In this document: piece by piece, positions 1 through 60,638 of the stretch
Layout: every line of letters starts with the position of its first letter
Position numbering within the stretch: the stretch's first letter is position 1
IMG/VR virus record: IMGVR_UViG_3300046508_000016
Location: 1-60,638 of that record
Direction: 5' to 3' (one strand)
Source of the DNA: a virus
Taxonomy: Duplodnaviria; Caudoviricetes
DNA: 60,638 bases
The notes under the pieces: generated by a model
Told to the model about the DNA's origin: nothing
Databases searched by the model: none
Seen by the model: only the letters and a program-made list of their open reading frames with translations
Translations under genes and position numbers: made by a program

Positions 1-210
1 GGTTTCCCCTGCGGATTCCGCTGCGGCCCGCGTGCAGTGGTGGCTAGTCGTCATTGGTCTGTCGTCCACCATTGCCTGGCACCGCCAAGAATTGTGTGTG
101 CTTCGGCTCACTCGTTCGATCTTGACGCTGATGGTTGGCTCAAAGCCATCAACTTTCGGGTGATCGTAACTGTGAGGACGCGGCATTAAGTTCATGTTAA
201 GCATCATCAT
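1..210 (-). CDS. Small early hypothetical protein, truncated by window edge
   Basis: Open frame MMMLNMNLMPRPHSYDHPK... preceded by AAAGGGA, runs off position 1. Confidence 0.55.
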   Translation of the reverse strand, partial: MMMLNMNLMPRPHSYDHPKVDGFEPTISVKIERVSRSTHNSWRCQAMVDDRPMTTSHHCTRAAAESAGET

Positions 211-275
211 TCCCTTTCGGTTAGAGGTCGTCGTCCACCGCCGAGCCGTCAGCGACGGCGCGGCAACGGAAGGCG

Positions 276-467
276 TCAACGCTTGCATTCTTCGTAGCCG
301 TCGAACCAGGGGCCACGGGTTGCGGTCAGGCGACGGGCCTTCGCGCTGGTGGCGGTGCGGCTGCTGGTTTCGGGATCGTGGCAATGGGCCTGCGCCTCCG
401 CGAGGGTTAGTCCCGTTGCGATGGTTCGCTTGCCGCCCTTAAGGTAGCTTCGGAAGATCTTGTACAT
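276..467 (-). CDS. Small phage early protein
   Basis: MYKIFRSY...GLTLAEAQAHCHDPETSS...WFDGY resembles a widespread phage hypothetical family; GGA SD in end of upstream gene. Confidence 0.8.
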   Translation of the reverse strand: MYKIFRSYLKGGKRTIATGLTLAEAQAHCHDPETSSRTATSAKARRLTATRGPWFDGYEECKR

Positions 468-470
468 GGT

Positions 471-1010
471 TCAGTTTCCTTCCGTCAGGTCAGGGGCCAA
501 AATGCCGTATCCGCCCATGTCGCGGTGCAACTGCCGCGTCGGCGTGTCGTAAAACTCATCCCGCCCTCTAGCCTCGGCCATCCATTCGCTATCGATCTTC
601 AGGGCATAGCCGCGGGGGTCGCGGTTGACGAAAATTGGGACCAGCGGCTTGCGATTCCAAATCGCGCGGAAGTCAACGACAAAGCCGGTACCCTCACAGT
701 TAGGGCAGTTGTCGCGCTGCACGCCACGTTTGCAACCGCACTTTGCCCCGGTTTTGGGCTGGTACTCGTGCCGGTTGCCCAGTAGGGCGTTCACCTTCGC
801 TAGAATCGCTTCGCTGATCTTGTCCGCGTCGTCCTCGTTGGGAAACTGGGGGCCGTTGCACAATCGCAGCCCGAGGGCCTCGCCTTCGCGCTCCAACTTA
901 CGGAGCTTGCTACAGAGCTTCACGGGGTCGCGCTCTGTCGCATTAGGGAAAATGGCAAGCAACTGCTCGCCGTGCCGGATAACCGCCGCTTTTGTCTTCG
1001 CGTTCATCAT
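471..1010 (-). CDS. Phage early hypothetical protein with inserted Zn-finger (CGC...CPNCEGTG)
   Basis: 179 aa ORF; NRDPRGYALKID and DMGGYGILAPD motifs typical of phage early proteins. Confidence 0.8.
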   Translation of the reverse strand: MMNAKTKAAVIRHGEQLLAIFPNATERDPVKLCSKLRKLEREGEALGLRLCNGPQFPNEDDADKISEAILAKVNALLGNRHEYQPKTGAKCGCKRGVQRDNCPNCEGTGFVVDFRAIWNRKPLVPIFVNRDPRGYALKIDSEWMAEARGRDEFYDTPTRQLHRDMGGYGILAPDLTEGN

Positions 1011-1032
1011 GCACCTATGGGGTTAGTGTTGA

Positions 1033-1248
1033 CTAGTAGATCAAGAGCGACGCGCAATCCTCGCGTCTGCTGGCGTGCCAGCCCTCCCTCGCCCCGTGTG
1101 GGATCGAGCCGGGTATATCGGTATTCTGCCGCACTGCCCGAGTCACGCCGAGCAGGGCTCGCACTTTGGATCGCGCCTCACGCAGCGTAGTAGCGGTGTC
1201 CAGCGTTGCGCCAGATTCCCACGCACAGATTCTATAGGTTTTCATCAT
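1033..1248 (-). CDS. Small hypothetical protein
   Basis: AAGGAG SD upstream, 71 aa. Confidence 0.65.
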   Translation of the reverse strand: MMKTYRICAWESGATLDTATTLREARSKVRALLGVTRAVRQNTDIPGSIPHGAREGWHASRREDCASLLIY

Positions 1249-1399
1249 TTCTCCTTGCGGCCCTCTTATATCGCCCCGTCCTAACGCGATTGTGTCGGAT
1301 TGCTTCCGCCATTGTTGCCATAGCTCATTCTCCGATGTAGGGTTTCGGAAACGTCAACCGTCGCCGCGCCCTATCACTAGGGCAGGGCAATGGGGGGCG

Positions 1400-1810
1400 T
1401 TAGGCTTCCGAGAAGTAACCCGGATCGTCGGCTGTTGCGCCGTCGTTGTCGCGCAACCATTCGCCGGCCGCCGCGATAAACTCGCCGGCCGTTACGCCGC
1501 AGTGTTTGCAGTCAACGGTTCCATCCGTTCCATCGTGTGCGCAGGTTTCGATGCCGGCCGTATATCCGTCGGGGTTATCGTCACAGTCGTCGCAATCCCA
1601 ACACTCCTGGCCGCCGCGCTCGGCAACGTCAGTATGCACCTTGCCGCAAGTCGGGCATTTCTGCACACCGGCGAGTGTCAACCCGAAACTCTGCGCCGTT
1701 CCGGGGTAGTCCCAATCGGTCTGGATAAGGATAGCCCGCCCATTAGGCCCTAGAATCTCCCCAGGGCAACAGGGGGCGTTTACATCAGTATTCCAAGTAA
1801 TTTTGCTCAT
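1400..1810 (-). CDS. Cys-rich phage early protein
   Basis: Start MSKITW after GGAG SD; motifs IQTDWDYPGTA, CAHDGTDGTVDCKHCG, DDPGYF. Confidence 0.75.
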   Translation of the reverse strand: MSKITWNTDVNAPCCPGEILGPNGRAILIQTDWDYPGTAQSFGLTLAGVQKCPTCGKVHTDVAERGGQECWDCDDCDDNPDGYTAGIETCAHDGTDGTVDCKHCGVTAGEFIAAAGEWLRDNDGATADDPGYFSEA

Positions 1811-1895
1811 CGGACTAGCTCCAAGTGTAGGGGTGTAGGGAAACCAAACAACCAGGCCCACCGTTGCCAGTGGGCTAGGTTGTGGGGTCGCCAAA

Positions 1896-2201
1896 CTAGT
1901 CGCCGCCTTCTCTCAGCCCCTCCGCAAACGCATAAGCAAACGCGCGGGCAAGCCGAACATTCGCCGCGCTCATTCTTCGTCCGGCTGTGATAATCCACTG
2001 GGGGGCAGTATTGGCTGGCTGAGGATCGTAATGGATTGAAGCCGTGGTCAAGTGGAGGTAGTTCGCCAAGACGCAGCGAATACGATCCGCCCGCAAGTGA
2101 ATCGGTGCGGCGAATAACACGGGCGTCATATACAGTGCGTCTTGCGAGTCGAGATAAGCCAAGCATTCAGTCAAGTCCAGTGAGCAGGATACAAGAGGCA
2201 T
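1896..2201 (-). CDS. Hypothetical early protein
   Basis: Start MPLVSC after TTGGAG SD. Confidence 0.6.
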   Translation of the reverse strand: MPLVSCSLDLTECLAYLDSQDALYMTPVLFAAPIHLRADRIRCVLANYLHLTTASIHYDPQPANTAPQWIITAGRRMSAANVRLARAFAYAFAEGLREGGD

Positions 2202-2259
2202 GATATAGCTCCAATTGCGCCGGTTAGGTGCCGGCTGGTTAGGTGTCGTGAGGTAGGGC

Positions 2260-2448
2260 TCACTCGTGAATTGAGATATAAACCACTTGATACTCCACAC
2301 CCATTTCGTTGCGCCCGAACGTATGTGCATTCTCCAAGGTTTCCCATGGTCCCTCATCGAGAACGACTAATGCTTGCGTATCTCGGTCGCCAACAGTAGT
2401 TTGCACGTAGGTGATGTAAAATCCGGTTTCCGTAAGCGTCTTTCGCAT
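2260..2448 (-). CDS. Hypothetical early protein
   Basis: TTGGAG SD, 62 aa, first gene after the non-coding region. Confidence 0.65.
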   Translation of the reverse strand: MRKTLTETGFYITYVQTTVGDRDTQALVVLDEGPWETLENAHTFGRNEMGVEYQVVYISIHE

Positions 2449-2478
2449 GGTGGCTCCAATACGTAGGGTGTAAAAAAC

Positions 2479-2540
2479 GATTGCCCCCGTACCACGCTTT
2501 CCGGCCTAGCAAGCTAGAGGGCGCAGCCACGGGGGCAATC
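2479..2540 (-). other. Long RNA hairpin in early leader
   Basis: Perfect 12-bp stem GATTGCCCCCGT (2479-2490) / ACGGGGGCAATC (2529-2540). Confidence 0.65.
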
Positions 2541-2626
2541 AAGTATTGTCTGGGCTGCTAGGCCGGCTAATGCAACGCATCTACCCTATTAAGGTGAGAA
2601 TCCCGTGCCAAACTGCATATTGACGA

Positions 2627-3057
2627 GTGAGTAAACGCTCACCACTACCCGTGGTGGTAGCGCTTAGATAATCTAATGCTGGCAATACTCCGAATAAGGA
2701 AAGCAAATAATACTGTTGCCAGTGTCAAGAGGTATCCTCTCGCGGGCGCACACGCGATATAGAATTGGTCGGCCAGGCGAGCCACGATCCAAGCCAGTCT
2801 GCCACCCATTTCACACCCGTTCCCGTGCCGTTCACCGGCAGTATCACAATGTCAGGATATGAGAGAATAGCAGTCAATACGGGGCAAAAGTAGCGAATGG
2901 TGACATGATGCGGGTCGTTTCTAGCTACCCTAACCCTCCATTTGGGGGCCTCAAGAGTCCGTAGCGTGGTAAAGTAGGCAATATCCAGATTGGCAACCGC
3001 AACCTGTTGCCGCACAAGGGTTTGCGTCGCCGCAGAGTCGGTGAGTGTTTACTCACC
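2627..3057. promoter_or_regulatory. Pair of inverted quasi-palindromic operator-like sites
   Basis: GTGAGTAAACGCTCACC (2627-2643) matches the reverse complement of GGTGAGTGTTTACTCAC (3040-3056) at 16/17. Confidence 0.5.
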
Positions 3058-3136
3058 ACCGCCAGGCCCCCCATGCCATCGTGGCTGACTCTATTATAGC
3101 GTCCCCCGTATTTTGCAATTTTTGGAGTCGTGCGCG

Positions 3137-3451
3137 TCAGAACGGCTTCTTTTGCGTCGAAACCACACGATATAGCGGCACACGAATCTGATAGCCGTTG
3201 TCGCGGAACACCATTGAACCGCAGTCATTGAACTCATAGTGATCGAACCCCAGGTCGCGTCTGGTACGGAACGAACGCCACTTGGTTTCGGAGACGCGAC
3301 GTATCTGACACGGAGTATCCTTGGCGATGCAGAAGTGTGCAACGAGATTTGGAGCGGTTTGTGGCGGTCTACAGCTGCCTTGTTCACGTCGATGCGACTC
3401 GGAGCCAGACCACGATGAGAAGCGATATGGCTCTGGTGAATCGGAGTTCAT
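3137..3451 (-). CDS. Hypothetical protein
   Basis: 104 aa ORF directly downstream of the HTH gene. Confidence 0.5.
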   Translation of the reverse strand: MNSDSPEPYRFSSWSGSESHRREQGSCRPPQTAPNLVAHFCIAKDTPCQIRRVSETKWRSFRTRRDLGFDHYEFNDCGSMVFRDNGYQIRVPLYRVVSTQKKPF

Positions 3452-3466
3452 TGGCGCTGCTTACTC

Positions 3467-3844
3467 TTAATCTAGTTCTGGTGCTCGTCTACGTTCGTAG
3501 GTGTGCTCGTCTACGTTCGCACCTAATGGGTGGCTTACTAGTGGTGGAAGGGTCGATTTGACGTAGTACATCGAGGAACGGTCGCGACGGATGCGGACGC
3601 GGATAAGTCCCAACTGCTCTAGTTTTCTTAAAGCCTTGCGGATGCTATTCTTTGACAGTCCGGTTTCCTGACACAGCAGTTTCTTACCGGGCCAGCAGCG
3701 ACCGTCCTTCCCGGCGTGCCTAAGCAAGCAAAGATAGACGGCTAGCGGCCCAAAGGTTTCAAACTTCCAGAGCCGTTCAGCCAGATGATATGGAAAACGA
3801 AACCATTGTTCGCTGCCGTAGAACTCTGATTCGTCTTTAGGCAC
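3467..3844 (-). CDS. Helix-turn-helix (HTH_36 / replication-protein-like) DNA-binding protein
   Basis: AVYLCLLRHA...CWPGKKLLCQETGLSKNSIRKALRKLEQLGLI; GTG start after GGAGGAG SD. Confidence 0.85.
   Translation of the reverse strand: MPKDESEFYGSEQWFRFPYHLAERLWKFETFGPLAVYLCLLRHAGKDGRCWPGKKLLCQETGLSKNSIRKALRKLEQLGLIRVRIRRDRSSMYYVKSTLPPLVSHPLGANVDEHTYERRRAPELD
3481..3519. repeat. 17-bp direct repeat (iteron-like)
   Basis: GTGCTCGTCTACGTTCG at 3481-3497 and 3503-3519. Confidence 0.75.
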
Positions 3845-3848
3845 AGAC

Positions 3849-3980
3849 TCCTCCACTATCGCTGGCCGAGGTGGAGGACAAGGCCGTGAATAGACAGACC
3901 CGCTGGAAGCCGGCAGGCAAAGAACAGCGGGTCTGCGGACGTTTCCGTCCAATGTTTTGTTGGGTATCCTGCCGGCACTC
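3849..3980 (-). promoter_or_regulatory. Structured cis-regulatory leader RNA of the HTH gene
   Basis: 11-bp stem 3895-3905/3925-3935; GAAA-tetraloop hairpin 3937-3950; 9-nt loop complement at 3968-3976; SD-occluding 8-bp stem 3849-3856/3871-3878. Confidence 0.7.
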
Positions 3981-3983
3981 CCC

Positions 3984-4409
3984 TTATCCTACATCTGGAA
4001 CCCTAATTAGGTCAATAGCAGACGGGTACAGCACCACCCGAATTGTTGAACCTGGATACCACCAGCTATTTGCGTCGAGAAACCAATGGCAGTCGCAACG
4101 TCTTGCTATTTCCGCGATGGCTTTGATGTCGTTCTCGTCGAGATTGTAGGGTTCCGAGGTAAACGCCTGGAGGCGACGGTATCGCGTTGACCCCCAATGG
4201 TCCAACCAGGAAGTGTGGGTAAGACTATTGGCCGCATGGTACAACACTGAACTGCCATACGTTTGCCCGTCGTCGCACCCAAACTCTCTCATAAGCAAAA
4301 TCCGAAACCAGTTCGGCACATGGCCCTGCTTTACTGGGGTTGGTTTTAACAGGTCGCGTGCCTGCTGGATCATCTTGGTTTGAAACCCAGATGGAATTGT
4401 GGTTTTCAT
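3984..4409 (-). CDS. Hypothetical protein
   Basis: Start MKTTIP after AGGAG; WLDHWG, SEPY, SWWYPG motifs. Confidence 0.75.
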   Translation of the reverse strand: MKTTIPSGFQTKMIQQARDLLKPTPVKQGHVPNWFRILLMREFGCDDGQTYGSSVLYHAANSLTHTSWLDHWGSTRYRRLQAFTSEPYNLDENDIKAIAEIARRCDCHWFLDANSWWYPGSTIRVVLYPSAIDLIRVPDVG

Positions 4410-4458
4410 GCTCGCTCTCCTGTACTCTGTGTCTCTGTGTCCACAAGAGGACAGCCGG

Positions 4459-5319
4459 TTAGGACTCCACGATCTCCTCGGCCTCGCAAATCTGACGTGT
4501 TCCAAGATCGCCCATCACTATCACGCGGAACTTGCGGGGCTTGAGGTGGTGCTGTACGTCATTTAGCATGTCGTGTCGTTTTTGTAGAAACACAAGTTCT
4601 TGTCGCAGCTTCCGAATCTCGACGGCGGGCGGGGCAAGCGTCTCTTCTGGTGACTGAGGACTCAGCTTGTCGTATGCCCGTCGCAGCAACAGCACCTTCT
4701 CGTAGGCGAGGCTATAGCCGTACTGGCCTGGTTCGGCTGTGGATTCTGGCCACGTTCCACCCTCGGCAGCGGTGAGGCAGCCGGCGAGTTGGACACGGAG
4801 TTGTTCAATCTGATTGTCTCGGCCGGCAAGGGCGTTGTTGAGTTGGTCGATCACGCCAGATGTGGTATCGCTGGGGGTGCATTGTGGGGCTACCATCCCG
4901 AAGGTGTACGCAGCTTGGTCGTAGTTCTCGGCGTTTTCTTTCCGCAGCTTCCGAAGCTCGACGGCGGCACGACGGCATACGTCGTCAACAACCCCAGATT
5001 CCACAATCCCCAAATTGCGAACGATTGCATCCAACTCATCCTCAATAAGTTTTGGCCCTTTCTCTGCTTGATTGATGGCGTTGATCCCAGCCTGAATTAC
5101 GGCGCGTTCGTTTTCCTCTAGTCCACCGTGTTCAAGTAGAACGTATAAGTTTTTTAGGGTAGCTTCGGTCCGATTCGGGGCCGGCTCGGGAACGGGCTCC
5201 CATACTCGTTCAAACGATTCGGTGGTAATGTAGGTCATGTCGTGATCCATGTCGCCAGCACTACGCTCTGGAAACACCTCACATTCCACGCTATGGTCGG
5301 CTTTCATGCGGTACAGCAT
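4459..5319 (-). CDS. Hypothetical coiled-coil phage protein
   Basis: 286 aa, AGGAG SD. Confidence 0.75.
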   Translation of the reverse strand: MLYRMKADHSVECEVFPERSAGDMDHDMTYITTESFERVWEPVPEPAPNRTEATLKNLYVLLEHGGLEENERAVIQAGINAINQAEKGPKLIEDELDAIVRNLGIVESGVVDDVCRRAAVELRKLRKENAENYDQAAYTFGMVAPQCTPSDTTSGVIDQLNNALAGRDNQIEQLRVQLAGCLTAAEGGTWPESTAEPGQYGYSLAYEKVLLLRRAYDKLSPQSPEETLAPPAVEIRKLRQELVFLQKRHDMLNDVQHHLKPRKFRVIVMGDLGTRQICEAEEIVES

Positions 5320-5333
5320 CGTAACTCCTTACC

Positions 5334-5543
5334 TTAGTTCAGTTTCCACTCCTCACAAAACATATCAATCTTCGTCATTCCGCAATCGGGGCACTTAAGC
5401 TCCAGTAAGTTCCATCCCCTGTGCCTACATACTACCCATAGGCCACGGTCACGCATAGGCGTGAAGCGGATCGGCTCGGCCAAAAACTTGTTGATGGCGG
5501 CGTTGGCAATGGCCATCAGCTTGGCGAAGGTGGCGTACTGCAT
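5334..5543 (-). CDS. Small Zn-ribbon hypothetical protein
   Basis: GGAGG SD; CxH...CPDC. Confidence 0.55.
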   Translation of the reverse strand: MQYATFAKLMAIANAAINKFLAEPIRFTPMRDRGLWVVCRHRGWNLLELKCPDCGMTKIDMFCEEWKLN

Positions 5544-5788
5544 GGTGTGCCTCCAGAATCGGTTTTGGCGCGTTTTTTCTCAGCAAGCGACTGCATTCTT
5601 TCGCGCATCGCCGCTTTCTGGTCATCAGATAGGGTCCGCTTGGTGAAGGGATTCTTCCCAAACCGGAATGGATGCAGCGGGCAATCCAGCAATCCGCACC
5701 TTTGCACCTCGTTGGCGTACTGACCGCAACACTCTAGACAATGTGCCCTAATTGCCTTGGCGGGGGATTTGGGGCGAGATCGGATCAT
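5516..5788 (-). CDS. Small Cys-rich Zn-binding phage protein
   Basis: KAIRAHCLECCG...EVQRC...CPLHPFRFGKNP. Confidence 0.75.
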   Translation of the reverse strand: MIRSRPKSPAKAIRAHCLECCGQYANEVQRCGLLDCPLHPFRFGKNPFTKRTLSDDQKAAMRERMQSLAEKKRAKTDSGGTPCSTPPSPS

Positions 5789-5985
5789 TTGCTTCCCTTT
5801 CGCTTTTTAAGGGCCTTCTTCGGTTTCGGCACCCGCTTGGCCTGCTTATTGGCCACGGCGATAGCCATGCCTTCGTCGCCGCTACTCTTGAGTACGGCGT
5901 TGGCGACCTTTGACCACTTGGCCCTCTGGGCGGGGGTCTTGAGGCTGCGATTGTGCTTGATCGCGTCTGATGGTTTCCACGGCAT
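5785..5985 (-). CDS. ChaB-like basic protein
   Basis: MPW...WSKVANAVL...DEGMAIAVAN; GGGAG SD. Confidence 0.65.
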   Translation of the reverse strand: MPWKPSDAIKHNRSLKTPAQRAKWSKVANAVLKSSGDEGMAIAVANKQAKRVPKPKKALKKRKGSK

Positions 5986-6104
5986 GTTTATTCTCCCTTT
6001 TGAGACATTCCTGAAAAGCCGCTTGCATCCCGAAGGCTTCGTCCCAATTCCGCTCGAATTGCTGACGCGGCACCTGGCACGGCCGGCGAGACGATCCTTT
6101 TCCG

Positions 6105-7028
6105 TTACTCATCAGTAGCCCTCAGTAGTTCGTCGAGATTGTCGGTTTCGCAATAGTCATTCATGCGGCAGTCCCTACAGGGCGCAGTCTGCCCCTTCTC
6201 GCCATGAAGATGTGATTCCCGCAAGACCCGCAGTTTACGTCCATTCCAAATATCGACGAGCAAATCGGTGGCGATATTTCCGAGGAGATTGATTCTCTCC
6301 CAATCGACACAGCAAGGAATCACGTCTCCGTTGGCCTGCACCTCCAATCCCTTGAAAATCTGCGGGCATACGTGGTGGGCGATAGGTTTGGTTCCCCAGC
6401 GGAATTGTTGATCCTGGCCGACGGGAAGCCGTGGCCATATTGGGCATACGTGTTCGATCTGGATTTCGTCGCAAATGTCGCCGTACAACGCAAAGAACTC
6501 ATCTTGCTTCTTCGGAGTTGACACAACATCGTAGGTCGTCTTGACGTGAATGGTGGAATCGCCCGACACGCCGTACAGGTAGGAAACGCGATCAGCAAGC
6601 ATTTTGTCAAGCGCGTTGACCGAAATGATGATACGGTCAACGGAACAGCAAAGACTTTCGCTTATGGCCGGCGTCAGAAGTATACCATTGGTAATGACTT
6701 CAATCCGGCCGAAACAGCCACGCTCACGCCCCATCGCCATCATGTCGGATAGGTGTGGGTTCATTAGTGGTTCACCCATGCCGCAGACGCGCAACAGTTT
6801 CACGTTGTCGGCAAACTCAGAAGTCCGGTCGAGAAAGGTGCCAAACAGGCTGAGTGTCAACGTGTCTTTTGGCATGGCGTTACCCACAAGACCCTGCGGG
6901 CACATACGACACTGGCAGTTGCAGTACCCAGATGCCTCAAGATAAATCACCCACGGCGTTGCCAGCGGAACATGATCTTGTAACCGCAAGCGTTCTTGGC
7001 AGGGCTGAGATATGACAGTAGCCTTCAT
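6105..7028 (-). CDS. Radical SAM / SPASM domain protein
   Basis: CNCQCRMC (CxxxCxxC), GMGEPL, TNG, C-terminal CPQIF...GDVIPCC...CRDC. Confidence 0.92.
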   Translation of the reverse strand: MKATVISQPCQERLRLQDHVPLATPWVIYLEASGYCNCQCRMCPQGLVGNAMPKDTLTLSLFGTFLDRTSEFADNVKLLRVCGMGEPLMNPHLSDMMAMGRERGCFGRIEVITNGILLTPAISESLCCSVDRIIISVNALDKMLADRVSYLYGVSGDSTIHVKTTYDVVSTPKKQDEFFALYGDICDEIQIEHVCPIWPRLPVGQDQQFRWGTKPIAHHVCPQIFKGLEVQANGDVIPCCVDWERINLLGNIATDLLVDIWNGRKLRVLRESHLHGEKGQTAPCRDCRMNDYCETDNLDELLRATDE

Positions 7029-7627
7029 GGTCGGTTGTACTGCCCACCCGAATGTGCCAACAAAACGCTCTTACGCCACGGAAGATAGACGCCGGTGCTG
7101 ATTCCGCTCGGTGGCGGGTCTTCCGGCATGTACCGTGATTTACGCGGGCCAGGAAGAGCCGTTCCCCACTTCTTTGCGAAGTGATCCTTGCACGCCTCGT
7201 GCGTCCAGGTGCTCTCCGTGTACAGATACGGAACCTCTTCGCTCTCGTAGTAGGCTAGGCCCGCTTCCTTTAGGCGAAGGATACAATCGTTATCTTCGTA
7301 CCACCCTCCATGAAATCGCTCGTCAAAGCGGCCAATGCGACCCAGCACATCCTTGTTAAAGCCGAAGAATCCAAAGCGGTAAAGTCCAGCTAAGGCGAAT
7401 CCCTCTGCGAGCAACCGCAGCAGCTTCTCGACATGCTCCGGTTTCGGTCGAGCCCGTTCGTTGCAGATGATGACCGTCTCGTCGGGGCAACGATCAATGC
7501 ACTGGTTCCAGAGATAGGAGCATGACGGAAAACCAGTGCCGTCCACGCGAATCGGATTATACGGCGCAAGCAATCGCATGGCTTCGTCGCCGTAATTCGG
7601 TCTGTGCGTTGCCACCATAATCGTCAT
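7025..7627 (-). CDS. Glycosyltransferase (GT-A fold, GT2/GT7-C-like)
   Basis: WNQCI, IGRFDERFHGGWYEDND. Confidence 0.75.
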   Translation of the reverse strand: MTIMVATHRPNYGDEAMRLLAPYNPIRVDGTGFPSCSYLWNQCIDRCPDETVIICNERARPKPEHVEKLLRLLAEGFALAGLYRFGFFGFNKDVLGRIGRFDERFHGGWYEDNDCILRLKEAGLAYYESEEVPYLYTESTWTHEACKDHFAKKWGTALPGPRKSRYMPEDPPPSGISTGVYLPWRKSVLLAHSGGQYNRP

Positions 7628-8199
7628 CGCGCAGCCCCTAATCTGTAAAAGTAAAGCGGGCGCGGTATGGATACCGACCGCACCACCCGCTTTGCTAGAC
7701 CCATCGACCAATTGATGTCCTCGGCTTGGGTGTGATCGAACTCGACTGTCTTCGCAAGCGATGAACGCCACACATTAAACGGATGTGGGTGGCTTCTGTA
7801 GCGTCCCTCACCAATATCTGCTTCGTGGCATATTCCAGTAAGGTCAGGTTCGCATATCTCGTGGTGGCCTGCTGGATACTCTACGCGAAGATGGAAGAGA
7901 ATAATATCGGGGTCGCTTTCAGCGGCGGTGGTTATGCTGGATAGCCAATCATCCGAAACCCAGTCATCGTCATGTACGAACGCAAGATATTTTCCAGACG
8001 CCAAACTCAGAAGATCATTGAACTTCTGATAATGGGGGCGGTTTCTTGTTCCAAATAACGCTAGTAGTTCAACGTCGCCGCGGTCGCCAATTTGACCGAG
8101 CAAATGTTTTATTAAAGGAGTGGCGTGGCTTTCCAATCTCCACGGAACAGTCGGGAGAAGTATCGAAAGAAGTATGGCTGGATTTGCCTCTTCGCTCAT
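7624..8199 (-). CDS. Glycosyltransferase family 2
   Basis: LSILLPT...GKYLAFVHDDD...EDINW. Confidence 0.85.
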   Translation of the reverse strand: MSEEANPAILLSILLPTVPWRLESHATPLIKHLLGQIGDRGDVELLALFGTRNRPHYQKFNDLLSLASGKYLAFVHDDDWVSDDWLSSITTAAESDPDIILFHLRVEYPAGHHEICEPDLTGICHEADIGEGRYRSHPHPFNVWRSSLAKTVEFDHTQAEDINWSMGLAKRVVRSVSIPRPLYFYRLGAAR

Positions 8200-8762
8200 T
8201 TGCGTGTTTCGCTCGTGGCAGGATTGTACTGGTAGTGATACAACACACGATGAATAGAGCGTTGCACCTTAACTTGTTTTGCAAGCACACTCGACCAGGC
8301 CGTATCTTCGCCGAATACCTTATCCTCAAAGCGAAGTGTCTTGGCGAGACTGGATCGCCAAACGTGGGTATGTGACGGATGCCCCTCGTAAAGCGTCGGG
8401 CTAACGTCACGGCATTCTTTTGTGGCGATGTCGTACTTGCAGAGTTGGTCGTGACCATCCGGCCAATGCAACATTACCTGATAGACGACAAGATCGGGGT
8501 TGCTTCGCAATTCGACCGTCACGCTTTCCAGCCAGTCCGGCTCTATCTGATCGTCGTCGTCAAGGAATACGAGATACTCGCCGCGGGCCATATCGAGCAG
8601 TGTATTGCGCTTCTCGCCGGTGCTGCGGCGTTTGTTGTCGAAGAAGGCGCAGACTTCGATGTCCTTTCGGTCGCCTATTTGCTCAATCACACTCTTAACC
8701 ATACGCGGGTAGAACGTGTCAATACGCGAAGGCACCGTGGGGATCAACACCGAAAGCAACAT
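8196..8762 (-). CDS. Glycosyltransferase family 2
   Basis: LSVLIPT...GEKRN...GEYLVFLDDDD...GEDTAW. Confidence 0.9.
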   Translation of the reverse strand: MLLSVLIPTVPSRIDTFYPRMVKSVIEQIGDRKDIEVCAFFDNKRRSTGEKRNTLLDMARGEYLVFLDDDDQIEPDWLESVTVELRSNPDLVVYQVMLHWPDGHDQLCKYDIATKECRDVSPTLYEGHPSHTHVWRSSLAKTLRFEDKVFGEDTAWSSVLAKQVKVQRSIHRVLYHYQYNPATSETRK

Positions 8763-8765
8763 CGT

Positions 8766-9305
8766 CTACTCCTTGTCCCAGCGGGCGAAGATCGCACCCG
8801 TGGTTCCCTTGCCGGGAGGATGAAAGAATGGATAGGTCAGAATCAACTGGAAGCCAAGTTCCTGAAAATCGTCCGGGTGCCAGGTGCTTAGGTGTTTCTG
8901 ATAGTCGTTGCCATCTACCGCGTCTTGCGGATTGTGGCCATCGGGAGTCATAACCAGGATGCGCTGGAAGTCGTCTTGACAGCCACGAAGAACAGAGTGG
9001 CCATCGTCGTACTCGACGTGTTCGATGGTGTCGATAAACATGGCGCACGGAAACTCTGCCGGGTTGACAAAAGCCGGATAGTCCAAAAAGTTCCCTAACA
9101 GCTTTTGCACGTCCGGTTCCGTGGCTGCGTCCAATGCGGGTTGATGAATCTCGATCCCACAGCGCCGCTGCCAGCAGTCACGACTGACGAATCCCAGCTT
9201 ATTGAACGTGCCAGCGCCCATGTCCACCACGCCGGTTACGCCATCAGTGTGGTGGCGAATCCAAGCGATTAGAAAGTTGACGCCGATTTCAGATGAAATT
9301 AGCAT
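8766..9305 (-). CDS. Class I SAM-dependent methyltransferase
   Basis: VVDMGAG, GIEI, DTIEHV, TP motifs. Confidence 0.8.
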   Translation of the reverse strand: MLISSEIGVNFLIAWIRHHTDGVTGVVDMGAGTFNKLGFVSRDCWQRRCGIEIHQPALDAATEPDVQKLLGNFLDYPAFVNPAEFPCAMFIDTIEHVEYDDGHSVLRGCQDDFQRILVMTPDGHNPQDAVDGNDYQKHLSTWHPDDFQELGFQLILTYPFFHPPGKGTTGAIFARWDKE

Positions 9306-10365
9306 GGTCGCAGATTACTTGAGGTATGGTCTTCGATGAAATACAGTCGGCAATGGCGGCATTCGACGCCGCGCGAATACACCGAGGGCACTGGCGGGCG
9401 TCAAACTCCAATAATTGTTGTCCCATCCCAGGCGACTGCCACAGTTCCAAAAAGCGTTTGTCTCGAATGGAACCAATTAGGCCAATATGGTTGTAGGCCA
9501 CCACGCAACAACGATACACGTTTTGGTCGGCACCGATCAGCGTGGCAAGGCTTTGATGCCAACACTTGGGATGGGCCGGACTTCCTTCGAGCAACTGCGC
9601 AATGCGGTCGCTGACGAGATCGTAGATCTTGAACGTTTCCGTCTCGAATGACTTTGCCTCCTGTAACAACTCCGATAACTGGTGTCTAATGGCTACCGTA
9701 TAGCCGCCGCCTTCGTTGCTGAACATCGCGCCGATACGAATGTTATCCGCCCCGTCCTCATGCGCATTCCGCGTGGCCTGTGCAACCTCTTTCCAATTCT
9801 GCGGAGTAACCACAAACCCGACTCCAACCGTAGGTGCTGCCGATTGTCGCTTGTCCGCCAACGTTTTGATGTGCTTGCGAACGGACTCAAAGACCTCCAT
9901 TGAAACGTTGCGAGTGGTTGCGTAGGTGTGTCGTGTACCGGCGTCGATCGAGACTCGCACCCACTGGGAGTTGAGTATCGCTTCCTGCGTGTGGTGCCTG
10001 AGAATCACGCCGTTGGTGACAACTCCTAAGTCCATGCCACGCTCGACAATCGACTCCATTAGTTCGGCATGTTGCGGATGCATGGTCGGCTCTCCGCCGC
10101 CGGTAACTTCAATCGCCCGCACGCCCATTGCCGCACAGTCGGCTACAATCTCTTCCAGCTTGTTAAACGGGATTTCGTCGGTGGCAAAGAACGTTTCGTT
10201 TGAGGAGTATCCCGATTGGCGATAGGCGCACCACTGACACGCAGAATTGCAGCGGTTGGTCGGCAACAATTGAACATGCACCGGCGCGGGATGTTTGCCT
10301 TCAATCAAGGTGGTGATTCGGTCCCGATGGCAAAGAGCCTTCTGTTGGTTGTAGATGTCTTTCAT
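9289..10365 (-). CDS. Radical SAM / SPASM domain protein
   Basis: CNSACQWC, TGGGEPT, VRVSIDAG, C-terminal CWH...YRCC...CPRC. Confidence 0.92.
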   Translation of the reverse strand: MKDIYNQQKALCHRDRITTLIEGKHPAPVHVQLLPTNRCNSACQWCAYRQSGYSSNETFFATDEIPFNKLEEIVADCAAMGVRAIEVTGGGEPTMHPQHAELMESIVERGMDLGVVTNGVILRHHTQEAILNSQWVRVSIDAGTRHTYATTRNVSMEVFESVRKHIKTLADKRQSAAPTVGVGFVVTPQNWKEVAQATRNAHEDGADNIRIGAMFSNEGGGYTVAIRHQLSELLQEAKSFETETFKIYDLVSDRIAQLLEGSPAHPKCWHQSLATLIGADQNVYRCCVVAYNHIGLIGSIRDKRFLELWQSPGMGQQLLEFDARQCPRCIRAASNAAIADCISSKTIPQVICDHANFI

Positions 10366-11174
10366 GCCGCGATTGGTAAGAGTTTATCCATGCCCTTCCA
10401 CGACTCTTTGTAGCGTCGGGCATTGTCGGTGTTGAGTTTGGCGTTGAACCAGTCGGGTCCGCCAAGCGTGTTCTGAATATGAAACATCGCGTGTTCGCCA
10501 TCGGTAACAATCTCAGCGCGGTAGGCGATGGGGTTGCGCATCCACAACTCGCGGTTCATCCACAAGTCTTCCCAGCCACGGCCGATGTAGTGTTCGTCGA
10601 ATCGGGTGTCACCTAAAACGTCTCGACGAATGGAGAACTGACTGTTGCCGAAGATTGGCGTACCACACGGCACGATATTCTCAGGCCGTCCGTAGCCTTC
10701 GTGGGCAAGAGGATAAATGTCGATTAGGCGGCTCTTGTCGTCCAGCCGTTGCTTGTCGTAATCTATAAACGGATACGGCGAGTCACACCATTCGCTAGGA
10801 AGACGGCGTACCCGATAGCAGAGTTTCGTTAGCGTTGGCTCGTCTACAAGCCGCTGAACGTTTTCCATCCATCGCGGACTAACGATGGCGTCGGCGTCCA
10901 GAAAGGAAAGCACGTCTGCATCGCGGGTTACGGCGATACCTAGATTTTGCAGCGTCGGTTTGCAGAAGATCGGCATGTAGCGGTGGTCGATCACAATGGA
11001 TGCGTGGGCGCTGGTGCAAAAAGGCACTACGTCGCCGTTGTTGACAATCAGTGCGTGCCAATCGTTGATGCCGCACTCCTCCGCACTTTGCTGAAGTGAC
11101 GAAAGGCATAGCTCTAAGTTGCGTAGTCTGTCGCCATTCGCACGAAACGGTATGATAATGGCGTGACGCATCAT
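10362..11174 (-). CDS. Galactosyltransferase-like (GT7/GT2) glycosyltransferase
   Basis: IIIPFR, F.K...N.G, FLDAD, FDEHYIGRGWED. Confidence 0.85.
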   Translation of the reverse strand: MMRHAIIIPFRANGDRLRNLELCLSSLQQSAEECGINDWHALIVNNGDVVPFCTSAHASIVIDHRYMPIFCKPTLQNLGIAVTRDADVLSFLDADAIVSPRWMENVQRLVDEPTLTKLCYRVRRLPSEWCDSPYPFIDYDKQRLDDKSRLIDIYPLAHEGYGRPENIVPCGTPIFGNSQFSIRRDVLGDTRFDEHYIGRGWEDLWMNRELWMRNPIAYRAEIVTDGEHAMFHIQNTLGGPDWFNAKLNTDNARRYKESWKGMDKLLPIAA

Positions 11175-11359
11175 GCCTCCTCATCGTCGGGAGTCTCGCA
11201 CGCATCCTCAGTCTCTTCGTCGTAACGCTCAATCCATTCGCGGGGCAGTGGTCCGAGACTGGCGAGAGACTCCTTGTTGGCGATCCACCGCATGATAGTT
11301 GCGGTTAAGCGAAAGGGCTTCAACTCATTGCGGAGTTGGCGAATGTCTTCGTTTCGCAC
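11171..11359 (-). CDS. Small hypothetical protein
   Basis: GTG start next to upstream stop; acidic tail; overlaps next start. Confidence 0.45.
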   Translation of the reverse strand: MRNEDIRQLRNELKPFRLTATIMRWIANKESLASLGPLPREWIERYDEETEDACETPDDEEA

Positions 11360-11360
11360 G

Positions 11361-11531
11361 TTACGCCGCCTTTCGCCGTTCGTTGACGAGGCGGATGAGT
11401 TCGGCATATTCGTCGCCGCCGTCGATGAGTCGTTCCGAGATGAGTTGGCGGACATGCTCGATCCGCTTACGACTGGCCAGCGGGCTAGGATTTCTAGCCT
11501 TGGCCTCCGGTACAATCTGAACGCGATACAT
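11361..11531 (-). CDS. Small hypothetical protein
   Basis: AAGGA SD, MYRVQIVPE... Confidence 0.5.
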   Translation of the reverse strand: MYRVQIVPEAKARNPSPLASRKRIEHVRQLISERLIDGGDEYAELIRLVNERRKAA

Positions 11532-11571
11532 CACAGAATCCTTGTGTGGAAAGGAAGGGTGAAGGGAAGTC

Positions 11572-11844
11572 TTAGTACAACGCCAAGATGTTCGACGCAC
11601 TCGTGCCGTTTGCAGTGGAGTAAATCTTGCTGATCTCCATGCCGTGTTTTCCGACGGGAAGATTTGCAAAGACGACTCCCGCTTCACCCATACGCATGTC
11701 AACCTTGAGGTTGCCGGCGGTTCCAACGTACACGCCACGGCAACCCGCGGCCAACGCCGTATCGTTGGTGAGTGTTATCGTCGTAGCCTTGCTTGGAGGA
11801 TCGAGCATCGACGGCTTCGTATTAGTGTGGTTAAAATCTGCCAT
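11572..11844 (-). CDS. Head spike base protein (RcGTA Rcc01079-like)
   Basis: P..ATTITLTND..L..CRGVYVGTAGNLKV...F...G...I.KIYST..T.A.NILALY pattern. Confidence 0.8.
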   Translation of the reverse strand: MADFNHTNTKPSMLDPPSKATTITLTNDTALAAGCRGVYVGTAGNLKVDMRMGEAGVVFANLPVGKHGMEISKIYSTANGTSASNILALY

Positions 11845-11866
11845 TATTGTCTCCTTGTGGTTTCCG

Positions 11867-13081
11867 TTAATCTAGCCCGAGTCCTATCCCACCGCCACCA
11901 CCCGCCGCCTGCCCTGCCGCGTAGCCTGTGTCATACGCCAACGCTTTGGCAATGATCCCCAAAATCAACTCGTAACCCACGCGGGACGGATGTGTTCTGT
12001 CGGACGACACGAGCGACGTTTCCGATACTATTGCGTCGTTATACTCTTCCATCGAAATGAACTGCACGCCGTTGTTTGTACACCACGTTTCCTGATCGGC
12101 GTTCCACGTGTCAATCTCGGTATTGTTCGCCACGTCGTTTGAGTCCGGCGGGAATCGAGTGATTCCAACGCGAATCAGTTTGCAGCCCACGGGAATCAGA
12201 GCCAGTAGAGCATCCATACTCGCCTCGAATGCCGAGTAGGTTGTATAGCCAATATTGTTTATCCCGACGTTCGTCAGAATCAGACACTCAGAATCAATGT
12301 AGGGTGCTAGACTGGCGGCAAAATTGGCAACCAGGTCCGCGGCTCTCCAGCCCGGATAGCCGAGACAGCCAGAACCAACCAGCCCGAGCGAATCAGCAAG
12401 GCGTGCGGCTAGATTCAGATTTACGTTTCGGTAGCCGGTTCCGTAGAAATCCGCGTGAAGTGCCGAGTTCCAAAAAACCCCATCAGCGGTTGGGGCGTAA
12501 CCGCAGCCAATCGAATCACCATAAGTCACTAGCTTCAGTGCCGAGCCGCGTGCTCGAAAGTCCACCCGAGAGCCGCCGTTGACGTGCTGCCAATCGCCGT
12601 CGGAGGTTTTATCGGTCACTAGTGAATACGCAGTATACGCACCTGAATCAGTCGGCGTTCCTTCCATTACGATACTTCGATGATTCGCGTCAGTGACCCA
12701 GTGCAAACTGATTGCATCGCCGGCTCGAATAGCGAGAGGTGTGCTTAGCGTCAGCCATGCACTGCCCGCATCGCCCGTGCCGGTCGAGGCTGTGAATACG
12801 CTTGGTAAGCCAACTGCCGAGCCGATCCCACGCTGGAAATTGGGGGCAAGGGCCACCTGGTCCGAGTCACGCCATACTCGAACATACGCGGTCGCTAGAT
12901 CATCGCCAGCAGCGTCGGCGATGGTGTGGACCTTAACCTGAGTCAATATCCCATCAAAGCGCGACCGTCGCAATGGATGTCGATCGCACACAGCGATAAT
13001 GCCGCTCGTTTGCTCGGCTACGGTGGCGAGGTTCACAACGCCGGTTAGGGCAGACCGCACATTATAGGCTACATTTGCCAT
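11867..13081 (-). CDS. SGNH/GDSL hydrolase domain virion-associated protein
   Basis: GDSI block I, GINN block III, DRTHPSRVGY block V; C-terminal GGGGGIGLGLD. Confidence 0.85.
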   Translation of the reverse strand: MANVAYNVRSALTGVVNLATVAEQTSGIIAVCDRHPLRRSRFDGILTQVKVHTIADAAGDDLATAYVRVWRDSDQVALAPNFQRGIGSAVGLPSVFTASTGTGDAGSAWLTLSTPLAIRAGDAISLHWVTDANHRSIVMEGTPTDSGAYTAYSLVTDKTSDGDWQHVNGGSRVDFRARGSALKLVTYGDSIGCGYAPTADGVFWNSALHADFYGTGYRNVNLNLAARLADSLGLVGSGCLGYPGWRAADLVANFAASLAPYIDSECLILTNVGINNIGYTTYSAFEASMDALLALIPVGCKLIRVGITRFPPDSNDVANNTEIDTWNADQETWCTNNGVQFISMEEYNDAIVSETSLVSSDRTHPSRVGYELILGIIAKALAYDTGYAAGQAAGGGGGIGLGLD

Positions 13082-13105
13082 CTATCACTCCTTCGCCCGT
13101 GGGCG

Positions 13106-16100
13106 TTATCGTCCAATCAATGCCGGAAGTTTGTAGTCCGTCGTCTGCGTTGCCGGAATCGTGAATACCTTGCTAGTCGTTGGCGTAGTTGTCGAGCCAA
13201 CCCACACCCGATACGTATTGCCAGGCGTGCGACCGGTGAACGAGACTAGGCCATTCGCATCGCTGGTGGCTTGCACGATTGCCCCATTGAAAATCGCTCC
13301 TGATGTTGCCGAGGCCGTGACCTGCAACGATACAACCAAGCCAGCAGTCGGCACGCCAGCGGGCTCGTAGTAACCGTAGGCAGTTACAAATCCCGTGGTA
13401 CTTGCCGGGATCGTGACGGCCGACATCGAGAACGCTGTCGTCGTGCCGCCCGATGGCACAATAAACGCCGATGGCGTGAATTGATAGCCTGGATTCGTGA
13501 TTGCCACGGACCAGGTAAGGGCGTCAAGAGAAAACGAAACCGTGCCACTAGCCGAGGTTGTACCAACATAGGTTTGCCCTCCGTTTGTGAATCGGACTGT
13601 CGCCCCTTGTAGAGTTGCCGTGCCGCTGGACACTGTAACGACAACAGGGTTCGCGCCCGTGCCGGCACTGACTGCCACGTCACTCTTCGCAGCAATCACC
13701 GTGGCGGGCAAGAGGGCGCTGTTTGCCAATAGCGGATTCTGCGGGATGCCAACCAGCCAGTTATGCTCCTCTGTAGTAAGGGCTCCGCTACCGCTACCCC
13801 ATGAGCCTGTACCATGCACCGAACTCAAGGCAGAATTGATGGACGCTTCTGTGAGCGTGCCAGAGCCCCACGTCCCCGTGCCGTGAGCGGATGCGAGGAA
13901 CGAGCCGATAGTTGCCTCGGTCATTGTTCCGGTTGCCGGAGCCGAGTACCACGTTCCGCTGCCGGCTGCGGTCAGACTCGCCTGTTCGCCGGCAGAGAGA
14001 TAATTGGCCGGCAGGTTGTTTGCTGCGAACGCCGTCGGCAACGCTAATCCGCCCCAACCAGTCGCAGACGATAAGGTGCCGGTAACAACGGACCCACTGG
14101 CCGAAATTACCAGCGATGCGAAGTTCGCTGGGAATGATGGAAATACGGGCGTCGCTCCCCCATTCCATTGAACCACGTTAGCCGAAACTGTACCAGATAC
14201 AGTGCTTCCCCATGATCCTGTTCCGTGAATACTGCTGAGAAGCGAATTGATTGTCGCTTCTGTTACTGTGCCAGCGCCTCCGCTTCCTCCCCACGATCCC
14301 GTGCCGTGAACGGACGACAGCAGCGTACTTACGCTCCCGGCAATGTCTCCGGTGGTGAGCATATTACTGGCTGCAAACGCTGTCGGAACCGTACCGCCTG
14401 ACCACTGGACTAGATTCGCGGGTGCCGTGCCGCCTACCTGAAACGGTGAACCAACGGAGGTCTTTATCGCCGAGAATCCATAGGTTCCGCTGTTGGCCAG
14501 CGTATAGGTGTCGCCAGTCTGCGGTGAATGTGCCCCTGCTGACAGCGTGCCGACAACACGACTGAGAAGCGTCGTAACGCCTGACGTGTCTCCTCCGGCG
14601 TAAGTTGAATAATCGCCAGTTCGACGTGCATAGTCTGACGCCATCGTGCCGGGAAGAGTTACGGCCCCCGATAACGTGCCTGACGTGATCGAGAATCCAG
14701 TTTTATCTGAGACAGCAAACGCCGTGGGAAGTGTCGAACCTCCCCATTGAACGATGTTCGCCGAGGCCGTGCCGCTCACTGCAAACGAAGTCGGCAATGA
14801 TGAACCATTCCAGCCGGTAGCCGAAAGAGAGAAGCCGGTTTTATCGCTGACGGTCATTGTGCCCGAGAAGCCGGTCTTGTCCGATACGGCAAACGATGTC
14901 GGTAGCCCACTTCCGCCCCACTGGACCACGTTCGCGCTTGCGGTGCCGGTGACGCCAAAGGCGGTTGGCAACGCAGCACCGCCCCATTGAACAGCGTTGG
15001 CGGTCATCGTCCCAGCACAACCAACAAGCGTTGTGAGGCTGCTGGACGCGAATGAAGTCGGTAAAGCACCACCGCCCCACTGGACGAGATTAGCGGACAC
15101 GGTTCCTGCAACAGACCCGACAGAGCCCGTGACGTTTCCTGCCACGTTCCCACCTATCCCGCCCGTCACGCTGCCGCCCACGTTGCCGGTCACGCTTGCC
15201 ACTGCCCCGCCGGCATAGGTCGAATAGTCTCCCGTTCTGCGAGCGTAGTCTGATGACATGCCGGTGACAGTCGAAACCGTCCCGCCCGTGACCGTGATCG
15301 TTCCTGGTAGAACCACGGCGTTAGTCACATTGCTAACCGTTCCGCCACTTGGCACAACCGTCGGCCCACTGCCCGCGAGCCCCTGAGTCGCCGAGACAAC
15401 TTGCAGGTCAACAACAACGTCGATGGCCCCACTGCTCGACAACTTCACCTTGGAGCCACCAACAGCCGCCTCGCAGATGTTCGGCAGGGAAAATTGGTAT
15501 AGCCCACTCGCTGCCGGTGTCTCTACCCAGCTTCCGCTTGAGTACGTTCCCGCCGTTCCGGCAACGCATGTCGCCGACCCAGCGCCAGACGCCGAGCCAT
15601 CGACCTGATATAGGTAGGTGACGGACCCGTAGGCAACGCTGGGCTTCAACTGCCCCGTGGTCGAGTCCCGCAGTGCCACTGTGACATTGTGATTATTCGT
15701 CGCACCAGCCGAGACAACTCGGGTAACGGCCAATGCCGGCCCGACCATTATTGCGACCAGCGTGAGTACCAGTAGGATCGTCAGCAGCTTGCGGCCTCTG
15801 GTGAATACGAGACGCGAACAAAGCAACACGATTGCCAGAAACATGAGTGAGCCCTCCTCAACTACAATTACGTTTCCACCGCCGCCGCTTGCCGTGCCCG
15901 TTCGCGTGCTGCCCGTGACCCCATATGTCGCCGTCGAAGCGACGAGACTATCCGTAAGCGTGCCCGCTGCTCCCGTCGCCGTTCCTCCCGACGTAGCGTA
16001 AGGCAATGAGAACGTGCCGGTTCCCGTGCCAGCGTAGCCGAAGGCCGTGCCGTAGAGGATCGACGATGCTGCGGGAATAGTCGGGCCAGTGATTATTGCT

Positions 16101-17149
16101 TTATTCGCAGTTGTTCCGCCGACAATAGCCGCGTGTGCCGAGGCACTCTGATTTACGATTGATGCCGTTCCGCCCGCTGCTGTCGTAACGATAGTTGAGT
16201 TGGTAGTGTCTAACATCGACACCACAAACTCGCCAGAATTGGCAAGAGACAGTGAGCCTCCGGCAGTCGCCAGTTGTAATTTGCCTCCTGGCCCGAGGTT
16301 GATATAACAATCTGCTCCTGCGGCGATAGTCCTGCTGCCGGTCCAGATTACGCCGTTGGTGGACGAATATGGAACAACGAGCGCCATCCCGGACATATTG
16401 CCGTTGATTGTCAGCGCTGTACTCCCGGAGCGCCAATACACCGCATAGATTCCGTTGTTTCCAGTCTGGGAAATGTTTCCTGTAATCGAACCCGCAGCAC
16501 CAGAATAAGAGCTATAGTAAACATACCCATTGCTGGTGGCAAGATTTCCGGTAATGTTAACCGCAGCAGTCCCATTATCGTTAAAGACCGTAGTTCCTGA
16601 ACCCGTGTTGTTGCAGTCACCAGTTATGGTTATTGCCCCAGAGCCGGTAGTGGACACACAACGCCCAGAACTCGTATTGGAGCAGACGACAGAACCCGTG
16701 TTGGTGACGTTTACTATTCCGGTGCCGGTCGCCGCGATAGCGTAACCAGCCGCGGTATCCTCTACCGCGTTGCCACTACCTGGCCCAGTGACGGTGAGAG
16801 TCGCACCGCTGCCAACGATAACCATTCCGGCAGTTGACGTTCCGGTATATTTTACCTTGCCTGCGATTGTCAGCGTGCCCGTTAGTGTGATCGTGCCGGT
16901 AGTGGCCTGAACAAGAGCCTGGGTGATCGTTGTGCCGTTCGCCGTTGTCGCCGCCTTTCCGTTGAGGTCAATGGTATCGGTGGTGAGAATAGTTCCGTCG
17001 CCGAGCATGTTCGTGCCCGTGCCGCCGGACGTAGCCGCGAAGTTGTTCGCTGCGAAAATGTCGCCTGCGTTTTTGGCATACCACGTTGCCGCCCACGCCA
17101 TCGATGGAAAAAGTAGCGTCATCAGAACCGCTATTGCAAGTCGTTTCAT
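13106..17149 (-). CDS. Large Gly/Ser/Thr-rich repeat protein (fibre/adhesin-like) with signal peptide
   Basis: 1347 aa; N-terminal Sec signal; beta-helix-like N-domain; repeats ANxVQWGG.LPT.F and LSSxHGTGSWG; C-terminal Ig/CnaB-like domains. Confidence 0.75.
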   Translation of the reverse strand: MKRLAIAVLMTLLFPSMAWAATWYAKNAGDIFAANNFAATSGGTGTNMLGDGTILTTDTIDLNGKAATTANGTTITQALVQATTGTITLTGTLTIAGKVKYTGTSTAGMVIVGSGATLTVTGPGSGNAVEDTAAGYAIAATGTGIVNVTNTGSVVCSNTSSGRCVSTTGSGAITITGDCNNTGSGTTVFNDNGTAAVNITGNLATSNGYVYYSSYSGAAGSITGNISQTGNNGIYAVYWRSGSTALTINGNMSGMALVVPYSSTNGVIWTGSRTIAAGADCYINLGPGGKLQLATAGGSLSLANSGEFVVSMLDTTNSTIVTTAAGGTASIVNQSASAHAAIVGGTTANKAIITGPTIPAASSILYGTAFGYAGTGTGTFSLPYATSGGTATGAAGTLTDSLVASTATYGVTGSTRTGTASGGGGNVIVVEEGSLMFLAIVLLCSRLVFTRGRKLLTILLVLTLVAIMVGPALAVTRVVSAGATNNHNVTVALRDSTTGQLKPSVAYGSVTYLYQVDGSASGAGSATCVAGTAGTYSSGSWVETPAASGLYQFSLPNICEAAVGGSKVKLSSSGAIDVVVDLQVVSATQGLAGSGPTVVPSGGTVSNVTNAVVLPGTITVTGGTVSTVTGMSSDYARRTGDYSTYAGGAVASVTGNVGGSVTGGIGGNVAGNVTGSVGSVAGTVSANLVQWGGGALPTSFASSSLTTLVGCAGTMTANAVQWGGAALPTAFGVTGTASANVVQWGGSGLPTSFAVSDKTGFSGTMTVSDKTGFSLSATGWNGSSLPTSFAVSGTASANIVQWGGSTLPTAFAVSDKTGFSITSGTLSGAVTLPGTMASDYARRTGDYSTYAGGDTSGVTTLLSRVVGTLSAGAHSPQTGDTYTLANSGTYGFSAIKTSVGSPFQVGGTAPANLVQWSGGTVPTAFAASNMLTTGDIAGSVSTLLSSVHGTGSWGGSGGAGTVTEATINSLLSSIHGTGSWGSTVSGTVSANVVQWNGGATPVFPSFPANFASLVISASGSVVTGTLSSATGWGGLALPTAFAANNLPANYLSAGEQASLTAAGSGTWYSAPATGTMTEATIGSFLASAHGTGTWGSGTLTEASINSALSSVHGTGSWGSGSGALTTEEHNWLVGIPQNPLLANSALLPATVIAAKSDVAVSAGTGANPVVVTVSSGTATLQGATVRFTNGGQTYVGTTSASGTVSFSLDALTWSVAITNPGYQFTPSAFIVPSGGTTTAFSMSAVTIPASTTGFVTAYGYYEPAGVPTAGLVVSLQVTASATSGAIFNGAIVQATSDANGLVSFTGRTPGNTYRVWVGSTTTPTTSKVFTIPATQTTDYKLPALIGR

Positions 17150-17158
17150 CGAATCACC

Positions 17159-17842
17159 TCACGCAACCCAAGCCAAGTTTTTTCGTAACTCGCCAATCGC
17201 CTGCTTTTCGATCTGCCTGATTCTCTCTCTGGTGTACCCCAATTCGTCGCCGATTACCCGCAGCAGTTTTCCGTCCATCCTGCCCAGCACCACGCGGCGG
17301 TCACGCTCCGATAGATGCGATAGCGCTTGTCGCACCAGCGCCAACCGATACTCAGTTTCCTCATCATCATCGGCCTTACGCTCATCGTCCGTTCTGTCGG
17401 CCACCGGATATTGTTCATCAATCTGTTTCACGCCTTCACGCACTCGCATCGCCTTGTCGTGGCACTCGCCGCTCGTCTCAGCCCAAACGTGCTGCGGAAG
17501 ATCAATTATGTGTGCGTGCTGTTTGGTGAAAATCAGAAGTTCCTTTCGGATGTGCCACGTCGCCCACGTTACCAACGACAGGTTTCGGCTGGGGTCAAAC
17601 GAATCCACCGCCTCAATCATGCCAACCGCAGCCACCGATGCAAGTTCCAAAAAGTCCACACCACAAAACTCGGAATACCGTCTCGCCAATCGCAAACCCC
17701 ACGGCCAGATACTCAGAATGCACTGTTCGCGTGCCTTCATGTCACCAGTGTCTTTGTATCGTCTCGCAAGCACAATCTGCTCTTCTCTACTGAGTCTCGG
17801 CGACTTCCATACGTCCTTGAGTAGTGCCGCCTGAACGTCCAT
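17159..17842 (-). CDS. Sigma-70 family RNA polymerase sigma factor
   Basis: LSREEQIVLA (region 1.2), GMIEAVDSFDP...TWATWHIR (region 2), IGDELGYTRERIRQIEKQAI (region 4). Confidence 0.93.
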   Translation of the reverse strand: MDVQAALLKDVWKSPRLSREEQIVLARRYKDTGDMKAREQCILSIWPWGLRLARRYSEFCGVDFLELASVAAVGMIEAVDSFDPSRNLSLVTWATWHIRKELLIFTKQHAHIIDLPQHVWAETSGECHDKAMRVREGVKQIDEQYPVADRTDDERKADDDEETEYRLALVRQALSHLSERDRRVVLGRMDGKLLRVIGDELGYTRERIRQIEKQAIGELRKNLAWVA

Positions 17843-17844
17843 GA

Positions 17845-18732
17845 TTATCGAATCACCCTCACGTTCGGGTTGCCGGTTATGCCTGTGTTGTCGGAACAAT
17901 TGATAAACGTGATTGCACTGGTTCCAATGTTGCCAAGCGAACACGGCTTCGGCCATAGCCCTGTTTCCAGGTGGCAATCTCGAAACGCGACCTGACCATT
18001 GTGATTATCCAATAGCGTGTAGGTGTCGTTGCCCGGCGCACCGCCCTCAAAGCCACAACGATCAAAGAACCAATCACCCGTGCCGTGGCCGGTGGTTTTG
18101 TTTACCTCTTGGATCAGCGGTACGTTGCCGCCATTGGCGATAACATAGGTGTCGCGGAACGTAACAAGGCCAGACCACGCATCAGGCCCGATAAGATTCA
18201 GCCGGATCGCCCCGCTGTTGTTGCCGACGGCATGTAGGCTGATGGTGCAGTAGGAGCCTACCGCCGTGTCACCGCTCAACGTGAATGCTGGGGACGCACA
18301 ACGAATACCGGCGATGTCCACAACGGAGTAGCTCACATTTTGTAGGACGAATCCACCGCCGCCAATGAAGTGTCCGCCAGTCCAACGCAGCCATGATAGA
18401 TTACGCTTGCCCAGCGGCGCTCCGTAGACCAACAGCGGCGAGGTGGTGTTTCGCATCGCCTGAATCGTGACCTGCTCGGCGTGTACGTTGGCTTCACGTT
18501 TGGTAAAATCAACGGTACGCGACACCGGATAGACGCCGGCCGGGATCGTGAGCACGCCATTACAGGTGTTGTAAGCCCGTTCAAGGTCGGCGGCACGGTC
18601 AACCGTAAGGTCAGGGTTGGGGGCGATCTGCCACGGTGCGGGTGTGGGTGTGGGGACGACGGCAGCCGTGAGACAAACGATGGCCGTTAACGCCACACAC
18701 GTCATAATGCCACAGTAGGTTCTGTCGTTCAT
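17845..18732 (-). CDS. Exported pectate-lyase-like beta-helix protein
   Basis: N-terminal hydrophobic signal; D.AA.LERA...LTIPAGVYPVS; F..C..E repeats. Confidence 0.65.
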   Translation of the reverse strand: MNDRTYCGIMTCVALTAIVCLTAAVVPTPTPAPWQIAPNPDLTVDRAADLERAYNTCNGVLTIPAGVYPVSRTVDFTKREANVHAEQVTIQAMRNTTSPLLVYGAPLGKRNLSWLRWTGGHFIGGGGFVLQNVSYSVVDIAGIRCASPAFTLSGDTAVGSYCTISLHAVGNNSGAIRLNLIGPDAWSGLVTFRDTYVIANGGNVPLIQEVNKTTGHGTGDWFFDRCGFEGGAPGNDTYTLLDNHNGQVAFRDCHLETGLWPKPCSLGNIGTSAITFINCSDNTGITGNPNVRVIR

Positions 18733-18734
18733 TG

Positions 18735-18905
18735 CTATTCCTTCGCTACCTTTGCCGTGTCAAACTTTTGTAGTTGTTTTTCAATTCTCTGAATCGCCAC
18801 GCAGTTCGCCGCCACCGTCGCCGATTGCTGAATGTTCAACGCCCATGTCACAAAAATGTGAACCACCAGCAGCGTCAGCAGTACGAATGACATGCGGGAA
18901 CTCAT
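18735..18905 (-). CDS. Small membrane protein with coiled-coil tail
   Basis: One TM segment; start overlaps upstream stop. Confidence 0.55.
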   Translation of the reverse strand: MSSRMSFVLLTLLVVHIFVTWALNIQQSATVAANCVAIQRIEKQLQKFDTAKVAKE

Positions 18906-19450
18906 GTTATTGGCACTTCCCCCTTGTGCTCTTGGACATCCAGACGATGCTCCGTTCCCCCAATGCGTTTTGCCTGATCCCCTAGCCGTTGATCCTGCCA
19001 ACCCATGCGTTGATCCTGACCACCGATCCGCAAGTCCTGACTGCCCACCCGTTGCTCAAGCAGCAGTCGCACGTTCGAGCAATTCTCGACAACAGAGAGA
19101 ACCACCCGCTGGCCTTCCTTCATTTCTTCGAGGATGCTGCCGATTGATAAAGCGGTTGCCTCCCGCTGTTCCTTGGCCTCGGCACGAAATCCGCTCAGCA
19201 GGTCTTGCGTGCTCGCGGCGTGGCGGGCATCAACGCGGGGGCGATCCCGAGAAGTCACATACCACAGATACCAGACCAGCACGCCCAGCACACCGAGGGA
19301 TTCGATGAGCTTTAGTATCGGGTCGATAGCGCTGGAGGTATCCACAGCGGCCAGCGTTCCCGGATGAGGCAACGGCAGTACAGCCCCATTGGTAGCCGCC
19401 ATAAAGAAGCCGAGGGCTATCGGAACCAGAAATCGCATAGTGGTTTTCAT
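18902..19450 (-). CDS. Holin/spanin-like membrane protein
   Basis: Signal-like N-terminus, TM LGVLGVLVWYLWY, heptad QDxRxG repeats. Confidence 0.55.
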   Translation of the reverse strand: MKTTMRFLVPIALGFFMAATNGAVLPLPHPGTLAAVDTSSAIDPILKLIESLGVLGVLVWYLWYVTSRDRPRVDARHAASTQDLLSGFRAEAKEQREATALSIGSILEEMKEGQRVVLSVVENCSNVRLLLEQRVGSQDLRIGGQDQRMGWQDQRLGDQAKRIGGTEHRLDVQEHKGEVPIT

Positions 19451-19491
19451 CCTTCGGCCTGAGGTAAACGGTTAGCCCGTGATGTCGCTCG

Positions 19492-19728
19492 TCATTGGAA
19501 ATGTACAAGAGGATGTCCGACGAATGAAAGCAGCAACCCGATGAGGATAAGCACGGCGACCACCATGATTATCATCCGGGCGACCTTGTTGAACGGCTCA
19601 GGCAGTCCACAGTAGCCGATGATCCAAAGCAACAGCCACACGACGGCCCCGAGAACGAGGCAGTAGACCACAGCTTCCACCAGCCCCTCGATACTCAGGT
19701 TGATTGCACCGTAAAGTTTCTGTAGCAT
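19492..19728 (-). CDS. Two-TM membrane protein (Thivi_2564-like, holin candidate)
   Basis: LVLGAVVWLLLWII...LPEPFNKVAR.II.VVAVL.LI.LL. Confidence 0.7.
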   Translation of the reverse strand: MLQKLYGAINLSIEGLVEAVVYCLVLGAVVWLLLWIIGYCGLPEPFNKVARMIIMVVAVLILIGLLLSFVGHPLVHFQ

Positions 19729-19917
19729 GGTCACACCTATCCTTTTCGTGAAGTAAACATTGCCGCCAACAGTTCCCAAACGGCTCGGCCCGCGAGCACT
19801 ACTCCGATGATCGCCAACAGTCCAAACATTGTTGCGAACATGGCCGTCTCTCCAAAAACGGCCAGGGTGGCGAGTGTTGCTAAACCGAACCACCCTGGCC
19901 TGGCACGCGAAGCAAGA

Positions 19918-20331
19918 TCATCCGCCACGTCGCGCAGAACGACGTGCGGCACGGCGATCATGGCCGACAACGGCCCTGACGCCCCTGGTAACGCCCACCA
20001 CCGCTCTGCCCAATAGATGACGCCTACCGCCCGTTGCAGCGTCGGAAGTAGCCGCAGAGGCACATGCAGCGGGTGTACAGGCTGCCGGGGTGCAGGCAGG
20101 AGGCACAACCACGGGATCGGTAGGCACAAGTGGCGGGGCCGGAGTCGGCACCTGTACCGGCGCAGGTGTCGGCGTAAACGGCCACATCTTCTGCTGCTGG
20201 ACCGGAGCGCAGGCATTTGGACCACAGGCCGAACAGCCGCCTTGAGTTTGAACGTTTCGACCGCGGGCCTCCGCCATCGTCGCCGACAAGGCGATAGTCA
20301 CAACACACAAGAGCATGATGAACGGTTTCAC
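19918..20331 (-). CDS. Secreted Pro/Cys/Ala-rich small protein with Arg-rich tail
   Basis: AAGGAG SD; signal peptide ending AEA; PAACT repeats; RRAARRSARR end. Confidence 0.7.
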   Translation of the reverse strand: MKPFIMLLCVVTIALSATMAEARGRNVQTQGGCSACGPNACAPVQQQKMWPFTPTPAPVQVPTPAPPLVPTDPVVVPPACTPAACTPAACASAATSDAATGGRRHLLGRAVVGVTRGVRAVVGHDRRAARRSARRGG

Positions 20332-20407
20332 TGGACTTCTCCTTTACTTGTTTGGTAAACAAAAACTCGGACACTCGTGCGGAAACGCTTTACCGGAAAG
20401 GTAAAGA

Positions 20408-20935
20408 CTACGCCTCTTCGACTTCTCCCGTGGCGGTGACGCCGAACTCGCCCGGCTTGGCTGGAGCGATGACGTCGGCAACCACGAAATCGAGCACGGA
20501 AGGCTCGCTGCCGTTGTCGGCCGCATCGAAGTCACGCAACTCGGCGTGAACGGCCACACCCACGGCTGCCTTGACGGCATCGGGCACTTCGGTGGTAGCG
20601 ACGTCGGCGATCGGCGTGACGGTGGGCGTGCCGCCGTCGTAGGCCACAGACAACTCCCGGCGAACCGCATCGGTAACAACCGCCGGCAACGTGCATTTGT
20701 AGACTTGCTTCTTCACGGAACTCTCCTTCACTTCGTTGGTTTGGACAAAAACAGGAAATCCGGGGCGACTCGCGGAGAAGATCACGCCGCGAACCGCCTC
20801 GTTGAAAACGACAAACTCATCGTGGATCGCTGCCACTTCTATCTGAATCGCTTCGAGCGCCGCGGCCTGCCGCTCGGCAGCAACGGCCTGCCGCTGTGTC
20901 GCAGTCGTCAGGTTGGGGTCGTAGAACAGGCCCAT
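20408..20935 (-). CDS. Hypothetical protein with C-terminal Ig/FN3-like domain
   Basis: D.ADNGSEPS...D.IAPAKPG; AAGGA SD. Confidence 0.65.
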   Translation of the reverse strand: MGLFYDPNLTTATQRQAVAAERQAAALEAIQIEVAAIHDEFVVFNEAVRGVIFSASRPGFPVFVQTNEVKESSVKKQVYKCTLPAVVTDAVRRELSVAYDGGTPTVTPIADVATTEVPDAVKAAVGVAVHAELRDFDAADNGSEPSVLDFVVADVIAPAKPGEFGVTATGEVEEA

Positions 20936-20946
20936 TGGTCATCCTT

Positions 20947-21153
20947 TTACTGTGGCCATCCGATGTCTTCGTTGGCGACAATCATCCTTCCGGCTTCTGC
21001 GATGATTTTTGCCGCAGGCTCGATGACGCGAGGAACGGTGTCGAGCCACAATCCCAGAGAATCATCCGACTTCGGATTCATTGCTTCTGCTGCAATCGTT
21101 GCCAGCAGTTCGCTCGTGTCCTGGCACAGTTTCGCAAACGCGAGCCTATCCAT
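20947..21153 (-). CDS. Small hypothetical protein
   Basis: AAGGAG SD, overlap with upstream gene. Confidence 0.6.
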   Translation of the reverse strand: MDRLAFAKLCQDTSELLATIAAEAMNPKSDDSLGLWLDTVPRVIEPAAKIIAEAGRMIVANEDIGWPQ

Positions 21154-21475
21154 TGGTTGGCTCCTTTTGTGGATCGGGAAATGGCGGATAGTGAATCAAT
21201 CCACTCAAGTCTCTCTGGATCATCTCGATCCCGCACGCGCAACGCTCAAGAGCCGCACAAACGCGGCCAAACTCCACGGGCTGCATCGCGTCCTTCACAT
21301 TTGCTGGCTTAGTCAGGAACTTCCACCAAACGCTGCCGCGAAACTCCGCGATCATCTCGCCAATCGCCACCGCATCGGCCTTGACCGCATCGGCCGCCAC
21401 AGCGAAAGCGTCCAGGGCCTCGGGAAGCGGTCGCTTCTCTTGCTCGTGATCGTGTTCGCCAAGCAAGCCGTTCAT
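21146..21475 (-). CDS. Hypothetical helical protein
   Basis: TGATG coupling to the metacaspase stop; GGAGG SD. Confidence 0.6.
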   Translation of the reverse strand: MNGLLGEHDHEQEKRPLPEALDAFAVAADAVKADAVAIGEMIAEFRGSVWWKFLTKPANVKDAMQPVEFGRVCAALERCACGIEMIQRDLSGLIHYPPFPDPQKEPTNG

Positions 21476-22299
21476 CAGCAACCTCCTTGCAAAAATCCGT
21501 GAGCGATATGATCGTCCTGCCCTCGTAACTGCGGCTCTTGGTCGTAGTCGTCGATTTTCAGGTCGGCATTCACCCGCTCGATAACTTTGGTCAACGGGAC
21601 GGACAGGCCGTCTTTCTTCAAGCGGGCCAGCAGGTAGTGAGACAGCGCCCCGCAGTAGGCTCCGTCGATGAAGGCGTCGGCTGACGTTTGATTTCTCTTG
21701 CAGCCTCCAATAAATGCACCGTGGAGATGCTCGGGCATGGCTCGCCATAGGCTCGGAGACTCGATTCCCTGAGCCTTTGCCGTTTCAACGCGCCATGCCA
21801 TATCTGCGGGCATCGGATATTGACGGGCTACGCGGTAATCAGGGCCAGGAAGCGAGCAATTCACTACCCTAGCCAAATCGGCGTGGCACGAATCGCTGAC
21901 AAAAACGAACTCAACACCTTCGGGGATGTTGGCAAACATCTCTGCAAATGCCGAGGTCGTAATTGCGGTCTCCTCTGTCCAAGCGAAGTCGTAGGGACAA
22001 AAGCAAGCATCATTGGAAATCATGTCGCCGTTCTTATCTCGCAACGGCAACAAGGTCCCGTGACCAGATTCCCAGTAAAGCAACTTGTCACCTGAGGCGG
22101 CTCCGCCAACCAACCATCGCAGACGATCTTTGATCGTGACCGCTGTTGCACGCTCATCGGTCAGAAGGTGGACATCCCTGACTTCAAAGACGCCCTTATC
22201 AACCATCAGCCGAGAAGCGTTAGCAATGTCGTTGATACATCCCCTGAGAGGTGCGGATGGATAGGTGTTGATACCAACGGCGAGAAACTTATTAGCCAT
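21475..22299 (-). CDS. Metacaspase (peptidase C14 / caspase family)
   Basis: VGINTY...LRGCIND, SGHG (catalytic His), DSCH (catalytic Cys), GC...QTSAD...GALS...QEPQL p10-like region. Confidence 0.93.
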   Translation of the reverse strand: MANKFLAVGINTYPSAPLRGCINDIANASRLMVDKGVFEVRDVHLLTDERATAVTIKDRLRWLVGGAASGDKLLYWESGHGTLLPLRDKNGDMISNDACFCPYDFAWTEETAITTSAFAEMFANIPEGVEFVFVSDSCHADLARVVNCSLPGPDYRVARQYPMPADMAWRVETAKAQGIESPSLWRAMPEHLHGAFIGGCKRNQTSADAFIDGAYCGALSHYLLARLKKDGLSVPLTKVIERVNADLKIDDYDQEPQLRGQDDHIAHGFLQGGC

Positions 22300-22309
22300 G
22301 ACCGTTATC

Positions 22310-22825
22310 CTACGCTACGTGTTTCCAGCATTGCCGATGAACAATCTTATGAATCGTTTTGTGTGATACGCCAAACTCTTGCCCGAGAACCACTCCAAGC
22401 CCACGGCGATAGCGAACCCTGATCTCTTTCACCGCTTCCTCTGTTAGTTTTGCTTCTGGTCTTCGCTCGCCACGGGCAACGCATTCTGGATGTTTGTGAA
22501 GACCGTGGCTTTCTCCGCATGACCTCTTTTCTGGATGTCGTCGCATTCCGTTTCGGTCACCACTGGCCATTCGTCCTTTTTTCACCGCATCGTCCATGTT
22601 CTCTTGCCGCGTTCCCGAAAAGAGATGCAGCGGATATAGACACTTCGGGTTGTCGCATTTGTGGCATACATCCGTTCCGCTAGGAATCTTGCCGACCAGG
22701 GCTTCGTAGAGTTTCCGATGCGGACCATAACCGCCATTGTTTACTCCCCCTTGCCATTCCCAACAACCAGTTTCCTGGTTGATCTTGATTCGCTGTAAAA
22801 TCCGGTCTATGATATTCACGTTCAA
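22310..22825 (-). CDS. HNH homing endonuclease with C-terminal HTH
   Basis: CWEWQG, VCHKCDNPKC..P.HL..GT..EN..D, AKLTEEAV.EIR...W.HV; real start probably the GTG two codons into the ORF. Confidence 0.9.
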   Translation of the reverse strand: MNVNIIDRILQRIKINQETGCWEWQGGVNNGGYGPHRKLYEALVGKIPSGTDVCHKCDNPKCLYPLHLFSGTRQENMDDAVKKGRMASGDRNGMRRHPEKRSCGESHGLHKHPECVARGERRPEAKLTEEAVKEIRVRYRRGLGVVLGQEFGVSHKTIHKIVHRQCWKHVA

Positions 22826-22849
22826 GCCTCCTCATTAGGTTTGGGCCAC
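22770..22849. repeat. 80-bp direct repeat, copy 1 (HNH 5' end and RBS)
   Basis: Identical to 25432-25511. Confidence 0.95.
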
Positions 22850-22886
22850 TCGCCCCGGTGATTCGCGTCACGCGGGGCGAACTTAT

Positions 22887-24506
22887 TCACGGTGCGTTCT
22901 GATACGTCGGACAATTTCCTCCGGGGCACGTTTTACACGGTACGCTCGGCTGTACGGTTGCCGGAGCAACGATTGCCGGCGGATGGAGATATCGGTCAAT
23001 AATCTTCCGCACGCTCTCTCCTCGCAACCGAACCAGATCAGCCACGGTCCCACGATTCCGCGAGTTGATCTCTTTATCTGATGTTCCCACGCTGACGCAA
23101 GCAAAACTCCCGCTTGGTTGTGCCTTGGATTCCGAGAGTGCATCGAACCCGTCGTCTCCATAACTCGGCCCCCAAGAATTTCTGAACTCGACAGCAAACT
23201 TTCCGTTTCCAAGATCAATCGGCCCTGTGATGATTACCTGGTGGCTCCAGAAATCCAAACCGATCGACACCGGCAACCGCAACAGGGCCGCGGTCATCAC
23301 ACCGTCGAAGTCACCGTCATCAATCGAGGCCCACGATGCGGTGATCTTGTGATTGAGGGCGTCGGCCTCCCAGCCGGACTTCCAGCGGCTCGGCCGCAGG
23401 CTGTTGGGCGCGTCCATGAAGGAGGAGGCGCAGGCCCCGGCGTCGGTGAGTTGAGCCAAGGCGTCATAGCCCCAGCCGCCCTCGTTGCGCCAGTTCGTCA
23501 CTGGGCCGCCGACCGACTCGGGGGAGAGAACGATCAGCGGCTGTCCCTGCAACGCCCTGATGGCTTCCACGCATGACGTCGAAGCGTAGACCCAGCAGTA
23601 ACCTAGGCCATCTTGATCCTTGACGGGAATCTTGGCCGCCCGCATCAGGTCGCCGACCCACGTTCCTTTGCCTTGAGCAATCAGCGCCGACCACTGCGCC
23701 CGCGGAATGAGAGGGTAGACCGATCGGAAAGTCTGGAATCCCTTGGGGACGGCGGCCTTCACAAAGCCGGTCGCCCTGACCCCTACGACTTCCCGATAGT
23801 TCAATTCGTCAATGACATGGCCCGTATAAGAGCGGCCGGCGGGATTGGCGATCTTGTTGAGCGCGGCAATCGCGGTCGCTGCGTCGGGGGGAAAATCAAC
23901 GCGCGTGATCGGGCCGCCTTCGCCAGCTTGGGCGACAATCGCCGACTTCCCGCCGGCCGCAGTAGCGAGTGGTTGGTATCGCGGCTCGGAAACCGGAGAA
24001 GCGGTAGACCAGCAGCGGAACTCGGGCCAACCGTCCGTACTCGTCAAGCAGTTCTTCGTCAGCCAGTCGCGCAAACTGCCCGCCGCTGTGGAGTTGAGCA
24101 TCTGCCGCTGAAGTTCGCTCATCGACCCCAACGCATCGGAATCATAGAGGATCAGCGTCCGCAGCTTGCTCGGGGCAGGAGGCGGTGGTGGAGGGGGAGG
24201 AGGCGGCGGTGGCGGTGGCGGTGGTGGGGGCGGTGGATTCGGCCCGTAAATCTCGGCCCACAGCTTCAGGAAGGCAGCTTGGTCAGTTGACATGGCGGCA
24301 TCTGCCGTCGCCTTGGCTGCGTTGCCGGCGGCTAGGGCTTCCTGGGCAATGCGGATCGCGGCACCCGCTGCAATCGAGTCCTGGCGGTCCTGTTCGACCT
24401 TGGCGAGGGCATCGAGAAGCGGTTGCGGTGGGGCTGCCCGCTTGACGGTATCAGCCGCCATCAGCAGCGGCAACGCCATCAGCAGCAAAAGTGTGATTCG
24501 TTTCAT
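22887..24506 (-). CDS. Secreted papain-like (C1) cysteine protease with poly-proline linker
   Basis: Signal peptide; long Pro run; DQDGLGYCW (Gln/Cys), WSHQV (His), RNSWG (Asn). Confidence 0.9.
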   Translation of the reverse strand: MKRITLLLLMALPLLMAADTVKRAAPPQPLLDALAKVEQDRQDSIAAGAAIRIAQEALAAGNAAKATADAAMSTDQAAFLKLWAEIYGPNPPPPPPPPPPPPPPPPPPPPAPSKLRTLILYDSDALGSMSELQRQMLNSTAAGSLRDWLTKNCLTSTDGWPEFRCWSTASPVSEPRYQPLATAAGGKSAIVAQAGEGGPITRVDFPPDAATAIAALNKIANPAGRSYTGHVIDELNYREVVGVRATGFVKAAVPKGFQTFRSVYPLIPRAQWSALIAQGKGTWVGDLMRAAKIPVKDQDGLGYCWVYASTSCVEAIRALQGQPLIVLSPESVGGPVTNWRNEGGWGYDALAQLTDAGACASSFMDAPNSLRPSRWKSGWEADALNHKITASWASIDDGDFDGVMTAALLRLPVSIGLDFWSHQVIITGPIDLGNGKFAVEFRNSWGPSYGDDGFDALSESKAQPSGSFACVSVGTSDKEINSRNRGTVADLVRLRGESVRKIIDRYLHPPAIVAPATVQPSVPCKTCPGGNCPTYQNAP

Positions 24507-24611
24507 GGCAAAAATCCTTCTCTTGGCAGGATTGTGAAAGTGAAAGTGGCCGAGGGCGATCCCAAGAGGAAAGCCCCCGGCCGGATGATCCCGTTTCCAG
24601 GACCAAGGCTT

Positions 24612-24932
24612 CTACAGACCGAAAATGGCCAGCAAACTCATGACCAACTTCAGGATCGTCGGCAGGTTATCGACGAGCCACTGGATCACTGCGGTCCAAT
24701 CCACGGCCGTAACGTCGGTGGTCGGATTGGCTTGCTCGTACTTGGCGAGGATTAGGTGCTGCACCATCCGGTCGATGCGCGGATGGTTGGCGTGAATGTG
24801 AACGAGCCGGGCGAGGCCAGCCTTGGCTTCCGCATCGGCGGTTCCCATCTTGCCGGAGACGAACCCATTCAATACGTCGCCATACGATTTGCCTTCGGCC
24901 TCGATGGGACTTCTGAACAACTTTTCGGACAT
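24612..24932 (-). CDS. Hypothetical protein with C-terminal amphipathic/membrane helix
   Basis: AAGGAG SD; ends VDWTAVIQWLVDNLPTILKLVMSLLAIFGL. Confidence 0.7.
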   Translation of the reverse strand: MSEKLFRSPIEAEGKSYGDVLNGFVSGKMGTADAEAKAGLARLVHIHANHPRIDRMVQHLILAKYEQANPTTDVTAVDWTAVIQWLVDNLPTILKLVMSLLAIFGL

Positions 24933-24969
24933 GATACTTCTCCTTGGTCTTGGAAAACTGGTTAAACAC

Positions 24970-25487
24970 TCACGCTACATGCTTCCAACTTTTTCGGTGA
25001 ATGACTTCGCAGACAACACCCTCAGAGACACAATACAGTTCTGCAATTTCTCGCTGACAAAACCAGCCAGTCGCAGCAAGTTTTCTAATTTCTTGAACCT
25101 TGATGGAATTCAGCTTTCCAGTGTAGTTTGGGTTTTTTTCTCCCCTCCGAACCACGTACATTTGTGGATGCGTCACAGAACCATGCGGGCGATTTTTGGC
25201 AATCCGATCCGCTGCGTTGTCTTTCTTGGTCCCCAAAAACAAATGGTCTGGATTGCAGCATGGTGGATTATCGCAACGATGCACACACAGAGACCTCTCG
25301 GTATCTCTCCGTTCTTTACGGTGAACATCAAACGATGTGCGTACCACCTGCGACGCCCAAACACACCATTCTTTCCATATCCAACAACTCCATACTCATT
25401 GGCATGCGCTCCCTGCCACTCCCAGCAACCCGTTTCCTGGTTGATCTTGATTCGCTGTAAAATCCGGTCTATGATATTCACGTTCAA
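24970..25487 (-). pseudogene. HNH homing endonuclease, frameshifted
   Basis: N-half (...GEIPRGLCVC) and C-half (HRCDNPPCCNPDHLFLGT...WKHVA) lie in different frames; shift at the TG run near 25280-25289. Confidence 0.85.
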
Positions 25488-25511
25488 GCCTCCTCATTAG
25501 GTTTGGGCCAC
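25432..25511. repeat. 80-bp direct repeat, copy 2 (HNH 5' end and RBS)
   Basis: Identical to 22770-22849. Confidence 0.95.
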
Positions 25512-25619
25512 GCCTCCGGTGATTCACGTCACGCGGAGGTTTTGTTTTGTCCTATCGACGCCGCAAGCCGGCCGAGGGTGCATCCTGTGCAACCTCGCCG
25601 GCAATCCTAGCGGTGTTTC

Positions 25620-25802
25620 CTATTCTGGCTCCCGCGTGCAAAAGTGCTCGGCCTGTTTCTCGGACACCATCCGGCGAAACTCTGCGTAGTGCGTTGGTTC
25701 GACCGCGAAGAAGTCGGCGAGGTCATCCAGCAGCGTTCCCCACATTTCCTCGGAATGAACCCCGACCGACGCCGAAACGTGAAAGCCGAGGGATTCGCTC
25801 AA
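25620..25802 (-). CDS. Small hypothetical protein
   Basis: Coupled overlap; GGAGG SD. Confidence 0.5.
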   Translation of the reverse strand: MSESLGFHVSASVGVHSEEMWGTLLDDLADFFAVEPTHYAEFRRMVSEKQAEHFCTREPE

Positions 25803-25990
25803 CGTTCTGCCTCCGATTCCAGGGCGTAAATGAAATCCCGTTCACGCTGGGTCATTTCCCGATCACCCCAGCGGTGCGGCTTTCCTAAGGTTCGCTTGCT
25901 GGGCCTAGCGCCGTTCGGCTTGGCTTTTCGTGGCGGTAACTTCGCTACGGTCTCGGGATCAAGCGCCAACTCATCATCCACGCCATCCAT
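25799..25990 (-). CDS. Small hypothetical protein
   Basis: 63 aa ORF in operon order. Confidence 0.5.
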   Translation of the reverse strand: MDGVDDELALDPETVAKLPPRKAKPNGARPSKRTLGKPHRWGDREMTQRERDFIYALESEAER

Positions 25991-26024
25991 GATGCGGTGA
26001 ACGTATTCTCGATTTCATTCGCTG

Positions 26025-26366
26025 TCAAATCCCAAAATCCCGCCGATACGCCGCATCGTGAGCCTGCTGAATCGCCGCATTTGCCGGAGTGGCGTGTGAA
26101 CGTAGGGGTTTTAGGAAAACCTCTTGCGGTAGTGGCTCAATTTCGGGCGGCTCTACCTCGCCACGTTGGCGCGAAAGAATGGTTTTCAGCCGTTCCGAGG
26201 CAAAAGACCGTACAACCCCCAAAACTTCCTCAATTACGCCGTTTGCCTCGTCGTCTTTGCAGTCTTTTGGGATTCGCAGTTGCAGGGCGCTGTCAATCCA
26301 GTCGGCGGCCTCAGCGCTCAATCGCTCGCCGTAGGCTGCCGGTAGTGCGCTGACTGGATTTTTCAC
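26025..26366 (-). CDS. Hypothetical protein
   Basis: Probable GTG start (VKNPVS) after GGAGG. Confidence 0.55.
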   Translation of the reverse strand: MKNPVSALPAAYGERLSAEAADWIDSALQLRIPKDCKDDEANGVIEEVLGVVRSFASERLKTILSRQRGEVEPPEIEPLPQEVFLKPLRSHATPANAAIQQAHDAAYRRDFGI

Positions 26367-26430
26367 AGGCCCCAAGTTCCTCCGTGTCACCCCAGTGCGA
26401 TTCGGTCGCTCATCGCTCGGCTGCTGTGTG

Positions 26431-27048
26431 CTATCGATTGGCTGCAAAAAACGCCCGCGCGAATCCTTCCGGCGTCTGCTCTCTCTGTCGTTTCCAACTG
26501 CTCGACATGAACGCGATGCGCCCCTGTGACCGGCCATTCGGCGTGCGTCTGGTTTTTTCCGGTTCAATTGGTGTTGTCACGGGTGGCTTTACTGCCGTGC
26601 CCCAAATGTACGTTTGCTTATCCCAGGGGTCGCCGTATTCATACGGTCGATATTGCCACACAGGGGCCGGAATATCCGGCATCAGTCGCATGTGTCTGCC
26701 TGGTGGGTTTTCCAGAGCCCACCATGCCGTAGCCGCCCGCGCGATCCTGAAGCACGCTCGCATTACCGATATATCGCGTTCCGTTTCTCCTCGCTCGTCC
26801 ATCCGTTTCCACCATCGAGCACCTGGACGACAAAAGCACGTACACGGTGGGGCTGCCAGGACTGCGTACACTGGCTCTGTGAAGACAAAACACCGAACGT
26901 CGATTCCAACCCGCGTAATGTTTTTGTGCGTTGCCTCGCCTGCCGGATGGTCCACGTCAACCATTACGACATGATAGCCAGCGTCGGCATACGGCTTCGA
27001 CCAGACTCCCGATAAATCACACAGGCTGAGTATTATCCGGTCGCTCAT
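26431..27048 (-). CDS. DNA cytosine-5 methyltransferase-like phage protein
   Basis: ILSLCDLSG.WS.PY, AAPPCT (motif IV), LENP (motif VI), TPEGFARAF. Confidence 0.8.
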   Translation of the reverse strand: MSDRIILSLCDLSGVWSKPYADAGYHVVMVDVDHPAGEATHKNITRVGIDVRCFVFTEPVYAVLAAPPCTCFCRPGARWWKRMDERGETERDISVMRACFRIARAATAWWALENPPGRHMRLMPDIPAPVWQYRPYEYGDPWDKQTYIWGTAVKPPVTTPIEPEKTRRTPNGRSQGRIAFMSSSWKRQREQTPEGFARAFFAANR

Positions 27049-27239
27049 CGCTCGGCCCCGGTTGTGCTTGCCTGTTTCGGACACTCCTCTTTCGTCGAGT
27101 ACGGCGCGAAGCCAAGCCAACGCGACAGACAACGGTACTCAGACTTCGCTGGGTGAAAGTCCGTGCGGATTGCCGATGTCAGTCGCTCGCAGCCCTCACA
27201 GCGAACCGAGAACTCAGCTTGTCGTGTACGGTCGCTCAT
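27045..27239 (-). CDS. Small Cys-rich hypothetical protein
   Basis: Starts and ends within junction repeats. Confidence 0.65.
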   Translation of the reverse strand: MSDRTRQAEFSVRCEGCERLTSAIRTDFHPAKSEYRCLSRWLGFAPYSTKEECPKQASTTGAER

Positions 27240-27424
27240 CGCTCGGCCCTCGGTACTGATTGTTCTGCTCGATTGAGATAATCCAGAGCCGCGCCGATCT
27301 CCTTGTGTAAGGCAGCCAATCTCCGCATTGATTCCCGCCGCGGAACATCTGGGATGCTGGGCAGCTCTCGCAGAATCACAACTGCGGCATTGAATAACTT
27401 ATTGAATCTACGAATACTGCTCAT
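27236..27424 (-). CDS. Small hypothetical protein
   Basis: Starts and ends within junction repeats. Confidence 0.65.
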   Translation of the reverse strand: MSSIRRFNKLFNAAVVILRELPSIPDVPRRESMRRLAALHKEIGAALDYLNRAEQSVPRAER

Positions 27425-27461
27425 CGCTCGGCCCCTTCGCTCAGTTGCCCCGTCGCGAACT

Positions 27462-28235
27462 TCACTTTTCTAACACTCCATCGAATAGCGGACATTCATC
27501 GTCGCAGATATGCGTATTGCCAATCCACCACCGCCATTGATCCTCGGCCGTTAAAAATATCCTATTGCCCTTCGCTTCCCACGTTACCTGATTGATGCGA
27601 CGCCAAATCTTTTCGGCGAATGGGAATCGCTCAAACTCGCGTTCCTTGTGATCCACCATCGGACAGCCAACGCAGCCAAGACGCTTGAAGCCTTCAGCGT
27701 AGAGACAACAGATTTCAATTTTCCGTTCTCGCAGATATTCCCAGACGTGACTCGTTTTCCAATCGATGATTGGATGGACGAAGAACGTTCCTGAAATCCT
27801 GACGTATGTTTCGACTTGCTGCCGCTTCTTTCGTCTGTTGCTTTCCGCCCACCGAATTCCCGTCAATAGCGGCTTTCCGGTTCCAGGCCGTTCTTTGATA
27901 ACCTCGCAACACCACCTGCGGGTACGCAGCGGCATTATGCCACGCTCCCTCGCAATCGCAATCAGTGACCGCTCTGCGAACGAGTACGTCAGATGATTCG
28001 CAGAATCGCGTTTTGTGGTCGCGATATGCCGTCGCAGTTCAATCGGGTCGAGGGGGCAGTAAGAATATCGCGCCGTGAACTTCACACCGCTTCGCTTGGT
28101 CAAGTCAAGCAACACGTCACTGTCCTTGCCGCCGCTGTAGGCCAGTTCGTATCCTTCACCATTCGGCGGCTCGTAGGTACGCAGTACGTCCATCGCATGT
28201 TCGTCTATCGGGCGTCCATCAAGGTGGAGTTGCAT
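27462..28235 (-). CDS. PAPS reductase family protein
   Basis: SGGKDS PP-loop, RWCC, TGIRWAES..R, PIIDW, RLGCVGCP. Confidence 0.92.
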   Translation of the reverse strand: MQLHLDGRPIDEHAMDVLRTYEPPNGEGYELAYSGGKDSDVLLDLTKRSGVKFTARYSYCPLDPIELRRHIATTKRDSANHLTYSFAERSLIAIARERGIMPLRTRRWCCEVIKERPGTGKPLLTGIRWAESNRRKKRQQVETYVRISGTFFVHPIIDWKTSHVWEYLRERKIEICCLYAEGFKRLGCVGCPMVDHKEREFERFPFAEKIWRRINQVTWEAKGNRIFLTAEDQWRWWIGNTHICDDECPLFDGVLEK

Positions 28236-28250
28236 TTTCGCTCTGTTGTC

Positions 28251-28475
28251 CTATCCAATCGGTTTCAACTCCACCAGCATCCAATACGCCTCGCAGTCGG
28301 CTGCGATTTCGATTTCATTTAGCTCGGCCATCATCGTGTCCCGATCCTTGAACAACTTCGCCCCCGCGATGTCTGAAGTCCACTGCGGCACCATCCCTCG
28401 CCAGTTGCGGAAGTATCGCCTAGCGTTTCCGTGCTGACCGCCGCAGGCTATGACGTGTACGTGGTTGTTCATCAC
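28251..28475 (-). CDS. Small hypothetical protein
   Basis: Coupled overlap, GGAGG SD. Confidence 0.6.
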   Translation of the reverse strand: MMNNHVHVIACGGQHGNARRYFRNWRGMVPQWTSDIAGAKLFKDRDTMMAELNEIEIAADCEAYWMLVELKPIG

Positions 28476-28852
28476 TTCCCCTCCTCCACCTGCCGCTCCA
28501 GCTCCGCCACGCGAGCGCGGAGGGTAGCGTTCTCGTCGAGTGCTTCGCCTATTGCCGTTTGGATATTGTCGCGTTCAGCCTCAACTTCACCCCACGCGCA
28601 ACCAGCCTTATGGCCAGCTTCGTCCGTCGAAAAACAAATCGGGCAACAGCCGCTTTTCAGAAATGCTGTGGCGCGCTTTTGCCATGAATCTCCGTCTGCA
28701 AGCTCTTCCTTGAGTCCGGCATTCTCGGCAGCGAGAGCGGCAAGTTCCGCGAGGCACAAGCGAATGGCCGTGCAGTGTTTTGATTTAGCCTCGCCACCAT
28801 AGTACATCTGCAAATAACTGATGGCGTCCGTCACGTCCTGTTCATCGCTCAT
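28472..28852 (-). CDS. Coiled-coil / Zn-finger hypothetical protein
   Basis: AAGGAG SD; CPIC...H...C. Confidence 0.7.
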   Translation of the reverse strand: MSDEQDVTDAISYLQMYYGGEAKSKHCTAIRLCLAELAALAAENAGLKEELADGDSWQKRATAFLKSGCCPICFSTDEAGHKAGCAWGEVEAERDNIQTAIGEALDENATLRARVAELERQVEEGK

Positions 28853-29079
28853 CGCGGCTCCTTGTGGTCATTTCAGATTGGACGGTGGAAGTGGCGGCGT
28901 CTGTTCGCAATCACGCGAGTAGGGACACTGCTTCCGGTACAAGCAATAGTCGCCGCTCGTTGGGTTCTGTGGCACACAATGCGGGCAGTAGGGTCCACCG
29001 CCGTTGACATAAGTGCCCTCGTTCATTTTCAGGCCACACCGAACGCACGCAAACGGGACAAAAGCGTTACTCAGTCCCA

Positions 29080-29337
29080 TCATTCCTCCCTTGCCGCTTC
29101 GGCGGCAGTGCGTGTTGCTTTTAGGATTGTTTCCAACGCCAGGATGTAGGCTTCCAGCATCAAGCTGCCACAGGAGTCCGGCCACGTCTCATAGTAATTG
29201 ACTACGGCTTCCGCTCCGGCTTTAATCGCCGACAGCCGCTCAACTGCCTCGGCTAGTAGTCTCGTATCCTCTTGGCTAATGACGTACTGCGGTTCGGACT
29301 TTACGCGGGCGATGATGGCGGCGAGTTCTGGGGTCAT
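29080..29337 (-). CDS. Hypothetical protein
   Basis: Start MTPELA after GGGGAG. Confidence 0.55.
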   Translation of the reverse strand: MTPELAAIIARVKSEPQYVISQEDTRLLAEAVERLSAIKAGAEAVVNYYETWPDSCGSLMLEAYILALETILKATRTAAEAAREE

Positions 29338-29545
29338 GGTTAATACTCCCCCGCCGTATCGGCCTCGCCGGTGCAGCATGGCCCACAAAGCCCAGTGCCA
29401 GCGCAGCCGCCTTGTGTGCAAAGGGGAGTGCCACACGCGAAACAATGGCCGAATCCAACAAAAGACTTTTGGTCGTCGTTTACCGGTTTCTTTTGTGAGT
29501 CCCTTTCGCTAGCACGCTTCTGATTTCTTTTCGTGTGATTTGCCA

Positions 29546-30523
29546 TCACTTCACCTCCCCGGCATCGCCGGCGTCGAGTTCCTCGGCTTTCGCTGCCATC
29601 CACCCTCGGCGGATTTCCTCGGCACGGGCTGCGCTGATACGCTCATCATCAATGTCAGGAGCCCCTCCAGCCCACGGTACCCAGTCAATTTCATCGCTGT
29701 TACAATACTCTGCGACAATGCCCTTAGTTCGCGTGATCCAATTTGCCACACTATCATAATAGTACCGCCACCCACATTGCGGACACGGAAGGTCGGGATT
29801 GTGATGCCAGGGCTGGTCGCATTTGTCAGCAGCAACCGACGGCCCGTCAAGCGACTCAGCGGGAGAATCAGCCGATGGCCCCGCGTGGCCGCCGGTTGCT
29901 TGCTGTGCTGTGATCCAACCCTGGATGATTTCACTGGCCTGGCCAGCGGTGAGGTGTTCGTCGCCATCGGATTTACACGCCGCCTCCAAGTCATTTGCCA
30001 CTCCTACCCTCCAGTGTGGATCGTGGCGTTCACATTTCTCGTATGTTTTACAGAACCTTCTAAGAGTGCCCGTATACTTGTCTCGGTAGATTCGCCATTC
30101 TTTCGCCTCTTCCGCTGGCTTGTCGAGGGCGGCGGCGAGTTCTTCCCGCAACTTCAACGCCAACTCATACTGGTCGGGGCAGTTTACGCACTGGCAGACC
30201 GGCTTGAATGGGAGAACCTTTATGAACTCTCTCGCCAATCTCCGCACTTCGTCGTCTGCCACAACCGGCACGGCAACATCCAGTGTCGTAGCGTGGGCAA
30301 GGGCGGATTCGACGGCACCCGTAATGGTTGCTGTTGCATCGCGTCTCCGCATGTAATTGGCAGCAGCGTCGAAGCCACCGGCATCGCACCATTCTGCTGC
30401 CGCCTCCCGACACTCTTCAAGCTGCTCGGGCGTCAGGTGGCCGGTGGCTTGCGGTGGGGCGAGATAACGACGCTTGCGCTCTTGTTCGTTCAAACGTCTC
30501 TGCTCAGCGTCTTTATACGGCAT
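29546..30523 (-). CDS. Mosaic hypothetical protein
   Basis: MPYKD start after GGGAG; about 325 aa. Confidence 0.65.
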   Translation of the reverse strand: MPYKDAEQRRLNEQERKRRYLAPPQATGHLTPEQLEECREAAAEWCDAGGFDAAANYMRRRDATATITGAVESALAHATTLDVAVPVVADDEVRRLAREFIKVLPFKPVCQCVNCPDQYELALKLREELAAALDKPAEEAKEWRIYRDKYTGTLRRFCKTYEKCERHDPHWRVGVANDLEAACKSDGDEHLTAGQASEIIQGWITAQQATGGHAGPSADSPAESLDGPSVAADKCDQPWHHNPDLPCPQCGWRYYYDSVANWITRTKGIVAEYCNSDEIDWVPWAGGAPDIDDERISAARAEEIRRGWMAAKAEELDAGDAGEVK

Positions 30524-31277
30524 GAAACATCTCCCTAACCTGAAGGTCTTGTGGCCATTCATCAAACGGAATGCGTTTTCCATTTTCCGTCAGTTGCTTC
30601 ACAAAGATCGGCACACCAGCAGCCGCACACTGATCGCGGATCGACCGAACCCACTCTGGGTGCATCGGCTCGGGACCGCCACCGACGGCCAACCAGTCAA
30701 TGCCGTCGAGCTTCAATTGAATCGGCCCTCGCAACGGTTCCAAGCTCAGCCAGTGTCGGCCAGGGCACTTCAGCAGGTCGCCTATGCGGGCGTCGAATGT
30801 GGCTTGGTCGCTGGCCGACGTGCCGAGGATAACGTTGGGGAGCGGCCAATACGACGATCCCCAATAGAAGCGACTGTTTATGTTCCACACCTCTGACCAA
30901 TCGGCGTGCCTTAAATACTTCAGCGCGTTGTCCGGACGCTTTGTCAGACAGAGATAGGTGATGTGTGGCGTCAGGGCTATCGTCGAAAACGTCTTGTCTA
31001 CCCACTGCCTTTCCGCGCCTCTCGAAAACATATCGCCGAAGAAATTGAGTGCAACGACGGCAGGTTTCTTCCGACGCATCAGCGTGCCGAGTCGCTCGGG
31101 CCAAAACGCCGGCGTGAAATCCTTGTAGCGTTCGCGGTGCGGAATCGACGGGTTCTTTTCAAGCCGTTTGGCATATCGCCGTGCCCAGCAGATTTCCCGG
31201 CATTCACAGCAGGCGTTGGAACACCCGGTAATTACGTTATGGCTGAAATCGCTGTACTGAATTTTTGTCGCGTTCAT
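30513..31277 (-). CDS. DUF5131 (phage Gp37/Gp68) radical-SAM-like protein
   Basis: TKIQY...N.ITGC...C..C.A, GDMF, LTKRP, SLEPL.G, W..GG, FVKQL. Confidence 0.88.
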   Translation of the reverse strand: MNATKIQYSDFSHNVITGCSNACCECREICWARRYAKRLEKNPSIPHRERYKDFTPAFWPERLGTLMRRKKPAVVALNFFGDMFSRGAERQWVDKTFSTIALTPHITYLCLTKRPDNALKYLRHADWSEVWNINSRFYWGSSYWPLPNVILGTSASDQATFDARIGDLLKCPGRHWLSLEPLRGPIQLKLDGIDWLAVGGGPEPMHPEWVRSIRDQCAAAGVPIFVKQLTENGKRIPFDEWPQDLQVREMFHAV

Positions 31278-31771
31278 TGGATGGCCTTCAGTTGTTGGAT
31301 AATCACGTCCATTGCTCCAGTCGGCGGCATGACGCAGCCACGAATAACCCGCAGGTCGTCGATGTGACAATCGTTTTCAAACGCACCGGCGTCAGCTAGT
31401 GCGTCTTGCAACGCCTTGATTCGGTTGTCTAGGTCGGCGTCGCCGTTACGCGCCATGTGAACACGCACCAGCAAACGCAGGCGTCCCTCAATCGGTCCAC
31501 GTTCGCCCCAATAGGCGTGCCACCGCTTCGCAACTGCCGCGTGATACTCCAACCCTTCAACCGTCGTCATTAGGCGATTGCGGCACACGCTGCGATAGTT
31601 GTTCACTGTTGGGGCAAGAGGCATCACGATTCGACACGCGGGTTTGTGGAGCGACCCAAAGCCAAACACTGTCATCTGTTCATCCAGCGTCGTTGTCATC
31701 TCTGGAAGTGGTCGCGCGAACTTCGTGTGAAACTTCTCCCGTTTCGTTTGCTTCAATAGACTTCGCATCAC
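31274..31771 (-). CDS. rusA: RusA-like Holliday junction resolvase
   Basis: PTVNNY, DLDNRIKALQDAL...END..I. Confidence 0.88.
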   Translation of the reverse strand: MMRSLLKQTKREKFHTKFARPLPEMTTTLDEQMTVFGFGSLHKPACRIVMPLAPTVNNYRSVCRNRLMTTVEGLEYHAAVAKRWHAYWGERGPIEGRLRLLVRVHMARNGDADLDNRIKALQDALADAGAFENDCHIDDLRVIRGCVMPPTGAMDVIIQQLKAIQ

Positions 31772-31781
31772 TCAATCTCCA

Positions 31782-31979
31782 TTACAGCGGTAGCACTTCA
31801 GTTTGTTCGGTAATGTTGCACACGGTCGCAAGGTCCCCAATCAATTCTCCCGGATCGTCACCCTCGCGCGATTTGCGTAAAAGTTCCTGAATCCACAGAG
31901 GCATTTGCCGACCGACCATCCCTCGCAACTCTTTTGTCTTAGCGTGCCGCGAGAAGTTCACTAAGTCTATGTTCATCAT
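31782..31979 (-). CDS. Small hypothetical protein
   Basis: GGGGAG SD, coupled overlap. Confidence 0.5.
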   Translation of the reverse strand: MMNIDLVNFSRHAKTKELRGMVGRQMPLWIQELLRKSREGDDPGELIGDLATVCNITEQTEVLPL

Positions 31980-32326
31980 CACTCCCCCAGAATCCGTTGC
32001 ATCATTCGGAACGTCTTCCGAGCCGACGAACCTTTTTCCCATGCAATACCAACTTCGTTCTCAAAGCATATTCGCAATTCATCCCAATGTGTCCGCAGTG
32101 CGCACCAGCGCTTGCTCAACATTGCCAACTCATCTACGCCGTGAAATGCCCAGGGCATTAGGTCGAGCATCCTAAGGCACCTACCAAGGTCGGCGGGGTC
32201 TAGTGGGTAATCAATCCGTGGTTCAGTCGATCTGATTCCGAGTGCCGCCATCAAAATTGCTTTGCTGGATAGTCCAGTGTCACCACCGAATAGCCACGCC
32301 AATGCTGCTCGTTCCTCGTTAGCCAT
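31979..32326 (-). CDS. Conserved phage hypothetical protein
   Basis: W...GDTGLSS...YPLDPADLGRC..L motif. Confidence 0.8.
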   Translation of the reverse strand: MANEERAALAWLFGGDTGLSSKAILMAALGIRSTEPRIDYPLDPADLGRCLRMLDLMPWAFHGVDELAMLSKRWCALRTHWDELRICFENEVGIAWEKGSSARKTFRMMQRILGE

Positions 32327-32570
32327 TATTGCTCCCCCAGAATCCGTTTGGTTGTCGCATCGTAATCACGCTCCCACGCCAGCATCGACTCGTCGTCGTG
32401 GATCGTGTGGTCTACTAGATAGGCATGATTGCAGGCAGCATCTTTGTCCCTAGCTCGTTGCTCCACTATCCACGCCCGCAGACGCTCGTTCTCTGCAATC
32501 GCATCGCGGACACATTTGGCTGCCGCTGGCGGTTTGTTCACTTCAAGCCAGTCTGCGAGTTTGTCGAGGG

Positions 32571-32861
32571 TCATCCTCCGCGCCTCCCAATAGAAATACC
32601 GTTTTCCTTTTGAATCCTTCGCACCGTCGCTGTGTGACATCCAAGGGCACGCCTAATGTCCATTTGCGTCAGCCCCAACTCGGCGAGAATCTCAATCCAG
32701 CCGCGCCGCCATGCCGTTAGACCGTATCTATTTTGACGCCCCCTACTGCTCGCCTCTGAGTTGACTCCTCTTGTGCTTCTGTGTTGTGCTGATAGTTTTC
32801 CGCTACGGATCGAGACTCGAATCGCTTCGGCTTCCGGCGGTAGGTCGTAGGCTAGGGTCAT
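32571..32861 (-). CDS. Small HTH-like protein
   Basis: LGLTQMDIRRALGCHTATVRR; GAGGAG SD. Confidence 0.55.
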   Translation of the reverse strand: MTLAYDLPPEAEAIRVSIRSGKLSAQHRSTRGVNSEASSRGRQNRYGLTAWRRGWIEILAELGLTQMDIRRALGCHTATVRRIQKENGISIGRRGG

Positions 32862-32863
32862 TG

Positions 32864-33169
32864 TTAGAACTCCTCACACGAACCTTTATGTTTTATCCCG
32901 TGCTCTTTCTCGTGGCACTCTCGGCAAAGAACGAGTAAATCATCGGTCGATTCAGAGCCTTTTCTGGTATAGGTGTTGTGATGAACATTGCTATCCCAGG
33001 GCTTTACCGCTTTCTGGCATCTTTCGCATTTAATCAGTGTCGAAGGGTGAAATACGCCGTGCTCAAGTGCCCACAATGCCTGTGCGTCAGTAACGCCTCC
33101 GTGTGTGATTATTCGCTTCAGTCGCCGGAGAAACCACGGACGCGAATCTATGTAGTCTTGATAGCTCAT
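32864..33169 (-). CDS. HNH endonuclease
   Basis: Y.DY..S..W, CERC, VHHNTY, DLLVLCRECHEKEH. Confidence 0.85.
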   Translation of the reverse strand: MSYQDYIDSRPWFLRRLKRIITHGGVTDAQALWALEHGVFHPSTLIKCERCQKAVKPWDSNVHHNTYTRKGSESTDDLLVLCRECHEKEHGIKHKGSCEEF

Positions 33170-33172
33170 GCG

Positions 33173-34015
33173 TCACTCGCGTTTTATTTGGCAGTCTTTT
33201 GGAACGATTCCAAATGTCGCTGGCGTAAGCTGCGGCGGCTTACCATTGACTGCCGGCTTCCCTGGAATCGTAATCGCATCGCAAAGGTCGTTTAGAACAT
33301 ACCCGAGCTTCGATGCCTTGTTTGCCAAGATACGCTTAGCATAAGCAATTCGATTTATGACCGCCTTCTGCCCTTTCCTTGGCGCTGCTATCGCGCCGCC
33401 GATGGCGTCGGCAAACCATTCGTCAGAAAACACGGCTTTCGCTAGAAATGCCACCTTAAGTAGCAACTCCCGGTCGTCTGGCTTCACCGTCCGCCCGCCT
33501 GGCCAGAGTTTCTTTGCGGCTAGTCTCGCGGTTTCTCGTGCTGCTGGCCAGACTTCCGCATGGTCGGCCGCCACGAACGGACGGACGGAATCCGTCTTCT
33601 CTCGTCTCGTCTCGTCTGGTCCCGATTTTGTCCCGCACGATTCGGGACATTTGGGGGACGGTGTTTTTCGTTGTTTTCGCTTCTTTTCAGAGTCTAAAGC
33701 GCGCCTCTTCGCGCATTCACCATTGTGTCTGTCCCATTTTCTGAACGAAAATCCTCTGGTTTTTTCTAAAATCCAACCAACTTCTTTTGATGCTAAAGCG
33801 GCGAAGGTTCCGGACAGACAACCAGAGAGTCTGTCCCCATCGACCAGGGACAAAAATGGTATAGCTCCGTTCGCGGTAATACTGTCCGCCCACGAATAGG
33901 CATTGAACCATTCGAGGAAAGCGTCTCCGAGGCTGATGTTGAGTTTTTGTGCCATGATGGCAAGTTCTGGTTTCTTCGGCGTGTCCTTACTTACTTTAAT
34001 CCAGTCCGCGCCCAT
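33173..34015 (-). CDS. Phage replication initiation / replisome organiser protein
   Basis: DWIKV..DTP.KPE N-domain, W.WAD, F..WDRHNG..AKRR, low-complexity linker; GGAGG SD. Confidence 0.75.
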   Translation of the reverse strand: MGADWIKVSKDTPKKPELAIMAQKLNISLGDAFLEWFNAYSWADSITANGAIPFLSLVDGDRLSGCLSGTFAALASKEVGWILEKTRGFSFRKWDRHNGECAKRRALDSEKKRKQRKTPSPKCPESCGTKSGPDETRREKTDSVRPFVAADHAEVWPAARETARLAAKKLWPGGRTVKPDDRELLLKVAFLAKAVFSDEWFADAIGGAIAAPRKGQKAVINRIAYAKRILANKASKLGYVLNDLCDAITIPGKPAVNGKPPQLTPATFGIVPKDCQIKRE

Positions 34016-34233
34016 GCCTACCTCCAAATCCGCACCCCAGAAACCCGCTGTAACGTCGTCAACACGCGGCTAATCGTTCGCCGTTTGAACCGCCCCATAA
34101 GCACCTTTGTCATGTCTGCCCGCGTCAACAAGCCACAGCGGCTCTGTACACAGGCATTACGGATTGCCCACGCAACACGGCCACATGGCGACCTTCGGCG
34201 GTAGGCGTCAAGGGGCGTCATTCGTCGGGTTCC

Positions 34234-34416
34234 TCACGATAATGGCGGCTCACCGACACATGGATCGCCTCCGCATGTCGGGCACGGTTTATACATTGAC
34301 CCTAGATATGATTCGTAATCGTCCGTTGTTACCTTTCCGCTCCCGCGACAGGTTGGGCAGTCCCTTTCTGGGTCGTAGTAGTCCTCCCAGCAGTCGTCAT
34401 CCCGGTCGTCGCTCAT
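34234..34416 (-). CDS. Small DnaJ-type Zn-finger protein
   Basis: CPTCRGSG...CPTCGG. Confidence 0.6.
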   Translation of the reverse strand: MSDDRDDDCWEDYYDPERDCPTCRGSGKVTTDDYESYLGSMYKPCPTCGGDPCVGEPPLS

Positions 34417-34733
34417 AGCGGTATATCCTCAATCGCTTCCAGCCTAGCCTTCAGCCATTCAATCCACGCATCCCAGCGTGCAAGCGTGGCGCGGTGTTTT
34501 GTCGCCCTACGCTCCGCTTCTTCTTTACTGAGACAGCCAAGATGCCGTTCACATCGCGTCACCCATGCCGCCGTCTTATTTCTCTGCCCCTTGAGATAAC
34601 TCAATAATGCAAGCGGGTCGCTCGGGAGAAACTGCTTTCTTCCACATGTCGGACAGTAAGGCGTCGTAACCTTACGTCCGCAGCAATTTGGCTTATCGAG
34701 GTCTTCCATGCCTTTCCCTCCCGCAAAACTCAC
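34413..34733 (-). CDS. Zn-ribbon hypothetical protein
   Basis: CC...YCPTCG; start may be the internal Met. Confidence 0.55.
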   Translation of the reverse strand: MSFAGGKGMEDLDKPNCCGRKVTTPYCPTCGRKQFLPSDPLALLSYLKGQRNKTAAWVTRCERHLGCLSKEEAERRATKHRATLARWDAWIEWLKARLEAIEDIPL

Positions 34734-35020
34734 ACCTCTCGGAAAGCCCCGACTCGAAATACGGGTCGTGTGACGTGATAATACACAGCAGCCAGCGGAG
34801 GATCGTCATGGCAGAAGCCCCGCTTGCTTGTCCAATTCCTGTTTCGCCCATCCTGCAAACTCAAGCAGGCCACAACGGTGGGCGAAGCGTTCACCCTCTT
34901 GTCTCGTATCCGGTATCGGCTGATAATCCACAAACGTTTCTCCCTTCCAAATCACGTGCCTGCCAGGTCCGTACTTGCCCTGATACTTGCCGTCAAACTG
35001 GATTGTCCCAGGAAACATAT

Positions 35021-35665
35021 TTACAAGTGATACGAGCGTGTCAGAACATTCATAGCCTTGACCTTGGCAAGCTCCACGTCCATGCCGCGGAGAAACTTGC
35101 CAATTGTGTCGTCCAGTTTCGCCAGAATCGCCTCGTCCCGCTCGACCTTCACAATCAATCGCGGCAGGTCTTGCGAGTACGACACGAACCACCACGTCGC
35201 CCGGCCCGTCACCAGCAGCGACATATAGACCTGTGCCAGATATTCCTTGGGAACACCGCCAGCCAGCAGGTAGCGAATCTGCTGTTTCGGTTGCGGGCAT
35301 TTCGTCTCTATCCCGGCATCGTCGCCAATCAGGCCATCCGGCGAGCAGCCTATGCGGCCATCGTCCGACAAACAGAAGCCAACCCGCTCGACAGCCAAGC
35401 CCGTCTCAAACTCGAACCACGGAATTGCAAGCGTCTCCAAAATCTTCCCCTGGTCGGCAGCCCACGACGGAGCCCCGTGTGCCTCCCCTTCTTCGTACCG
35501 CATCAGACGTTCGGCGATTTTTTGGCACATATAAGTCTTTACGCCTTCGCCCGTTCGCGGCTTCCACTCGGGCGTTATGATCGAGTCCACCTCGGAGGCA
35601 GTTACGACGCCCTGCCTGATGCGAAACCACTCGGGGCTGCCCTGTGGACACTTGTAGGTCTTCAT
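35021..35665 (-). CDS. YqaJ / lambda-exonuclease family recombinase
   Basis: QGSPEW...R.G.VTASE, G..LE, GCSPDGL, ETKCP, Y.AQV. Confidence 0.93.
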   Translation of the reverse strand: MKTYKCPQGSPEWFRIRQGVVTASEVDSIITPEWKPRTGEGVKTYMCQKIAERLMRYEEGEAHGAPSWAADQGKILETLAIPWFEFETGLAVERVGFCLSDDGRIGCSPDGLIGDDAGIETKCPQPKQQIRYLLAGGVPKEYLAQVYMSLLVTGRATWWFVSYSQDLPRLIVKVERDEAILAKLDDTIGKFLRGMDVELAKVKAMNVLTRSYHL

Positions 35666-36423
35666 TGCCGTGCCATCTTTCGCTTAAGCATTGAGAACAG
35701 GTCGTCGTACCGCCTCGATCCGATCTCTTTATAACTGGCTGCCCCAGCGTACTTCAAAAACGCCTTCTCGTCCGAATGAGAGTCAACGACCATCTGGCAG
35801 AGAGTGTCTACCTGTTCCTGAGTGATCGGTGACCCTTCGTCTCTGGCGTCCGTGTCATGCTCCACTGTGATGTTGAGGGCGTTACAGAGCGCGTACCGCT
35901 TGGCATAGGTCATCGCCGACCCGTCCGCTTGACTCTCCGTCGCACCTGGGGGACCGCCGCCGACGCGAACGTAAGCCTTGAACTCACGACTGTATCCAGA
36001 GACGTGTTGCAGCGTACAGGTCTGAAGAATCCGGCCTTCATTGAAATCGGTCGAGAAGGACACCGAAAACCCAAACTGCCGAAGGAGCGGCTTCACCGAG
36101 GCCATGATCTCCTCGTATGGCAGGTAACAGTATTTGGTGTTCCCCTGTTTGTCTGGTACGGCTTTCGTCGCCTTGAACGATCCCAACTCAGCTTGCAGAC
36201 CGGCGAAGTTGCTTGCGAAGTCCATTTCCGCTTGGCGATCTTCCATGTGTTCTTTCAGGGCGACAAGTTCTTTGACCACGGAAACCGATTCGCTGGTCAA
36301 CTGTCCCGCCTCGACCATCTTGGCGATCAGGGCCAGTGGCGTCGGTTCGGACGTGTGTACCACAAGGCCCGTGGACGGCGGCCCGTCGCTCAATAGATCG
36401 TGCTGTATTAGGTCACTTGCCAT
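35662..36423 (-). CDS. ERF superfamily ssDNA-annealing protein
   Basis: KY.Y...EI...VKPLL, L.H.SG, Q..GSAMTYAKRYAL. Confidence 0.9.
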   Translation of the reverse strand: MASDLIQHDLLSDGPPSTGLVVHTSEPTPLALIAKMVEAGQLTSESVSVVKELVALKEHMEDRQAEMDFASNFAGLQAELGSFKATKAVPDKQGNTKYCYLPYEEIMASVKPLLRQFGFSVSFSTDFNEGRILQTCTLQHVSGYSREFKAYVRVGGGPPGATESQADGSAMTYAKRYALCNALNITVEHDTDARDEGSPITQEQVDTLCQMVVDSHSDEKAFLKYAGAASYKEIGSRRYDDLFSMLKRKMARQ

Positions 36424-37903
36424 TGGGAACACCTGCTTCCTTGTCAAACAGTTCCGCCCGAATGTCTCCATCCGTCGTTTGGATCGCCAGAATGCAAACG
36501 CCCAGTTCCTTCGCATAGCCCGATACTTCTAGCCGTAGCTTCGGCGACATTTCCGAGAAGGCCGCGCCTGGCAGAGTAATCACTGCCGTCTTTTCCGCTC
36601 CGCGTTGGCGGATACGCATTACCGCCTCGTCGAGCGCGATCTTGTATCGCATCCCATCGGAGCGGTCGGCGTAGAATACTTCGCCGCGCTCAGGTTGATT
36701 CGTAAGGAGACGACCGCGTTTTACAAAGAGGTGCTTGCTGGCCACGGCTTGGCTCAGAATATCATCCGTACCCTTGGCACCGTTTCGGAGCACGTCTGCT
36801 AGGGCGCGGCATACGCCCGCCGCTTCCCGATGCTTTCGCGCCTCGCCCAGCTTCGCCTTCGCTTGCCGTACCAGTGCGGCTTGTTCTATGTTAGCGCGGG
36901 CGAGCGACACGGATTCCTCACACTTCGCAATCTTTTCCAGCCCCGGCTGTTCGACGTTTTCTGCCGCCTCGACGGTCTTTCGCCACTCCTCGATAGAGGC
37001 AAGATGCTGTTCTGCCGCGGTCAATTCGTTGTTGCGGCTGACAACCGCCTCTTGCGCCGCCCGCAATGCCTCCTCGTTGTCGCGTAACGACTTCCGCTGC
37101 TCCTCGACAACCGCGGTCAGTCGATCCCGAAAGGCGATAGAGTCATCAACGAGCGATGATAGCCGGTTCACCTGGGGGGATGGCGTGGAGTTAATCAACC
37201 GCTTGGCGTCGGCCGCTTTGCTCAATACGTCCTCTGCCGATGCGGCGGTCGCGTTGATTGCAGCCCTGTCGCTAATGGCCGATTCGAGAACCTTCTGTAA
37301 ATTCTCTGAATCCGTCTCAATCGTCAAGTCAATACCCTCACCAGCAGATTGGCACCCCAGTGCGAAGCCCTCTTCTTTTTCTGCGGCATCGTCGGCTCGT
37401 CTACTGGCGGCCTCCAAGTTTCGTTTGATCTTCGCGGCCATTTCCACAAGGTCGTCGCACTTGAGAACATCAGCCGTACAAGCCGCGTCAAACGACGCAT
37501 CATCAGGGCATAGGGCGCGAAACAGTTCTGCGTTGGCCTCAGCGCCAGTCAATCGCAAAAGCGATTTGATTCGGTGACGGTCTGCCGTCGCTGGGTCTTT
37601 GATCGGAGGCGACACAAGATCGCTAATGTTCAAGTCACCGTCTAGCGCCACCGCCACCAGTTCGCCAGTACGGCGAGCCGTTTGCCGAACGGAGATACGG
37701 GCACCGAGACCCTCGACCACGCCGGACGCCGCGTCGTCTCGACAGGTTACTTCCCCATCGCCTCCCAGCAGTCGCGATACGGCTTCCAGGGCGAGAGACT
37801 TTCCTGTTTCGCTCTCGCCGCGCAAGACCGTGATGCCTGGAGTGATCGGAATGGTCAGCGTCTCGATTGGTCCGATGTCTTGGATTCGTATGGTATCAGT
37901 CAT
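36413..37903 (-). CDS. SMC/RecN-like AAA ATPase with coiled coil
   Basis: I.DIGPI, Walker A GESETGKS, long coiled coil, degenerate signature RSDG. Confidence 0.85.
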   Translation of the reverse strand: MTDTIRIQDIGPIETLTIPITPGITVLRGESETGKSLALEAVSRLLGGDGEVTCRDDAASGVVEGLGARISVRQTARRTGELVAVALDGDLNISDLVSPPIKDPATADRHRIKSLLRLTGAEANAELFRALCPDDASFDAACTADVLKCDDLVEMAAKIKRNLEAASRRADDAAEKEEGFALGCQSAGEGIDLTIETDSENLQKVLESAISDRAAINATAASAEDVLSKAADAKRLINSTPSPQVNRLSSLVDDSIAFRDRLTAVVEEQRKSLRDNEEALRAAQEAVVSRNNELTAAEQHLASIEEWRKTVEAAENVEQPGLEKIAKCEESVSLARANIEQAALVRQAKAKLGEARKHREAAGVCRALADVLRNGAKGTDDILSQAVASKHLFVKRGRLLTNQPERGEVFYADRSDGMRYKIALDEAVMRIRQRGAEKTAVITLPGAAFSEMSPKLRLEVSGYAKELGVCILAIQTTDGDIRAELFDKEAGVPNGK

Positions 37904-38160
37904 GTAGCACCACCTTCCTTCGCCTCGATTTCCAGCAGGGCAATCACCGCAATCAGAGCCTTCGCGTGGGCCTTGTGTGCGGCTTCCAGGTTTTCAAGAT
38001 TCGTGGCCTCAACCGTCATGGCGTTGCCACCGTTGCCGCCAGTGGCCTCAGCCAAACGAATCCGCAGCAGTTGGCATTTGCGTTCCTTCCCGTATTCCGC
38101 CTTGGCGTCCGCCAGTTCCTTCTGCGCCGCCTCAAGCGTCCACACTTTTCCCGTCAGCAT
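37900..38160 (-). CDS. Small coiled-coil hypothetical protein
   Basis: Coupled overlap, purine SD. Confidence 0.6.
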   Translation of the reverse strand: MLTGKVWTLEAAQKELADAKAEYGKERKCQLLRIRLAEATGGNGGNAMTVEATNLENLEAAHKAHAKALIAVIALLEIEAKEGGAT

Positions 38161-38416
38161 GATTTTCCCCTTTCATTCTTTGTTTCAGTTTCTCAACAGC
38201 CGCCTCGATCTTCGGCAGCATCTCCGCAATCAGTTCCGTCTCGCAAGTCTCAACAGTGGTTCCCACGAGGAACTTGTTGAAGCTGATTTCCACGTTGCCC
38301 CACCATTTTTGATACCCGTCGTCGCGGCTATGCAACCGAAGCCGCAGTCCATCGCAAACGTCCAGCGTGAATATCTCCCGCTGAATCACGGGCTTTTCGC
38401 TTTTCCACTCACTCAT
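38132..38416 (-). CDS. Hypothetical protein
   Basis: AAAGGGA SD. Confidence 0.6.
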   Translation of the reverse strand: MSEWKSEKPVIQREIFTLDVCDGLRLRLHSRDDGYQKWWGNVEISFNKFLVGTTVETCETELIAEMLPKIEAAVEKLKQRMKGENHADGKSVDA

Positions 38417-38444
38417 CGCTATCCCTTTCGTCTCGCAGTGTTCG

Positions 38445-38858
38445 CTAATCGCGCGACTTGAAAGCCACGTTCACGGAAAACCGATATTCGGATTGAAGTG
38501 ATCCAGCCAACCCTCCAATGAACGCTTTAACGAGTGGCCCCTTCTTCGTTTTCAATTGGCGCAGAAACTCGTCCTGCAACGTCTCCGTGTTGGCTTCTAC
38601 CCATTTCTGGACGGCGACCTTTGCCGCCCGCTGGATGGCGTCGTTGCAAAGCCACTCCAGAAACGGAACGTCCGAGGAATATCCCTGATTGGATGGCATT
38701 CCTTTGCTGTCAACTTTCTGACTCAATACCCGAGCAACAGCGTTTGCCACAAGATTCTCGTAGCCTCGCAATGCTCCCGCGATAGCTTCGGTGATCTTCG
38801 CGTCGATGATTGGCCTTATGAGCCCATCGGACACCTTTACGTCTACTGAATCAGCCAT
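38445..38858 (-). CDS. Hypothetical protein
   Basis: Start MADSVD after AAGGGA. Confidence 0.7.
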   Translation of the reverse strand: MADSVDVKVSDGLIRPIIDAKITEAIAGALRGYENLVANAVARVLSQKVDSKGMPSNQGYSSDVPFLEWLCNDAIQRAAKVAVQKWVEANTETLQDEFLRQLKTKKGPLVKAFIGGLAGSLQSEYRFSVNVAFKSRD

Positions 38859-39186
38859 CGTATTCCCTTTCCTGTGGTTCGCAGTGTTCCTCGAAAATGT
38901 GATCGCGCAGAGACTCTTCGACTTCTGAAAACGCATCCAACTGCAACAGCATTGGCCACAGCAGTTTATGATCATGCTTGCCGCACGTTACGACCATCGA
39001 CGTGATTACGATGTCACAAAACTCACATTCCGGTGGCGAACCTGGATAGCCGTTCCCGTTTGGGGTTCGGCAAATCATTGGCTCGCCAGGCGTAACGCGG
39101 TAATTCACTGTGCCCTCGATCGATAGCTCCTGACTATTGCCGATAAACAACACCCAGTCATGTTCGCCACTGATGATGCCCTTCAT
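38851..39186 (-). CDS. Hypothetical protein
   Basis: GYPGSPPECE motif common in phage early genes. Confidence 0.65.
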   Translation of the reverse strand: MKGIISGEHDWVLFIGNSQELSIEGTVNYRVTPGEPMICRTPNGNGYPGSPPECEFCDIVITSMVVTCGKHDHKLLWPMLLQLDAFSEVEESLRDHIFEEHCEPQEREYDG

Positions 39187-39233
39187 TCCTTCACTCCCAA
39201 AATCTTCGCCACCGCCTCAACAACGATAAGTGC

Positions 39234-39482
39234 CTACGGGCGTTCGCGTGGCCTGGAGGCGTTCCAGGAGTTGCGCGACAAGACCAACAGTAGGTAACCG
39301 ACCCACTTCCACTCGTCGCGTTTCTTTTGCGACTCCCGACACGCGACACCCATCGCAGCGTCAACGCCTTCGATCATTCGTCGAATTGTCTCCGGGCTCT
39401 GCGACTCATCGACAGCCCGCCGCAACTCTTCCACGGCGTTTCGTAGTTCGGCTAGGCGGTCGGCTGGGGGTGTAGACATCAC
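39234..39482 (-). CDS. Small hypothetical protein
   Basis: AAGGAG SD, coupled overlap. Confidence 0.5.
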   Translation of the reverse strand: MMSTPPADRLAELRNAVEELRRAVDESQSPETIRRMIEGVDAAMGVACRESQKKRDEWKWVGYLLLVLSRNSWNASRPRERP

Positions 39483-39675
39483 TTTTGCTCCTTTGGTTTA
39501 TCTGGTGTCGTCTTGTGGCAATAGCATCGGCACGGCGTCTTATTGCCCGCTACGACGCTACACCCCTTCCGCGTTGCTCCAGGTGCGGCGCAACAGCAAC
39601 TAGTCTGCTTAACCTCCCCGCCTACGATCCGCTTCACCTCAGTCCAGTAGTCATGCACCTTTCGCCGCGTGACCA

Positions 39676-39927
39676 TCAGTTCCTCTCCCCATTCCGAAAC
39701 TCCTGATGAATCATCGCCAACGCCTCGGTCAGTTTCTCCGATGCCGTTTCTGCCAATGACTTGATTACGTGCTCGTTGCCATACGCGACGGCTTGCACGA
39801 TCAAATCCTGGTAACGGATCGACTCCGCGACCAACGCCGTGATGCACGCCCTTGGCGTCTGCGAGCCGCGACCGAACAGGCCATCGAGAATGTCATCATC
39901 GACGCCGCAAGAGGTTTGTCGGCTCAT
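39676..39927 (-). CDS. Small hypothetical protein
   Basis: Coupled overlap, GGAG SD. Confidence 0.55.
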   Translation of the reverse strand: MSRQTSCGVDDDILDGLFGRGSQTPRACITALVAESIRYQDLIVQAVAYGNEHVIKSLAETASEKLTEALAMIHQEFRNGERN

Positions 39928-40241
39928 GGTTGGGCTCCGGTGGCAACTTGCGCCTTGATTGAGTGCTCATAGGCATCGTAGTCAAAGCCCTTGGCACATT
40001 CGACGAAAAGCGGGTTGTCTCGTTCTGTCCAAACAACCAATCCGTGATTCATGCCCTTACACATATCGCCACCGATTTCTAAGCCTGCCGCTGTGCGAAT
40101 GGCTTTGATGAGATCACTTCGTTCCCAGTCAGCGCCGAGCATACATAACGGCGCGCTTCTAAGCGTATGGATGTTCTCGCCATCGGGATCAAGCATCGCA
40201 ATTGCCTGATCTGGTGTTAGTAGACATTTGTCGTCGCTCAT
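39924..40241 (-). CDS. Hypothetical protein
   Basis: AIAML...IHT...GADW motif; coupled to csrA stop. Confidence 0.7.
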   Translation of the reverse strand: MSDDKCLLTPDQAIAMLDPDGENIHTLRSAPLCMLGADWERSDLIKAIRTAAGLEIGGDMCKGMNHGLVVWTERDNPLFVECAKGFDYDAYEHSIKAQVATGAQP

Positions 40242-40513
40242 GGCATCACCTTCTTTCCGACCAACTGGTTGTCCTGCCAGTCAAATAGCTCTTCCAACTC
40301 TGCAAGACTCAAGCCAGCGTCAATGGCGTTGCGGACTTCTGCAATCCGCTCTTTGCCGTGGATCGCTTCAAAGACTTCCGCGCGGTGAACGGAGACATCT
40401 CTCGGACATTCGATTCCGAGTCGCACCTTGTTACCGCGAATCTCAACCACGGTCAGCACAATACCGTGGCCAATGACGATCTGCTGATTCTTTTCTCTAC
40501 TAAGTACCAACAT
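40238..40513 (-). CDS. csrA: Carbon storage regulator CsrA/RsmA RNA-binding protein with C-terminal extension
   Basis: MLVLSREKNQQIVIG..I.LTVVEIRGNKVRLGI.CP.DV.VHRAEV; AGGAGG SD. Confidence 0.95.
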   Translation of the reverse strand: MLVLSREKNQQIVIGHGIVLTVVEIRGNKVRLGIECPRDVSVHRAEVFEAIHGKERIAEVRNAIDAGLSLAELEELFDWQDNQLVGKKVMP

Positions 40514-40630
40514 CGTAAAACCTCCTGTTTCTTCCGGGGTCCACTTCCTACGTCAGCCGGGGCTGTCCTGTCTATGAGCCTCCAAGGCTCTCCGTCCGCC
40601 GCCTCCGAGGCGTGCGAGTCCTATCCTGCC
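40514..40630 (-). promoter_or_regulatory. GGA-dense CsrA-binding leader or CsrB-like RNA
   Basis: 11 GGA trinucleotides on the minus strand between 40523 and 40626, some in hairpin loops. Confidence 0.75.
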
Positions 40631-40685
40631 ACGTTTTCGAGCGCGGCGGCTGGTTCTTCGTCGGGTTCGTTTGCTGTGGTTGCGG

Positions 40686-41033
40686 TTACGTCTGAGCGGT
40701 CGCCTTCTTCGCTCGCTGCCCCTCTTCAATCTTGTCGGCTGCCTCGTCAAGTGCCGGATCGTAGGCGACAAGCTCGTTATCAGCGAACAACCATAATCCA
40801 TGATCGGTCACCACGCAGCCATCGACGTTCTGCCGAACGTGTCGCATCCACAGATCGCCAGCGTCTTTCAGGATGCGAATGAAATACGAGGTGGCCACAC
40901 CGTTATCATTCGCGTGAATCCGTATACCCTGAACGCACCCGAGGAGTGGGCGTCCGTTTTGCGGCATTTGCACTTGAGCCAAAAGAGCCACGATGTCGCC
41001 AATGTCGAACTTGGTTTTGGCTTCGATTTTCAT
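40686..41033 (-). CDS. Hypothetical protein (SH3-like N-terminus)
   Basis: MKIEAKTKFDIGDIV; AAGGAG SD. Confidence 0.7.
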   Translation of the reverse strand: MKIEAKTKFDIGDIVALLAQVQMPQNGRPLLGCVQGIRIHANDNGVATSYFIRILKDAGDLWMRHVRQNVDGCVVTDHGLWLFADNELVAYDPALDEAADKIEEGQRAKKATAQT

Positions 41034-41077
41034 GCGTTACTCCTTAATAAGATGCGATTGCTTTTTGTAAACGTCAG

Positions 41078-41180
41078 CGGAGCGTGCCGGAATTGCACCG
41101 ACTGTCCTATTCTGTCCATCACCGAAAGGCGAATTGCCTCTCCGTGTTATGTGCGTTTCACTGTCAACGCCGACGCTCCG
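41078..41180 (-). ncRNA. tRNA-like structured RNA (non-canonical)
   Basis: 8-bp closing stem CGGAGCGU/ACGCUCCG, D-like arm GCGUU-GACAGUGA-AACGC, T-like arm GUCGG-UGCAAUU-CCGGC, long middle arm, no encoded CCA. Confidence 0.65.
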
Positions 41181-41383
41181 TTGGACCGGGCTCGTTGCAG
41201 AGTCCCCTCCCAGCCCTGATTCCTCGGGGATCATCTGATGCAACGAAGGAGCTAGCCAAAGTAAAAGCTCGGAGCGATGCCTGTAGCCGGCACTTGCGCA
41301 CCGCCCCGACGTGAAAACCTCCGACGCCAACCCCACGCAAGCCATTGCTGTTGGTGCGGAGGGGGAAAGGTGAAAATGAAACA

Positions 41384-41998
41384 TCATAATGGCAACTCCA
41401 TTTGCGTCGTCGGCGTAAACGAAAATATCCCCTGCAACTCCACGGGATACGCAGCGCGTAACCGACCATTAGCTATCGCAAGAAGTTCCGATGCCGACAA
41501 TGAATCCAAATCAACAAACCTTTTGCGCGGCCAATAGAGCATGTGCGACTGATGGGACATTCCCTGGATTGGTTCGCCCAAGGCTGCCAGCGTTTCTACT
41601 AGCAAGCTACCCGACCATTCTCGCGGCACCGTATCGCGGTATAGTTCGATGAGAGCAATCCCGGCGTTTTTTCGACCGGCCGCCGCCACACGCTTGTAAT
41701 GTTCCCAGTTCGGCTTGTCAATTCCATGCCGTTCCTGCCCAGTCTTTCTCCAAATGACGCTCTGGCTCTTTACCTTCGAGTCAACGTAGGCAATTCCGAC
41801 CAAATCGAAATCAGGCAAAATCATCCTCTCCTCACCTTCCATCATGGGCGCGCCGCCGTTTTCGATTTTGCAGAGCGGTATGTACTGAATCTTGGATGCG
41901 ATAAATACCTTTGACCAGAACGCCTCTCCGAAGCGTCCGAGCCATGGCTCCGGTGCCTCCCGAAACTTCTCTTGTGCTGCGCGTTCTTCTTCACTCAT
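41384..41998 (-). CDS. PD-(D/E)xK nuclease-like protein
   Basis: G..GE helix, LPDF, VDSKVK; translationally coupled to the methyltransferase. Confidence 0.6.
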   Translation of the reverse strand: MSEEERAAQEKFREAPEPWLGRFGEAFWSKVFIASKIQYIPLCKIENGGAPMMEGEERMILPDFDLVGIAYVDSKVKSQSVIWRKTGQERHGIDKPNWEHYKRVAAAGRKNAGIALIELYRDTVPREWSGSLLVETLAALGEPIQGMSHQSHMLYWPRKRFVDLDSLSASELLAIANGRLRAAYPVELQGIFSFTPTTQMELPL

Positions 41999-43014
41999 GA
42001 AATCAACATTCTGTCCACGTTGTTTCCGTACACGGTCCAGCCAGCAGCTTCCTTGCGCCCGTACAGTTCCAAAAAAGGACCGTCGCTCATGTCCTCGATG
42101 ATCTTGCGGAAGATGTCCGGCTTCTCACTGTGCTTTGTTCTGTTTGCCTCAACGCAACTAACCCAACTCATTTGGGATTCGCTCCAGGTCGTCATTCCCC
42201 CTCTTGTTGCGATCATCAAATGTTCGTGAGACAAACGAACGTAGTTTCCGATTCCCATTTGCGGCTTCACCCAGACCATATTGCTCTTGTAAGTGAATCC
42301 CCATGCGTCGATAACTTCAAATGACTCCCGCAAAAAACCGGAAGTTGTCCAGAGATATAGCAGACAACAATCATCAGACAGCTCTGCAATTGGTTCCGCA
42401 CAAATCTCGGGAACCGTCATTGTCGGATAGTGGTCGTCTGTTGCTGCTCGCGTTCCCTGATTTCCGTATTGCCAAGGCGGGTCGGCGTAGATGCAGCGAT
42501 ACTTCTTTTCATCCTCGATTAGAACTTTTAGATCGCCGACAACTCCCGACGGGCTCTCGTCGATTTTCACTTGTTTTGCCGCCTTCCGCTTCACCAATTT
42601 TCTCAAACCGCTCGCCGTCAAGTCTCGGTCGCCGCTCTCAACAATTCCGGTAAGCCACGTCTGGTATTCTTCTTCTGGCACGCTGGCCTCTTGTTGGTAG
42701 CGGGAGGATTGGGAACGGGTTAGGCCGATGGACTCAAGGGTATATGTCGCAGCCTGCGACGTTTGTTCTGGTCTGCCACGTTCAGCCAGTTCCCCGCGTT
42801 CCTTCATTAATTGCAACGTGTCCCCAGCCTTGCGTCTCGCGTCAAGCATTATTGTCGAGGCGGCATTACACGCTTCACGCCCCATCCCGGCGGCGTCCGC
42901 AAAGTCCCTGGCTCGCTGGGCGAGGTTTTCAACGTGGAGAATATCTTCGATTGTTGTCGCTTCCGCCAACATCGTCCGTGCTCGGGAGATTGGCGCGAGG
43001 GCACTAGACTTCAT
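41995..43014 (-). CDS. MT-A70 family N6-adenine methyltransferase
   Basis: IYADPPW, HYPTM, LYLW, WGF.YK...WVK, E.L, HSEKP, LELYGR. Confidence 0.95.
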   Translation of the reverse strand: MKSSALAPISRARTMLAEATTIEDILHVENLAQRARDFADAAGMGREACNAASTIMLDARRKAGDTLQLMKERGELAERGRPEQTSQAATYTLESIGLTRSQSSRYQQEASVPEEEYQTWLTGIVESGDRDLTASGLRKLVKRKAAKQVKIDESPSGVVGDLKVLIEDEKKYRCIYADPPWQYGNQGTRAATDDHYPTMTVPEICAEPIAELSDDCCLLYLWTTSGFLRESFEVIDAWGFTYKSNMVWVKPQMGIGNYVRLSHEHLMIATRGGMTTWSESQMSWVSCVEANRTKHSEKPDIFRKIIEDMSDGPFLELYGRKEAAGWTVYGNNVDRMLIS

Positions 43015-43260
43015 GCTGCCCTCCCGTAGAAATAGCCCACGGCGAGGCCGTGCGACCTAAGAGCGCACGACTGGCCCACTGAGATAAGCCGTTGTCGCGC
43101 CGTGGGGATTATCAGCCGACCCGAGGCATCCAACGCGGCACCGCCTGACAAATCACCGCCGATTCCTCCGCTAGCTGTCAACTCCCAGTTGTGGGCCAGT
43201 ACGTAGCCTACCAAACCGGGCTGACAAAAATCAATGTTTTGCGGAGCAATCATTGCGAGT
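43015..43260 (-). promoter_or_regulatory. Structured leader (attenuator / antisense-target-like) ahead of the early operon; may also encode an 80-aa leader ORF
   Basis: 9-bp stem 43036-43044/43098-43106 enclosing a hairpin; 10-nt segment 43070-43079 complementary to 43191-43200. Confidence 0.6.
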
Positions 43261-43311
43261 TTCTTCCGTGTCCACCGCCGAACGTCGTATGTTCGACTGA
43301 ATAATCGCTAC

Positions 43312-43340
43312 AACTTACTGGCAATCAGGGGATGCGTCAA
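43312..43340 (-). promoter_or_regulatory. Sigma70-type promoter for the early/replication operon
   Basis: TTGACG-N17-TAAGTT in the intergenic gap. Confidence 0.65.
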
Positions 43341-43518
43341 TCTCAGATGCCGTCTCTCAGTGCCTCAGTACCGCTGACAAATCTACGCCGAAGCAAAAGA
43401 AATGTACAGCCCAAAAAGGAGCGAAATCCAAGATTGAACCAAATCGTTATAGTCTATGACGTTTTCGGTCAGACGGTAGGCTGTTCGACGGCCGGCACTT
43501 CGATCTTCGGCCCGAACT

Positions 43519-45990
43519 TCACAATCTGTCACTACTCGGACTCGTCAGTAGATTGCAGTACCGCGCTAGCACGCCGCCCACGTTCTTTTTGAACAGGATG
43601 TGAAGCGTGGCGGGGTCGAGCGTGCTCCACGTTTCGGACATTGGCAGGAATCCGCCCAGCCACCTCTCTACGCCATAGCGGTTTCTTTCGTGGCGATCCC
43701 ATCCGCGCCGATCCCGAATGTCTCCGCGGAACCAAAAGAACGTGCCCGAGTAGTGCCACTTGCACCGACCGCACTTTTGACCTAACAGCGTGCCGAAAGA
43801 AGCCTTCGTTTTCAGTACCTCAATGGCGGCCCTACTGTTTTGCATGACATGCGTGTACATCAATTCGGCCCACGCCTTACCGAGCGGTTGTCGTTGCAGC
43901 ATGGCGGCTTTCGAGTGACCGTAGCAGACTCGCTCATCCGCTTCGACTTCTGGCAGCAGCAGATTAAAAAACGGTGTCACCTCCCCATCGGCCGTGTTCG
44001 GGGTGCGAAAGAACTTTGTGTCGGCGGGGACAAACGGTCGCAATCGCTCTTCGATTTCTTCTGCCGGCGCGAATCCGTCGCCCGTAACGATGTTCATTCG
44101 CACTTTGCTAAACTGGTGCAAGTACCGCGGCAGTCGTTGTAAGTGAAAGTCGATCATTTCTTGACGCGGCAACCAAGGGGCGAAGTGATAGAGGAGGGTT
44201 GCCGGCGGATACTGATACGGCGGGAGCCCCTCCGGTTCGCCACGCTTGCGGAACACTGCCAACCCCAATCGCGTGCCGATGGTGGTGAGATATTCCAGGT
44301 TCGGTTCTGAGCCGCCCCGCAACTCGTCAAGCAACTGACCTACCTGCCCTGGCCCCGTGCAAGCCACCGCATCGTGGAACACAAGCAACCCACCGGGTGC
44401 GAGGTACGGCAGAACGGTCGTCACGTTCTTTCGCTCCGTCTCGTATCGGTGGTCGGTATCAACGATCATCAGGTCGTAGAGTTCGTTCTGTTCTGCCAAC
44501 CACGGGCCGGAGTGCTCAGCCATGCCGACGTACTCGCCCGCGACGTGCGGTAAGCGAAACGGTCGCCAGTGGGCTTGCGGGTGTTTGTTGTCGTCGATGA
44601 TTCGCACTGACCGACAAACCACCTCGTCATCTAGCAGTTTGGCGAATCCGCCGGCCGCGCTCCCAACCTCCAAAAGCCGAGGATGGCTCAGGTGTCGCTT
44701 GGCCAGCGTGATAAACTCGGCCGCCTCTTCCGGCGACTGCTGCAAGTAGTACGCTCCCTGGTACAATCCGCCGAACGTGCGAAGGTCATCCGAACCAGCC
44801 ATATAGATTCTCAGCACAAGGTCACTTTCGGCAGTGGTCACGGGTCGATTCTCCGGCAGTTCATATTGTGATGGCTCTGGAAACAGTTCGCCCAACACCA
44901 GCATAAACGCGGCGGTCATCGCGTTGTCGTTGTAGCCAAGGTGTCTTCGGCCGGCTAGCATTTTCCTCAAAGCGTCCGCATTCTTCACCGCCTTGTACAG
45001 CGTTGTCTTGTCGCCGTTAAGAGACGCGCGGAACACAGATGGACTCAGGTTTAGCGCGAGCGTATTGACGGTCAGCCCTTGTTTGGTGTCGTAGGGTGCA
45101 TCCTTCACGGCCGCGAGAAACTCAATCCGTGAATGCGGCTGAAAGGTGTGGGTGTCGAAGTTCTCGGGCGTCACGCCCTTGCTTGCTACATACCCGGCTG
45201 TCGCGTGAAGTCGTTTTTCCCACTTGTTTTTGTTCGGTGTTCTCGCCACGGCTGAGAATGTTGCCGGCATGGTCGCTAGGTCGGTGGGCGCCAACAAACA
45301 CTGGTCATCAGAAGCGAAGATGAAGCGTTCGCTGATACCGCTTTCGCAAGCCAGCCTGAGCTTGTTGATGATGTCGGCGTCTTTGCAGGCGTGGCCGCCG
45401 ACGTGCGGAATGTTGGTCACGCCCGTCAGCCAATGCGGCTTGTGGCCGACAACGAAGATTCTCCCGAGATTCTTCGCGTACTTTTGCAGAGAACGAAGTG
45501 AATAGCGAAGTTCGATGTCATCGTGGCGGCTCTCCGACGATAGGGTGTACACCACGTCAACGGGTTCGACTATCGAACCAGGCCACTTGTCGAGCGGGCA
45601 ATCTTCCGTCGCCATCCTGATTTTGTTGAACAGAGCGATGCCGAGATTTACGCGGCAGCCGCACTGTTTGCATCGACCGTTGACGTTCTCTTCGCACGGT
45701 TTGCAGTATTTGATGTAGATGTGTTCAACCAACTCTTGGCTGCGAACTGGTCGGCCGTCCTTGACCCATTTGACTAGTGCAACCGTGTAGTTTTTGGCGT
45801 CGTCCCACGTGATGCCCAGCGATTCCGCTCCGCTTTTTGCTAAACGTTCACGTCGCTCTTGCTCCATCCTGGAGTCGCAGACGCGATATAGTTGCGACAT
45901 CTTCCTACCGGGCGGGTGCTCCATCCATTCTCCGCAGACTCTACACACGGAAACGGTAGGGGATTCAGTTGGCTCGAAGTCACAGTGCAT
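43519..45990 (-). CDS. Multidomain Zn-finger + Stealth (sugar-phosphate transferase) + methyltransferase + glycosyltransferase-like protein
   Basis: CKPC...CKQCGC...K.RM..E.CP..KW; DVVYT...ELRYSLRSL...GRIFVVG.KP.WL (Stealth CR1/CR2); LEVGS..GG, DTDH.YE, FHD; YGHSK...HYSGTFFW. Confidence 0.82.
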   Translation of the reverse strand: MHCDFEPTESPTVSVCRVCGEWMEHPPGRKMSQLYRVCDSRMEQERRERLAKSGAESLGITWDDAKNYTVALVKWVKDGRPVRSQELVEHIYIKYCKPCEENVNGRCKQCGCRVNLGIALFNKIRMATEDCPLDKWPGSIVEPVDVVYTLSSESRHDDIELRYSLRSLQKYAKNLGRIFVVGHKPHWLTGVTNIPHVGGHACKDADIINKLRLACESGISERFIFASDDQCLLAPTDLATMPATFSAVARTPNKNKWEKRLHATAGYVASKGVTPENFDTHTFQPHSRIEFLAAVKDAPYDTKQGLTVNTLALNLSPSVFRASLNGDKTTLYKAVKNADALRKMLAGRRHLGYNDNAMTAAFMLVLGELFPEPSQYELPENRPVTTAESDLVLRIYMAGSDDLRTFGGLYQGAYYLQQSPEEAAEFITLAKRHLSHPRLLEVGSAAGGFAKLLDDEVVCRSVRIIDDNKHPQAHWRPFRLPHVAGEYVGMAEHSGPWLAEQNELYDLMIVDTDHRYETERKNVTTVLPYLAPGGLLVFHDAVACTGPGQVGQLLDELRGGSEPNLEYLTTIGTRLGLAVFRKRGEPEGLPPYQYPPATLLYHFAPWLPRQEMIDFHLQRLPRYLHQFSKVRMNIVTGDGFAPAEEIEERLRPFVPADTKFFRTPNTADGEVTPFFNLLLPEVEADERVCYGHSKAAMLQRQPLGKAWAELMYTHVMQNSRAAIEVLKTKASFGTLLGQKCGRCKWHYSGTFFWFRGDIRDRRGWDRHERNRYGVERWLGGFLPMSETWSTLDPATLHILFKKNVGGVLARYCNLLTSPSSDRL

Positions 45991-45995
45991 CGCTG

Positions 45996-46562
45996 TCACC
46001 CGCTCGTTACCCGAAAATCGAAACCATCCGGCCATACATTGAACCCGCTGTAGCCACCACATGTAAGGCAATAGGTGTTGCTGGCATGTTCAAATGGAAG
46101 CAGTAAGTGATTGAACGTGCTACAGTCCGGTGGGTCAAAACCAAGATCAACGTGAAAGGATAGAACGTTTTTGAATGTCCACCATCGTTGATACAACGGG
46201 TCCCATGCCGGTCCTTTTCCGCTAAAGCTTCCCAGAAGCCGCCAATGAAACACGCGGGGGGATTCTGAAAACAGAAACTGGCCTAACCCTACAGTAAGCA
46301 CTACGTCGTCTGGTGTATTACCGTTGCACCAGTCCTTTCCTTGAAATGTCCAACAACAGTGAATTGGGGTGTAAAAAATGAAGCGTGCCAGGCTATAGGT
46401 TCCGTCGTACGATCCCGATCCGTCAATATCGACAGTCATGTGCGCGGGGGCGGTGCCTGCCTCGCATCCAATGCAGTCGGAACCGATTTCGAGGCTGCCG
46501 CTGAGACTCGCCTCCGACTGGCTAACCGACGAAGCGCTTTTAGCAGAGCCTAAATCAGGCAT
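45996..46562 (-). CDS. Cys/Trp-rich tail-tip-associated protein
   Basis: Coupled to the upstream tail gene; C.GC..GTAP....V...G.Y.L...CCW. Confidence 0.6.
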   Translation of the reverse strand: MPDLGSAKSASSVSQSEASLSGSLEIGSDCIGCEAGTAPAHMTVDIDGSGSYDGTYSLARFIFYTPIHCCWTFQGKDWCNGNTPDDVVLTVGLGQFLFSESPRVFHWRLLGSFSGKGPAWDPLYQRWWTFKNVLSFHVDLGFDPPDCSTFNHLLLPFEHASNTYCLTCGGYSGFNVWPDGFDFRVTSG

Positions 46563-47592
46563 GGGGTTTCGCCATCTTCAAGTATGCTTCGTTGGCGTCG
46601 AACTCTTCCTTTGTTCGATCCGGGAACCGGACGGCAGCAAATCCCTTGCGGGTGCCAATCAAGCGAATGGCCAGCGTCACTACTCTGTCGGATCGCTGTT
46701 CGGCGAACTCAAGGCAAATCTCTCCGCTCTCGACACAGGCACCAACCACCACCGGCTGCTTTGGCTGGACGAATACCTCAATGCCGCCCGGTTCGCAAAC
46801 TTCCAGCCACTTCGGGTCAATCGCCACGCGACAATTGGTCTGCGTCAGCGTGATGGAAGCAACGTCACCAAAGCGTGGCGTCGGATCTTCAAATACCGAT
46901 AGGGCGGTGAAGCCAGTAGGCGACCAACTCGCCGGTACGATAGCCGTTGATTTCGACTCTCCGCTTTCTTCGCTTCCGCTTCCGCCGCTACCGCTCTCTT
47001 CACTACCGCTTTCTTCGCTTCCGCTTCCGCCGCTACCGCTCTCTTCACTACCGCTTTCTTCGCTTCCGCTTCCGCCGCTACCGCTCTCTTCACTACCGCT
47101 TTGGGATGATTCGCTCCGAGACTCCGACGATTCAGACTGGGATGATTCGCTGGATTCACTCTGCGACGATTCACTACTCTCGCTCTCGGACGATTCGCTT
47201 CCGCACTCGGGGTCGCCGAACACCAGCGGCTCGTACTGTCCAGAATCGGGCCACAATCGAGCAACGCCCCACATGCCAGAGCGAACGTAGCCGCCGCGGC
47301 CGAGAGCCGAACCGGACACCGCGCCGATGCGATCGCCAACGGTGATTGATTCCCCATCGGTGAATCCAACGCAAGCGCATTCGCCGTCAGATTCATCTTC
47401 GCCGGTATCGTCCAAAACCGTTGCTGAGGCACTGGAGCAATTGTAGAGGTCTTCTTCCAGGCGAAACCGAACGAAAGTTTCACTCTCACTCCACGGCCTC
47501 GCCGCCAGAATGTTCACCGCGTTGACGAGAGCAGCGTGATCGGTGGCAAGAATCTGGTCGCCCTTGACTACCTTGCGTAGGTCGGCAAACAT
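46555..47592 (-). CDS. Tail fibre/tip protein with Ser/Glu/Gly repeat linker
   Basis: GD.I.A.DH..LV.AV N-terminus; about 80-aa SES/SGS tract; C-terminal E.P...F.D...IDP...G.RKGF domain. Confidence 0.7.
   Translation of the reverse strand: MFADLRKVVKGDQILATDHAALVNAVNILAARPWSESETFVRFRLEEDLYNCSSASATVLDDTGEDESDGECACVGFTDGESITVGDRIGAVSGSALGRGGYVRSGMWGVARLWPDSGQYEPLVFGDPECGSESSESESSESSQSESSESSQSESSESRSESSQSGSEESGSGGSGSEESGSEESGSGGSGSEESGSEESGSGGSGSEESGESKSTAIVPASWSPTGFTALSVFEDPTPRFGDVASITLTQTNCRVAIDPKWLEVCEPGGIEVFVQPKQPVVVGACVESGEICLEFAEQRSDRVVTLAIRLIGTRKGFAAVRFPDRTKEEFDANEAYLKMAKPHA
46961..47102. repeat. 45-bp tandem repeat, three copies (SEESGSGGSGSEESG)
   Basis: Identical units starting at 46961, 47006 and 47051. 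Confidence 0.95.
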
Positions 47593-47603
47593 CGGTTACT
47601 CCA

Positions 47604-48347
47604 TCACCAAGTAGCTGGATAGCAAACGTATGGCGTGTTGCCGGCGGCAGTCGTGTACATAGTTTCATAAGCGTTAGTGTCCTGCCGCCAGAACTTATTC
47701 CAAGTGCCAGGATGGTAGATGTGTTCAAACTGGTACGAGTACCGCGTTCCGCCTGAGTCGGTGTGCGAACTCACCGAAGGCGGATTATACAGCAACGTTT
47801 GTGCAGCGAACGAGTAGCCGAGAGTAAGGGTTGACTTCGTATTCTGGTTGCACATGCCGATGTACGCACCGGCATTACTTGGAACGGTCAGCGCCTTTGA
47901 AACACTAGTAACGTGTTTCCAGCCCGCCACGGTTTTGCAGTAGTTCTCAGTGTTCTTTTTTCCATCCGCCCACCATAACTTTGGCGTCCACACCTCAAAC
48001 TGATGCGGTTGCATCCACTCTTCCATAGACACGCCGTTGACCCACTGTGGCCCGGCGGTGTCGTATGACACCGTAAGCGTGGCGTGCGAATAGGACATCA
48101 AATTACCGCTGCCGATGCCTTTAGCGAAGCCTTCCGACTGAATGCCGCGGACCAGCGATAGAGCCGTGCCGTCAGCGTGTGGGTAGGTGCATCCAGCCTC
48201 GGTGCCAAGCCACGCAATCAACGCGGCCCGGTCGCCCCAGGTGCATCGTAGTATTCGCTTCGCCCGAAAGTTGACGATACCCTTGGCGTTGGTGTACCAC
48301 TCGCCTCGCGGGGACGGCATATCTTCGGTATATGCAGGTGCAGGCAT
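47604..48347 (-). CDS. Putative distal tail / baseplate hub protein
   Basis: Position in the tail operon; G..N...F...TLL...WNKFW motif. Confidence 0.55.
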   Translation of the reverse strand: MPAPAYTEDMPSPRGEWYTNAKGIVNFRAKRILRCTWGDRAALIAWLGTEAGCTYPHADGTALSLVRGIQSEGFAKGIGSGNLMSYSHATLTVSYDTAGPQWVNGVSMEEWMQPHQFEVWTPKLWWADGKKNTENYCKTVAGWKHVTSVSKALTVPSNAGAYIGMCNQNTKSTLTLGYSFAAQTLLYNPPSVSSHTDSGGTRYSYQFEHIYHPGTWNKFWRQDTNAYETMYTTAAGNTPYVCYPATW

Positions 48348-48351
48348 GGGA

Positions 48352-49293
48352 TTATTGGTAAGTGGAGCCGGGGTCGCGTGCTTGTAGGTCCGTCACGATC
48401 CTAAGAATCTCGTCTAGTTTGCGAGCCATCTCCGCGTTGGAAGATTGCCCCCCCGCCTCGAAAGGATTAGCCATTCCGGCACGCCCAATGTTTCCGACGC
48501 CCGGAAGCTGGATGCCCTCTGTTTGCTGGTCGGCGGCATCGCTTGTGCCAATGTCAGGATGTGATGCGGCGTAGGCTTCGGCTAAGTTCTTCGGAATCGG
48601 CAGCCCGATACGTTGTCTGCGTTCTACCGCTCTCGCCGTGGATTGTGCCAGCAGATTTTGCTTTCGATCCGCATTCTTCTCTTGCTTGTCTCGCCGGTTC
48701 ATCTCGTCAGCGACTCGCGTAATCGACTCTGCGGCGCTAACGGGTTTTTTTAGGCTGGCCATTTCTGGCGGTGGGATCGACTCGGGCTGGGTCGCTACTA
48801 CTGGATCAATCCGACCGGCTGGCTGTGCGGGCGCATCTTTCGGTAGGTCTGGGCTGGTCGAGATCAACGCCTCTGAGCTTGGTAGCTCCAGAGTCGGCGT
48901 CAAATTACCTTTTGTTTCCGGTAACGCCAGAGAGGAAGCGTCTGCCATCGCCGAGACAGGGGCGTTCTTCGCGGCTTCGACCTCCTCAAAGCTCTTCCAC
49001 GTCTGCGTTGGATGGGTGGTGGACGAGAGAAACTCGGGCGGCGGTCCCGGTTCCTGCGATACTAGCGGCGGTATTGGCGGCCCAGGAACCTTTGGTGCAA
49101 CTGGCGCATCTGCCGGTGAAACATCAGACACGTCGGGCGGCGGGACCGGTTCCTGCGATACTAGCGGCGGTATTGGCGGCCCAGGAACCTTTGGTGCAAC
49201 TGGCGCATCTGCCGGTGAAACATCAGACACGTCGGGCGGCGGGACCGTCCGTTGTTCTTTGTCCTTTTCGTCTTTGCGTTTCTCGTCGGGCAT
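48352..49293 (-). CDS. Pro-rich tail-module protein (possible very short tape measure)
   Basis: Follows the tail tube; Pro-rich N-half, helical C-end (EMARKLDEILRIV). Confidence 0.6.
   Translation of the reverse strand: MPDEKRKDEKDKEQRTVPPPDVSDVSPADAPVAPKVPGPPIPPLVSQEPVPPPDVSDVSPADAPVAPKVPGPPIPPLVSQEPGPPPEFLSSTTHPTQTWKSFEEVEAAKNAPVSAMADASSLALPETKGNLTPTLELPSSEALISTSPDLPKDAPAQPAGRIDPVVATQPESIPPPEMASLKKPVSAAESITRVADEMNRRDKQEKNADRKQNLLAQSTARAVERRQRIGLPIPKNLAEAYAASHPDIGTSDAADQQTEGIQLPGVGNIGRAGMANPFEAGGQSSNAEMARKLDEILRIVTDLQARDPGSTYQ
49047..49247. repeat. 99-bp perfect tandem duplication (33 aa)
   Basis: Units start at 49047 and 49146. Confidence 0.95.
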
Positions 49294-49295
49294 GA

Positions 49296-50117
49296 TTACG
49301 GCCAGAGGGTTCCACCGAGTGGAGTTGTGATAAATCCCTTCACGCCGCCGTTGTAGCCGGTGAATGCAAACTGCAGGTCGGCTCCAACAACCTTTGGCTT
49401 GCCGTCGTTGCCCTCAATGTCCACAACCGGCTTGATGTTCATTAGCTTCATCCAATGCACCGTCCAGGGCGTGACGGCAGTTCCCTTGCCGATTGCCAAG
49501 ATGCCGATGGTGTTTGTGACCGGCAAACTCGCAAATGCCTCCACGTTGACGCGAACAACCGCCACGGCGTCGTAATTGCCCTTCTTCCGATTGCGAATCC
49601 CGGCGCTGCTGCTGTCGATGGAATCGGCGTTCTTGCACTGGGCGGCAAACACCATATCGGTGACGTGCGTAATGTCAACGCCGCCGAAGGTGGCGTACAG
49701 TTGCTTGGCGGAAAGCGGATTGGGAATGTTCACGTCAGTAGCTGTACTCGCACCAAATGTCAACGCGCCCTCCGCGCACTCGCCATCGACCCGGTGATGC
49801 ACGAACGCCCCGGTAGACACCGGCCAATCGACGCGAATCTGTTTCACGATCGCTCCGTTGGCAATGCTGGTTGCACCGCCGCCGGTTTCCGTTGCACCCG
49901 TAAAGGTGAAGAGAGCACCCGGTAGTTTTGCGGGAGTCGATCCATAGGCTTCCCAGTACACGGACCAATCTTCGTTCCCTACGGCGCGGACAGGTGCGCC
50001 GTCCGATGCGGAGCAAATAGCGAACACATCTTCGGCTTGGGCTGCGCAGCCCCATTCGGTGGCGCACGATACTCCGTCAATCGCTGCTTTTTTCCCAGTA
50101 AGTATAGTTACGGCCAT
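49296..50117 (-). CDS. Putative major tail (tube) protein
   Basis: MA...GK.A.I, two similar halves (S.S.G...R..G..DW/Y), ends WP; position in the module. Confidence 0.6.
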   Translation of the reverse strand: MAVTILTGKKAAIDGVSCATEWGCAAQAEDVFAICSASDGAPVRAVGNEDWSVYWEAYGSTPAKLPGALFTFTGATETGGGATSIANGAIVKQIRVDWPVSTGAFVHHRVDGECAEGALTFGASTATDVNIPNPLSAKQLYATFGGVDITHVTDMVFAAQCKNADSIDSSSAGIRNRKKGNYDAVAVVRVNVEAFASLPVTNTIGILAIGKGTAVTPWTVHWMKLMNIKPVVDIEGNDGKPKVVGADLQFAFTGYNGGVKGFITTPLGGTLWP

Positions 50118-50128
50118 AGTTGTTCCTT

Positions 50129-50743
50129 TCAGGCTTTTGCACCGCTAAGGGTGAAGTGATTTACAGCGGTAGCGCTGCCGTTGCTGACGGTGATCTTTGT
50201 GATTGAAAAGCCAGCCAGTGGGTTGGCAATTGAACTGCCAGTCGCCCAACTCCACTCGCCGTTGGCAACGATTTCTGCGGCAAGTTTTACCGTAGTGGAG
50301 TCCCAAAAACAGAGGATCGCCCGTTGGCCGGCGGAAGCAGCGATGCCTTGCAGTTCGTTGCCGACGAATGATTCCGTGAATGGAGTCTGCTTGCAGACAA
50401 CAACCGGCACGGCAGTGCCAACTGGCAAGTCATCGGTGTCTTCCACCTCTTGCCCGCCGTCCACCTGAAAGCTGTTGGCTACGGTGCCGTTGGTCGTAGC
50501 AGTCATGCCGTGTCGTTGCCAGCCATCCCCATAGACATCCACAACATCGGCGGTGGTAATGGTGTGTCCATCTTCCAACGTGATGATGCCGGTATCGGCG
50601 TCGGAACGGGTCAACGTACCCGCGTTTCCCACGGCGAGAATAGAATCCACTGGCTCTAGTCCAGTGGAGTATGTGATGGTTGTGGTGCCAGTGTTCGTAA
50701 CGGCGTTATAAATTGACGTTACTTGGCGTGTACCCGTGAACAT
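50129..50743 (-). CDS. Structural protein
   Basis: Thr/Gly-rich beta-type sequence, NPLAG..IT.I.VSNG; AAGGAG SD. Confidence 0.6.
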   Translation of the reverse strand: MFTGTRQVTSIYNAVTNTGTTTITYSTGLEPVDSILAVGNAGTLTRSDADTGIITLEDGHTITTADVVDVYGDGWQRHGMTATTNGTVANSFQVDGGQEVEDTDDLPVGTAVPVVVCKQTPFTESFVGNELQGIAASAGQRAILCFWDSTTVKLAAEIVANGEWSWATGSSIANPLAGFSITKITVSNGSATAVNHFTLSGAKA

Positions 50744-50755
50744 AGCGAACTCCTT

Positions 50756-51271
50756 CTATAGGCTTTCCAGATCGGTTGTTTGAAAGTAGAGTTTGGCGAC
50801 GGTGGACCAGACGACGATCCACTGGTTTGTCCCGCGGTTGCGTTCTTTGTCTTTGTCGGTGAAGCCATTGTCAACAGCATTAAAATCGGCAACGCACTCA
50901 GCATCGTTCCACTTTACCAACTCACGAACGTAAGCCCGCCATGTCGTCATGGCACGGTAGCAGGCCCATGTTGCTGCGCGAGCGAGTGTTTGATGCTGCG
51001 ATCCCGTGCAGATTTCAATGGCAAGAGTCACGTCCATAAATGACGTGGCGCTATCGCCTTCCTTCGCTGGCTGCGCACTCTGCATGGTAACGCGACAACG
51101 CGGGTAATCGGCGGGTTGCAATTCGTCTAAGTCGGGGTCAGGTGCATAAGTTGCCGCGGTGTCGTACCGTACTTGGCGCGAACTACCAGAAGGAAATAAA
51201 GCCGTGAAGTCGTCTTTCGACTCCAAGGTATTCCAAATCGAAGCATACAGGTCGTCTAGCGGATTGCTCAC
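50756..51271 (-). CDS. Putative tail terminator / completion protein
   Basis: Size, position after the adaptor, MSNP..LY.SIW..L. Confidence 0.55.
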   Translation of the reverse strand: MSNPLDDLYASIWNTLESKDDFTALFPSGSSRQVRYDTAATYAPDPDLDELQPADYPRCRVTMQSAQPAKEGDSATSFMDVTLAIEICTGSQHQTLARAATWACYRAMTTWRAYVRELVKWNDAECVADFNAVDNGFTDKDKERNRGTNQWIVVWSTVAKLYFQTTDLESL

Positions 51272-51642
51272 TACACCACCCCCGCCGGTTTGAGTTTGCC
51301 GGAGGCGATTAGGTTCAGCGTTTCCAGAGCCTCATTGCGTGCCCCCGTCAAACGCGAAATCGGCTTTCCGTTATCGTCCAGTTCCCGTGTGCCGCGTGAC
51401 CGACTCAACCAGTAGCCCGTCAGAACCGCGGCAACGTCCGTGAGCGTTGTCGATGTAAGCGGAAGCTGGAAGCTCACGTCGGAGGTGCGCAGGGTATCGT
51501 CAATTCGAGCGTCTGCCACTGCGATAGCGCGGTCAATGCGAGCCTCGATCTTTGTTTCATCCGCATCGTTGTCCAAGTCAGCCCATGCGAGCACGTTGCC
51601 AATGCCGAAAGCGTCTTCTATGTCAGAACGTGTGCAGTACAT
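51271..51642 (-). CDS. Head-tail adaptor (Mu gp36 / DUF1320-like)
   Basis: MYCT.SDI...FG...AI..A...ID..L...LPL...AL..L..IA.GK. Confidence 0.85.
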   Translation of the reverse strand: MYCTRSDIEDAFGIGNVLAWADLDNDADETKIEARIDRAIAVADARIDDTLRTSDVSFQLPLTSTTLTDVAAVLTGYWLSRSRGTRELDDNGKPISRLTGARNEALETLNLIASGKLKPAGVV

Positions 51643-51665
51643 GCTTCCTCTCTTTCTATATGATC

Positions 51666-52850
51666 TTACGTCTGCGGGATGTTTGGGTAGTCGATTAGTC
51701 TCGTTCGCACACGGGATTGCGGAACGGCAACCTCGCGGTGTCGCGTTGTCGCGTCGGCGATCTTCGCTTCCACCAACGCAACGTCGTACACCCGCTTGAT
51801 GGCTTCGTAGTCTTTCATGCCGCAAGCATGGGCCAGTTGCTTTTCGCAGTTGCGGAGGAAGGCGTCAAAGATACAAGTGTCGATGTCCACCGGATCAGAA
51901 ACGGTATACCCTACGCTGGTTAGTGATACCGCCGAAGCGGTTCGGAGTGTCAGCGTCTTAGCGGAGACGTTGACCGACGCAATCTGCTGCTGAAAGGCGT
52001 AGGGGTTTGGACCATTCGTGCCGGTAGGCTTTGCACTCGTGTCGGACAGGCGAATGATCGCCCCCTCCATTAGCGCCTTGAACAGCACGCCGGAACTGCC
52101 GGTTACGGTTTTCGACCCAGCGACCACAGAAACCGTGCCGGCGTAGTTCCACGGGTCTTGGCCGGAAATCGAGAGTTGCCGAGGTCGGCATTTCATCACG
52201 AAATCCAGATCGCTTATCGAGGCCGACCACGGCTCGACGAAAAGGGCCAATGTTCCGTACTGGTCGGGAGCCGGTCCAATCGTCCAGTAATTGACTGGGC
52301 CGTTCATCACACGATAGCGTTCTAGCAGGTGCCACTCCTCAAACGGCACGTACTTGCCCGTCCACCAGGCGTTTCGTTCGGCCGGAGCCCACGATGCAAT
52401 GAACTCTGCTGGCAATTCATACCAGGATCGCCCCATCGTGTAGGTGGTAGCAGTCGTAATATCCTCAGTCGGCACACGCGGGGGGAGAAGCGTGAACTCG
52501 GTAGCAGAAACGATCTCATCAATGTCGCATATTGTGGAGTAGGTGCCGACGCGAATCTGCGCGCCCTCCGCCCAATCTGGAACGGTGGCACCAACGAGAG
52601 TTACAAGGTAGATGGGCGTTGTGCCCGACAATTTCGCGTAGGTCAGCGTGCCTGTCGTCTGTACGGCCTGAAGCGGTACACGCCATACCTTACGCAGACA
52701 GTTCCAATCCTTGGCGGCGATGATCTCTCGCATCCCGGACTCAATGCAGTAGCGGACCACCTCTTGGGCATTGCCAGCGCCGTGGCTAGAGGAAAACGCC
52801 CGCACCACCGAAAGAACATCGTCATACGTGACAACATATTGAAGGCTCAT
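51666..52850 (-). CDS. Neck / tail tubular adaptor-like structural protein
   Basis: W..L, Y.LP.EF, L...PW motifs with beta-rich insertions. Confidence 0.6.
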   Translation of the reverse strand: MSLQYVVTYDDVLSVVRAFSSSHGAGNAQEVVRYCIESGMREIIAAKDWNCLRKVWRVPLQAVQTTGTLTYAKLSGTTPIYLVTLVGATVPDWAEGAQIRVGTYSTICDIDEIVSATEFTLLPPRVPTEDITTATTYTMGRSWYELPAEFIASWAPAERNAWWTGKYVPFEEWHLLERYRVMNGPVNYWTIGPAPDQYGTLALFVEPWSASISDLDFVMKCRPRQLSISGQDPWNYAGTVSVVAGSKTVTGSSGVLFKALMEGAIIRLSDTSAKPTGTNGPNPYAFQQQIASVNVSAKTLTLRTASAVSLTSVGYTVSDPVDIDTCIFDAFLRNCEKQLAHACGMKDYEAIKRVYDVALVEAKIADATTRHREVAVPQSRVRTRLIDYPNIPQT

Positions 52851-53437
52851 AGCGGCAACTTCACCTTTCCTTTAGGGGCGGGTGATCCACTGTGCTTATC
52901 AACGTACTTGTGGTACAACTCCTCGCGCTTCGCCTTAGTCATTTTGCCGCCGTGGCACTGGGCCACTTCGCGGTCAACGTCCTCCTTGACAACGTGACGG
53001 GCAACGCGGTAGGGCTTTTCTTGTGCTGCTAGGTCCGACTCAAAGATAGGAGAAGTGACGTTGACTGCCCCTTCGACGCAACGGCCAAGTTGGCGTGCCT
53101 TGCGTTTCACGTCGGCACCGTCCCTGTACCACGCCTGCGGATCAAAGCGAACTCCCCTGCGACACAAGCCAGGATGGAACTTCATGCCGGAAACGCTGAT
53201 ACCCGCGGCTTGCGCCTTAGCGAGTGCCATCTGGCGACTGGCGTTATCTGGACCGAAGCCGTCATCCGTTCCCTGGAGCAATAAAGTGTCTGTCCCCTGA
53301 ATGTGCGGACAGCCGAATACTCGCGTTGCCACACCGCCGCACTTTGGACAAGGTTGGTCGCGCGGCGCATCTCTGTCCTCGAAAACTTCCCATTGATGGC
53401 AACAGTGGCCGCACTTGTAGTCGTGGTAACGGTACAT
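52847..53437 (-). CDS. FmdB-family Zn-ribbon protein
   Basis: Y.DYKC..C...WE...CPKCG...RVF. Confidence 0.8.
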   Translation of the reverse strand: MYRYHDYKCGHCCHQWEVFEDRDAPRDQPCPKCGGVATRVFGCPHIQGTDTLLLQGTDDGFGPDNASRQMALAKAQAAGISVSGMKFHPGLCRRGVRFDPQAWYRDGADVKRKARQLGRCVEGAVNVTSPIFESDLAAQEKPYRVARHVVKEDVDREVAQCHGGKMTKAKREELYHKYVDKHSGSPAPKGKVKLPL

Positions 53438-53438
53438 C

Positions 53439-55547
53439 TCACGTAGTTCCTGGTGGTGGAGGAAGGTGCATAGCCCGTGCGCCGCCCGCGGCACCCATAT
53501 AGGACGCTGGCAGAACATTGGCACCCGGCAATGGCGTAGGCGAACCGCCTTGTCCGCCCTGTTGAGGAGGCATCGGTTGCCCATCTGGTCCGACTTGCTG
53601 CTGTTGTGCGGCTTGCTGCGCCGCCACAAACTTTTGCAGAGCTTCGCGGACGCTGGCAATCACAGGCTCGGTAGGCATTTCGTAGGCGTCACCCACCATG
53701 CGCACTAGAGCCAAGTACGGCTCGTAATCCTGCATCGAGGTGCAGATCGAAAAGACCTGTTGCCCAAGCATCGTGTACAACTGCTGGGCGTTCTCTTGTT
53801 GAAGCTGCTTGTTGCGTCTTCGACCCGAGCCCGCCTCGATGGTGTATTCGCACTCTGCGGCGGCAATCCAAGGATCGTTGGTGGTTACACCGGACTCTTC
53901 GTTCATCCAAAACGATGTAAGCGCCCCGTAGACTGGATTGGGAATGTCGCCTTCCGCTTCCTTGCCAGTCACGGGGTCCATGATCTTCTCGCCAAACAGG
54001 AAGGATACAGTTTCGGCGGAAAGCAACAGGCGAGCGGCAATGGCTTCGCCTTCAGAAACTTCGCTACCCCATGCCTCTACTTTGTCAGCATACTCGTCAG
54101 GCCGACGGCTCAAGCCTGCTTGTCGAATACCGGAAGCCTTTGCCGACCGTTCCTGTGTCTGCGGAGAAGCGCCTGCCCACGACTCGTCCAACCCGGTCAT
54201 CTCGCGGAATGCCGAGTCGGCTAACTGCAAGATTGTGAACACGTCCTTGTTGGTCTCTGGGAATTGGATAAAGTCGAGATATTCCTTGAGGGCCTTGCCG
54301 ACATCGGCCTCGGAAATGGCTACGACTGGCATCTGCTCACGTCCCTTGAGTGCCGTCTTTACTGCCTCCTCAAGGGCTTGCGACGTGACAGTGACAATCT
54401 GGCCGATCTTCTCGGCGCGGACCATTAGCCCCTGATAGATCGTGTCGATGAACCGCAGCAGCGGCAATGCTGGCTCAAGAATCGGCCGTGGCCAAGGACA
54501 TCCAACTTGTGGCTTGAAGTCGATACACTTGACTGGCCACGGATTTGTGGTGTTGCCGTAGGTGGCGATCGGCCAAGCGAGCAGTCCCTTGAGTTCCTGA
54601 AGCAGCGCGGCAGGATTCTCGGCAAACGTGTTGATTTTCTCGGAGTCCATACCGAGAGGATGGTCTACTCCCGGCATAATCGCAAAGTGAACGTAGAGAC
54701 CAATCTGTTCAAAGGCCGTAGCCAACGCTCCATCGCTAAGCATGTCGTCGGGAGCGTTTACTAACTTGTCGCCGATGCCCATTACGCTCCAGATTTCGTA
54801 GTAGGTGGCGAGGTCGGAGTTGTTGGTTGTGTCGTGATTGGCAGAAGCCGAGGCCCGCGACATCGCCGTCTGGGCGTTGGCGCGGATGTTCTTTACATCT
54901 TCACTCCAAAGGCTGGCAATCTTCCACGAAACCTGTTGACGCTTGCGGATGATGAATCCCGCCTCTCGCAGCTTGCGACAGTCGCTATCAATTAGCAGGT
55001 TGTCTACCGAGTCAGCCATGCTGCCGGGAACGTCATCGACAGGACCATCTACCATTTCCGTCCACAAACAACCACGTCCCTTTGCTAACGCTTCCCGAAC
55101 AGAAACCTCTCCCTCCTCAGTCAGACCATAGACCTTTGGAAACCACTGCAATGCCGCCTGTAATTCGTAGGACAGCATCGTATCCTTCTTCCGCTGCCCC
55201 TCCTGCATTGACACAATCTCAGGAACCGCGTTCTCCAACTCGGGCGGAATCTGCGGACGGCCGGGCTGCACCAACCTATTCGGAACGCGGGCAAAGACAT
55301 ACGGCGTCAGTGTGTCCACGAACAACTGCGTGTAGTTGACCACCGTAACGTAGTCGGCGGGCATGTCTTCAAGCGGAATGGCGTCTCTCACTTCCACGCG
55401 ATGGTACTGCTTGCCGACATAGCGCATAATCTCATCGGCGGCATCGCCAAAGTCGCGTGCCTTTGCTTCTTCGCATAGCTTGATCTGGTTATCCCAGAGC
55501 GATGCGATCTTGCCTAGCAGTTCCGAAAGGGGTGAGTCTGCCATCAT
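53439..55547 (-). CDS. Portal protein
   Basis: 702 aa downstream of TerL; helical, TGL.E..G...RSA..S.I motif, Gln/Pro-rich C-tail. Confidence 0.8.
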   Translation of the reverse strand: MMADSPLSELLGKIASLWDNQIKLCEEAKARDFGDAADEIMRYVGKQYHRVEVRDAIPLEDMPADYVTVVNYTQLFVDTLTPYVFARVPNRLVQPGRPQIPPELENAVPEIVSMQEGQRKKDTMLSYELQAALQWFPKVYGLTEEGEVSVREALAKGRGCLWTEMVDGPVDDVPGSMADSVDNLLIDSDCRKLREAGFIIRKRQQVSWKIASLWSEDVKNIRANAQTAMSRASASANHDTTNNSDLATYYEIWSVMGIGDKLVNAPDDMLSDGALATAFEQIGLYVHFAIMPGVDHPLGMDSEKINTFAENPAALLQELKGLLAWPIATYGNTTNPWPVKCIDFKPQVGCPWPRPILEPALPLLRFIDTIYQGLMVRAEKIGQIVTVTSQALEEAVKTALKGREQMPVVAISEADVGKALKEYLDFIQFPETNKDVFTILQLADSAFREMTGLDESWAGASPQTQERSAKASGIRQAGLSRRPDEYADKVEAWGSEVSEGEAIAARLLLSAETVSFLFGEKIMDPVTGKEAEGDIPNPVYGALTSFWMNEESGVTTNDPWIAAAECEYTIEAGSGRRRNKQLQQENAQQLYTMLGQQVFSICTSMQDYEPYLALVRMVGDAYEMPTEPVIASVREALQKFVAAQQAAQQQQVGPDGQPMPPQQGGQGGSPTPLPGANVLPASYMGAAGGARAMHLPPPPGTT

Positions 55548-55553
55548 GCTTCC

Positions 55554-55922
55554 TTATGCGGGTTGCTTGCGTCCACGCGCTGACGGCACAACCAAATCCT
55601 CTAGGCCAGCTTCAAGGCGGATCAGTTTCTTTTCGATGTCGGCGAGGCGTAGTCGGTCGGCGCGTCGCTCGATCTCTCCCGCCGCCAAGCGGAAAACGCC
55701 ACGCCCCGGTTCCGCCCAGATACGAGTTGTCGTGATGCGGGGATCGTCGGCGTGGAGGCAGTCGGAGCGGTATTCGATGTGGTTGTCAAAGTGAACCGCG
55801 ATGTCACACGAATTGTTCTTTGGCACCATAACCTTGCCGTAGCGCCACTGGTCGGGAACTTCGTTCGGGTTGGTGGAAAATACAACGTCGTCACCGGCTC
55901 GAATCTCGGGATAGAAACTCAC
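55554..55922 (-). CDS. Hypothetical protein
   Basis: AAGGA SD; between TerL and portal. Confidence 0.7.
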   Translation of the reverse strand: MSFYPEIRAGDDVVFSTNPNEVPDQWRYGKVMVPKNNSCDIAVHFDNHIEYRSDCLHADDPRITTTRIWAEPGRGVFRLAAGEIERRADRLRLADIEKKLIRLEAGLEDLVVPSARGRKQPA

Positions 55923-55945
55923 GTCATTGTCCTTTGTGTGGTGGG

Positions 55946-57688
55946 TTAGCGGAGGGCGTATTCTCGGCGGCGTTGTTCACGCCGCTTGGATTGTTTGGAA
56001 ACGAAAACGTCGAAGGCTGTAATCTTTTTCTCCTCAACTATTTCCTCCACCTCGGGAGTGAAGTAAGAGAGACTTCCCGCGGCGGCGTATTCGAGGTCGT
56101 CGAGAAAGTCTTGCGGAACCTTGAGGTTCTTAAGCCTCTTAGTAGGATTCTTCGGGTCGGTCTGCGCCCGGCGAATCTGCTTGTCCAGTTCCGGCAAGAT
56201 GCCACGCATGACGCGAAGTTCTGACGTGCCAGCGAATGCACCGCTGCCACGTACTTCCATCTTGGATTGCAGTGCCAGCGTGCGGGCATCAACGTCGTTG
56301 CTGCCTGGGATAAAGCCTTCCATCTGGCCGAGGCGGCGAAACTGTACGTCTAGTTCCTTGAGAGCTTCGCTGTATTCGTGGGCGACGGTGTGAATCTCGC
56401 GGCCCTGGAGCTTGCACGATCCCATCTGCTGGTCGATTACGCGGGCCTCAAACTTCACTCCGTTTTGTCGCTCCTTTACCTTGGCTGCCCATTCGCGTGC
56501 CGTCATGCCAGTCACGTCGAAACCGTCGTAGACCGTCAAGTATTGTTCGTCTGGGTCTATGGCGATAAACAGCGTTGTGCAATGATTGATGGCTGGATCG
56601 AGAATCACATAGCGGGCGAACACTCGCGGGTCGATTTCAAACGGTTCGCAGCCGTGGCCGCTACCGTTCTCAGAATCGCCCATCGGGTTGTATGTGCCGT
56701 AGATGCGGCGAACGTGACTGGCTGGAATGCCGTGGTATCGCGTTGCCCGTTCTTCCTCCCGTAAGCCTTGTAAGAACTCGGCGCGGGCTTCGGGTGTGAA
56801 ATACGGGTTGTCCTCAATCAAAAACACAAACTGCCTGACGAAATCAGATTCAGGCTCGGCTAGGGCTTTGTCTCGCAGTTCTCCGAGGTCAACATTTGAC
56901 ACCTGCGAAGTTGCCGACCAAATGCCCTTCGGGCGATGCTTAATGGTTTCGTGCAGTCGCGTCAAACCGCGATGGGCTTCGGTGTAGAACTCGGTCGATG
57001 GCATTTCTTCGTCGAATCGCACAAACGAGTAGTGCGATCCAAGTTCTGGATCACCGGCGGCGGATTGCCACAGGCTATGCCACCCATTGTTTAGGCGAAT
57101 GGTGCGAGGAACTTCCGGCAAGTCAAAAGAGATGTGAGCGACCATTCGGGGTGGAATGAGCGGCGGAGCGTCTTTCCACTTCTCGCGGTAGGCTTCATCG
57201 TATTCCTGCAAGCGATTGGGGTGGTTGCGGTCCCAGCGAACTGTACGATATAGGCCGGTATGCTCATCTTGGATAATTTTGAACGCACCTTCACAAAACA
57301 TCGACCGATAAATCTGCGATAGATTCTTTCTTTCTAGGCCGACAAACAAGGCGTATCCATTGGTCTTGTCGTACTTGTCGTATGGATCAGTCCCGGTCAT
57401 TGCGCGGGAGTTTTCTGCTGAGGCCGAAAAAGATTTGGTGCTGCGATTGCCGCCGTCAGCGAGACGCCATACGGCATTGCAGGCGTGAAATTGTTCCGCC
57501 AAGTAGCTGGCTGGTTCATAGAATCTTAAGCCTTCGTACTCGCGCGACAGTAGCCGCTTGGCAAGTGCGAGACGTTCGGCATACAGGGAAGACAACGATG
57601 GCAAGGCAACCGGCCTTTGTGGGTGTGCCTCCCGCATCTGCTCCTCAAGAGCCTTTCGCATGTCGGCGGTGATCGCGGGCGAAATCAT
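55946..57688 (-). CDS. terL: Terminase large subunit
   Basis: Walker A GGNRSTKS, Walker B VRFDEE, SAT coupling motif, DNPY, nuclease ILDP...D..D.LEY. Confidence 0.93.
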   Translation of the reverse strand: MISPAITADMRKALEEQMREAHPQRPVALPSLSSLYAERLALAKRLLSREYEGLRFYEPASYLAEQFHACNAVWRLADGGNRSTKSFSASAENSRAMTGTDPYDKYDKTNGYALFVGLERKNLSQIYRSMFCEGAFKIIQDEHTGLYRTVRWDRNHPNRLQEYDEAYREKWKDAPPLIPPRMVAHISFDLPEVPRTIRLNNGWHSLWQSAAGDPELGSHYSFVRFDEEMPSTEFYTEAHRGLTRLHETIKHRPKGIWSATSQVSNVDLGELRDKALAEPESDFVRQFVFLIEDNPYFTPEARAEFLQGLREEERATRYHGIPASHVRRIYGTYNPMGDSENGSGHGCEPFEIDPRVFARYVILDPAINHCTTLFIAIDPDEQYLTVYDGFDVTGMTAREWAAKVKERQNGVKFEARVIDQQMGSCKLQGREIHTVAHEYSEALKELDVQFRRLGQMEGFIPGSNDVDARTLALQSKMEVRGSGAFAGTSELRVMRGILPELDKQIRRAQTDPKNPTKRLKNLKVPQDFLDDLEYAAAGSLSYFTPEVEEIVEEKKITAFDVFVSKQSKRREQRRREYALR

Positions 57689-58005
57689 TTTTGGTCGCTT
57701 GGCTCTTGTTGGCAAATCTGCTGATCCAGCGCCTTCAGTCGCAGCAACACCTGCTCATCGTTCAGGAGTTCGCTTTGGTTGTCGGCCTCGCCGTACTGTC
57801 CCATCAACTTCAGCACGTTGTTCATCAGGTTAATCTTGGACGCCACGGGAACATCGTCGTCCATGACGATCTGTCCGAGAATCTTGCCCATCGCTTCCTC
57901 GCCATTCACCTCCGCGACAAAGCCGCGCAACACACGCTGCAAGGAAAGCGTCACCTCTCCTTTAGCGTCGGCGAGTTGGGCAACTATTTGCTCTGCGCTG
58001 GGCAT
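57685..58005 (-). CDS. Putative terminase small subunit
   Basis: Helical 106-aa gene translationally coupled to TerL. Confidence 0.55.
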   Translation of the reverse strand: MPSAEQIVAQLADAKGEVTLSLQRVLRGFVAEVNGEEAMGKILGQIVMDDDVPVASKINLMNNVLKLMGQYGEADNQSELLNDEQVLLRLKALDQQICQQEPSDQK

Positions 58006-58304
58006 TGAATGCGTGCCTCCGTAGCGTCGATAGTGGCAACGATTCGTTCCCGTCCGTCGCCGGGCTTCCAGTGGTGTGGCGTCAGCGTCCCAGCTACGTC
58101 AACGAGATCGCCTTGCGATGCGTTGGCCACTACGCCAGCTAGTTCCTTGCGACACACCACGGCGAACTCCTCTCCATTCACTAGCAGCATCACGCGGCAG
58201 ATAGGCTCTCCGAGGGCGTGGGATAGATTAGGCGATCGCTTGACGGTGCCGACGATTCGGCAGGTTGCGAGGTGATGCGGCGAATATCCAGGGCGCTCAG
58301 CCAT
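57984..58304 (-). CDS. Single-stranded DNA-binding (OB-fold) protein
   Basis: IVGTV...P, VVC...A, GDLV.V.G.L...W...G; lacks acidic tail. Confidence 0.7.
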   Translation of the reverse strand: MAERPGYSPHHLATCRIVGTVKRSPNLSHALGEPICRVMLLVNGEEFAVVCRKELAGVVANASQGDLVDVAGTLTPHHWKPGDGRERIVATIDATEARIQCPAQSK

Positions 58305-58597
58305 CGCTTGCCCTCACAGAGCGTGCAGTCAACTGTCGGTGAACAACTGCAAGGAACAGAAGGGACCGACTCCAAGATTGCCGCATTGAGGTCACGAAAC
58401 AGTTCGTGAATACGGTCGGTGGGCAGCATTTCGCCAATCTTCGGATCATGCTCCATCTCCCGTAATGCCACGTCCAATGCGTTCAATCGTTCGGCGAACT
58501 CAAAGAGCCGCGCGCGAATCTTGAATGGGACGGCGAGGCGGGTTGACACTCGCCGTCCCAGTGCGTCGATGGGATACCCCAGGGGTTCCCGTTTCAT
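58190..58597 (-). CDS. Hypothetical Zn-finger protein
   Basis: DALG, C.C...C.LC.G.RW; its 3' part overlaps the SSB-like gene. Confidence 0.55.
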   Translation of the reverse strand: MKREPLGYPIDALGRRVSTRLAVPFKIRARLFEFAERLNALDVALREMEHDPKIGEMLPTDRIHELFRDLNAAILESVPSVPCSCSPTVDCTLCEGKRWLSALDIRRITSQPAESSAPSSDRLIYPTPSESLSAA

Positions 58598-58600
58598 GGA

Positions 58601-59275
58601 TCACGCCTCTTCGGCTTGGATGCCAGCTTTGACGTAAATCAGCGCCAAGTGGGCATGGGTCGTGGTGTCGATGTCGCCCGTCACGGCCACATCGGCGGTT
58701 CCTACAACGGCATCCGTGGCGACAGCCGGGCCGACGTGGCCAGTGGCATCGGAGACGGACACGGGACCGTGAGCGGCAAGAGTTACCGAGTCGGCTGGAG
58801 TCACGACGGCTGGGCCTTCTTCGACCACCCAGAACCAGTCGTACTTGGCAAACACCGTGCCTACGGGGTAGCCGCCGTGGATCGGTTTTCCAACGCCGCC
58901 GTCAACGCTGGTAGCCGTGGCGACAACGCCAAACTGTCCGGCAGTGGCGTCGAAACCCATGATCTGCCCGATGCAGGTCGTGGTGATGGCAGCGCCCGCC
59001 TGAACGCAACGGAGTTTGCCGGGGAGATTGGTGCCCGCAGCACAGTAGTATCCCGCCACGGTGCCCTTGGCAGCGGCATTGCTGTTGACGGTCGTGTTGG
59101 CCATCGGCACGTCGATGTACTCGACAACCAACCCAGCCAAATCCTTGTGGTAGGGCGTGGCTTCGTTGAAGTCGCCGGTGGCAGTCGGAAGTTGGGACAC
59201 CAACCCGACAGGTCCGGCGATTGTCACGCCGTCCGCAGCCGTGTGGCCCAAGGGAAACGGAAGATTCGAGTTCAT
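58601..59275 (-). CDS. Capsid decoration / cement protein
   Basis: Directly after the MCP; PFPLG, D.FWVVEEGP; GAGG SD. Confidence 0.7.
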   Translation of the reverse strand: MNSNLPFPLGHTAADGVTIAGPVGLVSQLPTATGDFNEATPYHKDLAGLVVEYIDVPMANTTVNSNAAAKGTVAGYYCAAGTNLPGKLRCVQAGAAITTTCIGQIMGFDATAGQFGVVATATSVDGGVGKPIHGGYPVGTVFAKYDWFWVVEEGPAVVTPADSVTLAAHGPVSVSDATGHVGPAVATDAVVGTADVAVTGDIDTTTHAHLALIYVKAGIQAEEA

Positions 59276-59338
59276 GGTATTTTTACCTCAAAGGGTTCTA
59301 AGCAAAAGCAAAAGCGAAACAGCCTCGATTCCTCGGGA

Positions 59339-60511
59339 TCAGGTTCCTGCGGCGGTGGCGGGAACCAGGCACGGGAAGTACCGCGGCGATCGGAACAACA
59401 TCTGGTGGTAGCTGTCCAAGAGGAACAAGTCGTCCGATGTGCGGATGTCGTGATCCTCGGTGCGCTCGACCAGTTGCGACTGGAGCAAGCGAAGCTCCAT
59501 CTTGCTCCAAGTGAAGCCCTGGGCCATGCCGTCGGGCACGCCGTAGCCAGTCAAAAGGGACCAGCCATTGTATTCGAGGTCTTTGAATCCAAGCGAACGC
59601 ATTTCGCTCGAATCGGAAACCACGAATCGCTGATTGTCGATGAGGCTGTTCTTCGCCCGCATCATCAGGTCGGCGTCGAGAATCCACGTATCGACCGGCT
59701 CTTTCATCAGCTTGGTCTGGTACGTGTCGATGGCGTTGAACGCCTGTTGCCACTGCGTATCCCAACTGTGCGTCGAGCTACTTCCGGTCGGGGTGAAGTA
59801 GGTCGAGTTATAGTTGCCGATAAGCTCGGTCCAAAACATATACCCCTCGGGAAACTGGCCCGCGGGATACGCAACGTCGTCGGCACCGCTCCAGCGATTG
59901 ACCTTGTTGCCGAGGGTCGTACTCAGGCCGGCGTAGGTGCGGGCAGAAGTCGGTTGGCAGTTCCACCAATCGTTGGCGTCAACCGGTGACAGTTCAGTGT
60001 AGCTGCCGAGTTGGTTGTAGCACTCGTCGGCGCTCAAGGTCGAAGAGGCACCGTGCAATGACATCACACCGTACATGCCGGAACCGGTGATCGTGCCGTC
60101 GTTCCACATCTTCAAGCCGAGGTCAACGCCGAAATCGTCCATCAACTCCAGCATCGTGGACTTGACGAGGTTGGAAATCTGCGTTGCTGAGTTCGAGTTA
60201 ACCAAACGCTCCAGCTTGCTGATCTTCTCCGTCATGTCGTAGCCGGTCCAGTCGATCTGCGCGTGCAGCTTCGTGTTGGTGGCGACGAAGGCGCGGTCGG
60301 TCGTATTGCCGCCGATCTCGCGCAGCTTGCGGCGAATGTACGGCACGTCCCAGTTAAGGGCCTTGCCGATTTCGCCGGCCTTGTACTTGATGAGTCCGCG
60401 ATGCCGCATCATTGCCATCAAGGGATTGGCGCGTAAGATCGGCTCTTCTTTTTCCTTGAGCCACGCATTGAGCGTGGACGTTTGCACTCTTGTCGGAAGG
60501 GTAAAGCCCAT
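59339..60511 (-). CDS. Major capsid protein
   Basis: 390 aa; W.GY, I...E.L.N, ..DG motifs of HK97-fold capsids; AGGAG SD. Confidence 0.85.
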   Translation of the reverse strand: MGFTLPTRVQTSTLNAWLKEKEEPILRANPLMAMMRHRGLIKYKAGEIGKALNWDVPYIRRKLREIGGNTTDRAFVATNTKLHAQIDWTGYDMTEKISKLERLVNSNSATQISNLVKSTMLELMDDFGVDLGLKMWNDGTITGSGMYGVMSLHGASSTLSADECYNQLGSYTELSPVDANDWWNCQPTSARTYAGLSTTLGNKVNRWSGADDVAYPAGQFPEGYMFWTELIGNYNSTYFTPTGSSSTHSWDTQWQQAFNAIDTYQTKLMKEPVDTWILDADLMMRAKNSLIDNQRFVVSDSSEMRSLGFKDLEYNGWSLLTGYGVPDGMAQGFTWSKMELRLLQSQLVERTEDHDIRTSDDLFLLDSYHQMLFRSPRYFPCLVPATAAGT

Positions 60512-60638
60512 AGGTCGTTGCTCCTACACTGGAGTATTTTGTGTTGTTCTTGGAGGATGTAGTGTGTGGAGCATGTCGTGGAGAGTGAGTAAAAAAGGCG
60601 GGAACTTGGATTGTCTGGTTGTGCAGATCGTCGTTCCC

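What the first reader, a model, noticed from the sequence alone, without database searches (positions are those of the whole stretch)
40238..40630. Phage-encoded Csr circuit: csrA behind a leader with 11 GGA motifs
Seen: the ~105 nt upstream of csrA carry 11 GGA on the coding strand (roughly 2 expected by chance), including CAGGAUA, CAGGACA, loop-presented CGCC-UCGGA-GGCG and GAGCC-UUGGA-GGCUC, and the SD itself. Known: CsrA/RsmA dimers bind GGA in hairpin loops, and CsrB/RsmZ sponges consist of such repeats. Inference: the phage carries a self-contained module, either a multivalent autoregulatory leader or a processed CsrB-like sponge that titrates phage and host CsrA. The CsrA also has a ~40-aa extra helical C-terminal extension.
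Basis: partly seen in the sequence, partly recalled or inferred. Interest (0 to 1): 0.8.

Follow-up and report, generated by a model that had tools for sequence, protein, structure and literature searches.

The report
GGA-packed leader before a phage csrA
A tailed phage carries a gene for the RNA-binding regulator CsrA, and the untranslated stretch just in front of that gene is crowded with the short motif CsrA binds, which most likely lets the protein throttle its own production.

Summary
csrA (40238-40513, minus strand, 91 aa) follows a 172-nt non-coding gap, and 11 GGA lie within 104 nt of it. The strand background predicts 2.3 per 117 nt. This is the densest GGA window on either strand of the 60.6-kb record, and it sits in front of the record's only CsrA-family match. 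The excess survives shuffles that keep local composition (5 of 5000 reach 11).

One GGA lies in the Shine-Dalgarno, so the layout fits a multi-site CsrA operator. E. coli csrA has four such sites in its own leader. Nothing supports a separate CsrB-like small RNA: no Rfam match, no terminator between array and gene, no RNA data.

Three results weaken the structural and comparative case:
- Loop presentation of GGA (3 of 11) is no better than chance.
- The whole leader folds no better than shuffles.
- No close relative of this phage exists, so conservation is untestable. Of 176 other csrA loci, none has a comparable non-coding array (median 3 in the two main sets).

The C-terminal tail is real but only partly helical in a medium-confidence model.

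Verdict: a probable hypervalent autoregulatory csrA leader, a new variant of a known kind, of moderate interest and unproven without binding data.

The parts
40238..40513 (-). csrA, 91 aa: CsrA core in residues 1-51, plus a C-terminal tail of 30-40 aa
   Evidence: Pfam PF02599 E 1.7e-22. phrog_9500 'CsrA-like regulator' E 1.7e-16. PDB 1y00 E. coli CsrA E 3e-11 over residues 1-54. L2, L4, R6, V42, R44 and E46 are invariant in a 54-sequence alignment.
40514..40685 (-). 172-nt non-coding gap (leader or intercistronic region) upstream of csrA
   Evidence: Lies between the stop of ORF 40686-41033 and the csrA ATG. The only minus-strand ORF over it is an out-of-frame Arg-rich 82-aa frame that overlaps the upstream gene. 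It is the densest GGA gap of 38.
40523..40626 (-). Array of 11 GGA in 104 nt; spacings 5, 15, 9, 4, 10, 15, 20, 6, 7 and 10 nt
   Evidence: Six of the 11 have an A one or two bases 5' of the GGA (AGGA x5, ACGGA x1). Six of the 11 have a central G with unpaired probability above 0.5.
40600..40612 (-). Hairpin 1: CGCC-UCGGA-GGCG (or CGCCU-CGG-AGGCG)
   Evidence: Copy of the 11-nt unit GCCUYGGAGGC (D1).
40576..40590 (-). Hairpin 2: GAGCC-UUGGA-GGCUC; second copy of GCCUYGGAGGC, 23 nt from the first
   Evidence: The two units can instead pair with each other, at -19.7 kcal/mol and z -2.49 (2 of 200 shuffles), putting GGAs 40597 and 40593 in a 12-nt loop. The 11-nt repeat itself is not significant: it appears in 176 of 1000 shuffles.
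40517..40531 (-). Shine-Dalgarno region: GAAAC-AGGAG-GUUUU, a weak hairpin with the SD GGA in the loop; alternatively the SD pairs with CCCC at 40536-40539
   Evidence: hairpin enumeration; the SD Gs are paired in the ensemble; the local fold is -6.7 kcal/mol with z 0.43, so it is not distinctive.
40628..40647 (-). GGA-free hairpin GCCGCG-CUCGAAAA-CGUGGC at the 5' edge of the array, preceded by a C/A-rich spacer without GGA (40648-40685)
   Evidence: Function unknown. No sigma-70-type promoter was found on either strand in 39800-41500.
39924..40241 (-). 105-aa ORF whose ATG overlaps the csrA stop (ATGA): probably translationally coupled; family unknown
   Evidence: No Pfam or PHROG match. Two relatives exist: P0122 at 55% and L007 at 42%, the latter not next to a csrA. 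AF2 mean pLDDT 72.7. No PDB fold match at E<=1e-3.
40686..41033 (-). Upstream 115-aa ORF of unknown family
   Evidence: No Pfam or PHROG match. No viral relative found.

Best explanation
The 172-nt region in front of the phage csrA is a multi-site CsrA operator. CsrA dimers, from the phage and probably also from the host (whose RNA-binding residues are the same), bind several of the 11 GGA sites, including the one inside the Shine-Dalgarno. This blocks ribosome loading, so csrA translation falls as free CsrA rises: negative feedback with high avidity.

Shown:
- The gene is a CsrA with intact RNA-binding residues.
- The GGA excess is real and uniquely placed.
- One GGA is in the SD.
- Pairs of sites lie at distances a dimer can bridge.

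Inferred:
- That CsrA binds here at all.
- The sign of regulation. Repression is the default when the SD is a site, but relief of the weak CCCC-SD pairing could in principle activate.
- That the region is transcribed with csrA.
For: (1) Co-location. The single densest GGA window in 2 x 60,638 nt lies directly upstream of the record's only CsrA-family match: 11 GGA against a mean of 2.34, with the next non-coding cluster far lower.

(2) The excess is specific to GGA and is not just G-richness. Only 5 of 5000 dinucleotide shuffles and 2 of 5000 mononucleotide shuffles reach 11.

(3) Empirical background. In 176 other csrA loci (520,748 nt, both strands), all 7 locus-strands with 11 or more GGA per 117 nt lie in open frames of at least 112 aa. 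No non-coding stretch reaches 11.

(4) The SD (ACAGGAGG, 7 nt before the ATG) contains a GGA and can sit in a 5-nt loop. [quoted passage not shown]

(5) Two near-identical GGA units lie 23 nt apart. This is close to the 18-nt optimum and to the 21-nt flaA spacing quoted in PMC4894983 (passage read).

(6) The CsrA keeps L2, L4, R6, V42, R44 and E46. R44 is the residue described as essential for GGA recognition (PMC7366521, passage read).

(7) A milder version of the pattern is seen in the closest core homologues. L173 and L175 (72-73% identity) have 6 GGA per 117 nt against a background of 1.7, in a leader conserved between them. L097 (Gemmataceae) has 8. Of csrA genes surveyed, 92-96% have a GGA within 25 nt of the start.
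Against: - No binding or expression data exist: no RNA run holds the stretch.
- The phage has no close relative, so nothing can be said from covariation or conservation.
- Across 159 csrA loci the region -117..-21 is barely enriched: viral 2.40 against 2.19 background, genomes 2.25 against 1.53.
- Four isolated csrA phages have only 1-3 GGA and short gaps.
- The only viral CsrA with a similar tail (L024) has 3. A dense array is therefore not a general property of csrA leaders.
- Structural support is weak. The whole-leader fold has z 0.23. GGA in hairpin loops is 3 of 11, against 3.5 expected in GGA-preserving shuffles (P 0.70 for stems of 4 bp or more; P 0.17 for 5 bp or more). The 11-nt repeat occurs in 17.6% of shuffles.
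- Only 6 of 11 sites have the preferred A before GGA.
- Several sites are 4-7 nt apart and cannot all be occupied at once.
- No promoter was identified, so 'leader' could equally be an intercistronic spacer.
Confidence: 0.55

Rival explanations
1. The array is primarily a decoy. As part of the phage mRNA, or as a fragment processed from it, it soaks up host CsrA early in infection. It would act as an mRNA-borne sponge like the C. jejuni flaA or Salmonella fimAICDHF leaders, or like a CsrB/RsmZ-type RNA. Control of csrA translation would be secondary.
For: The site density, one GGA per 9.5 nt over 104 nt, is higher than I recall for sponge RNAs; those figures are recalled, not from a call. mRNA leaders that titrate CsrA are documented (PMC4894983, passages read). 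The two palindromic units can form either two small GGA hairpins or one long hairpin with two GGAs in its loop, at z -2.49 for that 46-nt piece. The closest host-type csrA genes are mostly not next to fliW: 4 of 80 loci have it. The antagonist of CsrA in that lineage is therefore open.
Against: No Rfam family (CsrB, CsrC, RsmX/Y/Z and the rest) matches at E<=10. There is no terminator-like site on the minus strand between array and csrA, and no promoter was found. No RNA data exist. Loop presentation is at chance. A decoy placed in cis to the gene for the very protein it would titrate is more simply read as an operator. The z -2.49 comes from a sub-window chosen after seeing the sequence.
Confidence: 0.15
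2. The GGA richness has nothing to do with CsrA. It could be a G/A-rich, T-poor spacer that arose by chance or drift. It could serve another purpose, such as repeated SD-like GGAGG ribosome stand-by sites or a site for another RNA- or DNA-binding protein. It could also be a remnant of decayed coding sequence.
For: The local composition is skewed (38% G, 12% T), which alone raises the expected count to 4-6. GGAGG occurs three times. The array is not conserved in other csrA leaders. The structural features are at chance level. The feature was picked by eye from a 60-kb window, so there is some selection effect.
Against: Even with dinucleotide content fixed, only 5 of 5000 shuffles reach 11. Of 17 GG dinucleotides in the 117 nt, 11 are followed by A and none by G (read's sequence). 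The densest window of the whole record coincides with its only CsrA-family match: 1 of 38 gaps if placement were random. No non-coding stretch in 520 kb of other csrA loci reaches this density. No plausible ORF covers it.
Confidence: 0.25

Closest known systems
E. coli csrA leader (translational autorepression; Yakhnin et al. 2011 as summarised in review PMC7652899, passage read)
   Same: GGA sites lie upstream of csrA itself, and one overlaps the Shine-Dalgarno. The expected outcome is negative feedback on CsrA synthesis.
   Different: E. coli has four sites; here there are 11 GGA in 104 nt. This one is on a phage and precedes a CsrA with a long C-terminal tail. The two leaders share no sequence similarity, and binding here is untested.
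C. jejuni flaA mRNA leader (both target and sponge of CsrA; PMC4894983, passages read)
   Same: A protein-coding mRNA leader with GGA hairpins about 21-23 nt apart that could both be repressed by CsrA and titrate it, in an organism without Csr sRNAs.
   Different: flaA has two GGA hexaloops and probably binds one dimer. Here there are 11 GGA, only 3 of them in potential loops, and the downstream gene is csrA rather than flagellin.
CsrB/CsrC/RsmX/Y/Z sponge sRNAs (Rfam families)
   Same: A high density of GGA motifs, some in small hairpins and some in linkers.
   Different: No covariance-model match. No own terminator or promoter was detected. The array is contiguous with an ORF. It comes from a probable Planctomycetota phage rather than from Gammaproteobacteria.
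Phage- and plasmid-borne CsrA/Rsm homologues (F116-type RsmM and the others surveyed in PMC7366521; plasmid RsmQ, PMC9928087, abstract seen in the search listing only)
   Same: A CsrA homologue carried by a mobile element. Some, such as F116p24 at 123 aa, also have extended C-termini.
   Different: Identity is at most 45%, and the tails are unrelated. Their upstream gaps are short, with 1-3 GGA. No GGA-array leader is mentioned in the passages I read.

Membership tests
CsrA/RsmA protein family (PF02599) | Profile match above the curated cut-off | tested here: met
   79.6 bits against a cut-off of 27, E 1.7e-22, covering 51 of 53 profile positions. Also matches the PHROG CsrA-like regulator and PDB CsrA chains.
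CsrA/RsmA protein family (PF02599) | Conserved RNA-binding residues (N-terminal L2/L4/R6 and the V42-R44-E46 region; R44 is essential for GGA recognition) | tested here: met
   All are invariant in the 54-sequence alignment that includes the window protein. The role of R44 is taken from PMC7366521.
CsrA/RsmA protein family (PF02599) | Interleaved homodimer | not testable with these tools
The monomer AF2 model shows the expected strands 11-35 and helix from residue 45.
CsrA-repressed mRNA leader (autoregulatory csrA leader type) | A GGA site overlapping the Shine-Dalgarno or start region | tested here: met
   ACAGGAGG lies 7 nt before the ATG, and the GGA at 40525-40523 can sit in the loop of GAAAC-AGGAG-GUUUU.
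CsrA-repressed mRNA leader (autoregulatory csrA leader type) | At least one further GGA at a distance a dimer can bridge | tested here: met
   Ten further GGA lie 10-101 nt upstream. The hairpin pair is 23 nt apart. The 18-nt optimum is quoted in PMC4894983.
CsrA-repressed mRNA leader (autoregulatory csrA leader type) | CsrA binds and represses translation | not testable with these tools
   Needs EMSA, toeprinting or a reporter. No RNA data are available.
CsrA-repressed mRNA leader (autoregulatory csrA leader type) | Sites conserved in orthologous leaders | tested here: inconclusive
   No orthologous leader exists in the collections. Distant csrA genes show a median of 3 GGA per 117 nt.
Csr/Rsm sponge sRNA (CsrB, CsrC, RsmX/Y/Z etc.) | Match to a described family's covariance model | tested here: not met
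   Rfam 15 at E<=10 over 38000-43000 gave no hit in the leader.
Csr/Rsm sponge sRNA (CsrB, CsrC, RsmX/Y/Z etc.) | Independent transcription unit ending in a terminator | tested here: not met
   No minus-strand terminator-like site or sigma-70-type promoter in 39800-41500. The scan covers only consensus types, and the phage encodes its own sigma factor, so a promoter could have been missed.
Csr/Rsm sponge sRNA (CsrB, CsrC, RsmX/Y/Z etc.) | Many GGA, mostly displayed in hairpin loops | tested here: inconclusive
   The number is met (11). Display is not: 3 of 11 are in potential loops, no more than in GGA-preserving shuffles.

The most novel reading that the evidence does not exclude
The array is a phage-borne CsrA decoy built into an mRNA. 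It would be the first sponge-like CsrA antagonist RNA outside the Proteobacteria, operating in a Planctomycetota (Gemmataceae-type) host lineage. In that lineage most csrA genes are not paired with fliW and no antagonist is known. Together with a tail-bearing phage CsrA that may escape host control, it would let the phage first strip the host's CsrA and then substitute its own.
Probability: 0.1. Interest if true: 0.75.

Novelty: new variant of a known kind. Interest (0 to 1): 0.45.

Why it matters
CsrA is one of the most widespread bacterial translational regulators. Phages and plasmids are known to carry copies, but how such copies are themselves controlled is essentially unstudied.

If this leader binds CsrA, it would be the most site-dense CsrA operator I know of. 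That comparison is from recall, apart from the four E. coli sites cited. It would show that a phage brings its own feedback control along with the regulator.

It would also give a first experimental handle on Csr regulation in Planctomycetota. I found no paper on that subject (none of the 10 papers listed from 628 holding at least 2 of the 3 terms is about CsrA in Planctomycetes).

If the array is only a chance G/A-rich spacer, nothing follows.

Tried and rejected
- Searches for syntenic relatives using both neighbouring genes in viral contigs. The downstream ORF has a 42% relative (L007) with no csrA beside it. The upstream ORF has none.
- L006, a supposed match to the tail, is a spurious pattern hit in an unrelated frame.
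- tblastn matches said to cover residues 1-80 or more (L089, L113, L115, L139, L074, L041) run through stops or low-complexity sequence. Those proteins are 57-72 aa.
- L074, with 13 GGA upstream, is a coding GDGYGH tandem repeat and not an analogue.
- The other GGA-rich spots of the window (38035-38202, 34312-34479, 45817-45942, 18913-19057, 58006-58189, 25348-25619) lie in open frames.
- Tandem Repeats Finder found nothing in 40400-40800.
- Sequencing runs: no RNA holder is listed. The single DNA run may be the source sample.
- Complex prediction (CsrA dimer with the coupled 105-aa protein) was not available, and nothing was folded.
- A Foldseek search of the 105-aa protein's model against the PDB gave no match at E<=1e-3.
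- The idea that the 105-aa protein is a FliW-like partner was dropped for lack of evidence. The phage has no FliW match.
- SD/anti-SD (CCCC) pairing as a riboregulatory hairpin is weak: -6.7 kcal/mol, z 0.43.
- Supplementary tables of PMC7366521, which list the csrA-positive phages, were not opened.

Full report
**What is there.** The window is an IMG/VR virus record of 60,638 bp, linear, with a CheckV completeness estimate of 79%. Nearly all of its ORFs are on the minus strand.

It is a tailed phage. ORF 55946-57715 resembles large terminases (ESM Atlas feature score 0.98, structural TM 0.58-0.66). ORF 53439-55547 resembles P22/SU10-type portals (0.97, TM up to 0.77). Neither is recognised by Pfam or PHROGs. 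Those libraries do find an Erf-type recombinase, a replication initiator, MT-A70 and other methyltransferases, a sigma-70-like factor, a caspase-like peptidase and two radical-SAM proteins.

The ORF at 40238-40513 (minus strand, 91 aa) is a CsrA:
- Pfam PF02599, E 1.7e-22, over residues 1-51.
- phrog_9500 'CsrA-like regulator'.
- E. coli CsrA structure 1y00, E 3e-11, over residues 1-54.

The residues that make the RNA-binding surface (L2, L4, R6, V42, R44, E46) are invariant in an alignment of 54 homologues that includes it. It is the only CsrA-family match in the record, and the record has no FliW match.

**The observation.** Between the stop of the upstream 115-aa ORF (40686) and the csrA ATG (40513) lie 172 non-coding bases. 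The distal 55 nt are C/A-rich with no GGA, and they end in a GGA-free hairpin (40647-40628). The proximal 104 nt (40626-40523) hold 11 GGA.

- The minus strand averages 2.34 GGA per 117 nt and the plus strand 1.32.
- The maximum over every 117-nt window of both strands is this one. The runners-up, with 9 each, lie in small coding frames.
- The region is G-rich and T-poor, which raises the expected count to 4.2 (mononucleotide shuffles) or 5.8 (dinucleotide shuffles). Only 2 and 5 of 5000 shuffles respectively reach 11.
- Among 38 minus-strand gaps it is the densest, at 6.4 per 100 nt against a mean of 2.17. The next candidates I inspected are unannotated ORFs.

**Anatomy.**
- Six of the 11 sites have an A one or two bases before the GGA (CAGGA x3, UAGGA x2, ACGGA).
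- Three sites can be shown in loops of stems of at least 4 bp: CGCC-UCGGA-GGCG, GAGCC-UUGGA-GGCUC, and the Shine-Dalgarno hairpin GAAAC-AGGAG-GUUUU.
- The first two are copies of an 11-nt unit, GCCUYGGAGGC, 23 nt apart.
- Because each unit is self-complementary, the two can also pair with each other. That gives -19.7 kcal/mol and z -2.49 (2 of 200 shuffles) for that 46-nt piece, with GGAs 40597 and 40593 in the loop.

These structural points must be discounted:
- The whole leader folds no better than shuffles (z 0.23; z 0.68 for the 126-nt piece).
- GGA-preserving shuffles display as many GGA in loops as the real sequence: mean 3.5, P 0.70. For stems of at least 5 bp the mean is 1.37 and P is 0.17.
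- An 11-nt repeat with one mismatch appears in 176 of 1000 such shuffles.
- The z -2.49 belongs to a sub-window chosen after inspection.
- No Rfam family matches the leader at E<=10.
- No sigma-70-type promoter was found on either strand and no terminator-like site on the minus strand in 39800-41500. A phage with its own sigma factor may use promoters the scan cannot see.

**Comparative evidence.** The phage has no close relative in any collection searched.
- The nearest CsrA proteins are 60-75% identical over the core only. Where named, they come from Planctomycetota, often Gemmataceae. The host assignment is my inference from that alone.
- The neighbouring genes lead to no syntenic phage.
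- A metagenome scan found no protein with the same tail.

- In the 117 nt upstream of csrA, 80 viral loci have a mean of 3.7 and a median of 3 GGA.
- The 79 genome loci with enough upstream sequence (of 80 fetched) have a mean of 3.4 and a median of 3. Some loci duplicate one contig.
- With the SD zone removed (-117..-21), the means are 2.40 against a background of 2.19, and 2.25 against 1.53. The window has 9.
- Only L074 exceeds the window, and its 'leader' is a coding GDGYGH repeat.
- Thirteen usable metagenome loci have 2-7.
- Four isolated phages (F116, a Vibrio phage, a Providencia phage, BR153a) have 2, 1, 3 and 2, with short gaps.

Scanning all 176 loci on both strands (520,748 nt), every one of the 7 locus-strands with a window of 11 or more lies in an open frame of at least 112 aa. 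Only two windows of 9 or more look non-coding, in L153 and L013.

Two things follow. A dense non-coding GGA array is rare, which supports significance here. It is also not a conserved attribute of csrA leaders, so there is no comparative support. A milder enrichment does occur in the closest core homologues: L173 and L175 have 6 against a background of 1.7 in a shared leader, and L097 has 8. Of all csrA genes surveyed, 92-96% have a GGA within 25 nt of the start.

**Mechanism.** The best-supported reading is a multi-site CsrA operator that gives translational autorepression.
- Here one GGA is in the SD, and ten more lie 10-101 nt upstream. The spacings include 23 nt between the twin units, near the 18-nt optimum quoted in PMC4894983.
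- Host CsrA, with the same binding residues, should bind as well. The element would therefore sense total free CsrA.

I put this at 0.55. The steps not shown are binding, the sign of regulation and co-transcription.

The decoy or sponge reading (0.15) has real precedents in mRNA leaders: flaA and fimAICDHF (PMC4894983). It is attractive because most Planctomycetota-type csrA loci lack an adjacent fliW, found in 4 of 80 loci. However, no feature specific to a separate sRNA was found.

The reading that the array is unrelated to CsrA (0.25) is kept alive by three things: the skewed composition, the chance-level structure statistics and the lack of conservation.

**The tail.** The protein is 91 aa, against 61 for E. 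coli CsrA and about 72 for the nearest Planctomycetota homologues. An AlphaFold2 model (54-sequence alignment, mean pLDDT 71) continues the canonical helix to residue 65, adds a short helix at 70-75, and leaves the rest unstructured, at block pLDDT 45-72.

A related tail occurs in one viral CsrA, L024: 50% identity over 82 aligned positions including the tail. The linker of a tandem CsrA-CsrA protein, P0011, also resembles it. Extended, partly helical C-termini in mobile-element Rsm proteins have been described (PMC7366521), and FliW docks on such an extension in Bacillus. What this tail binds is unknown.

The next ORF (39924-40241, 105 aa) overlaps the csrA stop by ATGA and is conserved in two other sequences. 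It has no family or fold match. The complex prediction that might have tested a partnership was unavailable.

**Novelty and verdict.** Phage-borne csrA is known: 30 of 2517 phage genomes in PMC7366521, and 81 records in the phage collection here. CsrA autoregulation through its own leader is also known.

What is new is the degree (11 sites in 104 nt, sponge-like density) and the setting (a probable Planctomycetota phage, with a tail-bearing CsrA). My searches found no paper on CsrA in Planctomycetes or on GGA-array leaders of phage csrA (listings plus the passages of PMC7366521). This is a limited search of open-access text.

I rate it a new variant of a known kind, with interest 0.45. The statistical association is convincing. 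Function remains inferred, and the more exciting sponge reading has no specific support.

Noticed in passing
Proteins P0002-P0011; also locus L176:794-1177: The best-scoring 'homologues' are 122-156-aa proteins made of two complete CsrA domains in tandem, joined by a 20-45-aa linker. They may be single-chain CsrA 'dimers', and some come from long Planctomycetota-type contigs. A phrase search for tandem or fused CsrA found no paper describing them.
   Followed up: partly
Genome loci L089-L168: Only 4 of 80 Planctomycetota-type csrA loci (L110, L150, L159, L168) have fliW immediately upstream. Gemmataceae-type csrA is instead followed by a CoA_binding_2 gene, and several Pirellulales ones by ferrochelatase. 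How CsrA is antagonised in these lineages is open.
   Followed up: partly
L153:264-380 (+), about 1.1 kb upstream of csrA in a Planctomycetota MAG: A non-coding-looking stretch with 9 GGA per 117 nt sits directly after a terminator-like hairpin. It is a candidate GGA-rich RNA near a chromosomal csrA.
   Followed up: no
L173 and L175 (metagenome contigs), 117 nt upstream of csrA; L097 (Gemmataceae MAG): The closest CsrA cores (72-73% identity) share a conserved leader with 6 GGA (background 1.7). L097 has 8 in 117 nt and 13 in 220 nt of G-rich, non-coding-looking sequence.
   Followed up: partly
window 17159-17977 (-), 21475-22299 (-), 9289-10365 (-) and 6105-7028 (-): The phage encodes a sigma-70-like factor (regions 2 and 4), a caspase-family peptidase and two radical-SAM proteins.
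   Followed up: no
window 18913-19057 (-): The 3' end of ORF 18902-19450 carries a loose repeat of CAGGAUCAAC-like units (8 GGA per 117 nt), translating as GQDQR-type repeats.
   Followed up: no
window 58006-58189 (-) and 25348-25619 (-): 'Gaps' left by simple ORF calling contain clear small open frames, for example MLLVNGEEFAVVCRKEL... and VNIIDRILQRIKINQETGCWEW.... Short genes are under-called in this record.
   Followed up: no
window 53439-55547 (-) and 55946-57715 (-): Portal and large terminase are invisible to Pfam and PHROGs and recognisable only through ESM Atlas features and structure. This is a very divergent tailed phage, and the one DNA run that holds it is labelled peat metagenome.
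   Followed up: partly
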